Positions 1-64,000 of a DNA stretch of 64,000 nt are shown piece after piece (positions within the stretch are counted from its first letter, which is position 1; each line of letters begins with the position of its first letter). Source of the stretch: a virus (taxonomy: Duplodnaviria; Caudoviricetes); IMG/VR virus record IMGVR_UViG_3300034061_006011; one strand, written 5' to 3'. The notes beneath the pieces were generated by a model. That model was not told the origin of the DNA. It made no database searches and saw nothing but the letters and a program-made list of their open reading frames with translations. A program made the translations under genes and the position numbers.

Positions 1-546
1 TTAAAAGATCATATAGTCAATAATCATACTGAAAGTGATGATTATGTCTTGTGTCCACTGTGTCAACACCCTGTCAGAGACATGCAAATTCACTATAGAT
101 CAAAGCATATAGGCATGAATATGCCAGAAAACATTCAAACAAGAGCAATAATCATAAGAGACATAAAAAGTCCAAATAAAAAAAATAATTTTTCAAAATT
201 TAAGCAAGGTAATTTTCATTCAGAAAAGAATCAATGCGATATATTTTTCAGAAGTGGTCTTGAGTTGAAATTTTTAAAAATACTTGAGAAAAATCCGAAT
301 GTAAGAAAGTATAAAGCCGAAAGTCTTCAAATAGAATACTTTTTTGAAGGATCGTCACACAATTATATTCCAGATATTCTTGTTGAGTATACAGATGGCA
401 AGATTGAATTATGGGAAATAAAACCCAAGTCTCAAACAAAATGGGCTAAGAATGTTGCCAAATGGAAAGCAGCAAATGTTTATTGCCAAAAAAGAAGCTG
501 GGAATTTATTGTAATGACTGAAAATGCTTTAAAAAAACTTAACTAA
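1..546 (+). CDS. T4 gp4-like head-completion / TnsA-type endonuclease with N-terminal C2H2 zinc fingers (5' truncated)
   Basis: Frame is open from base 1 (LKDHIVNNH...CPLCQHPVRDMQIHYRSKH). FRSGLELKF...AESLQIEY...YIPD...WEIKP...KWKAA matches the gp4/TnsA PD-(D/E)XK pattern. Confidence 0.7.
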   Translation, partial: LKDHIVNNHTESDDYVLCPLCQHPVRDMQIHYRSKHIGMNMPENIQTRAIIIRDIKSPNKKNNFSKFKQGNFHSEKNQCDIFFRSGLELKFLKILEKNPNVRKYKAESLQIEYFFEGSSHNYIPDILVEYTDGKIELWEIKPKSQTKWAKNVAKWKAANVYCQKRSWEFIVMTENALKKLN

Positions 547-1179
547 TTAATTTTTATAATCTTTTAATTCAAACTTTTCAACAATGAAAGGAATCAATTG
601 TTGTACTATCTTGTCTTCTAAAGACAAAAGATTACTATCATTCTTCATGTAATAATCAAACATAGGATAGTTACTATCAGCAATAATTCCATTTGCGTCT
701 TTATTACCAAAATAATCTGATGCTTCTCCCATAATCTTTTCACTATCGTTTTGATCAGTGTTACGATGATTGGGACGATCAATAAGAACGACAATACCAT
801 CTTTTTCTTTAATTGCTTTAGCTTCGTTAAGATAACGACCATCTGTGATAATTACATTTTGCATTTTATTCAAAACTTTGTCGATCCAAACAGAATTTTT
901 AACTTTTCTGAATCCATCACCAATCATTTGTAAAGCCTGTCTGACATTCATTGAAAAACCGGGAGGAGGTTCGGGATTTCTTTTCCATTCTTCAATAAAA
1001 TCAAAATCAACGTCAAAGTAATCACAATATATTTTTTTGACATTATAGGCAAAAGCAATTTTTGTAACAAGTGGTTTTTCATGATCAATATATTGCCACA
1101 GCCGTGGAGCAAGCATTCCTGCAACTGTATCTTTACCAGATGCTGCCTGACCAAATAAGCCAACAATGATATTTTTCAT
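547..1179 (-). CDS. Deoxynucleoside monophosphate kinase (T4 gp1-like)
   Basis: P-loop GQAASGKDT, then FAYNVK, RQALQMIG and ITDGRYLNE motifs. Confidence 0.85.
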   Translation of the reverse strand: MKNIIVGLFGQAASGKDTVAGMLAPRLWQYIDHEKPLVTKIAFAYNVKKIYCDYFDVDFDFIEEWKRNPEPPPGFSMNVRQALQMIGDGFRKVKNSVWIDKVLNKMQNVIITDGRYLNEAKAIKEKDGIVVLIDRPNHRNTDQNDSEKIMGEASDYFGNKDANGIIADSNYPMFDYYMKNDSNLLSLEDKIVQQLIPFIVEKFELKDYKN

Positions 1180-1194
1180 AACTATGTTATAGTC
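1180..1194. promoter_or_regulatory. 15-bp bidirectional promoter-like spacer between divergent ATGs
   Basis: AACTATGTTATAGTC. TATGTT (+) and TATAAC (-) each lie 6 nt from an ATG. Near-identical copy at 53860-53874. Confidence 0.55.
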
Positions 1195-1452
1195 ATGAAC
1201 AAGAAAAAATGCAACAATTGTTTTTGCTTTGATCGAGAAAAAAAAGTTTGCAAAGTTAACATCATTTATAATGGTAAAAACTTAAACATGCCTGTAGCTG
1301 CAAGCGATGATTGTCACTATATCGAACTAGGCGTATCTGTTGAACAAGTTCGCTTCTGGGAAGAAGAAGCGAAGGGTAAAAAGGTTGTTAAAATGGAATA
1401 CCCAGAAAACTTCTTTGGAAAGAATCTTAACTCAGCTTTAGATCCTGTATAG
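1195..1452 (+). CDS. Small Cys-rich hypothetical protein
   Basis: 85-aa ORF with CNNCFC...C...CH. Confidence 0.6.
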   Translation: MNKKKCNNCFCFDREKKVCKVNIIYNGKNLNMPVAASDDCHYIELGVSVEQVRFWEEEAKGKKVVKMEYPENFFGKNLNSALDPV

Positions 1453-2041
1453 AAATCATTTCCTTGTAAGGAACCTCATAATTTAAGTGAGATCCTTTTC
1501 TTGCTGGGAATTTTTCTCTTTTGATAATTTCTTCTTTTTCTGAAGCACCAATTAATATTACACTTGCTTGTTTTTTAGACTTTTCATCCAACAACAAATA
1601 AGCAAACACATACAAATCACAATTAAGATTCATTGGAATCTTACCTTCATTCGTTGCCCTGATAAGTCCAGCATCGTACCAAGGTCGCTTCATTGATGTC
1701 TTTATGTCTATTGTTTTATTGCTTGCATCAATAAAGTCATATTTATCACCGCCTTCCCTGTAAGTAAAATCTACAGGAAGACCAAAAACTTTAGAGAAGG
1801 CTAATTCTCCAATCTTTCCTGTTCTTTCAACCTTATATGGGTCTTCTTTTGTATTAGCTAAACCTCTTCCATATGTGCCAGTCTTCTTGTTAGCCCACAT
1901 GTTGCTTGAAAACGATTCACAAATTTCGTATTCTTCATCAGCAATATCAATTTTATAAACAACTTTTTCAACATCACCAAAAGTTAATTTCATCAATTTT
2001 GGTTTTGACTTTTTGCCTGTATAGTAACTTTCAGCAAGCAT
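1427..2041 (-). CDS. Putative PD-(D/E)XK nuclease-fold protein
   Basis: GKIGELAF...GGDKYDF...IDIKT spacing typical of restriction-like nucleases. Confidence 0.5.
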   Translation of the reverse strand: MLAESYYTGKKSKPKLMKLTFGDVEKVVYKIDIADEEYEICESFSSNMWANKKTGTYGRGLANTKEDPYKVERTGKIGELAFSKVFGLPVDFTYREGGDKYDFIDASNKTIDIKTSMKRPWYDAGLIRATNEGKIPMNLNCDLYVFAYLLLDEKSKKQASVILIGASEKEEIIKREKFPARKGSHLNYEVPYKEMISIQDLKLS

Positions 2042-2081
2042 GAAATACTCCGGTAAGAAAACTTTCTTTAACAGAGCTAAT

Positions 2082-3869
2082 CTAAACTTCTTTTTTACTA
2101 AATCTATTTTTTAGATCCGAAAAAAATGAATCACCACAATTCCAACCACAAATTTTTGAAACAAGACTTAAGCAAGCACAGATTCTGCCAAAATCTTTTA
2201 CTATGACGGGAATCAATGGTGATAACATGCCTGTGCTTCTTTTATTCATCATGCAGTAATAAAGATATCCTATTTTTACTGATCCAGTTTCAATATAGTT
2301 TCTTCCTAAAAGCTCTTGCAATCTTTGCATATACAAAGAGCAAAAATTCTTTTCATCTTCTGACATGAAGTTTTTATTGTTACTTGGTGTAAACGCAAGA
2401 TAATATGTAAGAATTGAATCTTTTCTAACGCTTCCGGCAAAATATCTAGAAAAACTTTTTATCCAACAATTCAAATCATAAGGGTCAATAAAAAATAACA
2501 CACTTGGTAAACCTAATTTTTTCAAATTGTAATTACCATCATCATCAATGACAACAAATTTCATATGCTCTAACCTATCAAGTGTGTTCTTCAAGTAATT
2601 TGAATTTACTTTGTTGAGAAATCCTCCAAATGTCTTAGAAAGCATGTTCCATATTTTATCAAATGTAAGTTTCTTTTCTTGATGTATCATTGCAAGAATA
2701 TGAATAGCAAGTTTATTATATTCTAAATCATCATTAAGATTAAATAACTTTGACAAAGCATCATCTACTTTTTTGTACTCATTGGCTAAAGTTATTTTGT
2801 TATCTGGAAAGAAAACATAAGCATCACCTTGATCATCGATGCCTTTCCTCCCTGCTCTTCCAATCATCTGGCGTATCTCAGACTTATCAACTAACTCTTT
2901 GCCTCTTACTACCCCTGCTATAATTACTCTTCTAGCTGGCAAATTAACGCCAGCAGCGAGTGTACTTGTTGCAACGAGTATTCGTAAGGCTCCTTCCTTA
3001 AACTCCTTCTCAAGCGTTTTACGCTTACTAGGAGACAAGTCTGCTGAATGGAACTTTGTATCAAATCCTTTAGACTTTATATAAGACACTAATTTTTTGC
3101 CAATATTCTTTGAATGAACGAATACTAATATCTTATCTGCCTGATGTTTGTCGCATAAAATTGAAATGCAATCAAACATATCATGAGGGACACCACTAGA
3201 ACTTAAAGATGTGTCAAACTTCTTATAATGTATTTTCAAAGGAACAGCTTGATAGTTTGAATTCAGAATATAGGTTTGTTTCTTGTTTAAATCATGCAAC
3301 CATTCACCGATTTGGTTAGCATTTGGCAATGTACCACTGAGAAATATTATTTTTGAATGATTTTTTCTAGCAAATTCTGTTAGAGCAAATTCTAAAGTAG
3401 GACCACGATCATCTGAACCGATCATATGTGCTTCATCTACTATAATTGTATCTATATCATCGAATACATTTGGATTTGTTCTTACATTGTGACAAAAGCT
3501 TTCAATTGTTGCTACGACTAAGTCTCCATCTTTATCTTTCTTTTCATCACCTGCCATTATTGTTATTTTTTTCTTAGAAAATGGATGATCTTCAGATGAC
3601 CATGCTGAAAACTTTTCAGAAGCAAGTGATTTCAAAGGACACATGTAAATGCATTTTTTGTCATTTTTAATCAAAGATTCAAAAATAAAAAATTCAGCAA
3701 CTATTGTTTTACCACTGTTTGTTGAAGATGCAATTATAAAATTGGCATCTTTGTCAACATGATCCAAAACAGAACTTTGAACAACATTGAAGTTTTCAAA
3801 AGGATATTTATAAAGCTTAAAAGAATCTGATGATTTCTCGACAACTTCGCCGATTTCTATTGTGTTCAT
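2082..3869 (-). CDS. Ski2/Hel308-like SF2 helicase
   Basis: SSTNSGKT, DEAH, LSGT, ATSTLAAGVNLPA, QMIGRAGR. C-terminal winged-helix with LG..S..FIDP. Confidence 0.85.
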   Translation of the reverse strand: MNTIEIGEVVEKSSDSFKLYKYPFENFNVVQSSVLDHVDKDANFIIASSTNSGKTIVAEFFIFESLIKNDKKCIYMCPLKSLASEKFSAWSSEDHPFSKKKITIMAGDEKKDKDGDLVVATIESFCHNVRTNPNVFDDIDTIIVDEAHMIGSDDRGPTLEFALTEFARKNHSKIIFLSGTLPNANQIGEWLHDLNKKQTYILNSNYQAVPLKIHYKKFDTSLSSSGVPHDMFDCISILCDKHQADKILVFVHSKNIGKKLVSYIKSKGFDTKFHSADLSPSKRKTLEKEFKEGALRILVATSTLAAGVNLPARRVIIAGVVRGKELVDKSEIRQMIGRAGRKGIDDQGDAYVFFPDNKITLANEYKKVDDALSKLFNLNDDLEYNKLAIHILAMIHQEKKLTFDKIWNMLSKTFGGFLNKVNSNYLKNTLDRLEHMKFVVIDDDGNYNLKKLGLPSVLFFIDPYDLNCWIKSFSRYFAGSVRKDSILTYYLAFTPSNNKNFMSEDEKNFCSLYMQRLQELLGRNYIETGSVKIGYLYYCMMNKRSTGMLSPLIPVIVKDFGRICACLSLVSKICGWNCGDSFFSDLKNRFSKKEV

Positions 3870-3875
3870 GATTTT

Positions 3876-3904
3876 ATTATATACTTGAAATCAACAGTTG
3901 TCAA
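3876..3904 (-). promoter_or_regulatory. Consensus sigma70 promoter, predicted leaderless
   Basis: TTGACA-17 nt-TATAAT on the minus strand; the -10 box ends 6 nt before the ATG at 3869. Confidence 0.8.
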
Positions 3905-3909
3905 AAAGA

Positions 3910-3933
3910 CAGACCTCCGATTAAGGAGGTCTG
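3910..3933 (-). terminator. Rho-independent terminator
   Basis: CAGACCTCC-6 nt-GGAGGTCTG stem followed by a T-run on the minus strand. Confidence 0.75.
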
Positions 3934-3959
3934 ATATCCTCACCCTAGAAATCACCCCC

Positions 3960-4220
3960 TTAGAGCGGGTTAAGGACAGGGTCGCCGATTTTGCGTCTTC
4001 TTGCTTCAACTGCAAAGGCATCAGTTAACGCTTCAATATTAGAATGGAAGTCAGAAGACATTGAAACATTTGAAAACCATTCGTTGATTTCAGCAAACTT
4101 ATTTGAAATAAGATCAAAAGCTTGTGCCAAATCATCCTGATATCTGTGTAAAAACCTTGTGTAAAGGTACACAAAATCGTAGTCGTTCATGGTAGAAAAG
4201 AAAACATTGAGCTTTTTCAA
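3960..4220 (-). CDS. Hypothetical protein
   Basis: 86-aa ORF in the minus-strand gene run, followed by a terminator. Confidence 0.6.
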   Translation of the reverse strand: MKKLNVFFSTMNDYDFVYLYTRFLHRYQDDLAQAFDLISNKFAEINEWFSNVSMSSDFHSNIEALTDAFAVEARRRKIGDPVLNPL

Positions 4221-4267
4221 GTAACTATTCCTCTAAAACAACGGAAACCCAATTTAAATGAGTTAAG

Positions 4268-4582
4268 TCAAACAATATTAATTGACTTAACTTTATTGCC
4301 ATCTGGATCTTCAAACTTATCTTCTAAAACAATTAATTTATCATCATCCTTGCATCTTAATCCAACATTATATTTGTCTATAACTGTAGCCCTTAATTCA
4401 TTTTTTACTATCACATAGCAATAATTTTCAGATCTTACTTGTTTTCCAACTTCATCTTCGTCTACGATACCAATCTCTATCATAAAATCATCTGGAAGAT
4501 TTATTTGAATTGTTCCAAATTTTTCCAAATGTTTGATTATTGCTGATTGAACCCTGCTGGTCGATGGCTTGGTATTTGTCAT
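4268..4582 (-). CDS. Hypothetical protein
   Basis: 104-aa ORF with ordinary composition and no conflicting gene. Confidence 0.6.
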   Translation of the reverse strand: MTNTKPSTSRVQSAIIKHLEKFGTIQINLPDDFMIEIGIVDEDEVGKQVRSENYCYVIVKNELRATVIDKYNVGLRCKDDDKLIVLEDKFEDPDGNKVKSINIV

Positions 4583-4736
4583 TTTTATTCAGCATGTTAA
4601 TGCCGCTCCAGAGGACCATTATATCTATCTATCATTAGTACGATTAACATTTAAACAAAATATAAAAAAGCAAACTAAATAATTAAAATTATTAAACAGT
4701 CTTATTGTATGTGTTTTTACACAAAGGTTTTTAAAA

Positions 4737-5408
4737 ATGAAAATATTTAAATGGATTAATAAGCACATAATACCAAGAAAATTTGAAAAAATAAGAATAG
4801 GAAATAACAAAGATGGAGGATATATTCTTCCTAAAAAATGTGTTGACGAAAGTGATCTTTGTATTTCTTTTGGACTAGGAGATAATATTACTTATGAAGA
4901 AGATTTATTAAATAGAAATAAAAAAGTTATTGGGTGTGATTTTTCTGTAGACATTCCACATGAATGGGCGAGGAAAACAAAACTTGACACCTATGAAGAA
5001 TTCTTAAATATGCCAGAAGTAAAACAATCTAATAAAATTGTTCTAAAGATAGATACCGAAGGGGCGGAATGGAATTTTTTTGAAACAATAAATATACAAC
5101 ATTTTGAAGAAAAGATTTTTTGTTTTGCTTTCGAATTACATCTTAACATGAATCCTAACAACACGCCATTATCGGTTATGGAAAAGATGCTTAGTACACA
5201 TTATGTCGCTCATGTTCATGGTAACAATCATGGTGATTACAAGGAATTAGTTCCAATTGGATTGGAAATTACACTGGCAAATAAAAAGTATTTTGATAAT
5301 CCACCAATTGATTTTCAAAAATATCCTATTAAAAATTTAGACTATGTGAACAATCCTGAACATGCAGAATTGGAATTGGCTTGGTTGCATCGTATTAAAC
5401 TACTATAA
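4737..5408 (+). CDS. FkbM/Methyltransf_22-like SAM-dependent methyltransferase
   Basis: RIGNNKDGGY, SFGLGDNITYE, LKIDTEGAEW, FELH, HVHGNN motifs. Confidence 0.8.
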   Translation: MKIFKWINKHIIPRKFEKIRIGNNKDGGYILPKKCVDESDLCISFGLGDNITYEEDLLNRNKKVIGCDFSVDIPHEWARKTKLDTYEEFLNMPEVKQSNKIVLKIDTEGAEWNFFETINIQHFEEKIFCFAFELHLNMNPNNTPLSVMEKMLSTHYVAHVHGNNHGDYKELVPIGLEITLANKKYFDNPPIDFQKYPIKNLDYVNNPEHAELELAWLHRIKLL

Positions 5409-5449
5409 CTAATCTTTGCTTCAATATTTATACAAACAAGATAATAATA

Positions 5450-5935
5450 TTAGAAAAAAGAAGGCACTTCTTTACTAAGATAATAATCTGTCCCCATAAA
5501 ATTCTTTTCTATACATATCTTTTTGTCTGGTTTTGTGCTGTTTCCGTCCACATCATACATTTTATTCCAACAATAAATTAATTTATCTGGTGTTATTATT
5601 TGTGTCAGCACAAAATTTTCATTTCCAAAAAATGCCATTACAATCTTGAAAGCAACATTAAATGGTATGAAATAAAGGTTTTCACTCCAAATTTGAAGCG
5701 TTTCAATTACATATCTTTCATCTTCAACAAACTCTGTTTCAACACAATTAAAATAAACATAAATATCGTAACCATCACAGTTAAATCCCCAAGTTTTATA
5801 ATCCTTAAAAATTACATCTAAATCAGAGTTCTTATTATAATCAAATTGTTCCTGTAATACATAACCCATCAATCTAGCATATTTAATTGCTTCTTTAAGA
5901 CCATCCACACGATTAACAATAAATTGTTCGTTCAT
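5450..5935 (-). CDS. Hypothetical protein
   Basis: 161-aa ORF with a 4-nt overlap to the upstream gene. Confidence 0.65.
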   Translation of the reverse strand: MNEQFIVNRVDGLKEAIKYARLMGYVLQEQFDYNKNSDLDVIFKDYKTWGFNCDGYDIYVYFNCVETEFVEDERYVIETLQIWSENLYFIPFNVAFKIVMAFFGNENFVLTQIITPDKLIYCWNKMYDVDGNSTKPDKKICIEKNFMGTDYYLSKEVPSFF

Positions 5936-6417
5936 CGACCTTCCAACCTATAAACTCCTCGTTTAACCTTAGAACAGATATAACCATCTGATTCCAATTC
6001 TTGACGAGCTAGTTTGAAATTATTGTTCAAACCCGGAATAGAATAATTTAAACTTGAAAACATTTTACATATTTCAGAAAAAGAAATTTCTTTATTGTCA
6101 ATAATACGTTCTTTAATCTTTTCTCTAATATAACGAGAAGATTTGTCTTTTGTTGCGTTCTTTTCAAGAACAGCAACATCAGTCCCAAATCCTTCAGTTG
6201 CATTCTTGACATAATTAGAATCACAAAATATATTTGCGATTTCTTCAAGACCAACTGCGTTTTCAGCTTCATTAGCCTTGAGTGCTTCAACTTTAATGTT
6301 AAAACACTCAATGAATTCTGATAAAGACAACAAATTGTTATAGCCTGTGACTATATTTTTGCCATCTGGACACTTAAGCATGACATAATCTGGAGTCATA
6401 GTATCTCCTAAAATCAA
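5932..6417 (-). CDS. Hypothetical protein, possible C-terminal winged helix
   Basis: 161-aa ORF coupled to recA; ends ELESDGYICSKVKRGVYRL. Confidence 0.6.
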   Translation of the reverse strand: MILGDTMTPDYVMLKCPDGKNIVTGYNNLLSLSEFIECFNIKVEALKANEAENAVGLEEIANIFCDSNYVKNATEGFGTDVAVLEKNATKDKSSRYIREKIKERIIDNKEISFSEICKMFSSLNYSIPGLNNNFKLARQELESDGYICSKVKRGVYRLEGR

Positions 6418-7616
6418 GCTAAAAGGTCGTCTACTTCTATATCAACATCATCATCTGCTTCGACAACCTCTCCAGACACTTTATAGTTTATCACATCAGA
6501 ATAAATTTGCAAATATTCCTTCATCTCTTCAGGTGTAGCATCTAATATTTGTGCATATTCCTCTGCAATTTCATTAGGAATATCATTTCTTTCCATAGAT
6601 GACTTAAACTTAACCTCTTTGCCACCAGTAAATTCTGGATTTACTAAGAAATTACCAGCTCCATTAGCAATAATTCTTCCAGAATCCAGTAATGCGCCCA
6701 GAACACCACCCAATGGATTCATCCCTCTATCAAAATAAAGAGGAATATTATCAACTTCAACAAACGGACGATAAGATCTATTTTTCTTATTCTGAACCTT
6801 AATATTGATCCCAAGAATCTTTTTCTTAGCTGATCCAGCAACGCTCTGCTCAATCTTCTTTTGAGTCTGACTACGCATTCTCAAACTGGCATAGAAAGGC
6901 AATCCTTGCCCACCACCTGCTGTGGTTTCTGGGTTTCCATACATAACCCCAATCTTGTCTCTAATTTGATTCAGAACGACGACAGTAACATCATTCTGTT
7001 CCATCTCTGTATTAAGTTTTCTTAGTTCTTTAGAACAAATCTTAGCCCTTTCTCCGGGCTGTTCATTTCCACCAACAATACGCTTGAAATCAGCTTTGCT
7101 ATATCCTTCAGGTAGTTTTGTTTCTCTTAGTTCTCTTGAACTTGGAGAAACGCTGATTGAATCATAAACAATGCAAATTGGAACTTCGATTTTCTTTGTT
7201 TTTCGGATATAATCAATAACACGATAGATTGTTGAAAAACAATCTTCTAGTGTTTCTGGAGTGTATCTTAAAATCTTAGAGATATCACATTTTGTGGCTT
7301 TTTGAATGAATTCACCATTGATTGCATTTTCTGTATCAAGGATGATTCCAATTCCACCCATTCGCTGAATGCCAGCAAGGATGTTTGCGCCAATAAGACT
7401 TTTGCTAGATGCCGATGGACCATAAATTTCAGATAGTCTGCCACCGGGAATACCACCACCGTAAAACTTGCCAGAACAAGAATAATTAATTGCAAAATTG
7501 CCTGTGTCTACAAAATATCTTGCTTGATCAAGATCTGCTACTACTTTTGCGCCAGTGGCGCTTGCAATATCGGTGTATAAATCAGAGGAGTTAGAATCTT
7601 TCTTTTGACGAGCCAT
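6414..7616 (-). CDS. uvsX: RecA/UvsX recombinase
   Basis: DTGNFAIN, GGIPGGR..EIYGPSASSKS, LDTENA, YDSIS, NQIR.KIG, GGQGLPFYASLR. Confidence 0.92.
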   Translation of the reverse strand: MARQKKDSNSSDLYTDIASATGAKVVADLDQARYFVDTGNFAINYSCSGKFYGGGIPGGRLSEIYGPSASSKSLIGANILAGIQRMGGIGIILDTENAINGEFIQKATKCDISKILRYTPETLEDCFSTIYRVIDYIRKTKKIEVPICIVYDSISVSPSSRELRETKLPEGYSKADFKRIVGGNEQPGERAKICSKELRKLNTEMEQNDVTVVVLNQIRDKIGVMYGNPETTAGGGQGLPFYASLRMRSQTQKKIEQSVAGSAKKKILGINIKVQNKKNRSYRPFVEVDNIPLYFDRGMNPLGGVLGALLDSGRIIANGAGNFLVNPEFTGGKEVKFKSSMERNDIPNEIAEEYAQILDATPEEMKEYLQIYSDVINYKVSGEVVEADDDVDIEVDDLLA

Positions 7617-7637
7617 ACCACACTCCGTGTAATAAAA

Positions 7638-7668
7638 ATGAGACTCAACCTAATAGAGTGAGTCTCAT
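7638..7668. other. 10-bp inverted repeat upstream of uvsX
   Basis: ATGAGACTCA-11 nt-TGAGTCTCAT, with a T-rich tail on the minus strand. Confidence 0.5.
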
Positions 7669-7741
7669 CAAAATTTTCCTAATTTCATAAAATTATCTAG
7701 TGTTTAATAAATACGTTTAACTGTTTTAGAAATGAGAAAAA

Positions 7742-8173
7742 ATGTCAATACCTTTACGATTTACCGAATGGTTGGAAGAAAGAGATAACGAATTACATGA
7801 ATCTCTTAAAAGATGGATTGCAGGAATAGGTGCTGGTGCAACTTTAGCTGCCGGTGCTGCTGGATTACTACCTTCATCTAAACTAAAACAACCAGCAAGT
7901 CAACAAATAGGAAATTCTTCTGTTTCCGTAGAGCACGAAAAAAATGAAAAAGGTCAGACCTATTTTTGGTCTTTCAGCTTCAGGAATTATAGCGGTTCAT
8001 CTCAAGAAGCAAAAAAAGAAGCTATGAATCAAGTTAGAGAAGAACTTTTACGACAATTTGGTCGTGCATCAGGTATCGTAGCCGAAGTGCAAAGCGATGA
8101 TGGAAAAGGAAATATCGTCGTTGATGTAACGCAAGTTAATACATCAAGCGTTCGTGCTGCAAATAACGATTAA
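7742..8173 (+). CDS. Hypothetical protein with capsid-targeting-like leader and hydrophobic segment
   Basis: RFTEWLEE...LHE followed by KRWIAGIGAGATLAAGAAGLL; TAAATA at 7708-7713. Confidence 0.65.
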   Translation: MSIPLRFTEWLEERDNELHESLKRWIAGIGAGATLAAGAAGLLPSSKLKQPASQQIGNSSVSVEHEKNEKGQTYFWSFSFRNYSGSSQEAKKEAMNQVREELLRQFGRASGIVAEVQSDDGKGNIVVDVTQVNTSSVRAANND

Positions 8174-8191
8174 AATACTTATCATTCAGAT

Positions 8192-8758
8192 TTAAGGTTC
8201 AATCGTTGCGTCATTAGATGTGATTTTAATTTTTACTCGATGAACAGCATTAGAAAACTCTCGAATTATTTTAGCGTATAATGCGTTTTCATTCTTATCT
8301 ACAAATATCTTCTTTAATCCTCTAATAGCTGACCCTTGCATATTCATTTTGCCAGTTTCACGCATGATCAATCTAATTAACATTTGTTTTGCTTCTTCTT
8401 TTGAAGGGGCTTCAATTGTTGCTTCAATCTCAACAACAGCTTCCATCTTGCCTTGATGATGTTCCTCGATAATTTCAATCAAAAGATCCTGCACATGAGG
8501 ATCTCTTTTAACTGCTCTAATAATTTGTTCCTTGTACATTGTCCAAGATTTAATAAATCGTTCGTCATCACCAAGTTGCTTGTGAGACGTAATTGGGTTC
8601 GTCAACGTAGAACCCGAAAAATGATGAACAGAAGGTTCTTCCGCTTTAGATTGACCAGCAAACATTGAAGCTGCACCTAACGCTAAACCACCAAGCAAAC
8701 CAAGTCTGCCTTCATCCAATTGAGATTCTCTTAATTGAACATATTCATGAAATTTCAT
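8192..8758 (-). CDS. Hypothetical protein with capsid-targeting-like leader and signal-like segment
   Basis: MKFHEYVQLRESQLDE followed by GRLGLLGGLALGAASMFAGQSKA. Confidence 0.7.
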   Translation of the reverse strand: MKFHEYVQLRESQLDEGRLGLLGGLALGAASMFAGQSKAEEPSVHHFSGSTLTNPITSHKQLGDDERFIKSWTMYKEQIIRAVKRDPHVQDLLIEIIEEHHQGKMEAVVEIEATIEAPSKEEAKQMLIRLIMRETGKMNMQGSAIRGLKKIFVDKNENALYAKIIREFSNAVHRVKIKITSNDATIEP

Positions 8759-8770
8759 TCGAATCCTTTG

Positions 8771-9469
8771 TTAGAATGGTTTAGTTCTAAAATTTTGAAC
8801 AACATTGTACAAATAACCAATCATGTTTTCATCACTTTGTTTTGCTTCTTCTAAATTTTTAATATGTATTTTTAATTTTTCTGGGTAATTATTTGATATA
8901 ACTTGTTCTTTAAATTTTTTGCTTACAATTGCTGTATTACTTAAAAAGTTTTCCATCCAACTTGCAATAGCAGGATTGCTTGCATATTTTTCCATAATCG
9001 AGTCTTTATTATCTATTAATTTTTTAATCAATTGTTGAAATTCACGGATGATGATCCTTTTTGATTCATTTTCCCCAAGAGGAGTTGATTGTGCTGACGT
9101 ATCTGTCGATGGCGCTGCTTCTGCCTTTTGTTTATTTAGATAACGATCATACTTAGAACCCGGAACAGGTTTTAAATTAAATCTTACAAAAAGTGATTCT
9201 ACATCAAATTCGCCATCATTATCAATCGAGAAATCTTTTATAGTATAAATGCTTCCACTTTTTGTATGAATGTCATAGTTATATCCATTGGTTTCTGAAG
9301 GTTGATTTACACTTACAATAATGCTTGTTCTTTCAATTCGTTTTTCTGGTATTCCTAAAGTAAAAGGATTACCATGAGCCTTATCACGATGATGAAAAAC
9401 CGTTGCTTCGTCAGCAAAAATATGATCTCCAGCACCTTCTCTTAACTGAACATATTCATGAAACTTCAT
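8771..9469 (-). CDS. Hypothetical protein with capsid-targeting-like leader
   Basis: Starts MKFHEYVQLRE, identical to the next gene; TAAATA and GGAG upstream. Confidence 0.7.
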   Translation of the reverse strand: MKFHEYVQLREGAGDHIFADEATVFHHRDKAHGNPFTLGIPEKRIERTSIIVSVNQPSETNGYNYDIHTKSGSIYTIKDFSIDNDGEFDVESLFVRFNLKPVPGSKYDRYLNKQKAEAAPSTDTSAQSTPLGENESKRIIIREFQQLIKKLIDNKDSIMEKYASNPAIASWMENFLSNTAIVSKKFKEQVISNNYPEKLKIHIKNLEEAKQSDENMIGYLYNVVQNFRTKPF

Positions 9470-9516
9470 ATGATTCTCCTGATTTTTACAAAACTATTTA
9501 GTGTATAAACAAGAAA

Positions 9517-10038
9517 TTATCCTTGTTGACCGAGTGGATTGTATGTTTGTCCGTACTCATACTTTGCGATTCTATAAAATTTGCCTTCGTCCTCTTTAAC
9601 AAGATAATCTTGAGGTTTCAAAGTCATTTTTTTGTTCCAAGGCGAAATGAACTCAACATGTTCATTACCTGTGTACAAAGCAACCATTCTAGGACTTTGT
9701 TCTGGACGCACAGGTCCACCAATGTTTCCTACATAAGATTTTGAAAATTTTTCAGGCTTAACAACATATTGTTCACGACTAGGTCCACTCACAATAATGT
9801 CATTAACTTCAACTGTATTAGTAGTTTCTTCGCCATCCTCGGTAACAGTAACAATCGGTTTTGACTCTTGTGATACTGTGTAGGAAAAAGGAGGCATATT
9901 TTCATCTGTAGCAACATAATTATAATTTTTATTTTGTTTAGTAGTTGGTAAAAATTTTAGACCAGCAGCAACTTCTTCTATGTTGATGGTATTAACAGCA
10001 TTTTCTCGCATAAGATAATATTCTTGAAAACTTTTCAT
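9517..10038 (-). CDS. PGDYG-like two-repeat protein
   Basis: T.DGEE...NDIIVSGPSREQY..KPEKF...Y repeated as SPW...L.PQDYLV...GKFY.I...Y..TY; leader MKSFQEY. Confidence 0.55.
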   Translation of the reverse strand: MKSFQEYYLMRENAVNTINIEEVAAGLKFLPTTKQNKNYNYVATDENMPPFSYTVSQESKPIVTVTEDGEETTNTVEVNDIIVSGPSREQYVVKPEKFSKSYVGNIGGPVRPEQSPRMVALYTGNEHVEFISPWNKKMTLKPQDYLVKEDEGKFYRIAKYEYGQTYNPLGQQG

Positions 10039-10073
10039 AACTTTCTCCTTGAGTTATTTAGTATATAAACAAA

Positions 10074-10101
10074 AAAACACCCATAAAAATATGGGTGTTT
10101 T
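10074..10101 (-). terminator. Rho-independent terminator after gp32
   Basis: AAAACACCCATA-AAAA-TATGGGTGTTTT with T-runs on both strands. Confidence 0.75.
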
Positions 10102-10122
10102 CTGACAATTGTTCAGCAAATA

Positions 10123-11070
10123 TTACTTTCTGCCAAATCCAATATTTCCAAGCTGTGCTTCCATGTCATCATCAAGCATGCCATCAATCCCATCCAAAAG
10201 ACTGCTTTCAACTTTAGGCGCAGATTTTGACTGTGTTGATGACTTAAATGTAGCTTGTTTAGGTTCAGATTGACTGTTGCCATTATCAAGAAAAGCAGTC
10301 AATGCTTCTTCCATCTGATCAATTGTCAGATAAGTTGGAATTACTTCCAAATCATGATAAGACGTTAACCATCTATTGATCTGTTCCTTTGTGCCCAACT
10401 GAGAAGCATCTTCAAAGAAACTTTGATCGTAGTTTGGAAATCCATCCTTGCCACGAAGAACCTTAACAACCTTGAAGTCTCTGCCACTCAATGGATGAGC
10501 AACATCGCCCAAAGCTCGCTTGCCTGTTGTCTCGTTCCCTGAAATTGAAAGACAAATAATATTGTGAACAGTCTTTCCACAAGAAAAAATCTTGGGTCCA
10601 ATATTCGTTTCAATATTATTGGTCTTAGGATTCAGCTGAGACCTAACGATACAATTGTAGTAGTATCGTTCGACTGGCTTAATTGATCGAGCTTTCTCTT
10701 GAATACTTTTTGCTCGATCAGGAGGCATCTTTTTAGATTTCTCCCACATAGCATTGTATTCACGACAAATTGGACAATCAGTGTCTGGGTTAACAGCTTT
10801 CCACTGTGGACCTCTTGGTGTATGTGTCAACCTCCTTGTGCAAAAAATTGTTTTTGCATTTGGATATTCACCAAGGCGATGAATTCTTGTGGGGTGAAAA
10901 AATGGTTTGCCCTTAAGCTTAGGCAACAACCTAAGCAAAACAAATCCATCTTTTTCTGGCATACGAACGTAATTATCGTTAATGCCGCCACTATTTTGTT
11001 CTTTGTTTAATCTCTCTGCTTCTTTTGTGATATCGCCAATATCTAGCGTATCCAATTCATAGTCTGCCAT
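10123..11070 (-). CDS. gp32: Single-stranded DNA-binding protein (T4 gp32-like)
   Basis: LRLLP, H...C...CPIC zinc site, RYYYNCIV, KIFSCGK, GRDFK, FPNYDQSFF, acidic C-terminus. Confidence 0.85.
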   Translation of the reverse strand: MADYELDTLDIGDITKEAERLNKEQNSGGINDNYVRMPEKDGFVLLRLLPKLKGKPFFHPTRIHRLGEYPNAKTIFCTRRLTHTPRGPQWKAVNPDTDCPICREYNAMWEKSKKMPPDRAKSIQEKARSIKPVERYYYNCIVRSQLNPKTNNIETNIGPKIFSCGKTVHNIICLSISGNETTGKRALGDVAHPLSGRDFKVVKVLRGKDGFPNYDQSFFEDASQLGTKEQINRWLTSYHDLEVIPTYLTIDQMEEALTAFLDNGNSQSEPKQATFKSSTQSKSAPKVESSLLDGIDGMLDDDMEAQLGNIGFGRK

Positions 11071-11095
11071 TTTCGTCTGCCTTTCTCTGCAAAGC

Positions 11096-11121
11096 TAGGT
11101 CTTAACCTGACCTAAAGGTTA
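11096..11121 (-). promoter_or_regulatory. Candidate H-type RNA pseudoknot in gp32 mRNA leader
   Basis: Minus strand TAACCT-T-TAGGTC-AGGTTA-A-GACCTA gives two interleaved 6-bp complementarities. Confidence 0.5.
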
Positions 11122-11406
11122 CACCATCGGTGTCTCGTTATTATGCTCAACTGGTTGTTCTTTGTCAAGAACTTTTTCCTGTTCAGCAATCTGTGATTCT
11201 AACTGCTCAAGTATCTTCATGTTATGTTCGAGTCTTTGAAGAATTTCTTCTCGACTCAAATACTTAGATTCTCTTGCCTCAAATTCCTTTTCAAGCCTAT
11301 CTTCTTCTCTTCTCTGTTTGCGAATATCTTCTCTGCGAGCAAGAACTCGTTTTCGAGCTTCTACTTTACGAGCTTTATTCTTCTGATCTTTCTGTCGCTG
11401 GTTCAT
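11119..11406 (-). CDS. Highly charged coiled-coil hypothetical protein
   Basis: 95-aa K/R/E-rich ORF in the replication operon. Confidence 0.65.
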   Translation of the reverse strand: MNQRQKDQKNKARKVEARKRVLARREDIRKQRREEDRLEKEFEARESKYLSREEILQRLEHNMKILEQLESQIAEQEKVLDKEQPVEHNNETPMV

Positions 11407-11411
11407 ATTAA

Positions 11412-12125
11412 TTACCTCAACTTTGGCATTGATCCTGATGACCTATCACCCTGCCAGTTTAACAAATCATTGTTTCCTCTTTTACTTGCATTCATATCAT
11501 TGTCAAACTCTAAAGAATTATTCGCAGGAATAAAATATTCATCAGAAACATCAATAGGATTACCATTATCATCATTTGTTGAAATTGTCATTCCAATTCC
11601 ACTCGGACTAAGCTTTTCTGCATAAACTGGATATTTTTTATTAATTGTAAACTTATATGGGAATCTAGTTTTATCCATTTGCAATGGTGGGATAAAAATA
11701 ACATTCTTAATTATTCTTCGTTCTTTATTACTTTCAACTTTTTTTTGAAGTTGTGCAAAATCAGACTTTGGTGTAAAATCTTTATGCGTGATAGCTTCAC
11801 AAGCAGGTTGTGGAGGCTTTTCAGGCGTTGATTCAATTAAATTAAATTCTGTAACCGTATCATTATGTCCAAACTTATGACCATTTATAGAAAATCCATT
11901 CTTACTAATCTTAAAACTAACATTCTTTTTAACATAAGAATATATTTCTACATCATGTATAAATATATCTCTTCTAGCAAGCTGTGACATGATATAACAT
12001 GCTATCTTGTCAAGTGGATATTCTTCTTCAATTTGACCGAATTTTTTCTTTAAGATTAGACTTTCGTTTCGGTCATAATCAAGATTGTCTTTGTGTTTAT
12101 AATATTTAAATATGATCTCATACAT
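11412..12125 (-). CDS. Hypothetical protein
   Basis: 237-aa ORF inside the operon. Confidence 0.7.
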   Translation of the reverse strand: MYEIIFKYYKHKDNLDYDRNESLILKKKFGQIEEEYPLDKIACYIMSQLARRDIFIHDVEIYSYVKKNVSFKISKNGFSINGHKFGHNDTVTEFNLIESTPEKPPQPACEAITHKDFTPKSDFAQLQKKVESNKERRIIKNVIFIPPLQMDKTRFPYKFTINKKYPVYAEKLSPSGIGMTISTNDDNGNPIDVSDEYFIPANNSLEFDNDMNASKRGNNDLLNWQGDRSSGSMPKLR

Positions 12126-12133
12126 GATGTAAA

Positions 12134-12733
12134 TTAGTTATCCTTAAAAAAATCTTTTTCCATTTCAACAAGATCTACGTTACATTGTTTAATTAAGAAC
12201 CTGCTACCAACAGAATAGTCAGGTTCATTATCTTTTAAACAAAAAAGTTTCTTTATTCCAGAATTGATAATTAATTTAGTACATTCTATGCATGGCAAAG
12301 TACACCATGCAAACATATGAGCATCTTGTAAATCACATGATGCATTTACAATTGCATTTGTTTCTGCGTGAACACAAGAACACAATTCTAATCTTTTACC
12401 TGAAGGACATCCAAGAATCTTTCTTGGACATACTTTTTCATAAGCAAAATCTCTAACAAATTTATCCTCATCAAAGCTTTCGTAATTTTTATTTTTCGCA
12501 ATGCAATTTTTATCTTCATCTGTCAATTGAGGAAGAAATATATTTTTTAAATGTTCTGGGCTATCACAATGTGGCGCACCTCTTGGAGGACCATTGTACC
12601 CCATGCCAACCACCTTGGTAAGATTGGCGTTAAGTATAACAACGCCAATCTTCCTTGAATAACATGGATTTTTTAATTCGCCAAATAATTTGGCAGTCAA
12701 CATATACTTTTTGACGAATTCCATGTTAAACAT
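12134..12733 (-). CDS. dCMP deaminase
   Basis: SRKIGVV, GYNGPP, HAETNAI, PCIEC zinc motifs, with a T4-like Cys/His insert. Confidence 0.9.
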   Translation of the reverse strand: MFNMEFVKKYMLTAKLFGELKNPCYSRKIGVVILNANLTKVVGMGYNGPPRGAPHCDSPEHLKNIFLPQLTDEDKNCIAKNKNYESFDEDKFVRDFAYEKVCPRKILGCPSGKRLELCSCVHAETNAIVNASCDLQDAHMFAWCTLPCIECTKLIINSGIKKLFCLKDNEPDYSVGSRFLIKQCNVDLVEMEKDFFKDN

Positions 12734-13161
12734 TATGATCTCTCAGCATAATCAATGTTTAATCTATCCATTTCCTTACGCAACATGTGTCCACGATTGT
12801 GTCCATCCTCACGAGCAGCATTTAATGCTTGAAGATGTGCATACAACCTATCTTTATAATACTTAGCAGTAATACATACTTCTTTAGCATCAATACATTC
12901 TTGTTCACCTTCAGCATATAACTCTGCTGTTTTATCAGACTTTCCAGCATCTTTTTGAAGTTTAAACTTTTCAATAAATGTTTTCTTGTATGCAAGTTCA
13001 CAAGCTGAACTATATCTCATGCTATTTGCATGAGCGGCACCAACATAATCAATAATTCCACCAATCTTTTCAAAGAATTGGTTCAATGTAGCATCAGTAA
13101 ATACGAGATCTTTGTTGTCAATCGTCCATTCTTTTCCTAGAAACGAAATGCGTTCAACCAT
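12733..13161 (-). CDS. uvsY: UvsY-like recombination mediator
   Basis: Size, helical character and position next to the helicase; weak motif support. Confidence 0.45.
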   Translation of the reverse strand: MVERISFLGKEWTIDNKDLVFTDATLNQFFEKIGGIIDYVGAAHANSMRYSSACELAYKKTFIEKFKLQKDAGKSDKTAELYAEGEQECIDAKEVCITAKYYKDRLYAHLQALNAAREDGHNRGHMLRKEMDRLNIDYAERS

Positions 13162-13201
13162 AAAGTCCTCCTGTTAAATTAACTTACCACTAGAAACAGA
13201 A

Positions 13202-14734
13202 TCAGTCAATTGGATTAGAAGGGTCGTTCTGTTTTTTCTTGTTCTTCTTTTTCTTATCATCAATAAGATGCGATGCATCACTTGCCACACTGTAAGTGTT
13301 AGCATCTTGCTGAGACTTATTATGCATCTTAGTTTTGTATTTTTCAAAATCTATTTCTGTGATTGTTAAGAATTCATTGTTATATTCAATAGGAAAATGA
13401 TATCTACTTTTCCCATTTCTATGCTTGACAACAAATACTCTACCAACTTGGGCACCAGCCTCATCAGTAGTTCTATTAATACTCCATAAACCATCCAAAG
13501 GTTTGAACATGTCAAATGAAGCGCCAATGTTACCCTCCTCAATAAATTCAGAACTGGAAAGTTCTGAAGCACTCTTGTTTGGTTGCATAGCTGTAAATAC
13601 AACCATTTTCTTCTCGCAAGCAAGACCCCTAAGATCCCTTATGATTCTATACTTGCTTTCCCAAACAGGAACCCCCGGTGCATCTTTCATTTCGCCCGGA
13701 TAATCAACTATCAACATATCTGGCACAAATCCATGCAACTCAAGTTGATTCAAATAAGCACGAATATCATTTACATCAATCGTTCCTGCCGGAAACTGCT
13801 TGACAACCAATCGATTCTTATCAGAGAAATTCATGATATCATATTCTATCATCTGTTTAATTTCATCTTTTTTGCTCATCAGTTTAGAATATGGAACGCA
13901 TGCATAAGCTGAAGTAAATCTTTTAGAGATTGAAACCCAATCCATTTCGACAGAAACGAATACTACTTTGTATCCTTTCTTGACATTTTCAACAGCAGCT
14001 TTTACTAAAGCAAGTGATTTACCAACACCGGGAAGAGCAATAAAAGCATAAATTTCACCTCGACGACAACCACCACCAGATAATTCAAAGTCTATAGACA
14101 AAAAGCCAGAAGTAAATTTATCTATTTTTTCGTCATCTTTATTAAGTTCTAGAAACATATTATCAATTTGTGTGAAGTATTCAAACCCTGCATCAAACGT
14201 CTTGGAAACCATCATGCAATTACGAAATCTTTCATAAACTTTTGCCCATGTTTCCTCGGAATCAGGATTCTTTTTAAGGTCTCTTTGCGATTCTTCCATA
14301 GCCAATCTAAGACTTTGAATCTTAGAAAAGTTTAGCAATTTTGTAAGTAATATATCTCTGGAAGATTGGTTTGGAATAAAATATTCGTATAATGATTCAA
14401 GTTCAGATTTATAATAAATTTTAATTGCATCAGGTTTTTCACGCACTTTTTCAAGTAATTCATTTTCCATAATAAATTTTTCAGGGATATTTTTTGTTTC
14501 ATCAAATAAATCAAAAAGTATTTTGCATATTTCTATGTGTACTTCATTTGAGAAGTATTGAGGGATAACTAATGCTTTACCTTGAATAAGAAAGTTTCTA
14601 TCTGTTAGCAGAATACCAAGCATGCGCCGCTGGAAATTTTCATCCCAACGGAATTTTGCTTGATAGTTTTGCTTCTGAAGCATAGCTTCAAGAAGTTTCT
14701 CTTGATCTTCAGTAAGTTTGCCGTCCATTGGCAC
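13202..14734 (-). CDS. gp41: Replicative DnaB-family helicase (T4 gp41-like)
   Basis: ALPGVGKS Walker A, VSVEM, IVDYPGEM, TAMQPN, KHRNG. Confidence 0.9.
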   Translation of the reverse strand: MPMDGKLTEDQEKLLEAMLQKQNYQAKFRWDENFQRRMLGILLTDRNFLIQGKALVIPQYFSNEVHIEICKILFDLFDETKNIPEKFIMENELLEKVREKPDAIKIYYKSELESLYEYFIPNQSSRDILLTKLLNFSKIQSLRLAMEESQRDLKKNPDSEETWAKVYERFRNCMMVSKTFDAGFEYFTQIDNMFLELNKDDEKIDKFTSGFLSIDFELSGGGCRRGEIYAFIALPGVGKSLALVKAAVENVKKGYKVVFVSVEMDWVSISKRFTSAYACVPYSKLMSKKDEIKQMIEYDIMNFSDKNRLVVKQFPAGTIDVNDIRAYLNQLELHGFVPDMLIVDYPGEMKDAPGVPVWESKYRIIRDLRGLACEKKMVVFTAMQPNKSASELSSSEFIEEGNIGASFDMFKPLDGLWSINRTTDEAGAQVGRVFVVKHRNGKSRYHFPIEYNNEFLTITEIDFEKYKTKMHNKSQQDANTYSVASDASHLIDDKKKKNKKKQNDPSNPID

Positions 14735-14740
14735 CTTCCG

Positions 14741-15295
14741 TTAGAGGTAAAGATGTTCGTGTTCTGAAAGTGAAACTTGACCAAAGCGGATATGTTTTTC
14801 TTTGGTAATCTTCTTACCGATATGTCTAGCAGCATTCCATATGATCTGCTTGGTGTAAATGATAAATTTTGTGTTAATATCAAGCCTCAACTTAATATCT
14901 GGTCTGTCTTCCTTGGGAACAAATTTTTTAACTAATTTCTCTAAAATTTCTTCTTGGGGATCACCAAATTTCCTTCGGTAAGCACCATGATGCGTCTTAT
15001 TCTTCCATAGATCCTTCAAAGAATCAAACACTTTACGAAATATTCCTTCTTGAGGAACATTTTTATCTAATATCTCAAAACTTGATTCGATATAAGTTTG
15101 TCTCTTGTAATAACTTCCAGCTCTAAGAACAGCCATAAGAAGTTCTTGTTTGATGTCTTCTACATCCAACTGATGGTTATTACGAGAGTTATTTTGCATC
15201 ATTTGCCAGCTAGCAAACAAACACAACTGACCAAATTTCTCTTCTAAAGCTAAAAATTCTTCCGCATCAATCCTGAAAAGGTCAAATATCTTCAT
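14741..15295 (-). CDS. Hypothetical protein resembling sigma70 region 2 with an insertion
   Basis: DVEDIKQELLMAVLRA ... FIIYTKQIIWNAARH ... VSLSE. Confidence 0.4.
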   Translation of the reverse strand: MKIFDLFRIDAEEFLALEEKFGQLCLFASWQMMQNNSRNNHQLDVEDIKQELLMAVLRAGSYYKRQTYIESSFEILDKNVPQEGIFRKVFDSLKDLWKNKTHHGAYRRKFGDPQEEILEKLVKKFVPKEDRPDIKLRLDINTKFIIYTKQIIWNAARHIGKKITKEKHIRFGQVSLSEHEHLYL

Positions 15296-15343
15296 AATAT
15301 GCCTCCTGAATTACTAATAGCTGAACCTTAGCTTGATTTTTAA

Positions 15344-16663
15344 TTAAGTCAAATTTAAATTAAAATTTTTCAAGTTGGATAGATTATTACCAACTTTTAT
15401 ATCAACAAATAACTTAAGACCCTTTTGTTCCTTAAATTCTTCTTCCAATTTTGTTTTTATAACACTGATTGATTCATTGACGTTTTTTTCTTTAACAGCA
15501 AAAACGAAACAGTCATGAATTGAAAACAATAGTCTGAAATCATTTGTTTTTATATTACTAAGTTCATTCATCTTGATAAAGCACAATGTAGCTGCTGGTG
15601 AATGAATACAAAAATTCATTGCTTTATAAGATTCTTCTACATTAAAACTTTTCTTTCTATTAAAATAATCAATACAATGACCAAAGTTGGTAGCTTGACC
15701 CATAAAACCACTGACGTAATCAAAAGATTTACTAAATATAGACTTCATTTTCTTTAAGTAATCACTAGCCTCAATAGCTGAACAATTTAAAAGTTCTGAC
15801 AATTTATTAGCAGAAATTCCATAAATTGCTGGCAAAAATATCTTTTTCCCTAGTTCCTTCAAATTTTCATCTGCAAAATTGCTTAAATTTAAGACATATT
15901 GTGCTATCTGCTCATAAGGATGGCATGTGTTATAAAGTAATGTATTCAGATTACTGTCTTTGCATAAAAATGCAAGTACATATAACTCAAGTGCTTTAAA
16001 GTCAAACGCAACAAAAACTTCATCATCATTAGGCAAGATAAGGTTATTCTTTATTTCATTAGTCATCCCATGAGGATTAAAATTCCTATCTGAAGCTAGA
16101 CTTGAATTAAGTCTTCCGTTTTCCTGAAATTTGGATGAATAATAAGGAAAAATAAAACTAGCTGAATCATCAAGAATGATGCCTTCATTCTCCATCAGCG
16201 GAACAGTTGAGCAAATCAATTGTTGATATACATTTCTATAAACTTCCATTAAATCTGACTTAATGAACTTCATAAAGATTGAATGAACTTCAGAGAAAGT
16301 AGAAAAACTACTTTTTATGTCTGAATAATCAACAAACCAATTTAAGTCGAAAAACTTAGTTCTATCTGGCAAGATATTACAACCAACTTTAATACAAAAA
16401 GAATGAAATAATTTTGCATCCAAACAAACAATTGGACGATTAAATTTCTCCAAACATGAATTAAATCGGTGTACAAATGAACACGCATTATCTTTATGTA
16501 ATTTTATTTCAAATTTAGACCCTTTGGGTCCAGAAAACTGTAAATTTAATAAGAGATTTTTTCTGTCAGTCAAATCGGGTTCATTTAAATTTTGTAAAAA
16601 AACATATGGCTCAACGCTAAAAGCGTCGAACATTTTTTCAAAGGTAAGAAAGTCTTGGTTCAC
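15344..16663 (-). CDS. polA: Compact, divergent family-A DNA polymerase domain
   Basis: GTG start; NGRLNS, motif A DFKALELY, motif B KELGKKIFLPAIYG, motif C IHDCFVF. Confidence 0.8.
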   Translation of the reverse strand: MNQDFLTFEKMFDAFSVEPYVFLQNLNEPDLTDRKNLLLNLQFSGPKGSKFEIKLHKDNACSFVHRFNSCLEKFNRPIVCLDAKLFHSFCIKVGCNILPDRTKFFDLNWFVDYSDIKSSFSTFSEVHSIFMKFIKSDLMEVYRNVYQQLICSTVPLMENEGIILDDSASFIFPYYSSKFQENGRLNSSLASDRNFNPHGMTNEIKNNLILPNDDEVFVAFDFKALELYVLAFLCKDSNLNTLLYNTCHPYEQIAQYVLNLSNFADENLKELGKKIFLPAIYGISANKLSELLNCSAIEASDYLKKMKSIFSKSFDYVSGFMGQATNFGHCIDYFNRKKSFNVEESYKAMNFCIHSPAATLCFIKMNELSNIKTNDFRLLFSIHDCFVFAVKEKNVNESISVIKTKLEEEFKEQKGLKLFVDIKVGNNLSNLKNFNLNLT

Positions 16664-16737
16664 AAAAACAACTTTACGCAGAATTTTTCAAAAAGCAAAT
16701 TGTTAAATCATTTTTTTTGGCATGATTTTTGCAACTA

Positions 16738-16772
16738 AAGTTAAATTAATATATTTAAGTTAAATTAATATA
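16738..16772. repeat. 16-bp direct repeat, two copies
   Basis: AAGTTAAATTAATATA at 16738-16753 and 16757-16772. Confidence 0.8.
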
Positions 16773-16859
16773 GAGTAGAATTACTTCGTAATTCTACTCT
16801 ATAGCAGTAGTATATTTATTACTCTTCGCTACGCTCAGAGTAATAAAATACTACTGCTA
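16769..16859. other. Two abutting long hairpins in the largest non-coding region (origin-like)
   Basis: Perfect 16-bp stem 16769-16803 (loop TTC); 23-bp stem with one bulge 16802-16859 (loop TCGCTACGCTC). Confidence 0.75.
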
Positions 16860-17169
16860 AATTAACTTACTTACAAATACATAATATAATTAAATACTTA
16901 AACGCAGGCGCACACGCACACGCACGAAACAAATACCGTGCCAATCAAACAGAAAAATAAAAAAAATTATGTAAATCATAATCTTTACAAAAAAGCCTCT
17001 TAAAGCCACGATCTCATTTAGATGAGTCAGAATGCAATTTTCAAATATTGAACGCTCCTAGACCCAAAAGATTAGATTTAAACATGGTTTTCTTATTTCC
17101 AGCCCAGAACTGTTTTGGTATGCCAGAAAATCTATTTGACTTCTCAGAAACGTCAGTTAGGATTCAGAC

Positions 17170-17874
17170 ATGCGAGAATTTTACAAAGCATCCAACGAGC
17201 AAATGTTCAAGCTATCTGGCGAACCAGATATGCTTTTTGCATACCATCTCACAATCTACTACCTAAATTGTGAGAGATTTTATTTTCCTGACTATAAACA
17301 CACGCCATTTAACGACTTAAAGCCAGTTAAAAAACAAGCAGTTTTCAAACATTTGCTTAAACTCGTCAAAGATAGAAGAGCTGAATTTGAAACATCTTCT
17401 AACTATTTTCTTTTTATAAAAGCTCAATTTGAAATAGCTAAAATACTTGAAAAAAACAATCCATACATTTATCCCGGAATGTTACATGGCATAAAAGCAA
17501 TGAACCGTTTTTATGTTTGGAGTAAAAAAATTGAAGAAAAAAGAATGGTTCTGAAAGCTAATGATAAAACATTAGATCAGTCTAGCATAAACGTAGGACT
17601 TAATAAATCATTAGAATCACTCAAAAGAACTCTTGGTGATAACTTAGATTATGAAACTTTTGTGAAAAATATAAAAAGAATCTTGCTTCAAGTAAGATGT
17701 AGAGAACTAGATCCCATTTGGTGTTTTTGCAGCAATTGGGTGAAAAAATTACCAGAAGAAATTCGTGATGAAATTTATAACATCAGTGAATGTGATAAAT
17801 TTAAAGATTTTAACACTGAAGAAATCAATAAATTATATCAAGAAAAATTTATATTTGAGAACTGTGTTCCCTAA
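17170..17874 (+). CDS. Hypothetical protein, weak resemblance to gp59 helicase loader
   Basis: 234-aa helical basic protein next to the replication cluster; similarity judged by eye only. Confidence 0.5.
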   Translation: MREFYKASNEQMFKLSGEPDMLFAYHLTIYYLNCERFYFPDYKHTPFNDLKPVKKQAVFKHLLKLVKDRRAEFETSSNYFLFIKAQFEIAKILEKNNPYIYPGMLHGIKAMNRFYVWSKKIEEKRMVLKANDKTLDQSSINVGLNKSLESLKRTLGDNLDYETFVKNIKRILLQVRCRELDPIWCFCSNWVKKLPEEIRDEIYNISECDKFKDFNTEEINKLYQEKFIFENCVP

Positions 17875-18802
17875 AATACAATGAATAATCTCTTCCATAA
17901 GTATTTATAATACGTTTCAACATCTGTTCTACAGCTGGTTTTAAGTTTTTATACTTATTTTTTTGTTCTTTTTTATTTGATCCTTCCATGGAATTAATTT
18001 TATCTACCATTTCTTTTATCTTTTCAATCAATTCATTTACTCTGAATGAGTATATCCTATCGCCATCTTCTGGTGGAATGTAAGATAATATTAAAGCATT
18101 ATTTCCAAATTCTTCTTGTGATAATAAAACTCTTAAAGCTTCAACGCCATTACTAATAATTGGATCTTTTTTGTGACTGCCTCTTTCAGGTATTGGTGAT
18201 TCTGTTTCTTCTGGAGATTCTTCTTCCATATCTCCGGGTCTTGACTTTCTTCCTAATCCAAAATATTGAGACAACTCACTTCCCGGTTGTTTGCCAAATC
18301 CGGGCTGACGAGCAGCTTGAAACATTCTTATAGCACCAGTTACTGGAGATGCTACAATCTGACCAGCACCTTTTCCTATTTGACTTAAACCACTTAATAA
18401 AGAACTACTAGCAGAATACAATCCCTTTTTAACTTCACTTGAACCCATATCTATCAAAGCCCAATCGTTACTTATTGCTCCTATTGGAAGACCAACGCCA
18501 GTTTCGATTGCTCCTAATCCTGCTCTTGTTAATCCAAAAGCTCCACCAGCAGAACCTTTAGCAGCTCCACTAATGATATTTAAAATTCCTTTAATATTTT
18601 GCTCACCAACATGACCCAATCCTGCAACTAATCCCTTGGCAGTACTGCCAATGCTGCCAAGAATGCTTTCATTAAGCATGATTCCTTTTCTGTTAAAATG
18701 TTCAATAATTTGATCTAGTTTATAATTTTTATCCAAAAGACGATTGAACTCTTCTAAAATTTCGTTATCTCTTTTAAGAACAAATGCTGAAAAATTTGTC
18801 AT
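17849..18802 (-). CDS. Glycine-zipper-rich hypothetical (possible ejection/membrane protein)
   Basis: MTNFSAF leader, LNE site, then a long GxxxG/AxxxG region; TAAATA upstream. Confidence 0.65.
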   Translation of the reverse strand: MTNFSAFVLKRDNEILEEFNRLLDKNYKLDQIIEHFNRKGIMLNESILGSIGSTAKGLVAGLGHVGEQNIKGILNIISGAAKGSAGGAFGLTRAGLGAIETGVGLPIGAISNDWALIDMGSSEVKKGLYSASSSLLSGLSQIGKGAGQIVASPVTGAIRMFQAARQPGFGKQPGSELSQYFGLGRKSRPGDMEEESPEETESPIPERGSHKKDPIISNGVEALRVLLSQEEFGNNALILSYIPPEDGDRIYSFRVNELIEKIKEMVDKINSMEGSNKKEQKNKYKNLKPAVEQMLKRIINTYGRDYSLYFREHSSQI

Positions 18803-18841
18803 GTTGTACCTCTAAATTATTTATGATACATATATAAAATT

Positions 18842-19168
18842 ATGAAACAACAATCTGAAGATCCTTTAGAGTTTTTAAAGAATAGACGTAAAGGAGCACA
18901 AAACAATGCTGCTGATGCTAAAGCAAAAGGCGGGGATGCTATACTCTCATATTATCACTTTGCAATAAAAGATAAGCCATATCGTGAAGTTATGCAAGTG
19001 CTTAAAAATGATGGTTTAAAGGCTGCTATTAAATTTTGTAAAAGTGAAACTAAAAGAGTCATTCGAGAATTAGATTTTATTAAAGACACTCAAAAAGAAT
19101 TTCAACAAATTGTTGGAGAAATTGAAGTCTACGGAGAATGTTATATTAAATTTTTAGAAATTGAATAA
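18842..19168 (+). CDS. Hypothetical protein
   Basis: 108-aa ORF; TATATA 5 nt upstream of the ATG. Confidence 0.65.
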   Translation: MKQQSEDPLEFLKNRRKGAQNNAADAKAKGGDAILSYYHFAIKDKPYREVMQVLKNDGLKAAIKFCKSETKRVIRELDFIKDTQKEFQQIVGEIEVYGECYIKFLEIE

Positions 19169-19181
19169 TATTTTTTAAATG

Positions 19182-20624
19182 CTAAAAATAATTTTCTAAT
19201 ATCTTTATTAAGTAACGCTTAATATTTGTGTACATATAACTCGCTTCATGTTTTTCTATATTAGCAATTTGTTCGTTTATTTTTTCTTTCATTTGATTTA
19301 CAATTTGCTGTGAATCAATTTCTTCTGGTAATTGATTCACAGTAATATTGCTAAGTGTAAGTGTTGAAGGTCTTAATCTGAGAAATTCTGAAACTTTTCC
19401 AACCAAATAAATTGTTGTGCTATTCTTTATTAAATCTGGACAAATGCTAATTTTCAAATTTCCTCTAATTTCAGATCTATTTATATTAATTTGAGTTGTA
19501 GACGCAGCACAAAAAGATGGTCTTGAAGTTATTGTGATTTTTGCATTAGGTAATCCCATAATTTTAATTATTTTATTTAGTAATTCAACAGATGGTTCCA
19601 AGGGATCTGTATTAGATAATTTAATTATTGTTTCTAACTTTTCATGAATTTCTTTCTTTGCAATTTCCCAATCATCCATATTAATTAATGCATAATCTTT
19701 TCCATAACCATGTCGATCAAAACGATTTGAATACACATTAACATATTTTTTATCAGGCATGTCTACATAACAACTTATATTGCCGTCTCCAAGATGATAT
19801 CCTATTGAAAAAACATATCTTGCTTTTGGATCTTCTGATATTGTATATATTGAAAAATTATTTGTAGCTCCAAAATCTGATGTTTTTTTGAAATTATATC
19901 CTCTTGCTGTTTCTGTCGTACCAGTTTTTTTGCTTTGTATAGAATATTTATTAAAATATTTCATCCCAACAGAATTGGCAATATCATACATTTTACGCCA
20001 AATTATTTTTGAATATTCTGCCATTGGAGATTCAACTGTTTTAACAACATTAATGACACTTGGATTAATAACACAGATTTGTTCTGGTTCATTCGAATGA
20101 ATTATACTATCGCCTTCATCAAGTATTGCATCGAAATTACCAGCCATTGCAAACAATTTATTCCAAGTAACATTTCTACTTAATTCGTTTGTCGCAATAT
20201 ATTTTTCCATTGTATACCATAACAAATGTCCGCCTTTTTTACCATGCAAGCTTCGCCAATATGGCTTATCAGTATAATCAGATATTCCCATCTTTTCTAA
20301 CAATTCTTTTGCTTCATCAATTGATATCTTTGAAAGATTAAGAACTTTGGCTTTTTCTGATAATTTAAAAACATAAATGTAAGGCATACTCCAAAAACCT
20401 TCATTTGTACGGTTTTCTTGAAGCATATACCTTTTTGTGAAAGCATAAATTCCAATTGGGTCATGGTGAGATGGTCTCAATGATAATTTCATGTTAATTC
20501 TTGGTCTGTCTGAAAAATTAACATACAAGTCTTCTTGACTTTCACGAAGGAAATCAAGAAGACTTTTATACATATTTCTAATATCATTTATTGCTTCTAA
20601 CAATAACCATTCTTTAAACATCAT
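19182..20624 (-). CDS. Putative virion-packaged protein with N-terminal ADP-ribosyltransferase-like domain
   Basis: MMFKEWLLLEA leader; LYVNFS / PIGIYAF / YVFKL / FDAILD / NEPEQICVINP strand pattern. Confidence 0.5.
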   Translation of the reverse strand: MMFKEWLLLEAINDIRNMYKSLLDFLRESQEDLYVNFSDRPRINMKLSLRPSHHDPIGIYAFTKRYMLQENRTNEGFWSMPYIYVFKLSEKAKVLNLSKISIDEAKELLEKMGISDYTDKPYWRSLHGKKGGHLLWYTMEKYIATNELSRNVTWNKLFAMAGNFDAILDEGDSIIHSNEPEQICVINPSVINVVKTVESPMAEYSKIIWRKMYDIANSVGMKYFNKYSIQSKKTGTTETARGYNFKKTSDFGATNNFSIYTISEDPKARYVFSIGYHLGDGNISCYVDMPDKKYVNVYSNRFDRHGYGKDYALINMDDWEIAKKEIHEKLETIIKLSNTDPLEPSVELLNKIIKIMGLPNAKITITSRPSFCAASTTQININRSEIRGNLKISICPDLIKNSTTIYLVGKVSEFLRLRPSTLTLSNITVNQLPEEIDSQQIVNQMKEKINEQIANIEKHEASYMYTNIKRYLIKILENYF

Positions 20625-20643
20625 AATGATTATTTATGCTTGA

Positions 20644-21453
20644 TCAATAAGTCTTGAATATATTTTCAAGAATAGTTACAATTTCACTTTTGTTTTGATC
20701 AGGAGTGAAATATTCATTCCATTCAGGTGATTGGGCTTCATAGTCATATCCAAGATGCTGAGATGAATGCTCTGCTCCCCAACATCTTATCAAACCTAAT
20801 TTTGGCAAAAATACTAAATAAACATTAAATTGATTCACTTTTCTTTGACTGGGAGCTTCAAGACCAAATCCTGTATAAGAAAAATAAACTATATATGTGT
20901 TATCATCCTGTCTCAATGTTCCTTCATAAACCATAACATCTGGATGCTTCAATTTCATGTTTGCTGCAATCATTACAACAAGTTCTAGAAAATTTTTGAA
21001 TTCAGCTTTAGGTGATTCTAAGTTTGTCTTATCAAGATATTCAGCAAGCTCATGTAATCTAACTGCAAGCATTTTCTCTACAGCAATATCTTCAGAGTTT
21101 AAATGTTCATAATCATTTACAACTGGTACTGAATACCTTGTTATCCAAACAGGTTCACCTTCTAAGTCTTTTATTTTTCGACAAATTGTTGCTCTACAAG
21201 AACCAAGAGGACTAAATTTAATTTGAATAGCACCTACTTGAGAAGAATCTCCATAGGTAACTAAGCTTCCAAAATCTTTTACTGGATCTTTAGTTCCAAT
21301 TGGACCAAGATTTATAATTTCATCTAAACATGTTTCTATTGCCAAGCCTTCAAGCGGTTCTTCATTATATCTCAATTCTTTAGTTTGAGATATACCTTTG
21401 TCAAAACCAAAGACAACATCAGGAGTTTTACCAGCCCACTCATTAAATTTCAT
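20644..21453 (-). CDS. Hypothetical protein
   Basis: 269-aa ORF starting MKFNEW. Confidence 0.7.
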   Translation of the reverse strand: MKFNEWAGKTPDVVFGFDKGISQTKELRYNEEPLEGLAIETCLDEIINLGPIGTKDPVKDFGSLVTYGDSSQVGAIQIKFSPLGSCRATICRKIKDLEGEPVWITRYSVPVVNDYEHLNSEDIAVEKMLAVRLHELAEYLDKTNLESPKAEFKNFLELVVMIAANMKLKHPDVMVYEGTLRQDDNTYIVYFSYTGFGLEAPSQRKVNQFNVYLVFLPKLGLIRCWGAEHSSQHLGYDYEAQSPEWNEYFTPDQNKSEIVTILENIFKTY

Positions 21454-21491
21454 ATCGCCTCATTATTTGTATTCTAAACATATATAGTAAC

Positions 21492-21776
21492 ATGATTACA
21501 TTCATTCAATTCATGGAAAACGTAGAAGAAGATAGCGAAAAAGATGCTTTCATTGATCAGTTTCAGCTAAACATAGATAAAGACAAAGGCTTTTATGCCA
21601 ATATTAATGAATTTGATAAAGAAAAATTAAAAGACCGATTGAAATCTTGGAGCAAATACGAAAAGATGTCTGCTGCTGATAAAAGCAATATAGAATCAAT
21701 AATTAATAAGAAGTCATCAAAATTATTGGATTTTTTCAATGCTTTATATTCAAAATCTAATCAACAAATTCAATAA
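21492..21776 (+). CDS. Hypothetical protein with capsid-targeting-like leader
   Basis: MITFIQFMENVEE; TATATA 5 nt upstream. Confidence 0.6.
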   Translation: MITFIQFMENVEEDSEKDAFIDQFQLNIDKDKGFYANINEFDKEKLKDRLKSWSKYEKMSAADKSNIESIINKKSSKLLDFFNALYSKSNQQIQ

Positions 21777-23175
21777 TATGTCCTTCTTTTTCAAGGGTTT
21801 TGATTCTGCTTTCTGAATGTTTTTTCAGATAAGGATTATTTGTGAAATAGAAGTCATAATATGTCACATGTTCTTTATCATTTGCCAATCTAAGACCACG
21901 ACCAAATCTTTGAATGATTAAATGTTCTGCTTGTCCTCCTGCACAATTTATTAAATTATGCAACATTACGTTGATACCAGTATTCATAATCTGTTGTGTT
22001 GCTATAGCAACACAACTTGTCTTGCTATTTTTTAACATATCTATAACTTGTCTTCGTGTATCAGCATCATCTTTACCAGTAATCCAATAAGCAGTTGGGA
22101 TAAATGCTTTTAATTGATCTCCATGAGATATTCTGTCAACTAAAATCAAAGTTCTACCTTGCAGACTTGTTACTATATCAACTACTTTTTTATGTAAAGT
22201 CTGATTAGTGACAATACCATGATCTACTGCTTCACTATAAATTGCTAATGGAATTTCTGGTTCTGAAATTGTATGAAAAATACATTTTGCCTGAGAAAGC
22301 TTTCCTTCTTTTTGTAGGTTTGCTGTTGTTATTTTACCAGTATCGGTTGTGGTAGTCTTAAGAAGAGGTCCAAAATATCCTTTTACTAAATATTTATGAA
22401 CCATATCTTTGCCACCATTCTTAAATGGTGTTGCAGATAATCCAATCCTAATTACAGTATTTTTTAGTTTTTTGTATATATCTTTAGTGCTATCACTAAC
22501 CATATCATGAACTTCATCAACAATTAAAACTTTGATATCATCTAACTTGTCTTCTATATGATGAATACTTTGTGCTGTTGCAACAGTAATCATGCTGCTT
22601 TTATCTTTGCCACTCCAACACGAACCTATTTTTTTAAATCCCCAACGAGAAATTTCATCATAGTTTTGAGCTGCTAAGGTTTTTCTATTTTGCAAGACCA
22701 ATGTTGGTACACCTTCACCTATTGCTTTAAGCAATGCAGCCATTAAAAATGTTTTACCAGCACCAGTTGGAGCGCAAACGACTCCACGCTTGTGTTTAAG
22801 ACATTGATTTACAAAATCAACTTGATAATCAGTAAGTTCTATTTTATTTTTTTTATCTTGATTAAATCTTTGTAAAAAATCTTTATCAATCGATTGATAA
22901 TCAAAATTAATTTGATTTCTGTTATCTTCTATTTCTATCTGCCCATCTATTCTTTTGGAAACAAGATATACTTCTGGTAATATTCCAGTAAGGAATTTTC
23001 CTGTTTTGGCAGAAAAGAAATTAACGTATCCATCCCATTTTCTTGATTTGTAAAGAGGTGTAAACTGATAACCTTTCTGTCTAAATCTTAAATTTTCACA
23101 TAAATATTTATGCACATCTTGGTTGTCTGTTTGGAGTTGTGAAAAATCATTGTTGATTATTAATTTCACTGCCAT
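21757..23175 (-). CDS. uvsW: UvsW-like SF2 DNA helicase
   Basis: LTDYQ, APTGAGKT, DEVH, GLSATP, QRFGRGLR. Confidence 0.88.
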   Translation of the reverse strand: MAVKLIINNDFSQLQTDNQDVHKYLCENLRFRQKGYQFTPLYKSRKWDGYVNFFSAKTGKFLTGILPEVYLVSKRIDGQIEIEDNRNQINFDYQSIDKDFLQRFNQDKKNKIELTDYQVDFVNQCLKHKRGVVCAPTGAGKTFLMAALLKAIGEGVPTLVLQNRKTLAAQNYDEISRWGFKKIGSCWSGKDKSSMITVATAQSIHHIEDKLDDIKVLIVDEVHDMVSDSTKDIYKKLKNTVIRIGLSATPFKNGGKDMVHKYLVKGYFGPLLKTTTTDTGKITTANLQKEGKLSQAKCIFHTISEPEIPLAIYSEAVDHGIVTNQTLHKKVVDIVTSLQGRTLILVDRISHGDQLKAFIPTAYWITGKDDADTRRQVIDMLKNSKTSCVAIATQQIMNTGINVMLHNLINCAGGQAEHLIIQRFGRGLRLANDKEHVTYYDFYFTNNPYLKKHSESRIKTLEKEGHIIEFVD

Positions 23176-23201
23176 GTCCGCCTCTTCTTTCTGTTGAACT
23201 A

Positions 23202-23230
23202 ATTATATCTATTATTATAAAATTTGTCAA
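23202..23230 (-). promoter_or_regulatory. Consensus sigma70 promoter for uvsW
   Basis: TTGACA-17 nt-TATAAT on the minus strand; GAGG before the ATG. Confidence 0.8.
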
Positions 23231-23245
23231 GCATACGGATAAATA

Positions 23246-23437
23246 ATGAAACTAGAGAATGGAGAATTTTCCATGATTGACTCAATGATAGAACAAACGA
23301 TTAGTGTTGTAGAAAATCTTGAGAAAAGATTGCATGAGATTGGTGAGAAGCAAAAAATCATGGAAAAAAAGCTAGAAAAGATACATGTAACTAAAATTAA
23401 AGAAAAATCAATAGTTATTTGCGCTTCCGCACATTGA
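23246..23437 (+). CDS. Small coiled-coil hypothetical protein
   Basis: 63-aa ORF filling the gap between genes. Confidence 0.4.
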   Translation: MKLENGEFSMIDSMIEQTISVVENLEKRLHEIGEKQKIMEKKLEKIHVTKIKEKSIVICASAH

Positions 23438-23885
23438 TGTAAAACAAGTAACTATTTTTTGACCCCGGTCTAAGACTCTTTTGATTTTGACGATAATCTA
23501 ATACAAGTTTTGTATCAGGATTTTCATAGATAACAAAATCTTTCAATCTTGATAAAACAGTTGTTATAAATTCTTTACTACCAGTAATTCTTAATGTATC
23601 TTCTTGTACCGTGCTTCCTTTATGAAAACTATCGATAGGTTCAAGTTGTAAAGGAATGTTTGGAGCTAATGCTTTCCAAAATCTTACAATTTCAGATTTC
23701 TTAGCCTTCCAAGGTTTTAATTTTGGATGATATCCTTGAACTTCTGGTTGTGGAACAGAACCCATAGTTGGTGCAGGAACATTGCTCGCATTAGCAACAG
23801 GAGAAGAAGATGTAGTTGGCTGTGCAGCAATCTGAGGCTCAGATGCTTCTTCAAATTTATTGATATATTCCCAAAATGTTTTCAT
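23415..23885 (-). CDS. Hypothetical protein with capsid-targeting-like leader
   Basis: Preferred start MKTFWEYINKFEEA at 23885. Confidence 0.65.
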   Translation of the reverse strand: MKTFWEYINKFEEASEPQIAAQPTTSSSPVANASNVPAPTMGSVPQPEVQGYHPKLKPWKAKKSEIVRFWKALAPNIPLQLEPIDSFHKGSTVQEDTLRITGSKEFITTVLSRLKDFVIYENPDTKLVLDYRQNQKSLRPGSKNSYLFYINVRKRK

Positions 23886-23903
23886 TGCTAATATATACTT
23901 AGT
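23886..23903. promoter_or_regulatory. 18-bp symmetric bidirectional spacer
   Basis: CAT-6 nt-TATATA-6 nt-ATG; TATATA is self-complementary. Confidence 0.55.
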
Positions 23904-24272
23904 ATGATCACAATTCATGAATTCAAACATAAAATATTTTTAACAGAAGCTGATGCTCCTCCTGCTGGCGCAGCGCCTCCTGCCGGTGGCGCACCTCCTG
24001 CTGCTGGTGGCGCTCCTCCTCCCGGTGGCGATGCAGGCGGTCTTGGTGGTAGTCTTGGTGGAGATCTAGGAGGCTTAGGAGGAGGAGGAATGGGTGGTGG
24101 AGCACCTCCTCCCGGATCAGATTTAGGCGGTGCAATTGGTGGTGCGGCAGGTGGCGGAACAACTCCTATAACAGATATTAAGAAATTAAATGCTTGGGAT
24201 CTTTTGGAAAAGTTTTTCCGTGATAAGAAAGATCCTAAAGAAGACAAAGATCCTCTGGACAAGTATACCTGA
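23904..24272 (+). CDS. Gly/Pro/Ala low-complexity protein with leader
   Basis: MITIHEF...LTEA, then repeated GAPPPAGG and GG.LGG. Confidence 0.6.
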   Translation: MITIHEFKHKIFLTEADAPPAGAAPPAGGAPPAAGGAPPPGGDAGGLGGSLGGDLGGLGGGGMGGGAPPPGSDLGGAIGGAAGGGTTPITDIKKLNAWDLLEKFFRDKKDPKEDKDPLDKYT

Positions 24273-24303
24273 TATTGTGTAGAATCTTAGTCAGGAGCAA
24301 TCT

Positions 24304-25383
24304 ATGACTAAGATTCTTTTGTTTTCTGATGCACACATTCATCCACATAAAAAAAGCGAAAAAAGACTTGATGATTGTCTTGATGCCCTTATATGGGTTT
24401 TTGAAACAGCTAAAAAAAATAATATAAAAAATATTTTATTCGGTGGAGATTTTTTCCACGACAGGTCAAAAATTGAATCTTTAGTTTTGCACAAAACATT
24501 TAATATTCTTAAAAAATATCTTGATGGTTCAATTAACTTTTATATACTTCTAGGCAACCATGATCTTTTGTATTTTGAGAAAACAACTATTAGCTCTGTT
24601 ACAGCAATATCTGGATTGCCAAATGTTCACATAATCAGTAGTCCTAAGAGGATTATGATTGACGATATAAGCTGGCATTTTATACCTTTTACACACAATC
24701 CAACAGATGATTTAGATTATTTGTCTCAATATGATCCTAAAAACTCATATCTTTTAGGACATTTGGCAATTGATGGAGCACGACTTAATTCTAAAGGATC
24801 AATTGCTGATGTTGAAATAGAACATGATGGAGAAATGGTAAAAGTAAACGCTAATATATTTCGTGATTATAAACATGTTTATCTTGGTCATTATCATAAT
24901 GCTCAAATGATTGATTCAAATGTTGAATATATTGGAAGTCCTTTACAGTTATCTTTTGGTGAAATGGAAGAAGTAAAAAATATTATCATACTAGAATTTG
25001 ATGGTGAAGATTGCATAAGTACCTATGTTTCAAACAATTTTAGTCCTCAACATTTTGAAGATACATTTGAAAATTTACAAAAAATAGATCCAAGAGTTTT
25101 AAAAAACTCTTATGTTTCTGTTCTTGTTGATAACGTCGATAAAAAAGAAATTAGCGATAAAGTTAAGTGCCTTGAAGAAAAAGGAATTTCTTTTGTAAAG
25201 ATTAAAAAGAACACAACAGCTAAAGATGATAGCAACGAAAAGGAACAAATAATTTTAGCTAAAGAAATATTATGCCAGTCAGACAAAATGGTTCAAAAAT
25301 TTGTAGAAATGTCTGAAACAAGTCTTGATAAAGACATTCTGGTTAAGTTCGGTATGGATGTCATCAACCAAGCACAGGAATAG
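24304..25383 (+). CDS. gp47: Mre11/SbcD-like nuclease (T4 gp47-like)
   Basis: SDAH, GGDFFH, LGNHD, GHL, GHYH, YIGSP. Confidence 0.9.
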   Translation: MTKILLFSDAHIHPHKKSEKRLDDCLDALIWVFETAKKNNIKNILFGGDFFHDRSKIESLVLHKTFNILKKYLDGSINFYILLGNHDLLYFEKTTISSVTAISGLPNVHIISSPKRIMIDDISWHFIPFTHNPTDDLDYLSQYDPKNSYLLGHLAIDGARLNSKGSIADVEIEHDGEMVKVNANIFRDYKHVYLGHYHNAQMIDSNVEYIGSPLQLSFGEMEEVKNIIILEFDGEDCISTYVSNNFSPQHFEDTFENLQKIDPRVLKNSYVSVLVDNVDKKEISDKVKCLEEKGISFVKIKKNTTAKDDSNEKEQIILAKEILCQSDKMVQKFVEMSETSLDKDILVKFGMDVINQAQE

Positions 25384-25386
25384 TTT

Positions 25387-27387
25387 ATGCGTAAGATTGA
25401 TTTCAAGAAAATCAAAGCACAAAATTTTTTGTGCTTTGGAGAAAATGGAATTGAAATAGATTTTAAAAATTATGATTCTGTCGTTCTAATCAAGGGAAAA
25501 AATCTTGATGTTAATGACAATAATCTTAATTCAAGCAATGGTAGTGGTAAAAGCAGTATACTAGATGCCTTGCTCTATGGTTTATTCGGTAAGACTGTAA
25601 AGAATCCTAAAAAAATTGGTGTAAAAGATGTCATTAACAATAAAACAAATAAGAAAATGGTAATAGAGATATATTTTGATGATATTAAGATTCAAAGAAC
25701 AAGAAAGCCTGATGGATTAAAATTATGGCAATCAAAAGATGGAAACTTTGAAGAATCTACAGAATTGACTAGAGGCGAAATTAAACAAACACAAGAATTA
25801 ATTGAATCAATTCTTGGCTTCAATTGTGAAACATTTAAATCTACTTGCATATTCACTGACTCAAACACAGATAGCTATCTCGAATCCAATGCTTCCGACA
25901 GAAGGATTATTATTGAAAATCTTTTAGGTTTAGAGAAATATCGCACATATAACGAAATTGTTAAGGAAAATATAAAACAGACAAAGTCATCAATTGCTAT
26001 TGCTGAAATAGAAAGCCATAACGCTGATAATTCTCTTAATGATATTAAAAAACAACTCGAACAACTTAACGATAAAGAAAAAACATGGAAGAAAACAATA
26101 AATGATGAAATTGAAATAATTAAAAATGAAATAATTTTACTTGAAAAACAAGTTAAAGATCTTGCAGAATTTGACCCACAAGTTGAAAAATATAATAACG
26201 CTCAAAAAGAAATTGAATTAAAAAGAGAAGAACAAAACCTTCTTGAAGAAAAAATATTAAAATCAGAATCAACTAAAGATCAAATTGATTTAAAAATGGA
26301 AGAAGGAAAATCTATTTTACTAGAAAACAATTCAGAGTTTTTAAAAATTAAGAATCAAATTGATTTAATCAGTAACGAAATTACACAAAATCAAAACACA
26401 ATTGAAAAAACTAAAAACATCAAAGAAGGTATTGTTTGCAAACATTGCTTCTCTATAACACAAAAAGAAAACTATGAAGTCGTTAGAGATGACTGTAAAA
26501 GTCAAATAGAAGAATTACAAAAATTAAAAGACATAGAATCAAACAAAATCACTGTCATTAATGACAAAATCAATGAAATTAAAAAACAATTACAAACTTT
26601 GATTGATATGAAATCAAAAATAGTAACATCTATTTCTGCTAATAAATCAAAAATTCAAACCATTCAGCAAGACATAAACACTTTGCAAACAATAATAAAA
26701 CCAGAAACATTAAACACTATATCAAGAATAGAAAGTAAGATATCATTACAAAAAATTAATATTATGGAGAAAACAAATGCTATTGAAGGCAATTCTCCTT
26801 ATTACGATCTCATTATAACAGCAAAAAATAATTTAGAAACTGCTTTGTCCAAGAGCAAAGACAATAAAGAAAAGTTGGTTGAACTGATGCAAAAAATTCC
26901 TTACTTCAATTTTTGGGCAGATGCCTTTGGAGATAAAGGTGTTAGGAAGTTTGTAATAGATCAAATACTACCAATACTAAACGATCATGTTGCAGAAATG
27001 CTTGATTTGTTAGTTGATAGCAATTTGATTTTAACATTTGATAATGAATTTAACGAAACAATTAAACGTGTTACTGATGATACACCAATAATATATGATC
27101 TTCTATCTAATGGACAAAAAAGAAGAATTAATCTGGCAATCTCACAAGCATTTGCTCATGTTAGAGAATTGAATACAGGATCTATGCCTAATATCCTGTT
27201 TTTAGATGAAGTTTCTATCAATATGGATTCTCAAGGAAATAATTCCATATATAAATTGATAAAAGAAATGGCTAAAAATAAAATAGTTTTTGTTACTACT
27301 CATGATCAAGAATTATCTGATTTATTAGCTGATTCTAGCAGAATAAATCTAAAAATGGAAAATGGAATCTCTTCTATTGATCGTTAG
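25387..27387 (+). CDS. gp46: Rad50/SbcC-like ATPase (T4 gp46-like)
   Basis: NGSGKSS, coiled coil with CKHC hook, LSNGQK, FLDE, TTH. Confidence 0.9.
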   Translation: MRKIDFKKIKAQNFLCFGENGIEIDFKNYDSVVLIKGKNLDVNDNNLNSSNGSGKSSILDALLYGLFGKTVKNPKKIGVKDVINNKTNKKMVIEIYFDDIKIQRTRKPDGLKLWQSKDGNFEESTELTRGEIKQTQELIESILGFNCETFKSTCIFTDSNTDSYLESNASDRRIIIENLLGLEKYRTYNEIVKENIKQTKSSIAIAEIESHNADNSLNDIKKQLEQLNDKEKTWKKTINDEIEIIKNEIILLEKQVKDLAEFDPQVEKYNNAQKEIELKREEQNLLEEKILKSESTKDQIDLKMEEGKSILLENNSEFLKIKNQIDLISNEITQNQNTIEKTKNIKEGIVCKHCFSITQKENYEVVRDDCKSQIEELQKLKDIESNKITVINDKINEIKKQLQTLIDMKSKIVTSISANKSKIQTIQQDINTLQTIIKPETLNTISRIESKISLQKINIMEKTNAIEGNSPYYDLIITAKNNLETALSKSKDNKEKLVELMQKIPYFNFWADAFGDKGVRKFVIDQILPILNDHVAEMLDLLVDSNLILTFDNEFNETIKRVTDDTPIIYDLLSNGQKRRINLAISQAFAHVRELNTGSMPNILFLDEVSINMDSQGNNSIYKLIKEMAKNKIVFVTTHDQELSDLLADSSRINLKMENGISSIDR

Positions 27388-27405
27388 GTTTTTACATTTT
27401 TATTT

Positions 27406-27434
27406 TTGATTTATCAGTCAAAAATTGCTATGAT
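27406..27434 (+). promoter_or_regulatory. sigma70-like promoter for nrdJ
   Basis: TTGATT-17 nt-TATGAT with extended TG. Confidence 0.55.
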
Positions 27435-27470
27435 TAAACATATCTATTTTCTTTTGAGTAAGGGGTTCTC

Positions 27471-29918
27471 ATGTATCAGTACGCCACAGCATTTGAAAAA
27501 TGTGTAACATATTTTGAGGGAGATGAGCTAGCCGCTAAAGTGTTTTTGGACAAATACGCTCTTAAAGACAACAGCTCTAATTTGCTTGAAGAAACACCAG
27601 TTGACATGCATCATCGTCTTGCGAAAGAATTCGCAAGAATCGAAGCAGAAAAGTATACAGAACCTCTTTCAGAAGAACAAATCTTTTCTTTATTCGATAA
27701 ATTCAAGTATATTGTACCTCAAGGAAGTCCTATGTTTGGTATCGGAAACGATCACCAAATCATTTCACTTTCAAATTGTTATGTAGTTGAAAGTCCAAAA
27801 GACAGCTATGGCGGTATTCTTAAGGTTGACGAACATTTAGCTCAAATCTCTAAAAGAAGAGGTGGAGTTGGTGTAGACATATCAACTCTACGTCCTGCCG
27901 GAGAGCCTGTTAAGAACGCTGCTAGGACCAGCACGGGCATTGGTTCATGGATGGAACGATACAGCAATACAATCAGAGAAGTCGGTCAGGCGGGGCGCAG
28001 AGGCGCTCTAATGCTTAGTATCCATGTTTCTCATAAAGACATTGAATCATTCATTACCATTAAGAACGACAGTTCAAAGGTCACAGGAGCAAACATCTCT
28101 GTTTTGCTTAGTAATGAATTTTTGGAAGCTGTTGAAAAGGGTGAAAAGTTCCGTTTACGTTTCCCAGTAGATGCTCCACCTAGCGATAGTGACATCTATG
28201 TCGATGCTAAGGAATTATGGAAAAAGATCATCCACAATGCATGGCTAAGAGCTGAACCCGGTCTTTTGTTCTGGGATCAAATCACTAAGTACAATGCTGT
28301 TGATTGTTATGCAGAAGATGGATATAAAACTATATCCACAAATCCCTGTGCCGAATTACCAATTTGCGCTTTTGACAGTTGCCGCTTAATGGTTCTTAAT
28401 TTGTTCTCTTATGTTGTCAATCCTTTTACCAAAGATGCATATTTTGATTTTGCATTGTTTGAAGAACATGCAGTAATCTGTCAGCGATTGATGGATGACA
28501 TGATTGATCTTGAACTTGAAAAAGTAAGCGAAATTATTAAGAAAATTAAGAAAGATCCAGAATCTAGCACTATTAAAGCTAATGAGATTGAACTTTGGCA
28601 AGATATTTACAAAAAGTGTGAAAATGGTAGAAGAACTGGGACTGGATTGACTGCTTTGGGTGATACGATGGCAGCTTTGAGTATTGCTTATGGTAGCAGA
28701 CAAAGCATTGATATGACTGGCAAAATTTGTAGAGCTTTATGCTTGTCTTCATTTAGATCTAGTGTTGATATGGCTAAGAAAACAGGTGCGTTTCCTGTTT
28801 GGGATTGGAACAAGGAGAAGGATTCTGAATTCCTTTTGATGTTGCGAGATCTTGATGCAACTCTTTATGAAAACATGCAAAAGTATGGTAGAAGGAATAT
28901 TGCTAACTTAACAATCGCTCCAACAGGATCTGTGTCTATTATGACACAGACAACTTCTGGAGTCGAACCTCTGTTCATGCTTTTCCCATATACTAGAAGA
29001 AAGAAAATCAATCCAAATGATAAAAATGCAAGAGTAGACTTTGTTGATCCTAATGGAGATCATTGGCAAGAATTTGAAGTGTATCATCCTAAAGTTAAAA
29101 TGTGGATGGAAATTACAGGTGAAAAGGATCTCAAAAAGTCTCCTTGGTTTGGTTGCTGTGCTGAAGACATTGATTGGGTTGCAGCTGTAGAATTACAAGC
29201 TGAAGCACAGAAGTATGTTGATCATGCAATTTCTAAGACTGTTAACTTGCCAGAAGAAGTAACAGAAGAACAAGTTGCTAAGATTTATGAAGCTGCATGG
29301 AAGTACAAATGCAAAGGTATGACTGTCTATCGTAAAAACTGTCGTACTGGAGTTCTGATAGAAAAGCCTGCTAAGAAAGAAGTAGAAGAAAAGATTAAAA
29401 AGAACGATGCTCCAAAACGTCCTGCTAATATTGAAGCAGAGTTGTATCTGCCGATAGTAAAGGGTGACCCTTATTATGTTGTTGTTGGTCTTCTTGATGG
29501 TGAGCCATATGAAGTATTTGCTGGTCTGAACACAGAAGATGGTAAACCAGTAATCAAATGCAAAGAATCTAAAGGATTGCTTAAGAAGCTCAATAGGGGC
29601 AAGTATGTGTTCCAAGCTGGTAATGAATCATTTAACTTGATTAATATCAGCAATCATGAAAACGGAGATGCTTTGTGCAGGATGGTAAGCACTTCATTGC
29701 GTCATGGTGCGGATATTAGCTTTGTCGTGCATCAGCTTGAGAAAACCAAAGGTGATCTTGTTAGTTTGAGCAAGGTTCTTGCCAGAACACTTAAGAAGTA
29801 TATTAAGGATGGCACCAAGGTTCATGGTGAAGAATGTCCTTCTTGCCAAGGCAATCAAGTTGAAAGAAATGATGGTTGCGTTTTGTGTAAGTCATGTGGT
29901 TGGTCAAAGTGCGGATAA
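27471..29918 (+). CDS. nrdJ: Class II (adenosylcobalamin-dependent) ribonucleotide reductase
   Basis: SLSNCYV, RRGGVG, RRGALM, TNPCAE, IAPTGS, ISKTVN, C-terminal TSCPD-like domain and zinc ribbon. Confidence 0.92.
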   Translation: MYQYATAFEKCVTYFEGDELAAKVFLDKYALKDNSSNLLEETPVDMHHRLAKEFARIEAEKYTEPLSEEQIFSLFDKFKYIVPQGSPMFGIGNDHQIISLSNCYVVESPKDSYGGILKVDEHLAQISKRRGGVGVDISTLRPAGEPVKNAARTSTGIGSWMERYSNTIREVGQAGRRGALMLSIHVSHKDIESFITIKNDSSKVTGANISVLLSNEFLEAVEKGEKFRLRFPVDAPPSDSDIYVDAKELWKKIIHNAWLRAEPGLLFWDQITKYNAVDCYAEDGYKTISTNPCAELPICAFDSCRLMVLNLFSYVVNPFTKDAYFDFALFEEHAVICQRLMDDMIDLELEKVSEIIKKIKKDPESSTIKANEIELWQDIYKKCENGRRTGTGLTALGDTMAALSIAYGSRQSIDMTGKICRALCLSSFRSSVDMAKKTGAFPVWDWNKEKDSEFLLMLRDLDATLYENMQKYGRRNIANLTIAPTGSVSIMTQTTSGVEPLFMLFPYTRRKKINPNDKNARVDFVDPNGDHWQEFEVYHPKVKMWMEITGEKDLKKSPWFGCCAEDIDWVAAVELQAEAQKYVDHAISKTVNLPEEVTEEQVAKIYEAAWKYKCKGMTVYRKNCRTGVLIEKPAKKEVEEKIKKNDAPKRPANIEAELYLPIVKGDPYYVVVGLLDGEPYEVFAGLNTEDGKPVIKCKESKGLLKKLNRGKYVFQAGNESFNLINISNHENGDALCRMVSTSLRHGADISFVVHQLEKTKGDLVSLSKVLARTLKKYIKDGTKVHGEECPSCQGNQVERNDGCVLCKSCGWSKCG

Positions 29919-29925
29919 AATATAT

Positions 29926-29967
29926 TAACAGTTAGTATCTTGAATAATATCAAGATACTAACTGTTA
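29926..29967 (+). terminator. Terminator after nrdJ
   Basis: Perfect 18-bp inverted repeat with a 6-nt loop. Confidence 0.75.
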
Positions 29968-29989
29968 TTTGTATGGAAAATAGGTTAAA

Positions 29990-30877
29990 ATGGATGAAAA
30001 TATTACATTTTATTACGCTTCTTGGAGTGATAAATCTAATATAAAAGACAAATGGTGGATCAATTTATTGTTCTCAATAATAACATTGAGAAGTGTTTAT
30101 CCAAAAAATAAAATAAAAATTATTTGTTATACTAAACCACCAAAAGAAATTTTTGATTATTCTTCATTACTTGATTACAAAGTCATTTATATTGAACAAT
30201 GGTATAAAAATTATACCAAAAAAAGATTTAATACACCCCTTTTATCGAAATTAAGAGATTGTTTTGAAATGTCTTTTGAAGAAAAAGAAAAAGTTATTCT
30301 TCTCGACAGTGATGCTTTTATAATCAAAAAATTTACAAACATAAATTGGAATAAAGTAGGAGTATACGGGACACATAATCACAATGTCAATACAGGTGTT
30401 TTAATATTTGATACAACAAAAGAAAACACCAAAGAATACAGAGAAATGTTTATAAAAGAAGTTGATGACATGCTTGATGAAAGCAAAGTTTTATCTGAAT
30501 ATACTCTGATTGCTTATCCTGTTGATGGAGAAAGAAGAATCATTCAAGAAGAAACAGTAACAAGAAATATATTTTACAAACACAAAGACTTTACAAATAA
30601 AGTCTTTCATAATATAGGTGTTGAAAATAATGGAATTATAAATATAGAAAAAATGAATAATTGTAAACATGTTGGCAACTTAAACAATATCCATTTAGCT
30701 ATTACACCCCCCGGCAAAATAGGAAGAATCATTATAAGCATTGACTTCTTTAAACAAAAAATTAAAAAATTCTTAGAAAAAATAAATGCTTCTTATGTTA
30801 TTGATGATTTAGTTGGCAATAAAGTTAATTTAGACATAAATAAATGCCTAGTAGTCAAGGAATTAAAATTCATATGA
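29990..30877 (+). CDS. Putative GT-A glycosyltransferase / nucleotide-sugar transferase
   Basis: LLDSDAF DxD motif, VNTGVLIF, IIQEE, late H. Confidence 0.6.
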   Translation: MDENITFYYASWSDKSNIKDKWWINLLFSIITLRSVYPKNKIKIICYTKPPKEIFDYSSLLDYKVIYIEQWYKNYTKKRFNTPLLSKLRDCFEMSFEEKEKVILLDSDAFIIKKFTNINWNKVGVYGTHNHNVNTGVLIFDTTKENTKEYREMFIKEVDDMLDESKVLSEYTLIAYPVDGERRIIQEETVTRNIFYKHKDFTNKVFHNIGVENNGIINIEKMNNCKHVGNLNNIHLAITPPGKIGRIIISIDFFKQKIKKFLEKINASYVIDDLVGNKVNLDINKCLVVKELKFI

Positions 30878-31812
30878 GAAATTACTGTATTGTTGTTCCA
30901 ACTATTAGAGAAAAATGCATTACAGACTTCCTAGAAAAATGGAAATTTGAATGTACTGTTATCCTGATTGAAGATAACCCTGAAAAAACATTTAAGATTA
31001 AAAAAGATAGTAGAATTCAGCATTATTCGTGGGAAGACATTGACAGAACATTTGGAAAAAAATCATGGATAATTTCAAGAAGAGATTCGGCAATTAGATC
31101 TTTTGGATTCTATTTGGCATATAAGCAGAATTTTGATTACATATTCACACTAGATGATGATTGCTATCCAATTGATGGTGTTGATTTCTTTACAGATCAT
31201 ATAAACAATTTAGAACAATTTCCAAAATGGACAGAAAGTTGTATTGGATATAGGACAAGAGGTATTCCTTACAAAAATCTAGGAACTCTTGATAATGTAA
31301 AACTTAGTGCTGGTCTGTGGGAAGGCGTTCCAGATCTTGATGCCATACAAACACTTTCTAATCAAAATATTAAATTGCCAGAAAACACAAGGATAATACC
31401 AAAGGGTCAGTATTATCCATTGTGTGGAATGAATATGTGTTTTAAAAGAGACTTAACACCATTAATGTGGTTTCCTCTTATGGGAGAAGGTTCTCCATAT
31501 AGAAGATTTGATGACATATGGTGTGGAATCATATCTAAGAAAATAATGGATCATTTGGACATTAATGTAACTGTAGGTAAACCTTTTATATTTCATAGTA
31601 GAGCAAGTGATGTATTTAAGAACCTTGAAAAAGAAACTCCCGGCGTTATTGAAAATGAAAAATTTTGGCAAATAATCGATTCTATTAAAATTCAAGGTTC
31701 AAATATTTTAGAATGTATGGCAGACATAGGCAAAAAATTAAAAAATATAGAAATTGATTATTATAAAAAAATTGGTATGGCTATAATAAATTGGGTTTCA
31801 TTTTTTGAGTAA
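30874..31812 (+). CDS. RGP / UDP-arabinopyranose mutase family protein (GT75)
   Basis: RRDSAIRSFG, TLDDDC, RGIP, GLW..VPDLDA, LCGMN..F.R, RFDDIWCG...K.I.DHL, HSRAS..F.NL.KE. ATGA overlap with the upstream GT. Confidence 0.85.
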   Translation: MRNYCIVVPTIREKCITDFLEKWKFECTVILIEDNPEKTFKIKKDSRIQHYSWEDIDRTFGKKSWIISRRDSAIRSFGFYLAYKQNFDYIFTLDDDCYPIDGVDFFTDHINNLEQFPKWTESCIGYRTRGIPYKNLGTLDNVKLSAGLWEGVPDLDAIQTLSNQNIKLPENTRIIPKGQYYPLCGMNMCFKRDLTPLMWFPLMGEGSPYRRFDDIWCGIISKKIMDHLDINVTVGKPFIFHSRASDVFKNLEKETPGVIENEKFWQIIDSIKIQGSNILECMADIGKKLKNIEIDYYKKIGMAIINWVSFFE

Positions 31813-31831
31813 ATCAACCTAAATAACTATT

Positions 31832-32314
31832 ATGACTGATTTTAATTTTCGAGAATATGTGTTAAATGAAAACAAAGTTTATCTTGCAAAAGAGATAGGC
31901 GATGTCCTTAATTCAACACAAGAACTATCTGATGAAGTAAACAAGATAGGAACAAGGAACTTAGTTCGATACAGTCAAATTATAGTTAATAAGTGCAGAG
32001 GCATACTACAAGGGCATTGGGGTAATGAAAATAGAAAGTTCTTGAAAGTGTTGCAAAGATGTGCTGTCGCTCTTGCTAAATCAATTGATGAAAGTGACGA
32101 CTTAGAAGCAACAATTAAAAAGGTAATTTCTAATTTACAAGCAATAATTAAGAAGATGGGCATTCCTATTAATGCTTTCCAAATATCGCCACAACCTGAA
32201 AAGAATGAAAAACCTAATGATGTGGCTGTACAAGATATCGCTCCTGAATTGCCTCAAGCAAGCGGATTTGATACTTCTGGAGCCGCACCAACTTCTCAAA
32301 TGCCTCAAAAGTAA
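31832..32314 (+). CDS. Hypothetical protein with capsid-targeting-like leader
   Basis: FNFREYVLNEN; TAAATA 6 nt upstream. Confidence 0.7.
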   Translation: MTDFNFREYVLNENKVYLAKEIGDVLNSTQELSDEVNKIGTRNLVRYSQIIVNKCRGILQGHWGNENRKFLKVLQRCAVALAKSIDESDDLEATIKKVISNLQAIIKKMGIPINAFQISPQPEKNEKPNDVAVQDIAPELPQASGFDTSGAAPTSQMPQK

Positions 32315-32320
32315 TAAAAT

Positions 32321-33115
32321 ATGTGTGGAATTGCAGGATTTATAGGCAAATCAAAAGATATAAGATTGACTTATAATCTCACGAAAAATATTTTTAAAAA
32401 ACTAGAAGTCAGAGGCATCCATGCTTCTGGTGTTTTTGCAATAGATGATAAAAATAAAGTTTACTTTGATAAGAAACCAATGATTTCATCTGATTTTGTA
32501 AATACAAGTTTTTTCAAAAGCTTAGAAGATAAAAATCTTCATCTGTGTTTACTTCATGCTAGACAAGCTACACCAATGTGTGGTAACCCAGAAGACAATA
32601 TTAACAACCATCCTTTTGTCAGTGAAGATGGAAAAAAAATATTAACACATAACGGAATGGTTGATAGAGAAGAATATAAAAATTTAATAAGCATGTTTCC
32701 AACTGAATCAACTTGCGATTCAGAAGTTTTACTTAAATTCATGGAAAAGAATGAAGATAATACTGTTAAGTCATTTGGAAAATTGATGGGTCTTACTGCC
32801 AAAAGTCAATTTGCTATTTCTTATGTAGATTTTAATGAAAATGAAACAAATTTATATTTAATTAGAAACGCAGCCAGACCTTTATATGTTTTTGATTTGA
32901 CTGAAACATTAGGACAAATATTTTTTTGTTCAACAACTGAGATATTTGTACAAGCATTGTCTAGGTTTAAAAGAAGCCAAGAAATTATGAATGACTGTAT
33001 ATTTAATAGAACAATGCCTTATAAGCTTTACAATTTTAAATATTCAAACGGAGAAATTAGAAGGAAATACCACTCAATTAAATTACATAAAGAGGTTATT
33101 ATAGAATATGGATGA
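32321..33115 (+). CDS. Class II (Ntn) glutamine amidotransferase
   Basis: MCGIAG start, RG.HASG, HARQAT, NNHPF, HNG, DSEV. Confidence 0.88.
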   Translation: MCGIAGFIGKSKDIRLTYNLTKNIFKKLEVRGIHASGVFAIDDKNKVYFDKKPMISSDFVNTSFFKSLEDKNLHLCLLHARQATPMCGNPEDNINNHPFVSEDGKKILTHNGMVDREEYKNLISMFPTESTCDSEVLLKFMEKNEDNTVKSFGKLMGLTAKSQFAISYVDFNENETNLYLIRNAARPLYVFDLTETLGQIFFCSTTEIFVQALSRFKRSQEIMNDCIFNRTMPYKLYNFKYSNGEIRRKYHSIKLHKEVIIEYG

Positions 33116-33638
33116 TTTTAAAGGTCTAGATATCGATGAAATACAACCAAAAAGACCTAACAAAGTCAATGGAAAGAAAAAAGGAAATCGTACAGAATTA
33201 GAACTAACTAAAATTCTTACTACAAGATTCAATATGCCTTTCAGCAGATCTGTCGGGTCCGGCAATCGATGGAGTCAAGCGGATTTACCACAACACGCTT
33301 CTGAAGTTTTCTCTGGTGATTTAATATGTCCAAAGAACTTTAAATTTGTTATCGAAAGTAAAGGCGGATATGACAGCATCGACATGAGTGCTGTTTTTGT
33401 AAATGGAAATAGTGAATTAAATGGATTCTTAAAGCAAGCAACCGCTGATAGTAATCGTTGTGGAAGAAAACCAATGATGTGTTGGAAAAAAACACGAAAA
33501 CCTTGGCTTGCTTTCATCATGACCAATGAATTAATTGGTCATGAATTTGAATATTCATTAAAGTATAAAGAATGGACAGCAATAGCTCTAGACCATCTTC
33601 TAAAACTTAATGACGACTTTTTTTTAAATCAAACATAA
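33108..33638 (+). CDS. Hjc-type Holliday junction resolvase
   Basis: KKGNRTELEL, GDL, FVIESK. Confidence 0.7.
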   Translation: MDDFKGLDIDEIQPKRPNKVNGKKKGNRTELELTKILTTRFNMPFSRSVGSGNRWSQADLPQHASEVFSGDLICPKNFKFVIESKGGYDSIDMSAVFVNGNSELNGFLKQATADSNRCGRKPMMCWKKTRKPWLAFIMTNELIGHEFEYSLKYKEWTAIALDHLLKLNDDFFLNQT

Positions 33639-34867
33639 TCATCAAGATTGTAAACATTTGATTTAATAGGAATATACTTTTTGTTGTCTTCTGATAAAAA
33701 CCAATACCATCTTTCAGGATGAATAGGATTAACCTTGCTTCCCATACCATCTGTGATAACAAATACAGCAGAAGGATATTTCTTACCTTCCGTTTCTACC
33801 CTTATTTTTTCTTCTATACAGGCAAATGATGTTCCACCCCCTCCATACACCCTTCTGCTCTCAAGTGTCGTCTCTTCAGCCTTTGTATCGAAACAAAACA
33901 ACCTTACGTTGAAACGATCTTCTGGCAGACTTGAAGCTGCTGTAAAAAATCGATCTTTCAATCCATAACAACTTCCAGATGTATCTAGAAAGAAAAATAC
34001 ATCTATTTTTTTTGTTTCTTTATCATAATCTTCTATTTCAGCTTCTGATGGTAATATCATATCAGAATAATAAGCATTCATTCTTCTGGATTTGCGTGAC
34101 CATTGTTCTTTATCGACATCTGCAATTTTAAGTACTTTCATTTTCCATTTGTGGATAACGCTTTCCCATTTTTTATTTTTTATTATTTTTCTTGTTCCTA
34201 ACGATGCCCAAAATCCACTGCCATTGCCAGCCATTTTACTACTAATAATATTATCAATTTCTGTTTTCTCATCATCAGTAAGTTCTCCACCTACCTTTTC
34301 CATTATCTCTTTGATTTCCTCTTCACTTAATGCTTGATGTTCATCAACAAGCTTCTGATTTCCACCAGATTTTCCAGATCCACCATTATTTTCAGGATCT
34401 TTTTTTATTTCATTATAATAAAACTCAGATGTTTCATCGTCTGGATAATTAAGACCATTGTGTTTTTTCTCACCAAAAATAGTGTCAATCCAACAGTATT
34501 CATTTTTTGCATCAATTTCTTCTCTTATGAAACCAAAATCTTTTACAAGAGAATGATTGACCACAATATCAACAGCAATGTTGAATATTTTTGGATTTTC
34601 CTTTTCCTGAAATCTTTTACCATGATTCAGGATAATGTGTAACGCTTCATGACATATGACAAATATTTTTTTATATTCATCACATTCATTCCAGAAATTT
34701 TCATTGAACAAGAACATCAAGTAATTACCTTCTTTATCAAACTGCACAGCAGCAGTTTGAATCTTATCGGTAAATACAGGTTTACCCATTTGAATTATTT
34801 TATAAAAAATACTATGATGGTTTTCCATCTTAGTTAAAATATGATTCCATTCTTCTTTAATGCTCAT
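33629..34867 (-). CDS. HEXXH metallopeptidase-VWA domain protein (DUF2201-like)
   Basis: CHEALH, NIAVD..VN, LDTSGS MIDAS, GGGTSF, ITDG. Confidence 0.85.
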   Translation of the reverse strand: MSIKEEWNHILTKMENHHSIFYKIIQMGKPVFTDKIQTAAVQFDKEGNYLMFLFNENFWNECDEYKKIFVICHEALHIILNHGKRFQEKENPKIFNIAVDIVVNHSLVKDFGFIREEIDAKNEYCWIDTIFGEKKHNGLNYPDDETSEFYYNEIKKDPENNGGSGKSGGNQKLVDEHQALSEEEIKEIMEKVGGELTDDEKTEIDNIISSKMAGNGSGFWASLGTRKIIKNKKWESVIHKWKMKVLKIADVDKEQWSRKSRRMNAYYSDMILPSEAEIEDYDKETKKIDVFFFLDTSGSCYGLKDRFFTAASSLPEDRFNVRLFCFDTKAEETTLESRRVYGGGGTSFACIEEKIRVETEGKKYPSAVFVITDGMGSKVNPIHPERWYWFLSEDNKKYIPIKSNVYNLDDYV

Positions 34868-35946
34868 TTGAAAATCCTTTCACGTTCTGAAGAATTTGAA
34901 GCTTTCTGATTCTTCCATACAGATTCATCTTCATAAAAGAAAGAACGTATTTTTTTAATGACTTTTGGATTAGTTCCAGCGGTTAAAACACTTTCAATCA
35001 CTGATTTAAAAATTGGATTAATTTTCCAATTTTCAATTATATAAGAAGAAATTTTTGAATCTTCCTCAGAAATAATAAGACTTAACTTTTCTTTCTTGAA
35101 AAGAGGAACAAAGAATTCAATATATTCTTTGCTTTCATTGATATACTTGATAGCATTATCAAAGTTGTTTTCAACAGCTAAAAACAACTTTGCATCTTTT
35201 ATATCTTTGTCATCAAACATTTTCCTTAACTTTTTGTCAATTGGACCATTAGCTAAAGCTTGACGAAGTTTATTTACATTACTTTCTTGAGGAAGAATAT
35301 CTTCCAAAGGAATTCCTTTTGCCATAAATTCCAACGCATAGTCAAGCCTTCTAGGAGATATCTTTTTCTTAATATCATCAGGAATAGCATTCCACCATTC
35401 AATTGCTATAGTTGATTTTTCACAACCATATTTGTTATTAAAATATTCTGCATCACATGCATATGGAACTTGGATAGGTACATGGAATCTATCTTTCTGA
35501 GCAGGATCTAACTTTTCAACATCATATGTTTCATTCTCGTCTTCTGGATTTATTGCTGCCCAAACAACTTGAAGATTAGGAAACTTCATACCATTAATAC
35601 TCTTGAACTGAATAAGTTCAAGAATTGCATTCCTTATTTTCTTTGGTGATCTATTATATTCATCAATAAACAAAGCCCTGATCTTTGTAGCATCAGCAAA
35701 AGCTTTTGGTCTGATTAATTCAATATATTGAGTTCCATTGCTTTCCCTTTCTTTAGGAATACCAATGAAATCAACCCAAGGATCTAATGTGCTAGCTGAA
35801 AAATATAACCATGAATCACCAAGAACTAATCCTTGAGATTCAAACACACTTTTAATCAATGATGTTTTACCAACACCATGTTCTCCAATTAGAAGAACAT
35901 TGACACCACATTCATAACACTTTGTAAGCTTTTCGACAAGACGCAT
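34864..35946 (-). CDS. MoxR-like AAA+ ATPase
   Basis: GEHGVGKT, FIDEYNR, AAINP, LDPAQKDRF. Confidence 0.85.
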   Translation of the reverse strand: MRLVEKLTKCYECGVNVLLIGEHGVGKTSLIKSVFESQGLVLGDSWLYFSASTLDPWVDFIGIPKERESNGTQYIELIRPKAFADATKIRALFIDEYNRSPKKIRNAILELIQFKSINGMKFPNLQVVWAAINPEDENETYDVEKLDPAQKDRFHVPIQVPYACDAEYFNNKYGCEKSTIAIEWWNAIPDDIKKKISPRRLDYALEFMAKGIPLEDILPQESNVNKLRQALANGPIDKKLRKMFDDKDIKDAKLFLAVENNFDNAIKYINESKEYIEFFVPLFKKEKLSLIISEEDSKISSYIIENWKINPIFKSVIESVLTAGTNPKVIKKIRSFFYEDESVWKNQKASNSSERERIFK

Positions 35947-35998
35947 TGGCTAGCCTCCTTGATGACCAAGGACATACTATACCATTGTTTCAAGCCCA

Positions 35999-36736
35999 TC
36001 AAGAGAAGATTTGAAGATTCATCCGGTCGGAAATATAAATATTGTCACCAATTTCAAGCGTAAACCAAGCGTTGTAAATACCTACATCCAAATCAGTTGT
36101 GTCTAATTGGTAATAAGCAAAATTCTTTTCCCTGTAATCCATTGATACTTGATCTAACACTAAACGAAGGTCTTCCTCCGTTGGCACACAATTACCACAG
36201 TTTAATTCCAAACTTATTTTTACATTAGAATTAATGATTAGGTTTTCATAATATCTACCCAAGTCTGTGCCTTTCGGCACATTGGGCGTAATTTGACAAA
36301 TTAAATATTGCTTTGAACCTTTTCTAAAACGATTAGGTCTGAACACGAAGCTAAAGTCATATACAACTGGAATTGGTGTCGTATACCAAAGATCAGGATA
36401 CAACAGGAAATTATTGATTACTTGACTAGTGCCTTCACTTGATTTGAAGACTATACTCCATACATCTACATACTTTCCTGTTGTATAAAGAGGATACTCA
36501 GCTAAAACTTCAATGTAATACTTTCCAGTATCATCTTGCTTGATATCTGGATCAATCACAGTCTGAATCAAGGTAGCATTTGATAAATCACTAACAGATG
36601 CATTATCAGGAATTTTGTAAATATCTACTTTTTCAATTGAATCAACATTAGAAAAACTATTTTGATTGTAAACAAATAGTCTTAAAATTACAGTATCATC
36701 TGTTGTTGGATTTTGATAACGCTCTTTAGTAGACAT
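35999..36736 (-). CDS. Hypothetical beta-rich (likely virion) protein with two Ig-like domains
   Basis: DDTGKYY...GKYVDVW and LDVGIYNAWF internal similarity. Confidence 0.6.
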   Translation of the reverse strand: MSTKERYQNPTTDDTVILRLFVYNQNSFSNVDSIEKVDIYKIPDNASVSDLSNATLIQTVIDPDIKQDDTGKYYIEVLAEYPLYTTGKYVDVWSIVFKSSEGTSQVINNFLLYPDLWYTTPIPVVYDFSFVFRPNRFRKGSKQYLICQITPNVPKGTDLGRYYENLIINSNVKISLELNCGNCVPTEEDLRLVLDQVSMDYREKNFAYYQLDTTDLDVGIYNAWFTLEIGDNIYISDRMNLQIFS

Positions 36737-36741
36737 AATTA

Positions 36742-36912
36742 TTACCTTGACCTAGATTTAGCCTTCCTCATTTCCTTATCATGCTCTTCTTTCTCTTTCT
36801 TCTTCTGCTCAACAAACTTGTCTATCAAGTATCTACGTTCCGAAATCGTTAATTGCAAGAAAGACGATTTGTCAACATGAAGATGATAGAGAAAGAAGAA
36901 CATCTCATCCAT
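36742..36912 (-). CDS. 56-aa gp51/'T'-like ORF missing from the ORF track; probable -1 frameshift extension of gp26
   Basis: MDEMFFFLYHLHVDKSSFLQLTISERRYLIDKFVEQKKKE...; the -1 frame is open back to the slippery site. Confidence 0.7.
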   Translation of the reverse strand: MDEMFFFLYHLHVDKSSFLQLTISERRYLIDKFVEQKKKEKEEHDKEMRKAKSRSR

Positions 36913-36941
36913 CAAAGCCTGCCATAGCTTTAAACTTGGAC

Positions 36942-46703: not shown

Positions 46704-47216
46704 ATGAAAACATTTTTTGATTGGATGGCAAGTAACAGATATTATACTGAAGATACAAGAACAGGCATGCCTGTTAATCCTAATCAGCAAAAAGCACCTG
46801 TTGCTCCTAATCAGCAACAAACAACTGGTTTCCCAGATAATCGTGACACAAGTGTAAGAAGAGCAGCACCAAGCAATCCACAAGCTAACAATCAAATGAA
46901 TGTAAGCAAAGAATTCGAAAATAGATGGTCTGCAAATTTTCCGTTAATAGTACAATCACTTAAACAAGCTGGTGTATCGATTAATAGTCTAAGTCCCAAT
47001 GACCAGTCAGCCGCTACCGGTGGTATCAGCAATATTTCAAAAAACTTAGATAATGTCGCAAAGAATTTTATAGATTACAAAAATCAGACTGTTCAAACTT
47101 TTGCTATATTAAGAAATATGTTGAACCAAAAAAGACAAGAACTAAAAAATTCACCGCCGCCTGTTAATCGAATGAGTGATCCCGCCTACAGTAGAGAGGC
47201 GGGAAGAGTTCAATAA
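46704..47216 (+). CDS. Hypothetical Q/N/P-rich protein with leader
   Basis: MKTFFDW...YTED. Confidence 0.7.
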   Translation: MKTFFDWMASNRYYTEDTRTGMPVNPNQQKAPVAPNQQQTTGFPDNRDTSVRRAAPSNPQANNQMNVSKEFENRWSANFPLIVQSLKQAGVSINSLSPNDQSAATGGISNISKNLDNVAKNFIDYKNQTVQTFAILRNMLNQKRQELKNSPPPVNRMSDPAYSREAGRVQ

Positions 47217-47233
47217 TTAATTAAATTTACAAA

Positions 47234-47932
47234 TTACATTCCGCCGTAGCCGCCACCCATTCCAGTGCCGCTACCGCCGCCTTGACCGCCGCCACCCATT
47301 CCAGCACCCATACCACCGCCCATGCCGCCCATGCCACCACCAAAGCCGCCACTCATATCACCAGAGCCTTGATCTGCGCCACCTGCTCCTGCGCCGCCAC
47401 TCATATCACCACCTGTTGGCGGTGCGCTTACATTTGGAGCGCCTTCAGGAGAACCTTCTTCTCCACCTTCTTCTTCTCCACCCTCTTCTTCTCCCTCTTC
47501 TCCTTCTTCATCTTCTCCAGAAATACTCTTGATAAGATTATCGAGTTGATTTAAAAGATCTTCAATTTGTCCACCCTTGTCTTCATCTTGACTCTTGAAA
47601 TTTTCAATTTGATTTTTAAGAGTTTCAATAGCTGACTTAGTGCTTTCTGTATCTGATCCACCTTCGCTTGGTGCAACATTTGATTCATCGGTGTCTGCTG
47701 GCGCATCACCTTGTTGACCTTGTTGATTTTGGAAAGTATTCATTTGATCTTGTGGGATCTGTGCTTGTGCAGAAAAATCTGGTTGACCACCAGCAGGAGG
47801 AGCGCCAGCATTGCCACCACCCATGGGGTTAGGATTTTGCATCATACCGGGCATCGGCATGCCACCTGCATCTTGTTCTCTAAAAACCCTTTTGTTTTCA
47901 AGAATTCTGTACATCTCATAAAAAGTCTTCAT
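47234..47932 (-). CDS. Low-complexity Gly/Met/Glu protein with leader
   Basis: MKTFYEMYRILEN, EEGGEE run, GGMG tail. Confidence 0.7.
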   Translation of the reverse strand: MKTFYEMYRILENKRVFREQDAGGMPMPGMMQNPNPMGGGNAGAPPAGGQPDFSAQAQIPQDQMNTFQNQQGQQGDAPADTDESNVAPSEGGSDTESTKSAIETLKNQIENFKSQDEDKGGQIEDLLNQLDNLIKSISGEDEEGEEGEEEGGEEEGGEEGSPEGAPNVSAPPTGGDMSGGAGAGGADQGSGDMSGGFGGGMGGMGGGMGAGMGGGGQGGGSGTGMGGGYGGM

Positions 47933-47940
47933 ATTTACTC

Positions 47941-48477
47941 CTAAACTATCTTAAAATCAGCGTTTTCAGTCTTTCCAACAGATGAACCACTAACAGTATC
48001 TTCTTGGAATCTCTGACAAATAAGTTGTAGTCTCAATGCATTATATAGTTTAAACTCACCTAATTTTCTTTCAATAATGACCCAATCTTCATTTAAAAAT
48101 GGAGTCTTGACTCTACTACCTATTTTAGGTGGGTGACCAAGATCCCTTAAAACTGCACGATAGTTCAAATCAAATGTCATTTCATCAGGTGAATCTATAC
48201 CAAAAGCAGTTTGCATATTTTGGGAAGGAATTGGTTCGTATACACACCATAGTTGTATAGGATTTTGACTATAAATTTTTGCTCTTGATTCAACATAAAG
48301 AGGATCAATATTATTTGCATCTATGAAAAGTTCATAATAGAACAATGGTGATCCGCCCAGACGGATTGTTTCTTCATCATAAAGATCAAACAAGCTTCTT
48401 TCTGGCAATCCATCATCGAATTGCTGCAAGCTTCCTGTGGGACAATATGGTTTTCCATCTGGTTTATATATTGTCAT
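47941..48477 (-). CDS. gp14: Neck protein (gp14-like)
   Basis: E.I.LGG....YY, DPLY.E, FGIDSPDE..F, P.IG. Confidence 0.7.
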   Translation of the reverse strand: MTIYKPDGKPYCPTGSLQQFDDGLPERSLFDLYDEETIRLGGSPLFYYELFIDANNIDPLYVESRAKIYSQNPIQLWCVYEPIPSQNMQTAFGIDSPDEMTFDLNYRAVLRDLGHPPKIGSRVKTPFLNEDWVIIERKLGEFKLYNALRLQLICQRFQEDTVSGSSVGKTENADFKIV

Positions 48478-48484
48478 TTTTTCC

Positions 48485-48889
48485 TTAAGTACAACTGTTA
48501 AGAGAAATTTGTGCTGTAATCAGGATCTGTCCACCACTTCCGGGCAATTGAAAAGGAGCAGCGGTAAATCTTTCAATCCATAGTAAATCACCACCGACAT
48601 TTGTAATATAATATCCAAAAACAGTTGCAGCTGCTGTAATATTAAATGTTTGTTCTGGATAGCTTGCAGTGGTAACACCAGAAGTTGTTGCAACTGTCCA
48701 AGTTGCTGCTGTTAGAGTGATGCCTGCATATCCAGTAGCAGTAACTTGTGTTATATCACCTAACACAGTAGTTGAGCTTGGTGTTAAATTATTTGAGTAA
48801 AGACGCAACACAGTATTTGTTGGTGCTACCTTATTAAGCATATTGCTTAAAAGAACTACTTCGCCAACATCTGGAATTACTAATGCCAT
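48485..48889 (-). CDS. Small virion structural protein (tail/baseplate)
   Basis: LRLYSN, GYA.ITL...W, F......VFGYY; resembles 60123-60641. Confidence 0.6.
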   Translation of the reverse strand: MALVIPDVGEVVLLSNMLNKVAPTNTVLRLYSNNLTPSSTTVLGDITQVTATGYAGITLTAATWTVATTSGVTTASYPEQTFNITAAATVFGYYITNVGGDLLWIERFTAAPFQLPGSGGQILITAQISLNSCT

Positions 48890-48926
48890 GAAAAACTCCT
48901 AGTTAATTCGATCTATATATATTTAG

Positions 48927-49526
48927 ATGGTAATTCATAAAAAAGATGGAAGTGTTTTTAAATTAAATGGACCTAATGAAATTATGTTCACACAGGAATC
49001 GTGGAGTGCCTTCAAAACACACAATTTATCAAACTTATCAAATTGCAAAATGGAATCAAATATTCCTCATGTTATTTTAGGAAAGAAGAAAATTGTTGAA
49101 GAAAATAAGGTAATTGAACCAATTAAAGAAGAAATTGTTGAAGAAGAAATTGTTATTGAAGAAACTCCTGAAGAAATTGTCGTTGAAGAAGTTGTTGAAG
49201 ATAAAAAGAAAACAAATGAATTTGATAATTTTAAAAAAACTATTATGCATTGTGCTTTAGCAAAGAAAATAGAAGTGAAAGATGATTTGTATGGTGAAAC
49301 TGCATTAAAGGTAAAATTTATTGATAAATTTACATTTGAATCTATAGTTATGAACAAAAATGATTTTGTACTTATATTTTGGACAAAACTAGATAATTTG
49401 ACAATTGGATCTGTGTTATATCCACAAGATGATTCAAAAAGATGGTGGGAAGTGAGAGAAATTGAGGATGTTCCCGGTGGTCACAAGATTACTTGTTGTA
49501 TCACCAGAAACACCCCTGCTTTTTAA
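48927..49526 (+). CDS. Hypothetical protein with acidic linker
   Basis: 199-aa ORF; TATATA 5 nt upstream. Confidence 0.65.
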   Translation: MVIHKKDGSVFKLNGPNEIMFTQESWSAFKTHNLSNLSNCKMESNIPHVILGKKKIVEENKVIEPIKEEIVEEEIVIEETPEEIVVEEVVEDKKKTNEFDNFKKTIMHCALAKKIEVKDDLYGETALKVKFIDKFTFESIVMNKNDFVLIFWTKLDNLTIGSVLYPQDDSKRWWEVREIEDVPGGHKITCCITRNTPAF

Positions 49527-51448
49527 GTTATTGCTTTATCCATCATCTCACCTATTGCTGCTCGAACAGCAGCAGCATCAGCATCTTTGCCAAATCTTTT
49601 TCTCATTGTTCCAGAAACTCCTAAATTCTTTTTATATAATACATAACTTAGGCTACTCATTAAACTTCTCAAGGTTTGTGAAATGACAGTTTGTGCAAGT
49701 CTTGTCGCTATTGGACGAGTTAAATTAAAAAGTCTTAAATTCCTTAAAGCTTTATCTTTTATTAGATTTTTAAAAGCTAAATATGTTGTTGGCGATATGA
49801 TTCCTTCTTCAGGATCATAAAATGTTTTCAAGAAAATATTAAATCTTCCCTCATAATTTTCTTTTACGAATTTTTTAACAAGTTCATCAAATAAATCATC
49901 ATCACCCATTACAAGCATAAGGTTTTCTAAATTTTGATTTAAATCTTGTCTGCCCGGTCCTGCTTCATATTCAGATGATTTATTTGGGTATACACCTCCC
50001 GCCAATGTTCTATCTCTTTTGTCTAAATCTTCTGGAACATCTCTTTCATTATCAAATTGATAAAATATTGGTTTTCTTTTTCGATTTGCAGCAGGTTGTT
50101 CTATATCTCTTGGATCATAATGATGTCCAACTCTACGAGTTGCTTCCAAATTTCTGATCAGATCTCCTAATCTTTGAACTTCTTCTGGATCTTCTTTTGC
50201 TTCTGCGTCTGCAACTTTTTTTTGTAATTTTTCTATTGTTTGATTAATGTTAAAAAGTATTTTACCCGGAAGCAATTCTGGCATCGTTTGACCGGGATGA
50301 TGAGGATTAGCTACTGTAGGATGTCTTAACTTTGAGAAAGACATTGTATCAAAGTCTTCACCATGATAATTTTGTATTGGATATGTGATTAAATCTATAT
50401 CAACTAAAGCATCAATTAATTTTTCTTCAAATTTAACACTGTGTTCAGCATGTTGAACAATATGTGATAAATTGTTAAATGTCATTTTATGTGGATTTCT
50501 TATATTGACTTCCTTTCTTAAATCATCAGCAAATCTAGCTCGATTTGCTAATAAGTACGAATATATATCAGTATTTGGTTTCTTAAGTTGAAATTTTTTA
50601 TTTAAAATGGTTACATCTTTTTGTGTAAGTGCTTTTTTAATAAATTTTTCTTCTAATTCTTTTATGTATTTTGCATACTTGTTGTACAATGGTGTCCTAT
50701 AGATATCTCTTTCTATTTCTTCTTCTGTAGCTTCAGTGTTTGCAGCATATTCAGTTTTTGATCTTTCTCTGTGTGTTTTTGGATCTATAGTATTCGGTGC
50801 ATGTAAAAGTCCTTGTGAGGCATATGTTACCCAAGATTGTAAATTGTTTGAAATTTGTTTTACTTGTGGACAAGTAAAACCAATAGTGTACCAGTTACCA
50901 ACTGGATTTTCAGGATCGAAATTTCTAATTTTGCTTAAATCAAAACCAACTGCACTTGCTCCTCTTGGTCCTTCCAGTCTATCAACTAATTCTCTAATAT
51001 AATTATTTTTTATTGTTGTAGATGTTGCTCGTTTTCTAATAACGAAACTATATTCTGTTCTTGGATAATTGATGTTCATCCAAGCTCCACCACCATCTGG
51101 TCTTTGTGCCAATTCACTATCAATAAAGTTTTTTGCATTATTATATGCACTTTCTCTGATTCTTGTTACTTCTTCAGGCTGATTGCCTTTGTAAGTCAAT
51201 CCTTGATATATTCCGTCTGCTGCATCTTGTATTGTTTCGTAATAACCTTTACTGAATCCTTTAATTTTTTTCTTTCTAGCTTCTTCTCTCTGCGTAAGTG
51301 CTGCGGGTAAATCAAGTCCATATCGCTCTTCAATGGCTCTTGCCCATACAGATTGTGGAAATTGATGTAGAAAATCCATATCATCGTTTCCGAACAGATG
51401 AAAGTCGTGACTTACATGTCCAGAAAAGTATTCACTAAAAAGTTTCAT
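49523..51448 (-). CDS. Large hypothetical protein with leader
   Basis: 641 aa, starts MKLFSEY; no recognisable domain. Confidence 0.75.
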   Translation of the reverse strand: MKLFSEYFSGHVSHDFHLFGNDDMDFLHQFPQSVWARAIEERYGLDLPAALTQREEARKKKIKGFSKGYYETIQDAADGIYQGLTYKGNQPEEVTRIRESAYNNAKNFIDSELAQRPDGGGAWMNINYPRTEYSFVIRKRATSTTIKNNYIRELVDRLEGPRGASAVGFDLSKIRNFDPENPVGNWYTIGFTCPQVKQISNNLQSWVTYASQGLLHAPNTIDPKTHRERSKTEYAANTEATEEEIERDIYRTPLYNKYAKYIKELEEKFIKKALTQKDVTILNKKFQLKKPNTDIYSYLLANRARFADDLRKEVNIRNPHKMTFNNLSHIVQHAEHSVKFEEKLIDALVDIDLITYPIQNYHGEDFDTMSFSKLRHPTVANPHHPGQTMPELLPGKILFNINQTIEKLQKKVADAEAKEDPEEVQRLGDLIRNLEATRRVGHHYDPRDIEQPAANRKRKPIFYQFDNERDVPEDLDKRDRTLAGGVYPNKSSEYEAGPGRQDLNQNLENLMLVMGDDDLFDELVKKFVKENYEGRFNIFLKTFYDPEEGIISPTTYLAFKNLIKDKALRNLRLFNLTRPIATRLAQTVISQTLRSLMSSLSYVLYKKNLGVSGTMRKRFGKDADAAAVRAAIGEMMDKAIT

Positions 51449-51488
51449 TCATGTTCCTCAATTTGACTGTTACTTTATATATATAAAC

Positions 51489-52376
51489 ATGTCATATTCT
51501 TGTGCTTCAAATACTATGTATTTTCCCCGTCCAAGTGCGGAGTCGCAAAATTGTAGTACTAATAATTTCAATCTTGGGGTTTCTGATCCCCTTGATATTG
51601 CTCAATTATCACCAAGACCAAACAGAACAAAAGTAAAAGCACAAATTAGAGATTATATTCTTTTAATGCTTGGTGCTCCAGTAGTTACAATTGAATTAGA
51701 TAGTCAACAACTTGATGCTGCTGTTGATTTATCTCTTCAGATTTATGAAGAATATGCACCAAGAGAATTCTTTAAATACCATGTGTTCCAGACAATTCCC
51801 GGTAAAAGCATTTACACAATGCCTCCAGATATTGGTTATGTAAGAAATGTTTTTTACAAACAAATGGCAACATTTAGTTTTAGTTCTTCTGACCTTGGTG
51901 GAGCTATTCCTATTGAATATTTTTATCCGGGTGGAGCATATGCTTCTATTACAGGTGGTATGATTGATAGTGTGACTCCAATTTGGGGTCGAGTTGGAGA
52001 ATGGAGTCTTTACAAAGAATATGAAAGAACTTATGCTCGTAGTGCAAGTAATTTAGGTGGTTGGGAATGGCTTGGTGGTTATCAAAATATTAAATTATAT
52101 CCAATTCCGAGAGCACCAACTGCTGTTATTGTTCATTATTTGCAAAAAAACAATGATTGGCAGAGAGTTAATCAGGCTATGCAAGAAGGTGCTTTAGCGC
52201 ATGCAAAGATTATGTTAGGAAGAATTAGAGGCAAATATACAACATTGCCCGGTGCTCAGGGTGGAGTTCAGTTAGATGGAGCTACTTTGTTGACAGAGGG
52301 GATTCAAGAAAAGAAGGATTGGGAAGAAAGATTGATTACCAGATATGGCGATATTCCTTTCATTTCAATGGGATAA
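51489..52376 (+). CDS. gp13: Neck/adaptor protein (gp13-like)
   Basis: YILLMLGAPVVTIELD..Q, K..LG..RGKY..LPG..GGVQLDG. Confidence 0.85.
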   Translation: MSYSCASNTMYFPRPSAESQNCSTNNFNLGVSDPLDIAQLSPRPNRTKVKAQIRDYILLMLGAPVVTIELDSQQLDAAVDLSLQIYEEYAPREFFKYHVFQTIPGKSIYTMPPDIGYVRNVFYKQMATFSFSSSDLGGAIPIEYFYPGGAYASITGGMIDSVTPIWGRVGEWSLYKEYERTYARSASNLGGWEWLGGYQNIKLYPIPRAPTAVIVHYLQKNNDWQRVNQAMQEGALAHAKIMLGRIRGKYTTLPGAQGGVQLDGATLLTEGIQEKKDWEERLITRYGDIPFISMG

Positions 52377-52379
52377 TAC

Positions 52380-53012
52380 ATGAAAACATTCAAAGAATAT
52401 GTCGAATTAAGAGAAACAAAAACAAATTTGCTCCAGCAAGGAAAAGGTTGGCTTGGTGGACTTGTAAAATCTGCTGGTAAATTTGCAGCTTCATTTATTC
52501 CGGGCGCAGACGCAGCAAGTGCAGCTGTGGATATGGCTACACAAATATATAATGTCAAGAAGCAAAAAGGAAAAGTAAATGAATTAATTAGAAAAGCAGC
52601 ATCTTTACCAGATAATAGTAGAGGATCTGTAAAGAATGGAGATATTTTTGATGTTTCTGACACTTTGTGGAATACAGTTAATAAAGACTCTCAAGATAAA
52701 ATTATAAATATTGTTGACAAAAATTTAGATAGATATATTGCAGCTAATCAGATGCCTAAACCTAGTTTTGCTGACATGCTTGCTCACAAGTATGTTATTG
52801 GTAAATTACCAAGAGCAACATCTAAAATAGTTCCTGTACAAGGACAAGCAGCGCCACAACAAGGTCAAGCTGCACCACAACCACAACAAGCAGCACCACA
52901 ACAAGGACAGCAACGTCAAGCTGCACCACAACAACCACAACAACCACAGCAACGTCAAGCTGCACCACAACAACCACAACAACCACAGCAACGTCAAGCT
53001 GTTCGTCGTTAA
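52380..53012 (+). CDS. Hypothetical protein with leader, amphipathic segment and Q/P repeat tail
   Basis: MKTFKEYVELRE, GWLGGLVKSAGKFAASFIPG, QAAPQQPQQ repeats. Confidence 0.7.
   Translation: MKTFKEYVELRETKTNLLQQGKGWLGGLVKSAGKFAASFIPGADAASAAVDMATQIYNVKKQKGKVNELIRKAASLPDNSRGSVKNGDIFDVSDTLWNTVNKDSQDKIINIVDKNLDRYIAANQMPKPSFADMLAHKYVIGKLPRATSKIVPVQGQAAPQQGQAAPQPQQAAPQQGQQRQAAPQQPQQPQQRQAAPQQPQQPQQRQAVRR
52908..53000 (+). repeat. 39-bp coding tandem repeat (QQRQAAPQQPQQP, about 2.4 copies)
   Basis: CAGCAACGTCAAGCTGCACCACAACAACCACAACAACCA at 52908 and 52947, partial at 52986. Confidence 0.85.
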
Positions 53013-53042
53013 AAATATTTAGCATTAAAGATAAATAACAAT

Positions 53043-53501
53043 ATGATCAATTATAATGAGTTTATAAAAGCATTGAATGAAGGCTCACAGAATATGAGAT
53101 ATTCTGTTGAGGTTAATTTCGATACACCTAAAGAAGATTGTTTAGTTTCTTACGCAAAAATAGTTCTTGGTTATGTTAGTGCAGCAATGAAGAAGATGGA
53201 TTATCATGTTAAGCTTGTGTTTTCACATAAGCCATTAAGATTGATTGTTGCTTCTAGAAATTGGGATGATGGGGAATGGGTTGGGATGATTTCTTACAAT
53301 GAAGAAAAAGATCATTTCACTTTATCAAAAGGTTTTTATAACAAACTTAAGAAAACAGTTGCAGTTCAAGACACTAGTACAATAAGTGATCCCGTAAATG
53401 CAAAGATATTATCTTACAAATTACGGGATTTAATGAAAGATTTAGAGGGCAAAAAGGATCGATTTGCCCCCGAATTTAGAAAATTAAGAATCAATCTTTA
53501 A
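53043..53501 (+). CDS. Hypothetical protein with leader
   Basis: MINYNEFIKALNEG; TAAATA 5 nt upstream. Confidence 0.7.
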   Translation: MINYNEFIKALNEGSQNMRYSVEVNFDTPKEDCLVSYAKIVLGYVSAAMKKMDYHVKLVFSHKPLRLIVASRNWDDGEWVGMISYNEEKDHFTLSKGFYNKLKKTVAVQDTSTISDPVNAKILSYKLRDLMKDLEGKKDRFAPEFRKLRINL

Positions 53502-53859
53502 TAATTTTAATATTGGAGCAAGGACTTTCGACTAGAAGAACTTCATCTAGATGTTCTTGTTCGCCTTCCTTAAGGATCTTCTTCTTGCTGGTTTGACCTG
53601 CTGCAACGTGTTCAACCTTGCCTTCATTTGTTACGATAGGTGGTTGGTCAAGAATAAGCTTACTTTCCACGATTACCTCTTTCTGCTTATAGGGTCCAAT
53701 AAAACGAATCATACCAACTTTGACAAATTCGAAAAAATCTTTTTCTGCCAAGAATTGTCCTCTTGGCTTAATCATTTCCAGACCCTTATAAGCAGGTCTA
53801 GAAAGTTTTAAATCATAGTTGTGATGATTTTCAAAAAGAAACAGTTCTGGGATATTCAT
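53491..53859 (-). CDS. Hypothetical protein
   Basis: Preferred start 53859; several LxE sites. Confidence 0.55.
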   Translation of the reverse strand: MNIPELFLFENHHNYDLKLSRPAYKGLEMIKPRGQFLAEKDFFEFVKVGMIRFIGPYKQKEVIVESKLILDQPPIVTNEGKVEHVAAGQTSKKKILKEGEQEHLDEVLLVESPCSNIKIIKD

Positions 53860-53874
53860 AACTATATTATAGTA
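53860..53874. promoter_or_regulatory. 15-bp bidirectional promoter-like spacer
   Basis: AACTATATTATAGTA. TATATT (+) and TATAAT (-) each lie 6 nt from an ATG. Confidence 0.6.
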
Positions 53875-54210
53875 ATGAATAATAAAAAAATGCCAAACTG
53901 GTATGAAATATATCCCCAAGGAACACCTGAAGGGGAAGAAGAAAAGAAATTTTTCTTATCTTTGATTAGGAATAAAAAATATAAAAATTGGCGTAGCGTG
54001 TCTGCTATTTCAAAAGAATCAGGATTGACAGAAGAAAAAATTGAACAAATTATATTCAAATACCATAAAATTGGACTTATAATTCAAAGCCCCGCTAACT
54101 CAGAGTTCTGGGGTTACTATTACAATAATTTAGAAGATGTTAAAGAAGATCCAATTTCTGTAATCGAAGAAGAAAGAAAAAAAATTCTTAAAAAAGCTAA
54201 AAATCCTTAA
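53875..54210 (+). CDS. Winged-helix-like hypothetical protein
   Basis: WRSVSAISKESGLTEEKIEQII.KY...GLI. Confidence 0.65.
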   Translation: MNNKKMPNWYEIYPQGTPEGEEEKKFFLSLIRNKKYKNWRSVSAISKESGLTEEKIEQIIFKYHKIGLIIQSPANSEFWGYYYNNLEDVKEDPISVIEEERKKILKKAKNP

Positions 54211-54346
54211 GCCATTGGTATAAAACAACTTTCATAATAATAAAAACGGATATAGGCATCGGAACAAACCCAATGCGCTATACCAGTTCTTCTTATGTTT
54301 TCAAAAATATTTTATCTCTTGATTCGAGATATTCCATAAACTTCAT
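54207..54346 (-). pseudogene. Frameshifted tandem paralog of 54346-54546
   Basis: MKFMEYLESRDK in frame 0; ENIRRTGIAHWVCSDAYIRFYYYESCFIPMA in the -1 frame aligns to ENAKRGGIATWAYPDAYARGQYPSNYFMPIA. Confidence 0.65.
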
Positions 54347-54546
54347 TACTTGGAATTAACTTTTCTTCCAATTCCCAACTTAAATGCCGCATCAGCTGCT
54401 ATTGGCATAAAGTAGTTAGAAGGATACTGACCTCTTGCATAAGCATCAGGATAAGCCCAAGTAGCGATACCGCCTCGCTTGGCGTTCTCGTTAACAGTAG
54501 GAACCTTCAAGTTATTTTCAGTTGCCCAATCGGTAAATGTTTTCAT
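54346..54546 (-). CDS. Small protein with leader
   Basis: MKTFTDWATEN; GAGG RBS; TAAATA upstream. Confidence 0.75.
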   Translation of the reverse strand: MKTFTDWATENNLKVPTVNENAKRGGIATWAYPDAYARGQYPSNYFMPIAADAAFKLGIGRKVNSK

Positions 54547-54620
54547 TTATGTCCTCACAAAAAGTCATCCTTTACTTATTTAGATGTGTGCTCACATTTT
54601 TTAATTAAAATGACTAAAAA

Positions 54621-55172
54621 ATGACCAAAAAATTAATACCGATTATTGTTACATCAATTCAAGAAATATCCCAAGAAAACGCATTTGAATCGAGTATCTT
54701 ATGTAATTGCTGTAAAACAATTTCTCGGATGGTTAATGATTCTGGATTATGTGCGTTTTGTTTTAAAAAAATAGAACAATTTAACAACATCAAGGTTTTT
54801 AACTTTAAACCTTGTTATTATCTTTTTATGAAAATTGGCATTCAAAAAACAATAATGGAAGAAATTGAAGCAGAACAAACGAATATTGGTTTGTTTACGA
54901 ATTATATGGAATACAGTCCAAATAATATGATTTGGTATGTATACAGAGATATAGAACCGAAAGAATTGTTTACTAAAGTTGAAGAAATGTACAATTTGTT
55001 TAAACAGACAGGATTGTTTGACAAATCTTTCTATAAACTAAATATTGAAAAAACAAGAAGTTTATTTTTTAATAAAAATAAATTTATTTGCATAGGATTT
55101 AATTTTGCAGAACTATCTGATGACAATTATTTATCAGCAAGTTTTTTTGATAAAGAGCGGATTTTCTTGTGA
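54621..55172 (+). CDS. Hypothetical protein with zinc-binding motif
   Basis: CNCC...CAFC. Confidence 0.55.
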   Translation: MTKKLIPIIVTSIQEISQENAFESSILCNCCKTISRMVNDSGLCAFCFKKIEQFNNIKVFNFKPCYYLFMKIGIQKTIMEEIEAEQTNIGLFTNYMEYSPNNMIWYVYRDIEPKELFTKVEEMYNLFKQTGLFDKSFYKLNIEKTRSLFFNKNKFICIGFNFAELSDDNYLSASFFDKERIFL

Positions 55173-55239
55173 TTTTTCTTAAAAGTATGCTATTTTAATT
55201 ATGCAGATGTTGTTAAGTTTTTTGTTAAAGGAGCGTCAG

Positions 55240-55602
55240 ATGAGCGAAGCTAAGACCAAGAGTGCTACAAAGTCAACCACCAAGACTTCAGTGCCAGCAA
55301 ATTCCATTCGTTACAAGATTGTAACGAAGCTTTCTGGTGTTAACGAAGTTTATGAAGCAACGGCTGAAATTTCCGGCTTCAAGGCTACAAAGGTTACCCG
55401 ACAGGATGGCACTACTGCCTTCACTACTCGTTCCGCTCTTACTAAGGCTTGCAAGGATCGTGCAGCTTCCCTCAAGCGTATTCCAATCTTTGATCTTGGT
55501 TCTGCAACTGTTGCACCTAGCAAGAAGGCAAAGGCACCAAAGGCTGGTAAGGTTGTTACCTTCTGCTCAACTGGTTGTCCAGTAACGGGCGCATGCTCTT
55601 AA
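55240..55602 (+). CDS. Small basic K/A/T-rich protein
   Basis: AAGGAG RBS before ATG 55240; own terminator. Confidence 0.75.
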   Translation: MSEAKTKSATKSTTKTSVPANSIRYKIVTKLSGVNEVYEATAEISGFKATKVTRQDGTTAFTTRSALTKACKDRAASLKRIPIFDLGSATVAPSKKAKAPKAGKVVTFCSTGCPVTGACS

Positions 55603-55617
55603 GTTAATTTAAATTTA

Positions 55618-55667
55618 AAAAAAACAAGACCTAATCGTAATTTTTAATGATTAGGTCTTGTTTTTTT
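55618..55667 (+). terminator. Rho-independent terminator
   Basis: A7-CAAGACCTAATC ... GATTAGGTCTTG-T7. Confidence 0.8.
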
Positions 55668-55722
55668 ATTATTATTCATGAATTGTATTCTTACTTGATA
55701 TATAATATTAAATGGAGGCGAT

Positions 55723-55941
55723 ATGGGTTGCGGATGTGGTGGTAAAAAAGGCACAATGCCCAACAGAAACGTAGTTAGAAACACTTCTATACAACAAAAT
55801 ATTGTCAGATCTATTGGAACTGGAGTTACTGAAGCTTTAAATCAACAAATAACAACACCAGTTGGTATGGACAAAAATCGTTTAGAAGTTGAAAAAAAAA
55901 GAAGAGAAGCTATTAAAAAGTCTCTAGGAAAAATGATCTAA
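55723..55941 (+). CDS. Small protein with MGCGCGG N-terminus
   Basis: GGAGG RBS; 72 aa. Confidence 0.7.
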   Translation: MGCGCGGKKGTMPNRNVVRNTSIQQNIVRSIGTGVTEALNQQITTPVGMDKNRLEVEKKRREAIKKSLGKMI

Positions 55942-55980
55942 GTATCTATATACAATAAATTGTATTTTTGGAGAACCAAC

Positions 55981-57021
55981 ATGCTCAATTATGAAAAGTG
56001 GAAGAAACTCAATGAGAGCTTTATGATGTCATCACCAATTGGTGGCATTACCCATAACAATGGGTTCCTTGCTTATAGTCCTCTCTCTGAAGCCGAAATG
56101 GACAGAGATGAAGATGAAGACATGGAAGATGAAGACATGGAAGACGAAGACATGGAAGACGAAGATATGGAAGATGAAGACATGGATGATGAAGATATGG
56201 AAGATGAAGATATGGAAGATGAAGATATGGATGATGAAGATATGGATGATGAAGATATGGATGATGAAGACATGGATGATGAAGACATGGATGATGAAGA
56301 TGATGGAGAAATGGAAATTCAAGATGATGCTGGAGAAATTGAAGAAATAGAAGATGGTGATGAATCAGAAGATTCTGATGACGGTGCTGTTCATCATCAT
56401 CACCACCACTACCATGGTCATAAGAATAAAGAAGCATATAGCGATGATGCAGATGAAGAAGCTGGCAATGAGATGATGTGCAAGCGTTGTGGTTCTTACA
56501 TGGCTAACGAAAATCATGATTGTGGCATTGATGAGTGGGCTGCTAGTGTTAAGTCTTTGATTAATCCAGTTATTTTACAGAAGCTTAATGGTAAGATTTT
56601 GACTGAAGCATCATTCAAGGGTGCTAAAATTGATATTAAAGATGGTGAAGTTGGTTCTGTTGGTGCTGTAAAGTCTAAATTAAAAACTTTCCTTGATGGT
56701 GTCGAAAGTCAAATTGACAGCATGACTGATAGACAAAGATATTCAATTCTTTCCAGTGTTGTTAACGCTTTGGTTACCGATGCTGAACTTCCTGACTTCT
56801 TGAAGTTTATCAAAATGGAAAAAAGTTCAATTGTGAAGAGTGACCCAAAAGAAACAGAAGAAAAAATGTATAAGGGTAGAGTCTCCAAGAAGAAAAGTGG
56901 TCCATGCAAGAAGTGTTCAACTAGCATGAAATTTATGCCAGCAAAATCAGGCAAGTATGCTGGCAAAAATATGCCAACAAAATCAGGCAAGTATGCTGGC
57001 AAAAAAATGAAAAAGAAATGA
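55981..57021 (+). CDS. Acidic-repeat protein with His tract and basic tail
   Basis: MLNYEKWKKLNES leader; (E/D)DEDM x13; HHHHHHYHGH; CKRC; duplicated MP.KSGKYAGK. Confidence 0.8.
   Translation: MLNYEKWKKLNESFMMSSPIGGITHNNGFLAYSPLSEAEMDRDEDEDMEDEDMEDEDMEDEDMEDEDMDDEDMEDEDMEDEDMDDEDMDDEDMDDEDMDDEDMDDEDDGEMEIQDDAGEIEEIEDGDESEDSDDGAVHHHHHHYHGHKNKEAYSDDADEEAGNEMMCKRCGSYMANENHDCGIDEWAASVKSLINPVILQKLNGKILTEASFKGAKIDIKDGEVGSVGAVKSKLKTFLDGVESQIDSMTDRQRYSILSSVVNALVTDAELPDFLKFIKMEKSSIVKSDPKETEEKMYKGRVSKKKSGPCKKCSTSMKFMPAKSGKYAGKNMPTKSGKYAGKKMKKK
56110..56304 (+). repeat. 15-bp coding tandem repeat x13
   Basis: GA(A/T)GA(T/C)GAAGA(C/T)ATG units encoding EDEDM/DDEDM. Confidence 0.9.
56935..57006 (+). 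repeat. 36-bp coding duplication
   Basis: ATGCCA(G/A)CAAAATCAGGCAAGTATGCTGGCAAAAA(T/A) twice. Confidence 0.85.
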
Positions 57022-57037
57022 GGTAGCACTTAACTAC

Positions 57038-57937
57038 TTAGCCTCCCATGCAGTTTGCATGGGAGGCTATTTTTTTTGCATCATTGATTTGCTGAACCAA
57101 ATCATTAGGCATAAAATTAAAAATAAAACCAAGAAGTCTATCAGCTTCAAATTTATTACAATTATTAATTGCATCTTTGATAATATTCACATCATAACCA
57201 AAACAATTATATGAAATCTTATCACCAATTGTAACAGTCCAGAATTTTTCCCAAATCTTTTCGATCATTTCATTGTAAACGAAATCAGTTAAAGAATAAA
57301 CCAATGCTGTATATTCTGGTTTGCCAATCCACCAAGAACTCAAAACTCTATATTCAATTCCATAATTCTTTGGTCTAAAAGATCCAGCTCTACCAAAAAC
57401 CTTCCTTCTATCAATTTGACTTAAATCATTGTCTATAGCAACAGACGTTAAACCTAAAAATAAATCAAGCATGTAAACAAACAAAGGTTTAATAATCGGA
57501 TCAAGCAGAATTTCATCTCCAACAGATCCAATGTGCAAATGTCCACCTGAAGTCCTTACAGAACTATTTTTAATAAAGTTTTTAGGTTCTGTGTTTATCA
57601 TCAACGTATATGCGTTGTATTCGTCGTCACAGCCACTTTCTTTTGCATTAGCATCTTGCAGCACACTTTGCTCAATGATAGCAGCAGCTGTCAAATCGAC
57701 CTTATAAGGAGATGCTAGTTTTTCTAACAGATAAACGCCGTTTGTGATATTTGTGATAAATTCTCGTGCATTATTGCATGGAGGAATATTAAATTCTGCT
57801 AAAATATTATCATAATATATTTTTATTTTTTGTTTTTTGTAAGGATTATCTTTGTCATGTGTAATATGCTTTGCAGCATTAATTACTTGATCAGAAGAAT
57901 TGCGTAGGAAACACTCTACATCTGATCCTATTTGCAC
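57038..57937 (-). CDS. phiEco32-like COOH-NH2 ligase (type 2 amidoligase)
   Basis: GTG start; IGSDVE, DNILAEFNI, GCD.EYNAY, RTSGGHLHIG, RR..FG.AG.FR.K.YG.EYRVLS. Confidence 0.88.
   Translation of the reverse strand: MQIGSDVECFLRNSSDQVINAAKHITHDKDNPYKKQKIKIYYDNILAEFNIPPCNNAREFITNITNGVYLLEKLASPYKVDLTAAAIIEQSVLQDANAKESGCDDEYNAYTLMINTEPKNFIKNSSVRTSGGHLHIGSVGDEILLDPIIKPLFVYMLDLFLGLTSVAIDNDLSQIDRRKVFGRAGSFRPKNYGIEYRVLSSWWIGKPEYTALVYSLTDFVYNEMIEKIWEKFWTVTIGDKISYNCFGYDVNIIKDAINNCNKFEADRLLGFIFNFMPNDLVQQINDAKKIASHANCMGG
57039..57069. terminator. Likely bidirectional terminator inside the 3' end of the amidoligase gene
   Basis: TAGCCTCCCATGCA-GTT-TGCATGGGAGGCTA followed by a T-run on +. Confidence 0.75.
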
Positions 57938-58011
57938 AACAAAATCCTCTGATGATAGATGATACTAATAAATTAGAATCATTGAATAATTAATTAAAGA
58001 AAATATAATTA

Positions 58012-58914
58012 CTAGTCATCATTTCCATATGTTTCTAAAAGCCAAGACAATGCTCTAGCATATTGTTTTGGATATAGATAATAATGGAATATTTTAATAA
58101 ATTCTTGTGCAATGCTTTCTGATCTAATAATTTGATTTGTTATTTGTTTCAACGCACTTGTTGCCCTTATTGCAGATTTTGTGACTTTCTCAGCTAATCT
58201 TTTTACAAACTCATCAGCATCAAAATCGTCTTCAGGCAAAAACAATTTATCCTCATGCTTCAACATACTGTTTCTGTTTTGATATGTTTTGTCACTTTTA
58301 AGATCTATATCTTTATACTTTTCAAGAAATTCTTCTAAATTAATTTTTTCCCAATTATTATCTCTTTCTGAAAATGAAATAATTTTATCTGGATTTAAAT
58401 TTCCAGTAAATAAAGCTTGATATTCAGAACTATCAAAAAGCACTTTAGTCATATAGGGATTATCACTAGATTTAACAAATTCAGGTTGGTTTTGATCATT
58501 TCTTATTTCGTTTTCAAATCTTTTTTTAGTTGCCAATCTTTCAACCTTGCTTCTAAATGTTGGCATATAAGAACCTTGTGTACCATATGATCCCTGTACC
58601 CAAACTGGTGGTTCTAGATCTTCGTATTTTGCAATAAATTCTACAACGCACCCATCAAGAGCAAAATCTCTAGCTGTTTTTTCTGATATTGTGACAAATA
58701 GTCCTTTAGGATTTGTGTTTGCTTCATAAGAATATTTCCTAGCGGGTCTTAACTGTCCTGAAATGCCATATCTAGCTGCAATTATTGCTTCTGTGACATT
58801 GTCAAACCCATGGAAAACTCTTACAGTGTCTCCTCTTTTCAAAGGTTCAAAATCACCTCGCATGTTGTCATATTTGTGCAAATGCTCGTTTAGCCAATCA
58901 TAAAATGTATTCAT
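58012..58914 (-). CDS. Putative virion-packaged ADP-ribosyltransferase-fold protein
   Basis: MNTFYDWLNE leader; VRVFHG / GLFVT.S...A..FA / VVEF / SEYQALF.G.L.P..I; TAAATA 5 nt upstream. Confidence 0.55.
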   Translation of the reverse strand: MNTFYDWLNEHLHKYDNMRGDFEPLKRGDTVRVFHGFDNVTEAIIAARYGISGQLRPARKYSYEANTNPKGLFVTISEKTARDFALDGCVVEFIAKYEDLEPPVWVQGSYGTQGSYMPTFRSKVERLATKKRFENEIRNDQNQPEFVKSSDNPYMTKVLFDSSEYQALFTGNLNPDKIISFSERDNNWEKINLEEFLEKYKDIDLKSDKTYQNRNSMLKHEDKLFLPEDDFDADEFVKRLAEKVTKSAIRATSALKQITNQIIRSESIAQEFIKIFHYYLYPKQYARALSWLLETYGNDD

Positions 58915-59035
58915 AATGCTATTTATGACTGCGTTTAATAATATTATCGTTCCAAGCATTTGTTTCTGAATAATTAATTAATTAGAAAAGGCTGGTTTTA
59001 ACTCTATATATTGTATAATTTGATTGGAAAAAATA

Positions 59036-59839
59036 ATGATAACAGCAAATGATATTGTTTTTGTTTTTAGTGGCAGTACAGGCAACTATGATCCTTTCGA
59101 AAGTTTGGGTGGCGATCCTTCTAACGTAGAAATTGCCGACATTTCTCAAAACCTGTTTAACTCTCTCACAGACTCACAACTTAAAACAGGGCTGGTAGAC
59201 TATCGTTGTTTTTATATATTTAATCAAAATGACACCGAAACTCTTTATGATGTATCAATTTACGTTCAAAACACCACTGCTACATCATGTTTGATTGGTG
59301 TTAACAAACAAAACGACACACAGAAGATAACGCTTAGTGGTCCTGCAACAGGTGGCAACTTAGTTCTTAGTTATGAAGATCAGACTTTTACAGTTGCCTT
59401 CTCTGTGAACATGACCACATTAGCAAATAATTTTGTTTCAGCATTGAATAATATTGGTTTGCTTGGTGTTACGGCAGTAGCAGAAGCAAACACAGGTTAC
59501 TACACAGTTACAATAGTATTTGAAGACGATTCAGGTTACAAGTACCATCCTTTACTTGAATTAGTAGACAACAATTTAACACCAGCTACTGATTTCTTTA
59601 TTAGTAAAACTCAAAATGGTTCACCTATAAATATTATTACTCCTAAAACAGCAACTGTTTTAATCAAACCAGAAAATATACAATTTGCTAGTTTTGCAGA
59701 AACACAACCATTAACTTTGGGAAGCTTAAGACCTTTTGAAGGATTTCCCGTTTGGTTGCAAAGAACTATAGAACCGGGAACATCTAAATCCGATAATCAA
59801 ACATTTACTTTCAAGATTGCAGGAAAGGTTATAACTTGA
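59036..59839 (+). CDS. Beta-rich virion structural protein (tail/baseplate)
   Basis: SLGG..S, DYRC.YI.N, central GG.F.L.Y..QT insert, PVWLQR. Confidence 0.6.
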   Translation: MITANDIVFVFSGSTGNYDPFESLGGDPSNVEIADISQNLFNSLTDSQLKTGLVDYRCFYIFNQNDTETLYDVSIYVQNTTATSCLIGVNKQNDTQKITLSGPATGGNLVLSYEDQTFTVAFSVNMTTLANNFVSALNNIGLLGVTAVAEANTGYYTVTIVFEDDSGYKYHPLLELVDNNLTPATDFFISKTQNGSPINIITPKTATVLIKPENIQFASFAETQPLTLGSLRPFEGFPVWLQRTIEPGTSKSDNQTFTFKIAGKVIT

Positions 59840-60126
59840 AAAATAAGAAATGTCCAAGTTGTAATATAGATTATTCATTTATAAGTGAAAAACATCGACT
59901 TGGATGTTCTTTTTGTTATTTCGCATTCAGAAAAGAAATGCTTTATGTTTTTGAGTACAAACAAGATAATAATTATAAACATGTTGGAAAAATTCCTAAG
60001 AAATACGATAATCCTGTTGTGTTGTTTGTAAATGATTTGATTGATGAAAAAATAAAAAATGAAAATGTTAAAAAAGATTTAAAAGACAAGATGCAGATAA
60101 ACGCAAGTATTGGAGAACAATTATGA
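59836..60126 (+). CDS. McsA-like zinc-finger protein
   Basis: CPSC...RLGCSFCYFAF...HVGKIPK matches the McsA second zinc cluster. Confidence 0.7.
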   Translation: MKNKKCPSCNIDYSFISEKHRLGCSFCYFAFRKEMLYVFEYKQDNNYKHVGKIPKKYDNPVVLFVNDLIDEKIKNENVKKDLKDKMQINASIGEQL

Positions 60127-60641
60127 AAAATTGGCATGGCATAATGAAAATTGAAGAGATAATTCACAGTGATGCGAATGGCAAAGAACTTTATAAAGAA
60201 GAAAATGTTTATAACATTTTACATGGTCAAGGAGAAGAAACAATACTTTCTGCTATTTTTGCAGGTGGTCCTAACAATAACGCATATATCCCTATTAACT
60301 ATTATCTTGGCTTAGACAATAGAGCAACTATAAGTGAAGGGCAAACTCTTGCAAGTCTTGTAGGAGAACCAAGCGGTAATGGTTATAGTAGACAGCCAGT
60401 AAGCTCAACTACTGGATTTACTATAATAAACAATGGTGGCGTGTATCAAGCTAGAAGTAATGTTGTAATTTTTGCAGCTGTAACTGGATCATGGGGTCCA
60501 GTTGTCAATATATTTTTAACAAATTCTAGTTCTGGAACAACTGGCAAGCTGTATAGCACAGCAGTTTTATCAGCACCAATTGTACTCAGTGCTGGAGAAA
60601 ATGTAAGCGCAAGATTTTCAATGGCTTTGAGAAACTGCTAA
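60123..60641 (+). CDS. Small virion structural protein (tail/baseplate)
   Basis: N..H.QGEE, EPSGNGY.RQ, F.A..G.WG.V. Confidence 0.6.
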   Translation: MKNWHGIMKIEEIIHSDANGKELYKEENVYNILHGQGEETILSAIFAGGPNNNAYIPINYYLGLDNRATISEGQTLASLVGEPSGNGYSRQPVSSTTGFTIINNGGVYQARSNVVIFAAVTGSWGPVVNIFLTNSSSGTTGKLYSTAVLSAPIVLSAGENVSARFSMALRNC

Positions 60642-61022
60642 TTCATCAACAAAAATATAATTTTTTTCTAAAACAGATTTATCTGTTATGCAAATAAAAT
60701 GCATTTCTTTTTTGCCTTTTATAATAAATTTTAATTTTTCTTTTCCACCATTTTCTTTATCTAAAATGTCATCAATATCGACATTTACTTTTTTTGGATT
60801 AAAATTTATATTGATGTGTTCAAGTTTATCAACAACTTCTGTTTTTTTTGAATTTGAATCAAGTTCATACAATGTGACATGTTCTTCTATGAATGAGAAT
60901 TCTATGTTAAATTTATCTTGATTTATTTCTGTGAGAAATCCTTCTGCCATAATTTTGTTGCCTATGTTAAGTTCGTTTCTTCCATTAGCGTCAACAAATA
61001 TTTGGTGATTATAAATCTTCAT
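60618..61022 (-). CDS. Hypothetical protein
   Basis: Preferred ATG at 61022 overlapping the upstream TGA (TGATG). Confidence 0.55.
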   Translation of the reverse strand: MKIYNHQIFVDANGRNELNIGNKIMAEGFLTEINQDKFNIEFSFIEEHVTLYELDSNSKKTEVVDKLEHININFNPKKVNVDIDDILDKENGGKEKLKFIIKGKKEMHFICITDKSVLEKNYIFVDELAVSQSH

Positions 61023-61777
61023 CACGCATTTCTTCCATAAGGACATATGTTTTGGAAATCACATCTTCTACAATGATTGCCAATATTTGGTCGTGCTTGG
61101 CTTTCATCTGTAGATTCTATTATGTTATAGTTTTCTCTTAAAAATTCAATAGCACTTTCCATTTGTTTTTCTGTATAATTTGTACAAACCAATTTTTTAT
61201 TTTCCAAATAATAAAGGCAACAAAAAACACTTTCTGGCTTTAAATTAAATTTCTTACAAATATAATAAGCATAAGTTCTAAGTTGCAAATCTTCTTTTAT
61301 AGTTGTGTTGTTCTTCTGATAGAATCCAGCTTTAGTTGTTTTATAATCAAGTATCATAGTTTTATCTTCTTTGAAGATAATTCTATCAACATATCCAAGC
61401 AAATATTTTTCATTTGGTGGCAACATGTCAAGCTTTATTTCATATTCAAGCAAACCTTCATACCCAATATTTGTTGTTATTTTTTCAATATTATCAAGAT
61501 GTATCGGAAGCTTATCTTTATATTCTTTGCTTAATTTTAAATTCTTGAATTCTTCTGTATGCAAACCTGTTAACAAATCAGATGCTATTTTTCTAATTGG
61601 CAATGTGCCTTTTTCTTTAACATAAATTTCTGCTGCTTTGTGTACAAGTTTACCATAAGCAAAGTAAGGTGGTTCTGGCTTTGTTGGTAATACTTCTAAA
61701 TGATATTTATAACGATACTTTACTTGACATTCTTCCCAAACACCAGATCTAGAAATTGATATATGTTTGATTTTCAA
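61022..61777 (-). CDS. Cas4/RecB-like PD-(D/E)XK exonuclease with Fe-S cysteines
   Basis: C near the N-terminus, G..VH, GYVDRI, LDYKT, QL..YA, CRRCDFQNIC. Confidence 0.85.
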   Translation of the reverse strand: MKIKHISISRSGVWEECQVKYRYKYHLEVLPTKPEPPYFAYGKLVHKAAEIYVKEKGTLPIRKIASDLLTGLHTEEFKNLKLSKEYKDKLPIHLDNIEKITTNIGYEGLLEYEIKLDMLPPNEKYLLGYVDRIIFKEDKTMILDYKTTKAGFYQKNNTTIKEDLQLRTYAYYICKKFNLKPESVFCCLYYLENKKLVCTNYTEKQMESAIEFLRENYNIIESTDESQARPNIGNHCRRCDFQNICPYGRNA

Positions 61778-61843
61778 CTTGCACCTTGACTTTTTATCTT
61801 ACTCCATTAATATAGCAAAACCAGCTGCTTTTGGAATAATATT

Positions 61844-62797
61844 ATGATTAATGATCAACTTTTTTTTAAATGGGCTGAGAAAAAATTTGGTCAACCACTT
61901 GTCAAAGGAGATCAGATAAGATTCAATTCTCCTTTCTGCGAAGACTCAAAACATCATCTTTATTGCAATATTAAAAAGTTTTGGAAAGGAGTTTTTAATT
62001 GTTTCAAAAGCAACAACAAAGGAACTGTCGTTGCTCTTGTAATGAAAGTAGAAGATTGTCAATTCAACAAAGCAATGCAAATACTAGGAATCACTGGAAA
62101 AGAAAGCTCTGATGAATTTTTCCAAGATGAAAATTCAATAGACTATGATTCGCTTAATAAGGAAGAATTTGAAACTATAAAAATGCCAGAAGGCGCTGTT
62201 AAAGTTAACTCTGCACCAAGATGGTGGAAAGATATGGCAAACAATTACTTGAACAACAGAAATATTAATAGTGATTTGTTTTTTGTTGGCATAGATGGCA
62301 GGATGAAATCAAGAATTGTAATCCCATATTATGACAGAAAAGGCAATTTGATTTATTACAATGGTAGAGCATTGTTTCAAAGCAAACTAAGATATCTTGG
62401 TCCTCATAAAGATGAATGTAATGTGGGCAAAGCAGATGTCATATTCTTTCGTAAGTGGAACGAAAATAATCAGAAAATTTATGTATGTGAAGGTGAATTT
62501 GATTCTATGTCTTTAACAGAAGCAAATATTATGTCATGTGCTGTTGGTGGCAAATACATTTCAGTAAAACAAGCCACTGTCTTAGCTAATAAAGAAATAT
62601 GCTTGGCTTTTGATAACGACGAAGCAGGAAAAAGTTCTGTAGAAAATTCTTTTAAATTATTAAAATCTTTTGGATGTCAAGTTACCAAGGTCTGTCCACC
62701 TTTAGATATCAAGGATTGGAATGAATTCCTTGTTAAATTTGACAAAAATATGTTGTATCAGTATATTAAATTAGCTGAAACTCAAATGGATGGTTAA
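61844..62797 (+). CDS. gp61: DNA primase (gp61/DnaG-like)
   Basis: SPFC..SKHH...C zinc region, YNGR, CEGEFD, FDNDEAG, KDWNE. Confidence 0.88.
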   Translation: MINDQLFFKWAEKKFGQPLVKGDQIRFNSPFCEDSKHHLYCNIKKFWKGVFNCFKSNNKGTVVALVMKVEDCQFNKAMQILGITGKESSDEFFQDENSIDYDSLNKEEFETIKMPEGAVKVNSAPRWWKDMANNYLNNRNINSDLFFVGIDGRMKSRIVIPYYDRKGNLIYYNGRALFQSKLRYLGPHKDECNVGKADVIFFRKWNENNQKIYVCEGEFDSMSLTEANIMSCAVGGKYISVKQATVLANKEICLAFDNDEAGKSSVENSFKLLKSFGCQVTKVCPPLDIKDWNEFLVKFDKNMLYQYIKLAETQMDG

Positions 62798-63101
62798 CAT
62801 GGATAACAGAACAACAATTACAAGATTACAACACTTTATTGGAAAACCATGTAGTTTTTTTACATCTTTGCATCAAAGAAATCTTAAAGATGAACAACAA
62901 ATTGTTTATTTTATAGGTTTCCCCACAGAAATTAATCAAGATGGAATTTTCTACAAATCCTATAAAGGAGAAAAAATGAATTTTATAAACATTAATCACC
63001 TTGTTTCTATTTGTGAGGAAGAACTAGTAGCTCAACCTCAACAAAAAGCACCAGATAATTTGAGTGATTTAGAAAGAATGATGTCTAAAAAATCTTCTTG
63101 A
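62790..63101 (+). CDS. Hypothetical protein (possible Sm-like fold)
   Basis: 103-aa ORF overlapping the primase stop. Confidence 0.55.
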   Translation: MVNMDNRTTITRLQHFIGKPCSFFTSLHQRNLKDEQQIVYFIGFPTEINQDGIFYKSYKGEKMNFININHLVSICEEELVAQPQQKAPDNLSDLERMMSKKSS

Positions 63102-63513
63102 GAGACATTAGCTTGCTGTCAAAATTGTGGAATTCACTTCCACTGTATTGCATGTTGATTTCCCTAAATTGAGTTTCTTCTAGTTCTGATGAAACATCAA
63201 AGTAAAAAAATCTATTTTTCTTTCCAAGTAAAATAAACTTGTGCATCAAAATATAAGCTGCACAACCTAGATCGTTTGTAAAACAATTGCTTTTAATTTC
63301 AAATGGATATTCATCAAGTTTCTTCAAACTCATTAAACATGAATCGAAATGATGAAATTCACTTGATAAATAACTTATTTTTAAATCTTCAAACTTTTTA
63401 TTTTCATCTGAAACAACTTCAAACAAAAAACTTTTATCTTTTTTATCACGCAGTTTGTATTCATGCATAACAAGATAAGCAGCAATTCCAATATCTCTAA
63501 TTTCTTTTAACAT
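63085..63513 (-). CDS. Internally duplicated small-domain protein (DUF5659-like x2)
   Basis: D(I/L)G.AAY..MH...F.F.V...SEFH.FDS.LMSLKK repeated twice. Confidence 0.75.
   Translation of the reverse strand: MLKEIRDIGIAAYLVMHEYKLRDKKDKSFLFEVVSDENKKFEDLKISYLSSEFHHFDSCLMSLKKLDEYPFEIKSNCFTNDLGCAAYILMHKFILLGKKNRFFYFDVSSELEETQFREINMQYSGSEFHNFDSKLMSLKKIF

Positions 63514-64000: not shown

Follow-up and report, generated by a model that had tools for sequence, protein, structure and literature searches.

Two pairs of divergent genes in the window (the whole stretch of 64,000 nt that was analysed) are each separated by a spacer of 15 bp, and the four genes, both spacers and the hexamers within them are listed below.

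547-1179, minus strand: dNMP kinase of 210 aa (PHROG 139, E 8e-31; alignment)
1180-1194, no strand: copy 1 spacer, ACTAT-GTT-ATAGT, read as two overlapped promoter cores (sequence, motif score, conservation)
1183-1188, plus strand: -10-like hexamer TATGTT, 6 nt upstream of the orf85 ATG (sequence, motif score)
1186-1191, minus strand: -10-like hexamer TATAAC, 6 nt upstream of the dNMP kinase ATG (TATAAT in 14-bp relatives)
1195-1452, plus strand: orf85, Cys-rich protein outside the known families (lies divergent to the kinase in 13/13 distant phages checked)
53491-53859, minus strand: orf122, function unknown (distant homologues are N-terminally longer)
53860-53874, no strand: copy 2 spacer, ACTAT-ATT-ATAGT (sequence, motif score, conservation)
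53863-53868, plus strand: hexamer TATATT, 6 nt upstream of the orf111 ATG (in relatives TATATA, a perfect late-type box)
53866-53871, minus strand: hexamer TATAAT, 6 nt upstream of the orf122 ATG (TATTAT in relatives)
53875-54210, plus strand: orf111, a conserved winged-helix-fold protein of this phage group (fold match weak, E 0.02)

As proposed in the initial annotation, a CAT-spacer-ATG arrangement separates the dNMP kinase gene from its divergent neighbour at 1177-1197 (CAT 1177-1179, ATG at 1195), and a near-identical spacer recurs about 52 kb away at 53860-53874, flanked by CAT at 53857-53859 and by ATG at 53875. The two copies, with 52.7 kb between them, are identical at 13/15 positions and mismatch at spacer positions 7 and 15. 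The -10-like hexamers said to lie exactly 6 nt before each ATG (TATGTT, TATAAC, TATATT and TATAAT) were all recovered, and neither spacer contains an SD, in line with the reported lack of a ribosome-binding site. T-7 is missing from the kinase box in the window and from the orf111 box in relatives. A further TAnnnT-like register, 4 nt from the ATG, is present on each strand, and the sequence therefore does not decide which register is used. Searching the window for the 21-mer with up to 3 mismatches returned 3 matches, all at the two sites (0.01 expected), while ACTAT-N3-ATAGT occurs only twice, both times between start codons, against 0.05 expected. Across all of IMG/VR the exact 21-nt pattern has 31 matches, 12 of which fall at the two orthologous loci, and none of the remaining 19 lies between two ORFs of at least 60 aa.

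All four ORFs show gene-like evolution, with changes mainly at third positions. The true starts might have differed from those annotated, as had been cautioned, yet the alignment and the stops in possible extensions support the annotated ATGs: M1 of the dNMP kinase is invariant in the alignment and precedes the P-loop by a short distance, and a possible 17-codon upstream extension of orf111 is interrupted by a stop in two relatives. Alternative upstream starts considered for orf111, orf85 and the kinase were closed or absent. Family searches assigned neither orf85 nor orf122, and a sequence search with orf111 found no solved relative. orf111 belongs to an unnamed family of 163 clusters (50% identity) that serves as a marker for a broad set of jumbo T4-like phages, and its best fold matches include Z-alpha domains, with weak E-values. 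Compared with distant homologues, orf122 is without a basic N-terminal segment of about 25 residues, a loss already present in the sister lineage with a 49-bp gap.

The window comes from an uncultured T4-like jumbo (giant) lake phage with a GC content of 33%, and encodes a tail sheath, UvsX, gp32, a gp41-like helicase, an SbcCD-like nuclease, ribonucleotide reductase and gp15, as well as a gp55-like late sigma factor (40083-40574). Contigs of up to 238 kb carry proteins identical to those of the window, and distant relatives with complete genomes measure 527-572 kb. In an attempt at host assignment, the neighbouring sugar-kinase gene had no relative in genome contigs. Ribosomal protein S21 is found in some relatives (L210 1435-1683; L213 1441-1716), including the close relative G003, with viral clusters as its nearest, and WhiB was not found in four near-complete relatives; we take this combination to speak against an actinobacterial host. 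The genes at 1-2041 and 53043-54546 alternate in direction, their 3' ends abutting or overlapping without clear terminators. Antisense read-through across entire genes of these two regions, in a non-contiguous operon pattern, is likely.

Among near relatives, copy 2 measures 15 bp in 7/7 distinct variants and copy 1 does so in four other lineages. The spacers are 13-15/15 identical (13-14/15 at 69-75% protein identity), compared with 35-56% at 4-fold sites (p 4e-3 to 7e-5 per pair, the pairs not being independent), and the top-strand ACTAT is invariant across all 15-bp forms. Conservation in related phages, on which the initial annotation had staked its reading, thus holds far above synonymous sites for the 15-bp forms but does not extend to the length of copy 1, which is 14 bp in relatives at 85-88% identity, 76 bp in L009 (72% identity) and 39 bp with SDs in L010. 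In the 14-bp variant the kinase box is improved to TATAAT, and the orf85 box becomes ACTCTATT, 5 nt from the ATG and without the A at -11; orf85 stays intact in these relatives despite the damaged box. Both L009 and L010 provide orf85 with a canonical TTGAC-16/17-TAnnnT promoter within their longer gaps, indicating that the kinase/orf85 gap is the home of the orf85 promoter. At L009 2924-3000 (G003 37091-37170), TTGACT-16-TATCAT stands 6 nt before a 12-codon leaderless mini-ORF, the stop of which overlaps the orf85 start; translational coupling possibly replaces the direct leaderless start of orf85 here.

Both divergent gene pairs are old, being seen in about 60 distant jumbo T4-like phage loci with SD-bearing gaps of mostly 39-280 bp. 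About 45 loci of distant phages (36-58% identity, local GC 27-55%, gaps of 51-225 bp) have orf122 and orf111 in divergent orientation, and the kinase/orf85 pair is divergent in 13/13 distant phages, where the gaps are mostly 39-280 bp with SD, once 21 bp, and hold inserted genes in some. In L197, L198 and L202 the insertion between kinase and orf85 is a small gene of about 55-60 codons, possibly (by eye) for a ribbon-helix-helix protein. A de novo, unseeded Gibbs search of 44 long orf122/orf111 gaps, from which the window clade was left out, revealed one shared core, TAWWATAGT (T42 A41 n n A34 T39 A44 G37 T36, n=44), carrying 10.0 bits of information compared with 6.3-6.6 for shuffles. This core lies mostly 20-35 nt from the right-hand ATG, and SDs are present on the right side of 42/44 and on the left side of 38/44 of these gaps. 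Either strand of it reads TAnnnT, giving two hexamers of the -10 type in opposition whose positions 2 and 6 pair, the arrangement met most often in bacterial bidirectional promoters (bioRxiv 10.1101/2020.01.31.928960). When the long-gap matrix was applied to the window, both strands of both spacers ranked in the top 0.002-0.13% of 9-mers, and the partner hexamer was placed exactly 6 nt from an ATG on each strand of each spacer.

In a tree of the orf122 and orf111 proteins, which has a midpoint root only, the 15-bp rows form one clade (support 99/97) that is sister to L065 with its 49-bp gap, and long-gap rows surround this clade on every side. This nesting, along with the mostly long kinase/orf85 gaps, argues that two unrelated loci shrank to one design; judged by the tree and the gap lengths, the 15-bp state is derived, one subclade having lost both leaders at two unrelated loci. 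The ancestral gap would have contained a single, shared -10 core together with two SD-bearing leaders, and the deletion of these leaders at both loci would have left a spacer composed of two ancestral cores, one per strand, overlapped with a 2-bp offset, which is the shortest layout that keeps a box 6 nt from both ATGs. Since two cores overlapped in this way fix 10/15 positions (ACTAT and ATAGT), most of the 13/15 match and the palindrome would follow without either an operator or a duplication. The agreement of copy 2 with the core of the 49-bp outgroup leads us to infer that this copy arose in place. Duplication of a whole cassette was rejected, as the flanking proteins are unrelated and each copy retains its own centre. 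In the copy-2 orthologue gap of L133 (2031-2083), a 17-bp inverted repeat of about -20 to -24 kcal/mol contains both SDs in its arms and promoter-like boxes in its middle, and is likely a two-way translational lock; a similar repeat of 11 bp occurs in the kinase gap of L201.

We consider it likely that each spacer is a -35-less two-way promoter giving two leaderless mRNAs. RNA polymerase would open the spacer in either orientation at a -10 box of the ACTAT-W-W-T type, without a conserved -35; transcription would begin 6 nt downstream of the box, at the A of the ATG or right beside it, and both genes would be translated from leaderless mRNAs. Competition between the two directions is to be expected, given that a single polymerase spans both boxes. 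At the sequence level, the conservation, motif, geometry and derived state of the spacers are established. Both spacers display the -10 box about 6 nt before a start codon without SD that is expected of leaderless genes, together with the -10 boxes on both strands, paired at key positions, that are expected of bidirectional promoters. The predicted start offset is 16 bp if both starts fall on the A of the ATG, and the ancestral single core corresponds to the 18-type pairing. The offsets preferred by bacterial bidirectional promoters are 18, 23, 10, 12, 7 and 29 (bioRxiv 10.1101/2020.01.31.928960), a list that does not include 16, and small offset shifts are allowed in such promoters (PMC12825309).

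The minimal two-way leaderless promoter put forward in the initial annotation is thus supported by comparison (conservation above 4-fold sites, the core in long SD-bearing gaps, the orf85 promoters of relatives and other leaderless starts), except for its -35 and activator part. Such sites, supposed to lie inside the opposite CDS, were not found: at a spacing of 16-18 bp, matches to a canonical -35 reach 1-3/6 in the window, no better than background, 17% of which reaches 4/6. The nearest likeness is only a TTG at 17 bp spacing, for the kinase. Furthermore, -35 words are not enriched in the 44 long gaps, no conserved -35 was seen in the opposite genes, and a promoter scan yielded no match in the register of the spacer boxes. 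C at -13 is not enriched in the TTGAC-type promoters of the phage (1/16), and the G of AGT may stand for C-13 on one strand or, on the opposite strand, for the discriminator G-5.

The phage offers further starts for comparison. About half of the phage's genes begin at SD-led starts, and leaderless-looking designs of at least three kinds occur besides. Individual sites are as follows.

3876-3904, minus strand: perfect TTGACA-17-TATAAT promoter, with 6 nt between it and the helicase ATG at 3869 (sequence)
38016-38026, no strand: two-way core ACTATATTAGT in an 82-bp divergent gap with leaders kept (motif score)
40069-40076, plus strand: single ACTATATT box; 6 nt separate it from the ATG of the gp55-like late sigma gene at 40083-40574 (sequence)
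45775-45782, plus strand: single ACTATAAT box; 6 nt separate it from the ATG at 45789 (sequence)

The predicted helicase promoter shows a sigma70-type leaderless design in this phage. Across five genomes, about 39 ATGs follow the late box TAWATA at a distance of 5-6 nt, and in half of these cases the encoded N-terminus is a head-loading tag. An ACTATnnT box, with ACTAT at -14 to -10 and 6 nt before the ATG, precedes 11 starts, including that of the late-sigma gene, compared with 0.7 expected, a count that takes in orthologues and is hence not of independent cases. The boxes before the late-sigma gene and others are single and without the ATAGT arm. The orf277 box (45775-45788 and orthologues) varies as ACT-GTAAT, -AATTT, -CAATT and -TTATT, so that only ACT and the distance are kept, and the sigma70 reading does not explain this variation. 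At 23883-23906, an 18-bp divergent gap (23886-23903) is centred on a self-complementary TATATA 6 nt from both ATGs; the gap is also 18 bp in three relatives, a similar 18-bp gap is found in LR756511, and the site is probably a two-way late promoter. The gp55-like sigma gene itself looks leaderless (40062-40085), with a conserved CACTATATT box in a divergent gap of 18 bp; in relatives this gap is 22 bp, and one TA step is common to two opposed -10 boxes (23-bp configuration). The 15-bp spacers are the tightest case of a general short two-way layout in this phage.

Which sigma factor would read the spacers can be weighed within the two-way promoter model, where we lean towards the host housekeeping sigma. 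It is favoured because the same box precedes the late-sigma gene, which is needed before late transcription, and TAnnnT on both strands of the ancestral core as well as the canonical orf85 promoters in relatives speak for it too. A division in which the host sigma reads leftward and the gp55-like late sigma rightward is possible, though clearly less likely. It is suggested by TATATA before orf111 in relatives, by ACTA-W-ATA being the best late box of the clade, and by the fact that ACTCTAT, in which the sigma70 A-11 is lost, is repeatedly tolerated; at a distance of 5-6 nt from the start, the match to TAWATA is 6/6 for orf111 in relatives and 5/6 in the window, and 3-4/6 for the other three boxes. 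Another phage sigma as the reader seems improbable. An alphaproteobacterial CTATAT consensus was looked for in the text of PMC3616915, where it did not occur, and was therefore left unused. We also entertain, as a doubtful proposal, that this group of jumbo phages has a promoter class of its own in the -35-less box extended by AC, and that the spacer is a two-holoenzyme switch: the host sigma would read it in one direction early, and the opposite direction would be read late by the gp55-like sigma or by another sigma of the phage, both messages being leaderless.

The symmetry of the spacers may be read in other ways. ACTAT-N3-ATAGT could be an operator for a dimeric regulator, for instance orf111 controlling its own gene and the kinase pair, given that orf111 has a winged-helix fold and adjoins copy 2, that the palindrome is restricted to the two sites within the window, and that the 14-bp variant retains the arm spacing with one mismatch. 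We regard this as unlikely because the arm spacing varies: instead of being fixed, it is 3 bp in the subclade and 1-7 bp in distant orthologues, some with one arm, although orf111 is conserved. Moreover, the learned motif is asymmetric with TAnnnT geometry, single arms stand at the same distance from other ATGs, and no further intergenic copies of the palindrome with up to 1 mismatch form a regulon. A quite unlikely reading, which may also add to the promoter, is that the symmetry is kept for an RNA hairpin hiding the AUG on read-through transcripts, each gene being translated only from its own short message. The AUG indeed lies inside hairpins of -5.6 to -9.9 kcal/mol (z -1.7 to -4.0, against shuffles that preserved single-base composition only), but CAT/ATG and ACTAT/ATAGT pair by construction, the loop is 3 nt and the stem AU-rich, and the bases of the outer pair do not pair in copy 2 and conform in copy 1 to a pyrimidine-at-minus-1 pattern. 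No terminator-like site was seen in the stretch from the strong helicase promoter to the kinase, the distant orthologue L133 has its 17-bp stem over both SDs, and T4 gene e provides a precedent (PMC3014915), all in favour of the hairpin; against it, an internal AUG without SD would be poorly translated anyway.

It is very unlikely, in our estimation, that each spacer has one real promoter direction (kinase and orf122), the partner gene being expressed from upstream or read-through transcripts and the symmetry being partly a by-product. The 14-bp variant, which betters the kinase box and harms that of orf85, would fit such an arrangement, as would the conserved AGT side of the ancestral motif, which favours leftward reading; yet the long gaps keep TAnnnT on both strands with the SDs for both genes inside them, and the top-strand ACTAT does not change in any 15-bp form. 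If the two-way leaderless promoter is correct, 15 bp hold all transcription and translation signals for two genes, which is near the physical minimum. The relatives then document directly, as a natural series at two independent loci, how SD-led genes turn leaderless through deletion of the leader, and the 15-mer could serve as a very small co-expression part.

Several known systems share parts of this design. A literature search found no report of a two-way leaderless phage promoter this small, in a limited library that leaves such absence unproven. Bacterial bidirectional promoters (Warman et al., bioRxiv 10.1101/2020.01.31.928960; PMC12825309) likewise have opposed -10 hexamers with positions 2/6 paired, and short DNA, often between divergent genes, suffices for both directions. 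The phage spacers differ in overlapping two cores, with predicted starts 16 bp apart and with AC at -14/-13 of the boxes, and in that both messages are predicted to be leaderless, a word absent from PMC12825309. The leaderless genes of Deinococcus deserti (PMC4007540) share a TAnnnT-type box just before the start codon, the lack of a conserved -35 and the presence of SD-led genes alongside; here, by contrast, phage rather than host genes are concerned, 15 bp are used two ways, and the starts are predicted from sequence. T4 late promoters and gp55 (PMC7892883, PMC3014915) are also -10-only, and the phage has a gp55-like sigma, TAWATA 5-6 nt before many ATGs and a TATATA box before orf111 in relatives, whereas 3/4 of the spacer boxes deviate from TAWATA, and a box of their type also stands before the phage sigma gene itself. 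The T4 gp55 box at -13 to -6, without a -35, fits the TAWATA late-box class of this phage. As in the hairpin lock of T4 gene e, soc and I-TevI (PMC3014915), the promoter would lie within an inverted repeat by which longer transcripts would have their start codon masked, but the stem of the phage spacer is short and largely forced by geometry, and there is no SD to hide. Set beside these systems, the spacers present no new principle; they are known principles, namely bidirectional -10 promoters and leaderless mRNA, in an extreme, traceably derived and unusually compact form.

Follow-up and report, generated by a model that had tools for sequence, protein, structure and literature searches.

The first 10 residues of the T4 internal protein IPIII constitute the capsid targeting sequence (CTS), and gp21 cleaves after Leu/Ile-x-Glu; an Asp at position 10 stops processing but not targeting, and the propeptides of giant phages often contain several such sites (PMC9026906). 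The leaders of the two small genes studied here, p143 and p188, are similar to those of the gp21-cleaved T4 CTS proteins IPI, IPII, IPIII and Alt in carrying aromatic residues at about positions 4 and 7 and a Glu at about position 6, followed by a Leu/Ile-x-Glu end, and the p188 leader resembles the N termini of IPI, IPII and IPIII read from the T4 record. As in the T4 system, the tag sits on unrelated small proteins of variable islands, and a gp21-type protease is found in relatives. However, no described member of the T4 CTS cargo has a hydrophobic, signal-peptide-like segment straight behind the cut, and p143 and p188 also differ in their two tandem sites and in their leader of 16 to 20 residues. 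To our knowledge, all T4-type head cargo described so far acts in the cytoplasm, for example the anti-restriction protein IPI and the ADP-ribosyltransferase Alt. Our literature search found no natural CTS followed by an export signal; the CTS and a "signal peptide" were combined only in engineering papers.

The window (the whole stretch of 64,000 nucleotides analyzed here) comes from a giant T4-like lake phage, a distant and uncultured T4-like myophage with AT-rich DNA (33% G+C). Besides the genes of Table 1, it codes for a gp18-like sheath protein with 33 to 34% identity to T4-type sheaths, a gp15-like protein and a T4 baseplate protein. According to the ORF list, four small genes, p143, p188 and those for proteins of 232 and 173 residues, lie between the UvsX and gp32 genes (Table 1). 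Because gp32 directly adjoins UvsX in two relatives, G002 (UvsX 87% identical) and G003 (45%), positions 7742 to 10038 represent an inserted variable island. In L002 and in G001, which is a near-identical record, the 232-residue gene product has only about 120 residues, and L002 carries another C-domain at the p188 position. The contig G007 (181 kb) has a homologue of the 173-residue protein with 58% identity. Neither the region nor p188 matched any of 50,697 phage records by megablast and tblastn, and no Pfam or PHROG family was assigned to p143, p188 or the alternative cargo.

Table 1. Features of the UvsX-gp32 interval, with positions in the window
Feature	Position	Strand	Basis
RecA/UvsX-like gene	6414-7616		
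T4 late-promoter octamer TATAAATA matched at 7 of 8 positions, 28 nt upstream of the p143 start codon	7706..7713	+	read from sequence
p143 gene, 143 aa: tag, two Leu-x-Glu, Gly/Ala-rich run, small alpha/beta C-domain	7742..8173	+	ORF list
p143 leader, residues 1-20, net charge -4	7742..7801	+	ORF list, hhalign to p188 leader
p143 basic-then-hydrophobic segment, residues 21-46	7802..7879	+	KD19 1.55, 64% Gly/Ala/Ser
p143 C-terminal domain, from about residue 50 to 143; strands, helix and hairpin predicted	7889..8170	+	AF2
p188 gene, 188 aa: tag, two Leu-x-Glu, signal-peptide-like run, alpha/beta C-domain	8192..8758	-	ORF list
p188 C-terminal domain, residues 62-188: predicted helix, hairpin, two helices, hairpin	8195..8575	-	AF2
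p188 signal-peptide-like segment, residues 17-39	8642..8710	-	KD15 1.78, 59% Gly/Ala/Ser
p188 leader, residues 1-16, net charge -2	8711..8758	-	ORF list, alignment A2
232-aa and 173-aa tagged genes, without hydrophobic run	8771..10038	-	ORF list
232-aa gene	8771-9469	-	
173-aa gene	9517-10038	-	
Strong terminator-like hairpin after the gp32-like gene, then TATATAC/CTAAATA promoter-like motif opening the tagged-gene unit	10072..10103	-	
gp32-like gene	10123-11070		

Promoter-like motifs of the TATATAC/CTAAATA type lie upstream of the 173- and 232-residue genes, and p188 follows the latter by 12 nt. Among the words upstream of genes, TATATAT-type 7-mers show the strongest enrichment (10 observed versus 0.8 expected). 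They also precede the sheath gene, and the motifs before the island are of the class found there. In relative G002, a 7-mer related to the T4 late octamer is overrepresented ahead of genes. For the exact T4 late promoter TATAAATA, the window contains 16 copies versus 8.1 expected, which is no clear enrichment. The motifs of the island and of p143 are compatible with late expression and faintly hint at it, the promoter class being a tentative assignment.

The p143 and p188 ORFs are convergent and separated by 18 nt. They share a layout of an acidic CTS-like tag, Leu-x-Glu, one or two basic residues and a run of 17 to 22 residues, followed by unrelated C-domains, and they are the only tagged ORFs of the window with two Leu-x-Glu sites in the first 20 residues. 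In p143, these sites occupy residues 11 to 13 and the Leu-His-Glu ending at residue 20, with no further Leu-x-Glu anywhere in the protein; the CTS-like core is shifted by about 4 residues, and hhalign pairs this leader with that of p188. In p188, the sites are residues 9 to 11 and the Leu-Asp-Glu ending at residue 16, where residues 1 to 11 form the CTS-like tag and a family-specific spacer leads to the second site. The earlier note had quoted the peptides around Leu-His-Glu and Leu-Asp-Glu, and both the peptides and the sites are exactly as given there in the ORF list. It had also described a basic-then-hydrophobic stretch straight after the Leu-x-Glu; this holds for both proteins and is kept in the p188 family at 26 to 47% identity.

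The second site of p143 is followed by Lys-Arg and by an uncharged run of 22 residues (25 to 46) with Lys/Arg on both sides, while that of p188 is followed by Gly-Arg, a 17-residue run and a Ser-Lys-Ala end. The p143 run has a best Kyte-Doolittle (KD) mean of 1.63 over 15 residues (KD15) and of 1.55 over 19 residues (KD19), 64% Gly/Ala/Ser and a hydrophobic moment of 0.08 to 0.09; for p188 the best KD15 mean is 1.78, the best KD19 is 1.25 and Gly/Ala/Ser make up 59%. Both runs are thus uniformly apolar (hydrophobic moment 0.04 to 0.10) and weakly hydrophobic, and both show the transmembrane glycine zipper pattern, with small residues at every fourth position (Gly20/24/28 in p188; Gly28/Gly32/Ala36/Ala40 in p143). 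The only database echo of this zipper was a sub-threshold Pfam match to ATP19 (E 0.015). Since the export-like segment lies directly behind the tag, a cut by the head protease would put it at the new N terminus. We propose that p143 and p188 are head-packaged pro-proteins in which trimming exposes a signal-peptide-like or fusion-peptide-like N terminus, and we give this reading, a sharpened form of the one in the earlier note, a probability of about 0.4.

The conservation of this layout could be followed in the p188 family. An exhaustive HMMER search found nine divergent relatives with 26 to 47% identity (alignment A2), and a scan of IMG/VR added a tenth locus, the L056 copy inside G007. The run is present in 10 members, namely p188, P0001 and P0015 to P0021 of the alignment and the L056 copy, and all 10 have the tag at the start. 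The junction Glu (Glu16 in p188) is nearly invariant among them, a Lys/Arg follows within 4 residues in every one, and the run of 15 to 19 residues ends in a small-x-small motif in all cases, nine of them having Ala at -1; usually Gln/Glu comes next and Pro 2 to 3 residues further on. The residues ahead of the run carry a net negative charge in nine members (-1 to -4) and no net charge in P0018. Because the small-x-small end is shared by 10 of 10, the c-region-like end of p188, which the earlier note had read as AxxSKA, exceeds chance. Taken together, the N-terminal architecture is real, non-random and conserved, and the p188-family segment is laid out n-h-c, like a substrate of signal peptidase I, immediately behind an acidic propeptide and its protease-type site. 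Two features of the family argue against the packaged pro-protein reading: position -3 of the junction site is Leu/Ile in only 7 of the 10 members and non-canonical in the other 3, and the leader of the L056 copy is free of any canonical Leu/Ile-x-Glu. The p143 side also detracts from it, since the p143 run lacks a clear Ala-x-Ala end or signal peptidase I site and p143 has only close homologues (83 to 97% identity), so that its conservation says little; the stretch before its run has a net charge of -2.

Module exchange around the run was also observed. In P0022, which occurs on two contigs, the tag and the C-domain are kept and exactly the run is deleted. Conversely, in P0002, P0003 and L002 an unrelated C-domain follows the same tag and a longer Gly-rich run, and P0002/P0003 belong to a 15-member cluster found on many contigs, one of them 304 kb long. 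A word-indexed search with residues 1 to 42 gave no further cargo types. The loss of the run in P0022 and the transfer of tag and run to another C-domain indicate that the run behaves as an optional, transferable address module.

N-terminal Gly/Ala-rich uncharged runs are rare: among the 500 ORFs of three related sequences, four have one, and three of these four ORFs are tagged (Fisher p 0.01). This bears on the alternative that the runs are chance low-complexity stretches in fast-evolving orphan genes and have no targeting role. The genes are indeed orphans by family assignment, and the close homologues of p143 would allow it. However, p188-family members with as little as 26 to 47% identity retain the layout, and the module is reused with other cargo in many contigs. 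Because the layout is conserved, we disfavor chance and regard it as very improbable.

The runs of the tagged families were compared with other N termini of the lineage. Their best 10-residue KD means (KD10) are 1.6 to 2.1, compared with 2.6 to 3.3 for the ordinary signal peptides, which are untagged, and membrane helices, both of which have an N-terminal flank of +1 or +2 and contain 12 to 33% Gly/Ala/Ser; the run of the T4 RI signal-anchor-release (SAR) domain, taken from the T4 record, reaches 2.37 with 39% Gly/Ala/Ser. On a Hessa-type scale, the runs would not make stable membrane helices, although the Hessa-scale values, like the Eisenberg-scale values, are only rough. This estimate and the lower hydrophobicity compared with the RI SAR domain weigh against the packaged pro-protein reading. 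With respect to the Sec criteria, the uncharged run of 15 to 22 residues is a candidate h-region with a KD10 that is weak against the signal peptides of the lineage, and the c-region, with small residues at -3 and -1, is found in all 10 run-bearing members of the p188 family. A net positive n-region is absent from the full-length forms and appears only in the hypothetical trimmed forms. As the acidic stretch precedes a weak run, the full-length pro-protein should be exported poorly, whereas its trimmed form should be a better and conventional-looking substrate. A Tat signal was rejected because every member has just one Arg or Lys ahead of the run and no twin arginine is present.

These features also have to be weighed against ordinary Sec export in the producing cell, in which the run would be a weak signal peptide (p188) or an anchor (p143), the tag would be a passenger of cassette recombination at conserved gene starts, and the infected cell's own periplasm or inner membrane would be the place of action, with superinfection exclusion or lysis control as conceivable roles. 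The n-h-c layout and the conserved Ala-x-Ala-type end are what selection for signal peptidase I processing would be expected to produce, and signal peptides with an N-terminal extension do exist. The history of the tag points the same way: the DNA of the p188 tag is identical at 31 of 33 positions to the tag of the next, unrelated gene, with the sequences diverging immediately afterward, and the four genes form an inserted, strain-variable island in a lineage where tags are very common. On the other hand, the spacer and the junction site of p188 are family-specific and lie outside the tag DNA common to the neighboring gene, and ordinary export would leave this conserved, Glu-ending site without a role. 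Nor does it account for the acidic extension or for a run far weaker than the untagged, ordinary signal peptides of the lineage. Moreover, P0022 keeps the tag and the domain and, being without the run, cannot be exported. On balance we consider ordinary export the main rival, though somewhat unlikely.

It could also be supposed that the proteins are packaged but that the run stays inside the capsid as a structural element and never meets a membrane, acting as a glycine-zipper self-association helix, as a contact to the scaffold core or DNA, or as a flexible linker. The small-xxx-small pattern of both proteins, the marginal hydrophobicity and the AF2 models, which have no confident structure in the run of either protein, would agree with such a role. 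This role would leave unexplained why a basic residue before the run and an Ala-x-Ala-type end after it are conserved, and the run is dispensable in P0022. We judge a capsid-internal run to be distinctly unlikely.

The C-domains gave little indication of function. The core of the p188 domain was modeled with pLDDT 80 to 89, and Foldseek searches of PDB and BFVD with the p188 model found no match at E <= 0.001; a wide VIA-align search reached a best Z of 6.4 for a generic ferredoxin-like two-layer alpha/beta fold, below the noise level of 7 to 8. The p143 model was poor (mean pLDDT 51; domain 57 to 73), and its best Z of 5.6 in the same type of search, again for a generic two-layer alpha/beta fold, was likewise under the noise level of the tool. 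The ESM Atlas gave no usable match for either protein. The earlier note had seen a similar helix in both C-terminal domains. At the sequence and profile level, we rejected a shared C-domain relation: BLASTP gave E 0.93, and hhalign (79% probability) aligned the N-terminal tag and run alone. The models of both proteins show a hairpin, a helix opening with a Ser-x-Glu-Glu-Ala-Lys-like turn and a second hairpin, but this arrangement is common and the p143 model is of low confidence. BcsD, YajQ, an S6 permutant and GspL/XcpY-type periplasmic domains occurred in the VIA-align lists of both proteins, with scores too weak for a shared fold.

A Leu/Ile-x-Glu ending at residues 8 to 20 was found in 49 of 124 tagged ORFs (40%) versus 100 of 593 untagged ones (17%) in four related sequences (p 9e-8). 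Roughly one ORF in five carries a loosely defined tag (47 of 217 in G007), a frequency that is high for capsid cargo, and the near-identical tag DNA on neighboring genes indicates that tags spread by recombination and are not necessarily functional on every gene; both the abundance and the spread count against the packaged pro-protein reading. So does the protease search, as no Peptidase_S77 protease was found within the window or on the nearest record, G001. In more distant relatives, gp21-type Peptidase_S77 genes are present: in G003 (sheath 53% identical; 90 bits) and in G007 (100.8 bits), where the p188-family gene lies within an island of tagged genes that includes enzyme-like proteins. 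In both G003 and G007, the major capsid protein opens with 10 residues that end in Leu-Asn-Glu, and Ala comes next; this start fits the T4 rule and may point to a T4-type specificity of their protease.

According to the above-described analysis, a plausible order of events can be outlined for packaged pro-proteins. p143 and p188 would be made late as soluble pro-proteins, and the acidic N-terminal tag would act like the T4 CTS to bring them into the prohead core. There, a gp21-type head protease would cut after the Leu-x-Glu directly before the hydrophobic run, leaving a new N terminus of a basic residue followed by the Gly/Ala-rich, weakly hydrophobic segment. In the p188 family, the exposed segment would resemble a Sec n-h-c signal with an Ala-x-Ala-type end, while p143 would be more like a signal anchor. 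At infection, the trimmed and unfolded proteins would exit with the DNA, and the segment would direct them to the inner membrane, where p143 would be anchored and p188 would be released into the periplasm after a signal peptidase I cut. The step after ejection could be Sec-dependent export from the cytoplasm or direct fusion-peptide-like insertion.

The combination of a tag with an export-like segment exposed behind it thus suggests that the proteins may be injected and then sent to the envelope of the next host. Packaging, cleavage, ejection, targeting to the membrane or periplasm and function there are all steps that we infer from sequence. The more specific form of the idea is a two-step address, in which the propeptide masks a Sec-type signal, the head protease unmasks it, and the Sec system and signal peptidase of the new host deliver the C-domain, injected unfolded along with the DNA, to the periplasm within seconds, before phage gene expression; we consider it rather unlikely in this strict form. 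The cytoplasmic action of the known T4 internal proteins speaks against any envelope-directed cargo of this kind, and we know of no case in which export of an injected phage protein has been shown.

If true, cargo re-addressed to the envelope after injection would place an extra compartment under phage control at time zero. It could provide immediate superinfection exclusion, which the earlier note had suggested next to a role as a channel accessory, help DNA entry or counter periplasmic and membrane defenses. It would also imply an evolutionary rule, whereby a cleavable capsid tag placed before an export signal keeps a protein cytoplasmic in the producer and has it exported in the next host. 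The idea is directly testable with the established T4 CTS packaging system.

Several known systems resemble parts of the proposed scheme. The trimmed forms of the p188 family are similar to Sec signal peptides in the basic n-region, in the h-region of 15 to 19 residues and in the small-x-small c-region followed by Gln/Glu. However, the full-length forms differ by the acidic extension of 16 to 20 residues and by a weak, unusually Gly/Ala-rich h-region, and p143 has no clear cleavage motif. SAR domains, such as those of the T4 RI antiholin and of SAR endolysins, have an N-terminal, weakly hydrophobic helix rich in Gly/Ala/Ser, and a SAR helix can stay in the membrane or leave it. The p143/p188-type runs fit such a helix in composition. 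No lysis genes lie near p143 and p188, and the runs differ in being shorter and weaker, in their 47 to 75% Gly/Ala/Ser compared with 39% in RI, and in lying behind an acidic tag and not at the extreme N terminus.

Class I fusion peptides, as in influenza HA2 and HIV gp41, are Gly/Ala-rich, moderately hydrophobic segments right after a protease site that become the new N terminus, and membrane active, only once cut. We draw this parallel for its logic and claim no homology, since proteases, proteins and membranes are all different. The ejection proteins of T7 (gp14/15/16) and P22 (gp7/16/20) are carried in the head, leave it on infection and reach the host envelope. However, these are large, conserved and essential channel builders of podoviruses, whereas p143 and p188 are small accessory proteins of a variable myovirus island that bear a cleavable CTS-like tag.

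The genes for gp32 and UvsX adjoin each other in two related phage sequences, G002 and G003; the four tagged genes lying between them in the window therefore form an inserted island that varies between strains. Within the island, the 232-aa gene is shortened to about 120 aa in G001, a 99%-identical strain, and at locus L002 of a related phage, and the short version extends into the beginning of the tagged gene that follows. Between the divergently oriented genes of the UvsX-like protein and of p143, the 143-aa tagged protein, lies an almost perfect inverted repeat of 11 bp, which could act as an operator or form a hairpin in the 5' UTR.

Coordinates of the features described, by sequence and strand
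Feature	Sequence	Position (nt)	Strand
Tag-coding DNA (33 nt), p188 gene	Window	8726-8758	-
Tag-coding DNA (33 nt), 232-aa gene	Window	9437-9469	-
Four tagged genes	Window	7742-10038	
173-aa tagged protein	Window	9517-10038	-
11-bp inverted repeat	Window	7640-7670	
Overlapping candidate ORFs	Window	23415-24272	+ and -
210-aa tagged protein	Window	52380-53012	+
256-aa tagged protein	G002 (L050)	18063-18833	-
Adjoining gp32 and UvsX	G002	26646-28900	
Adjoining gp32 and UvsX	G003	212117-214301	
Shortened 232-aa gene	G001	67224-67586	
Shortened 232-aa gene	L002	5652-6011	
Tagged-gene series	G007 (L056)	42656-59206	

By comparing the gene of p188, the 188-aa tagged protein, with the unrelated 232-aa gene, we found 31/33 nt identity in the tag-coding DNA and divergence immediately after it, a pattern that points to recent duplication of the tag or to gene conversion. 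The 173-aa tagged protein gave a PGDYG domain match (Pfam E 2e-4) whose 22 bits fall below the 27-bit cut-off, and related phage G007 encodes a tagged homologue with 58% identity. This 181-kb contig carries more than 15 tagged genes in an uninterrupted series, including a p188-family gene and enzyme-like proteins, besides portal, S77 protease, scaffold and major capsid genes.

A third tagged protein of the window is 210 aa long. Immediately behind its Leu-Arg-Glu site lies a Gly/Ala-rich helix that is basic and amphipathic (hydrophobic moment 0.41) and resembles a surface-active peptide; the protein ends in a Gln/Pro/Ala repeat tail. In G002, a 256-aa tagged protein shows a 29-residue uncharged Ala/Gly/Pro-rich run immediately behind Leu-Asn-Glu, with zero basic residues between site and run. 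Two further candidate ORFs of the window overlap on opposite strands, the + strand one having a tag-like start followed by a low-complexity Pro/Ala/Gly-rich stretch.

The inserted, strain-variable island between gp32 and UvsX is comparable to the hyperplastic IP loci in T4-type phages.
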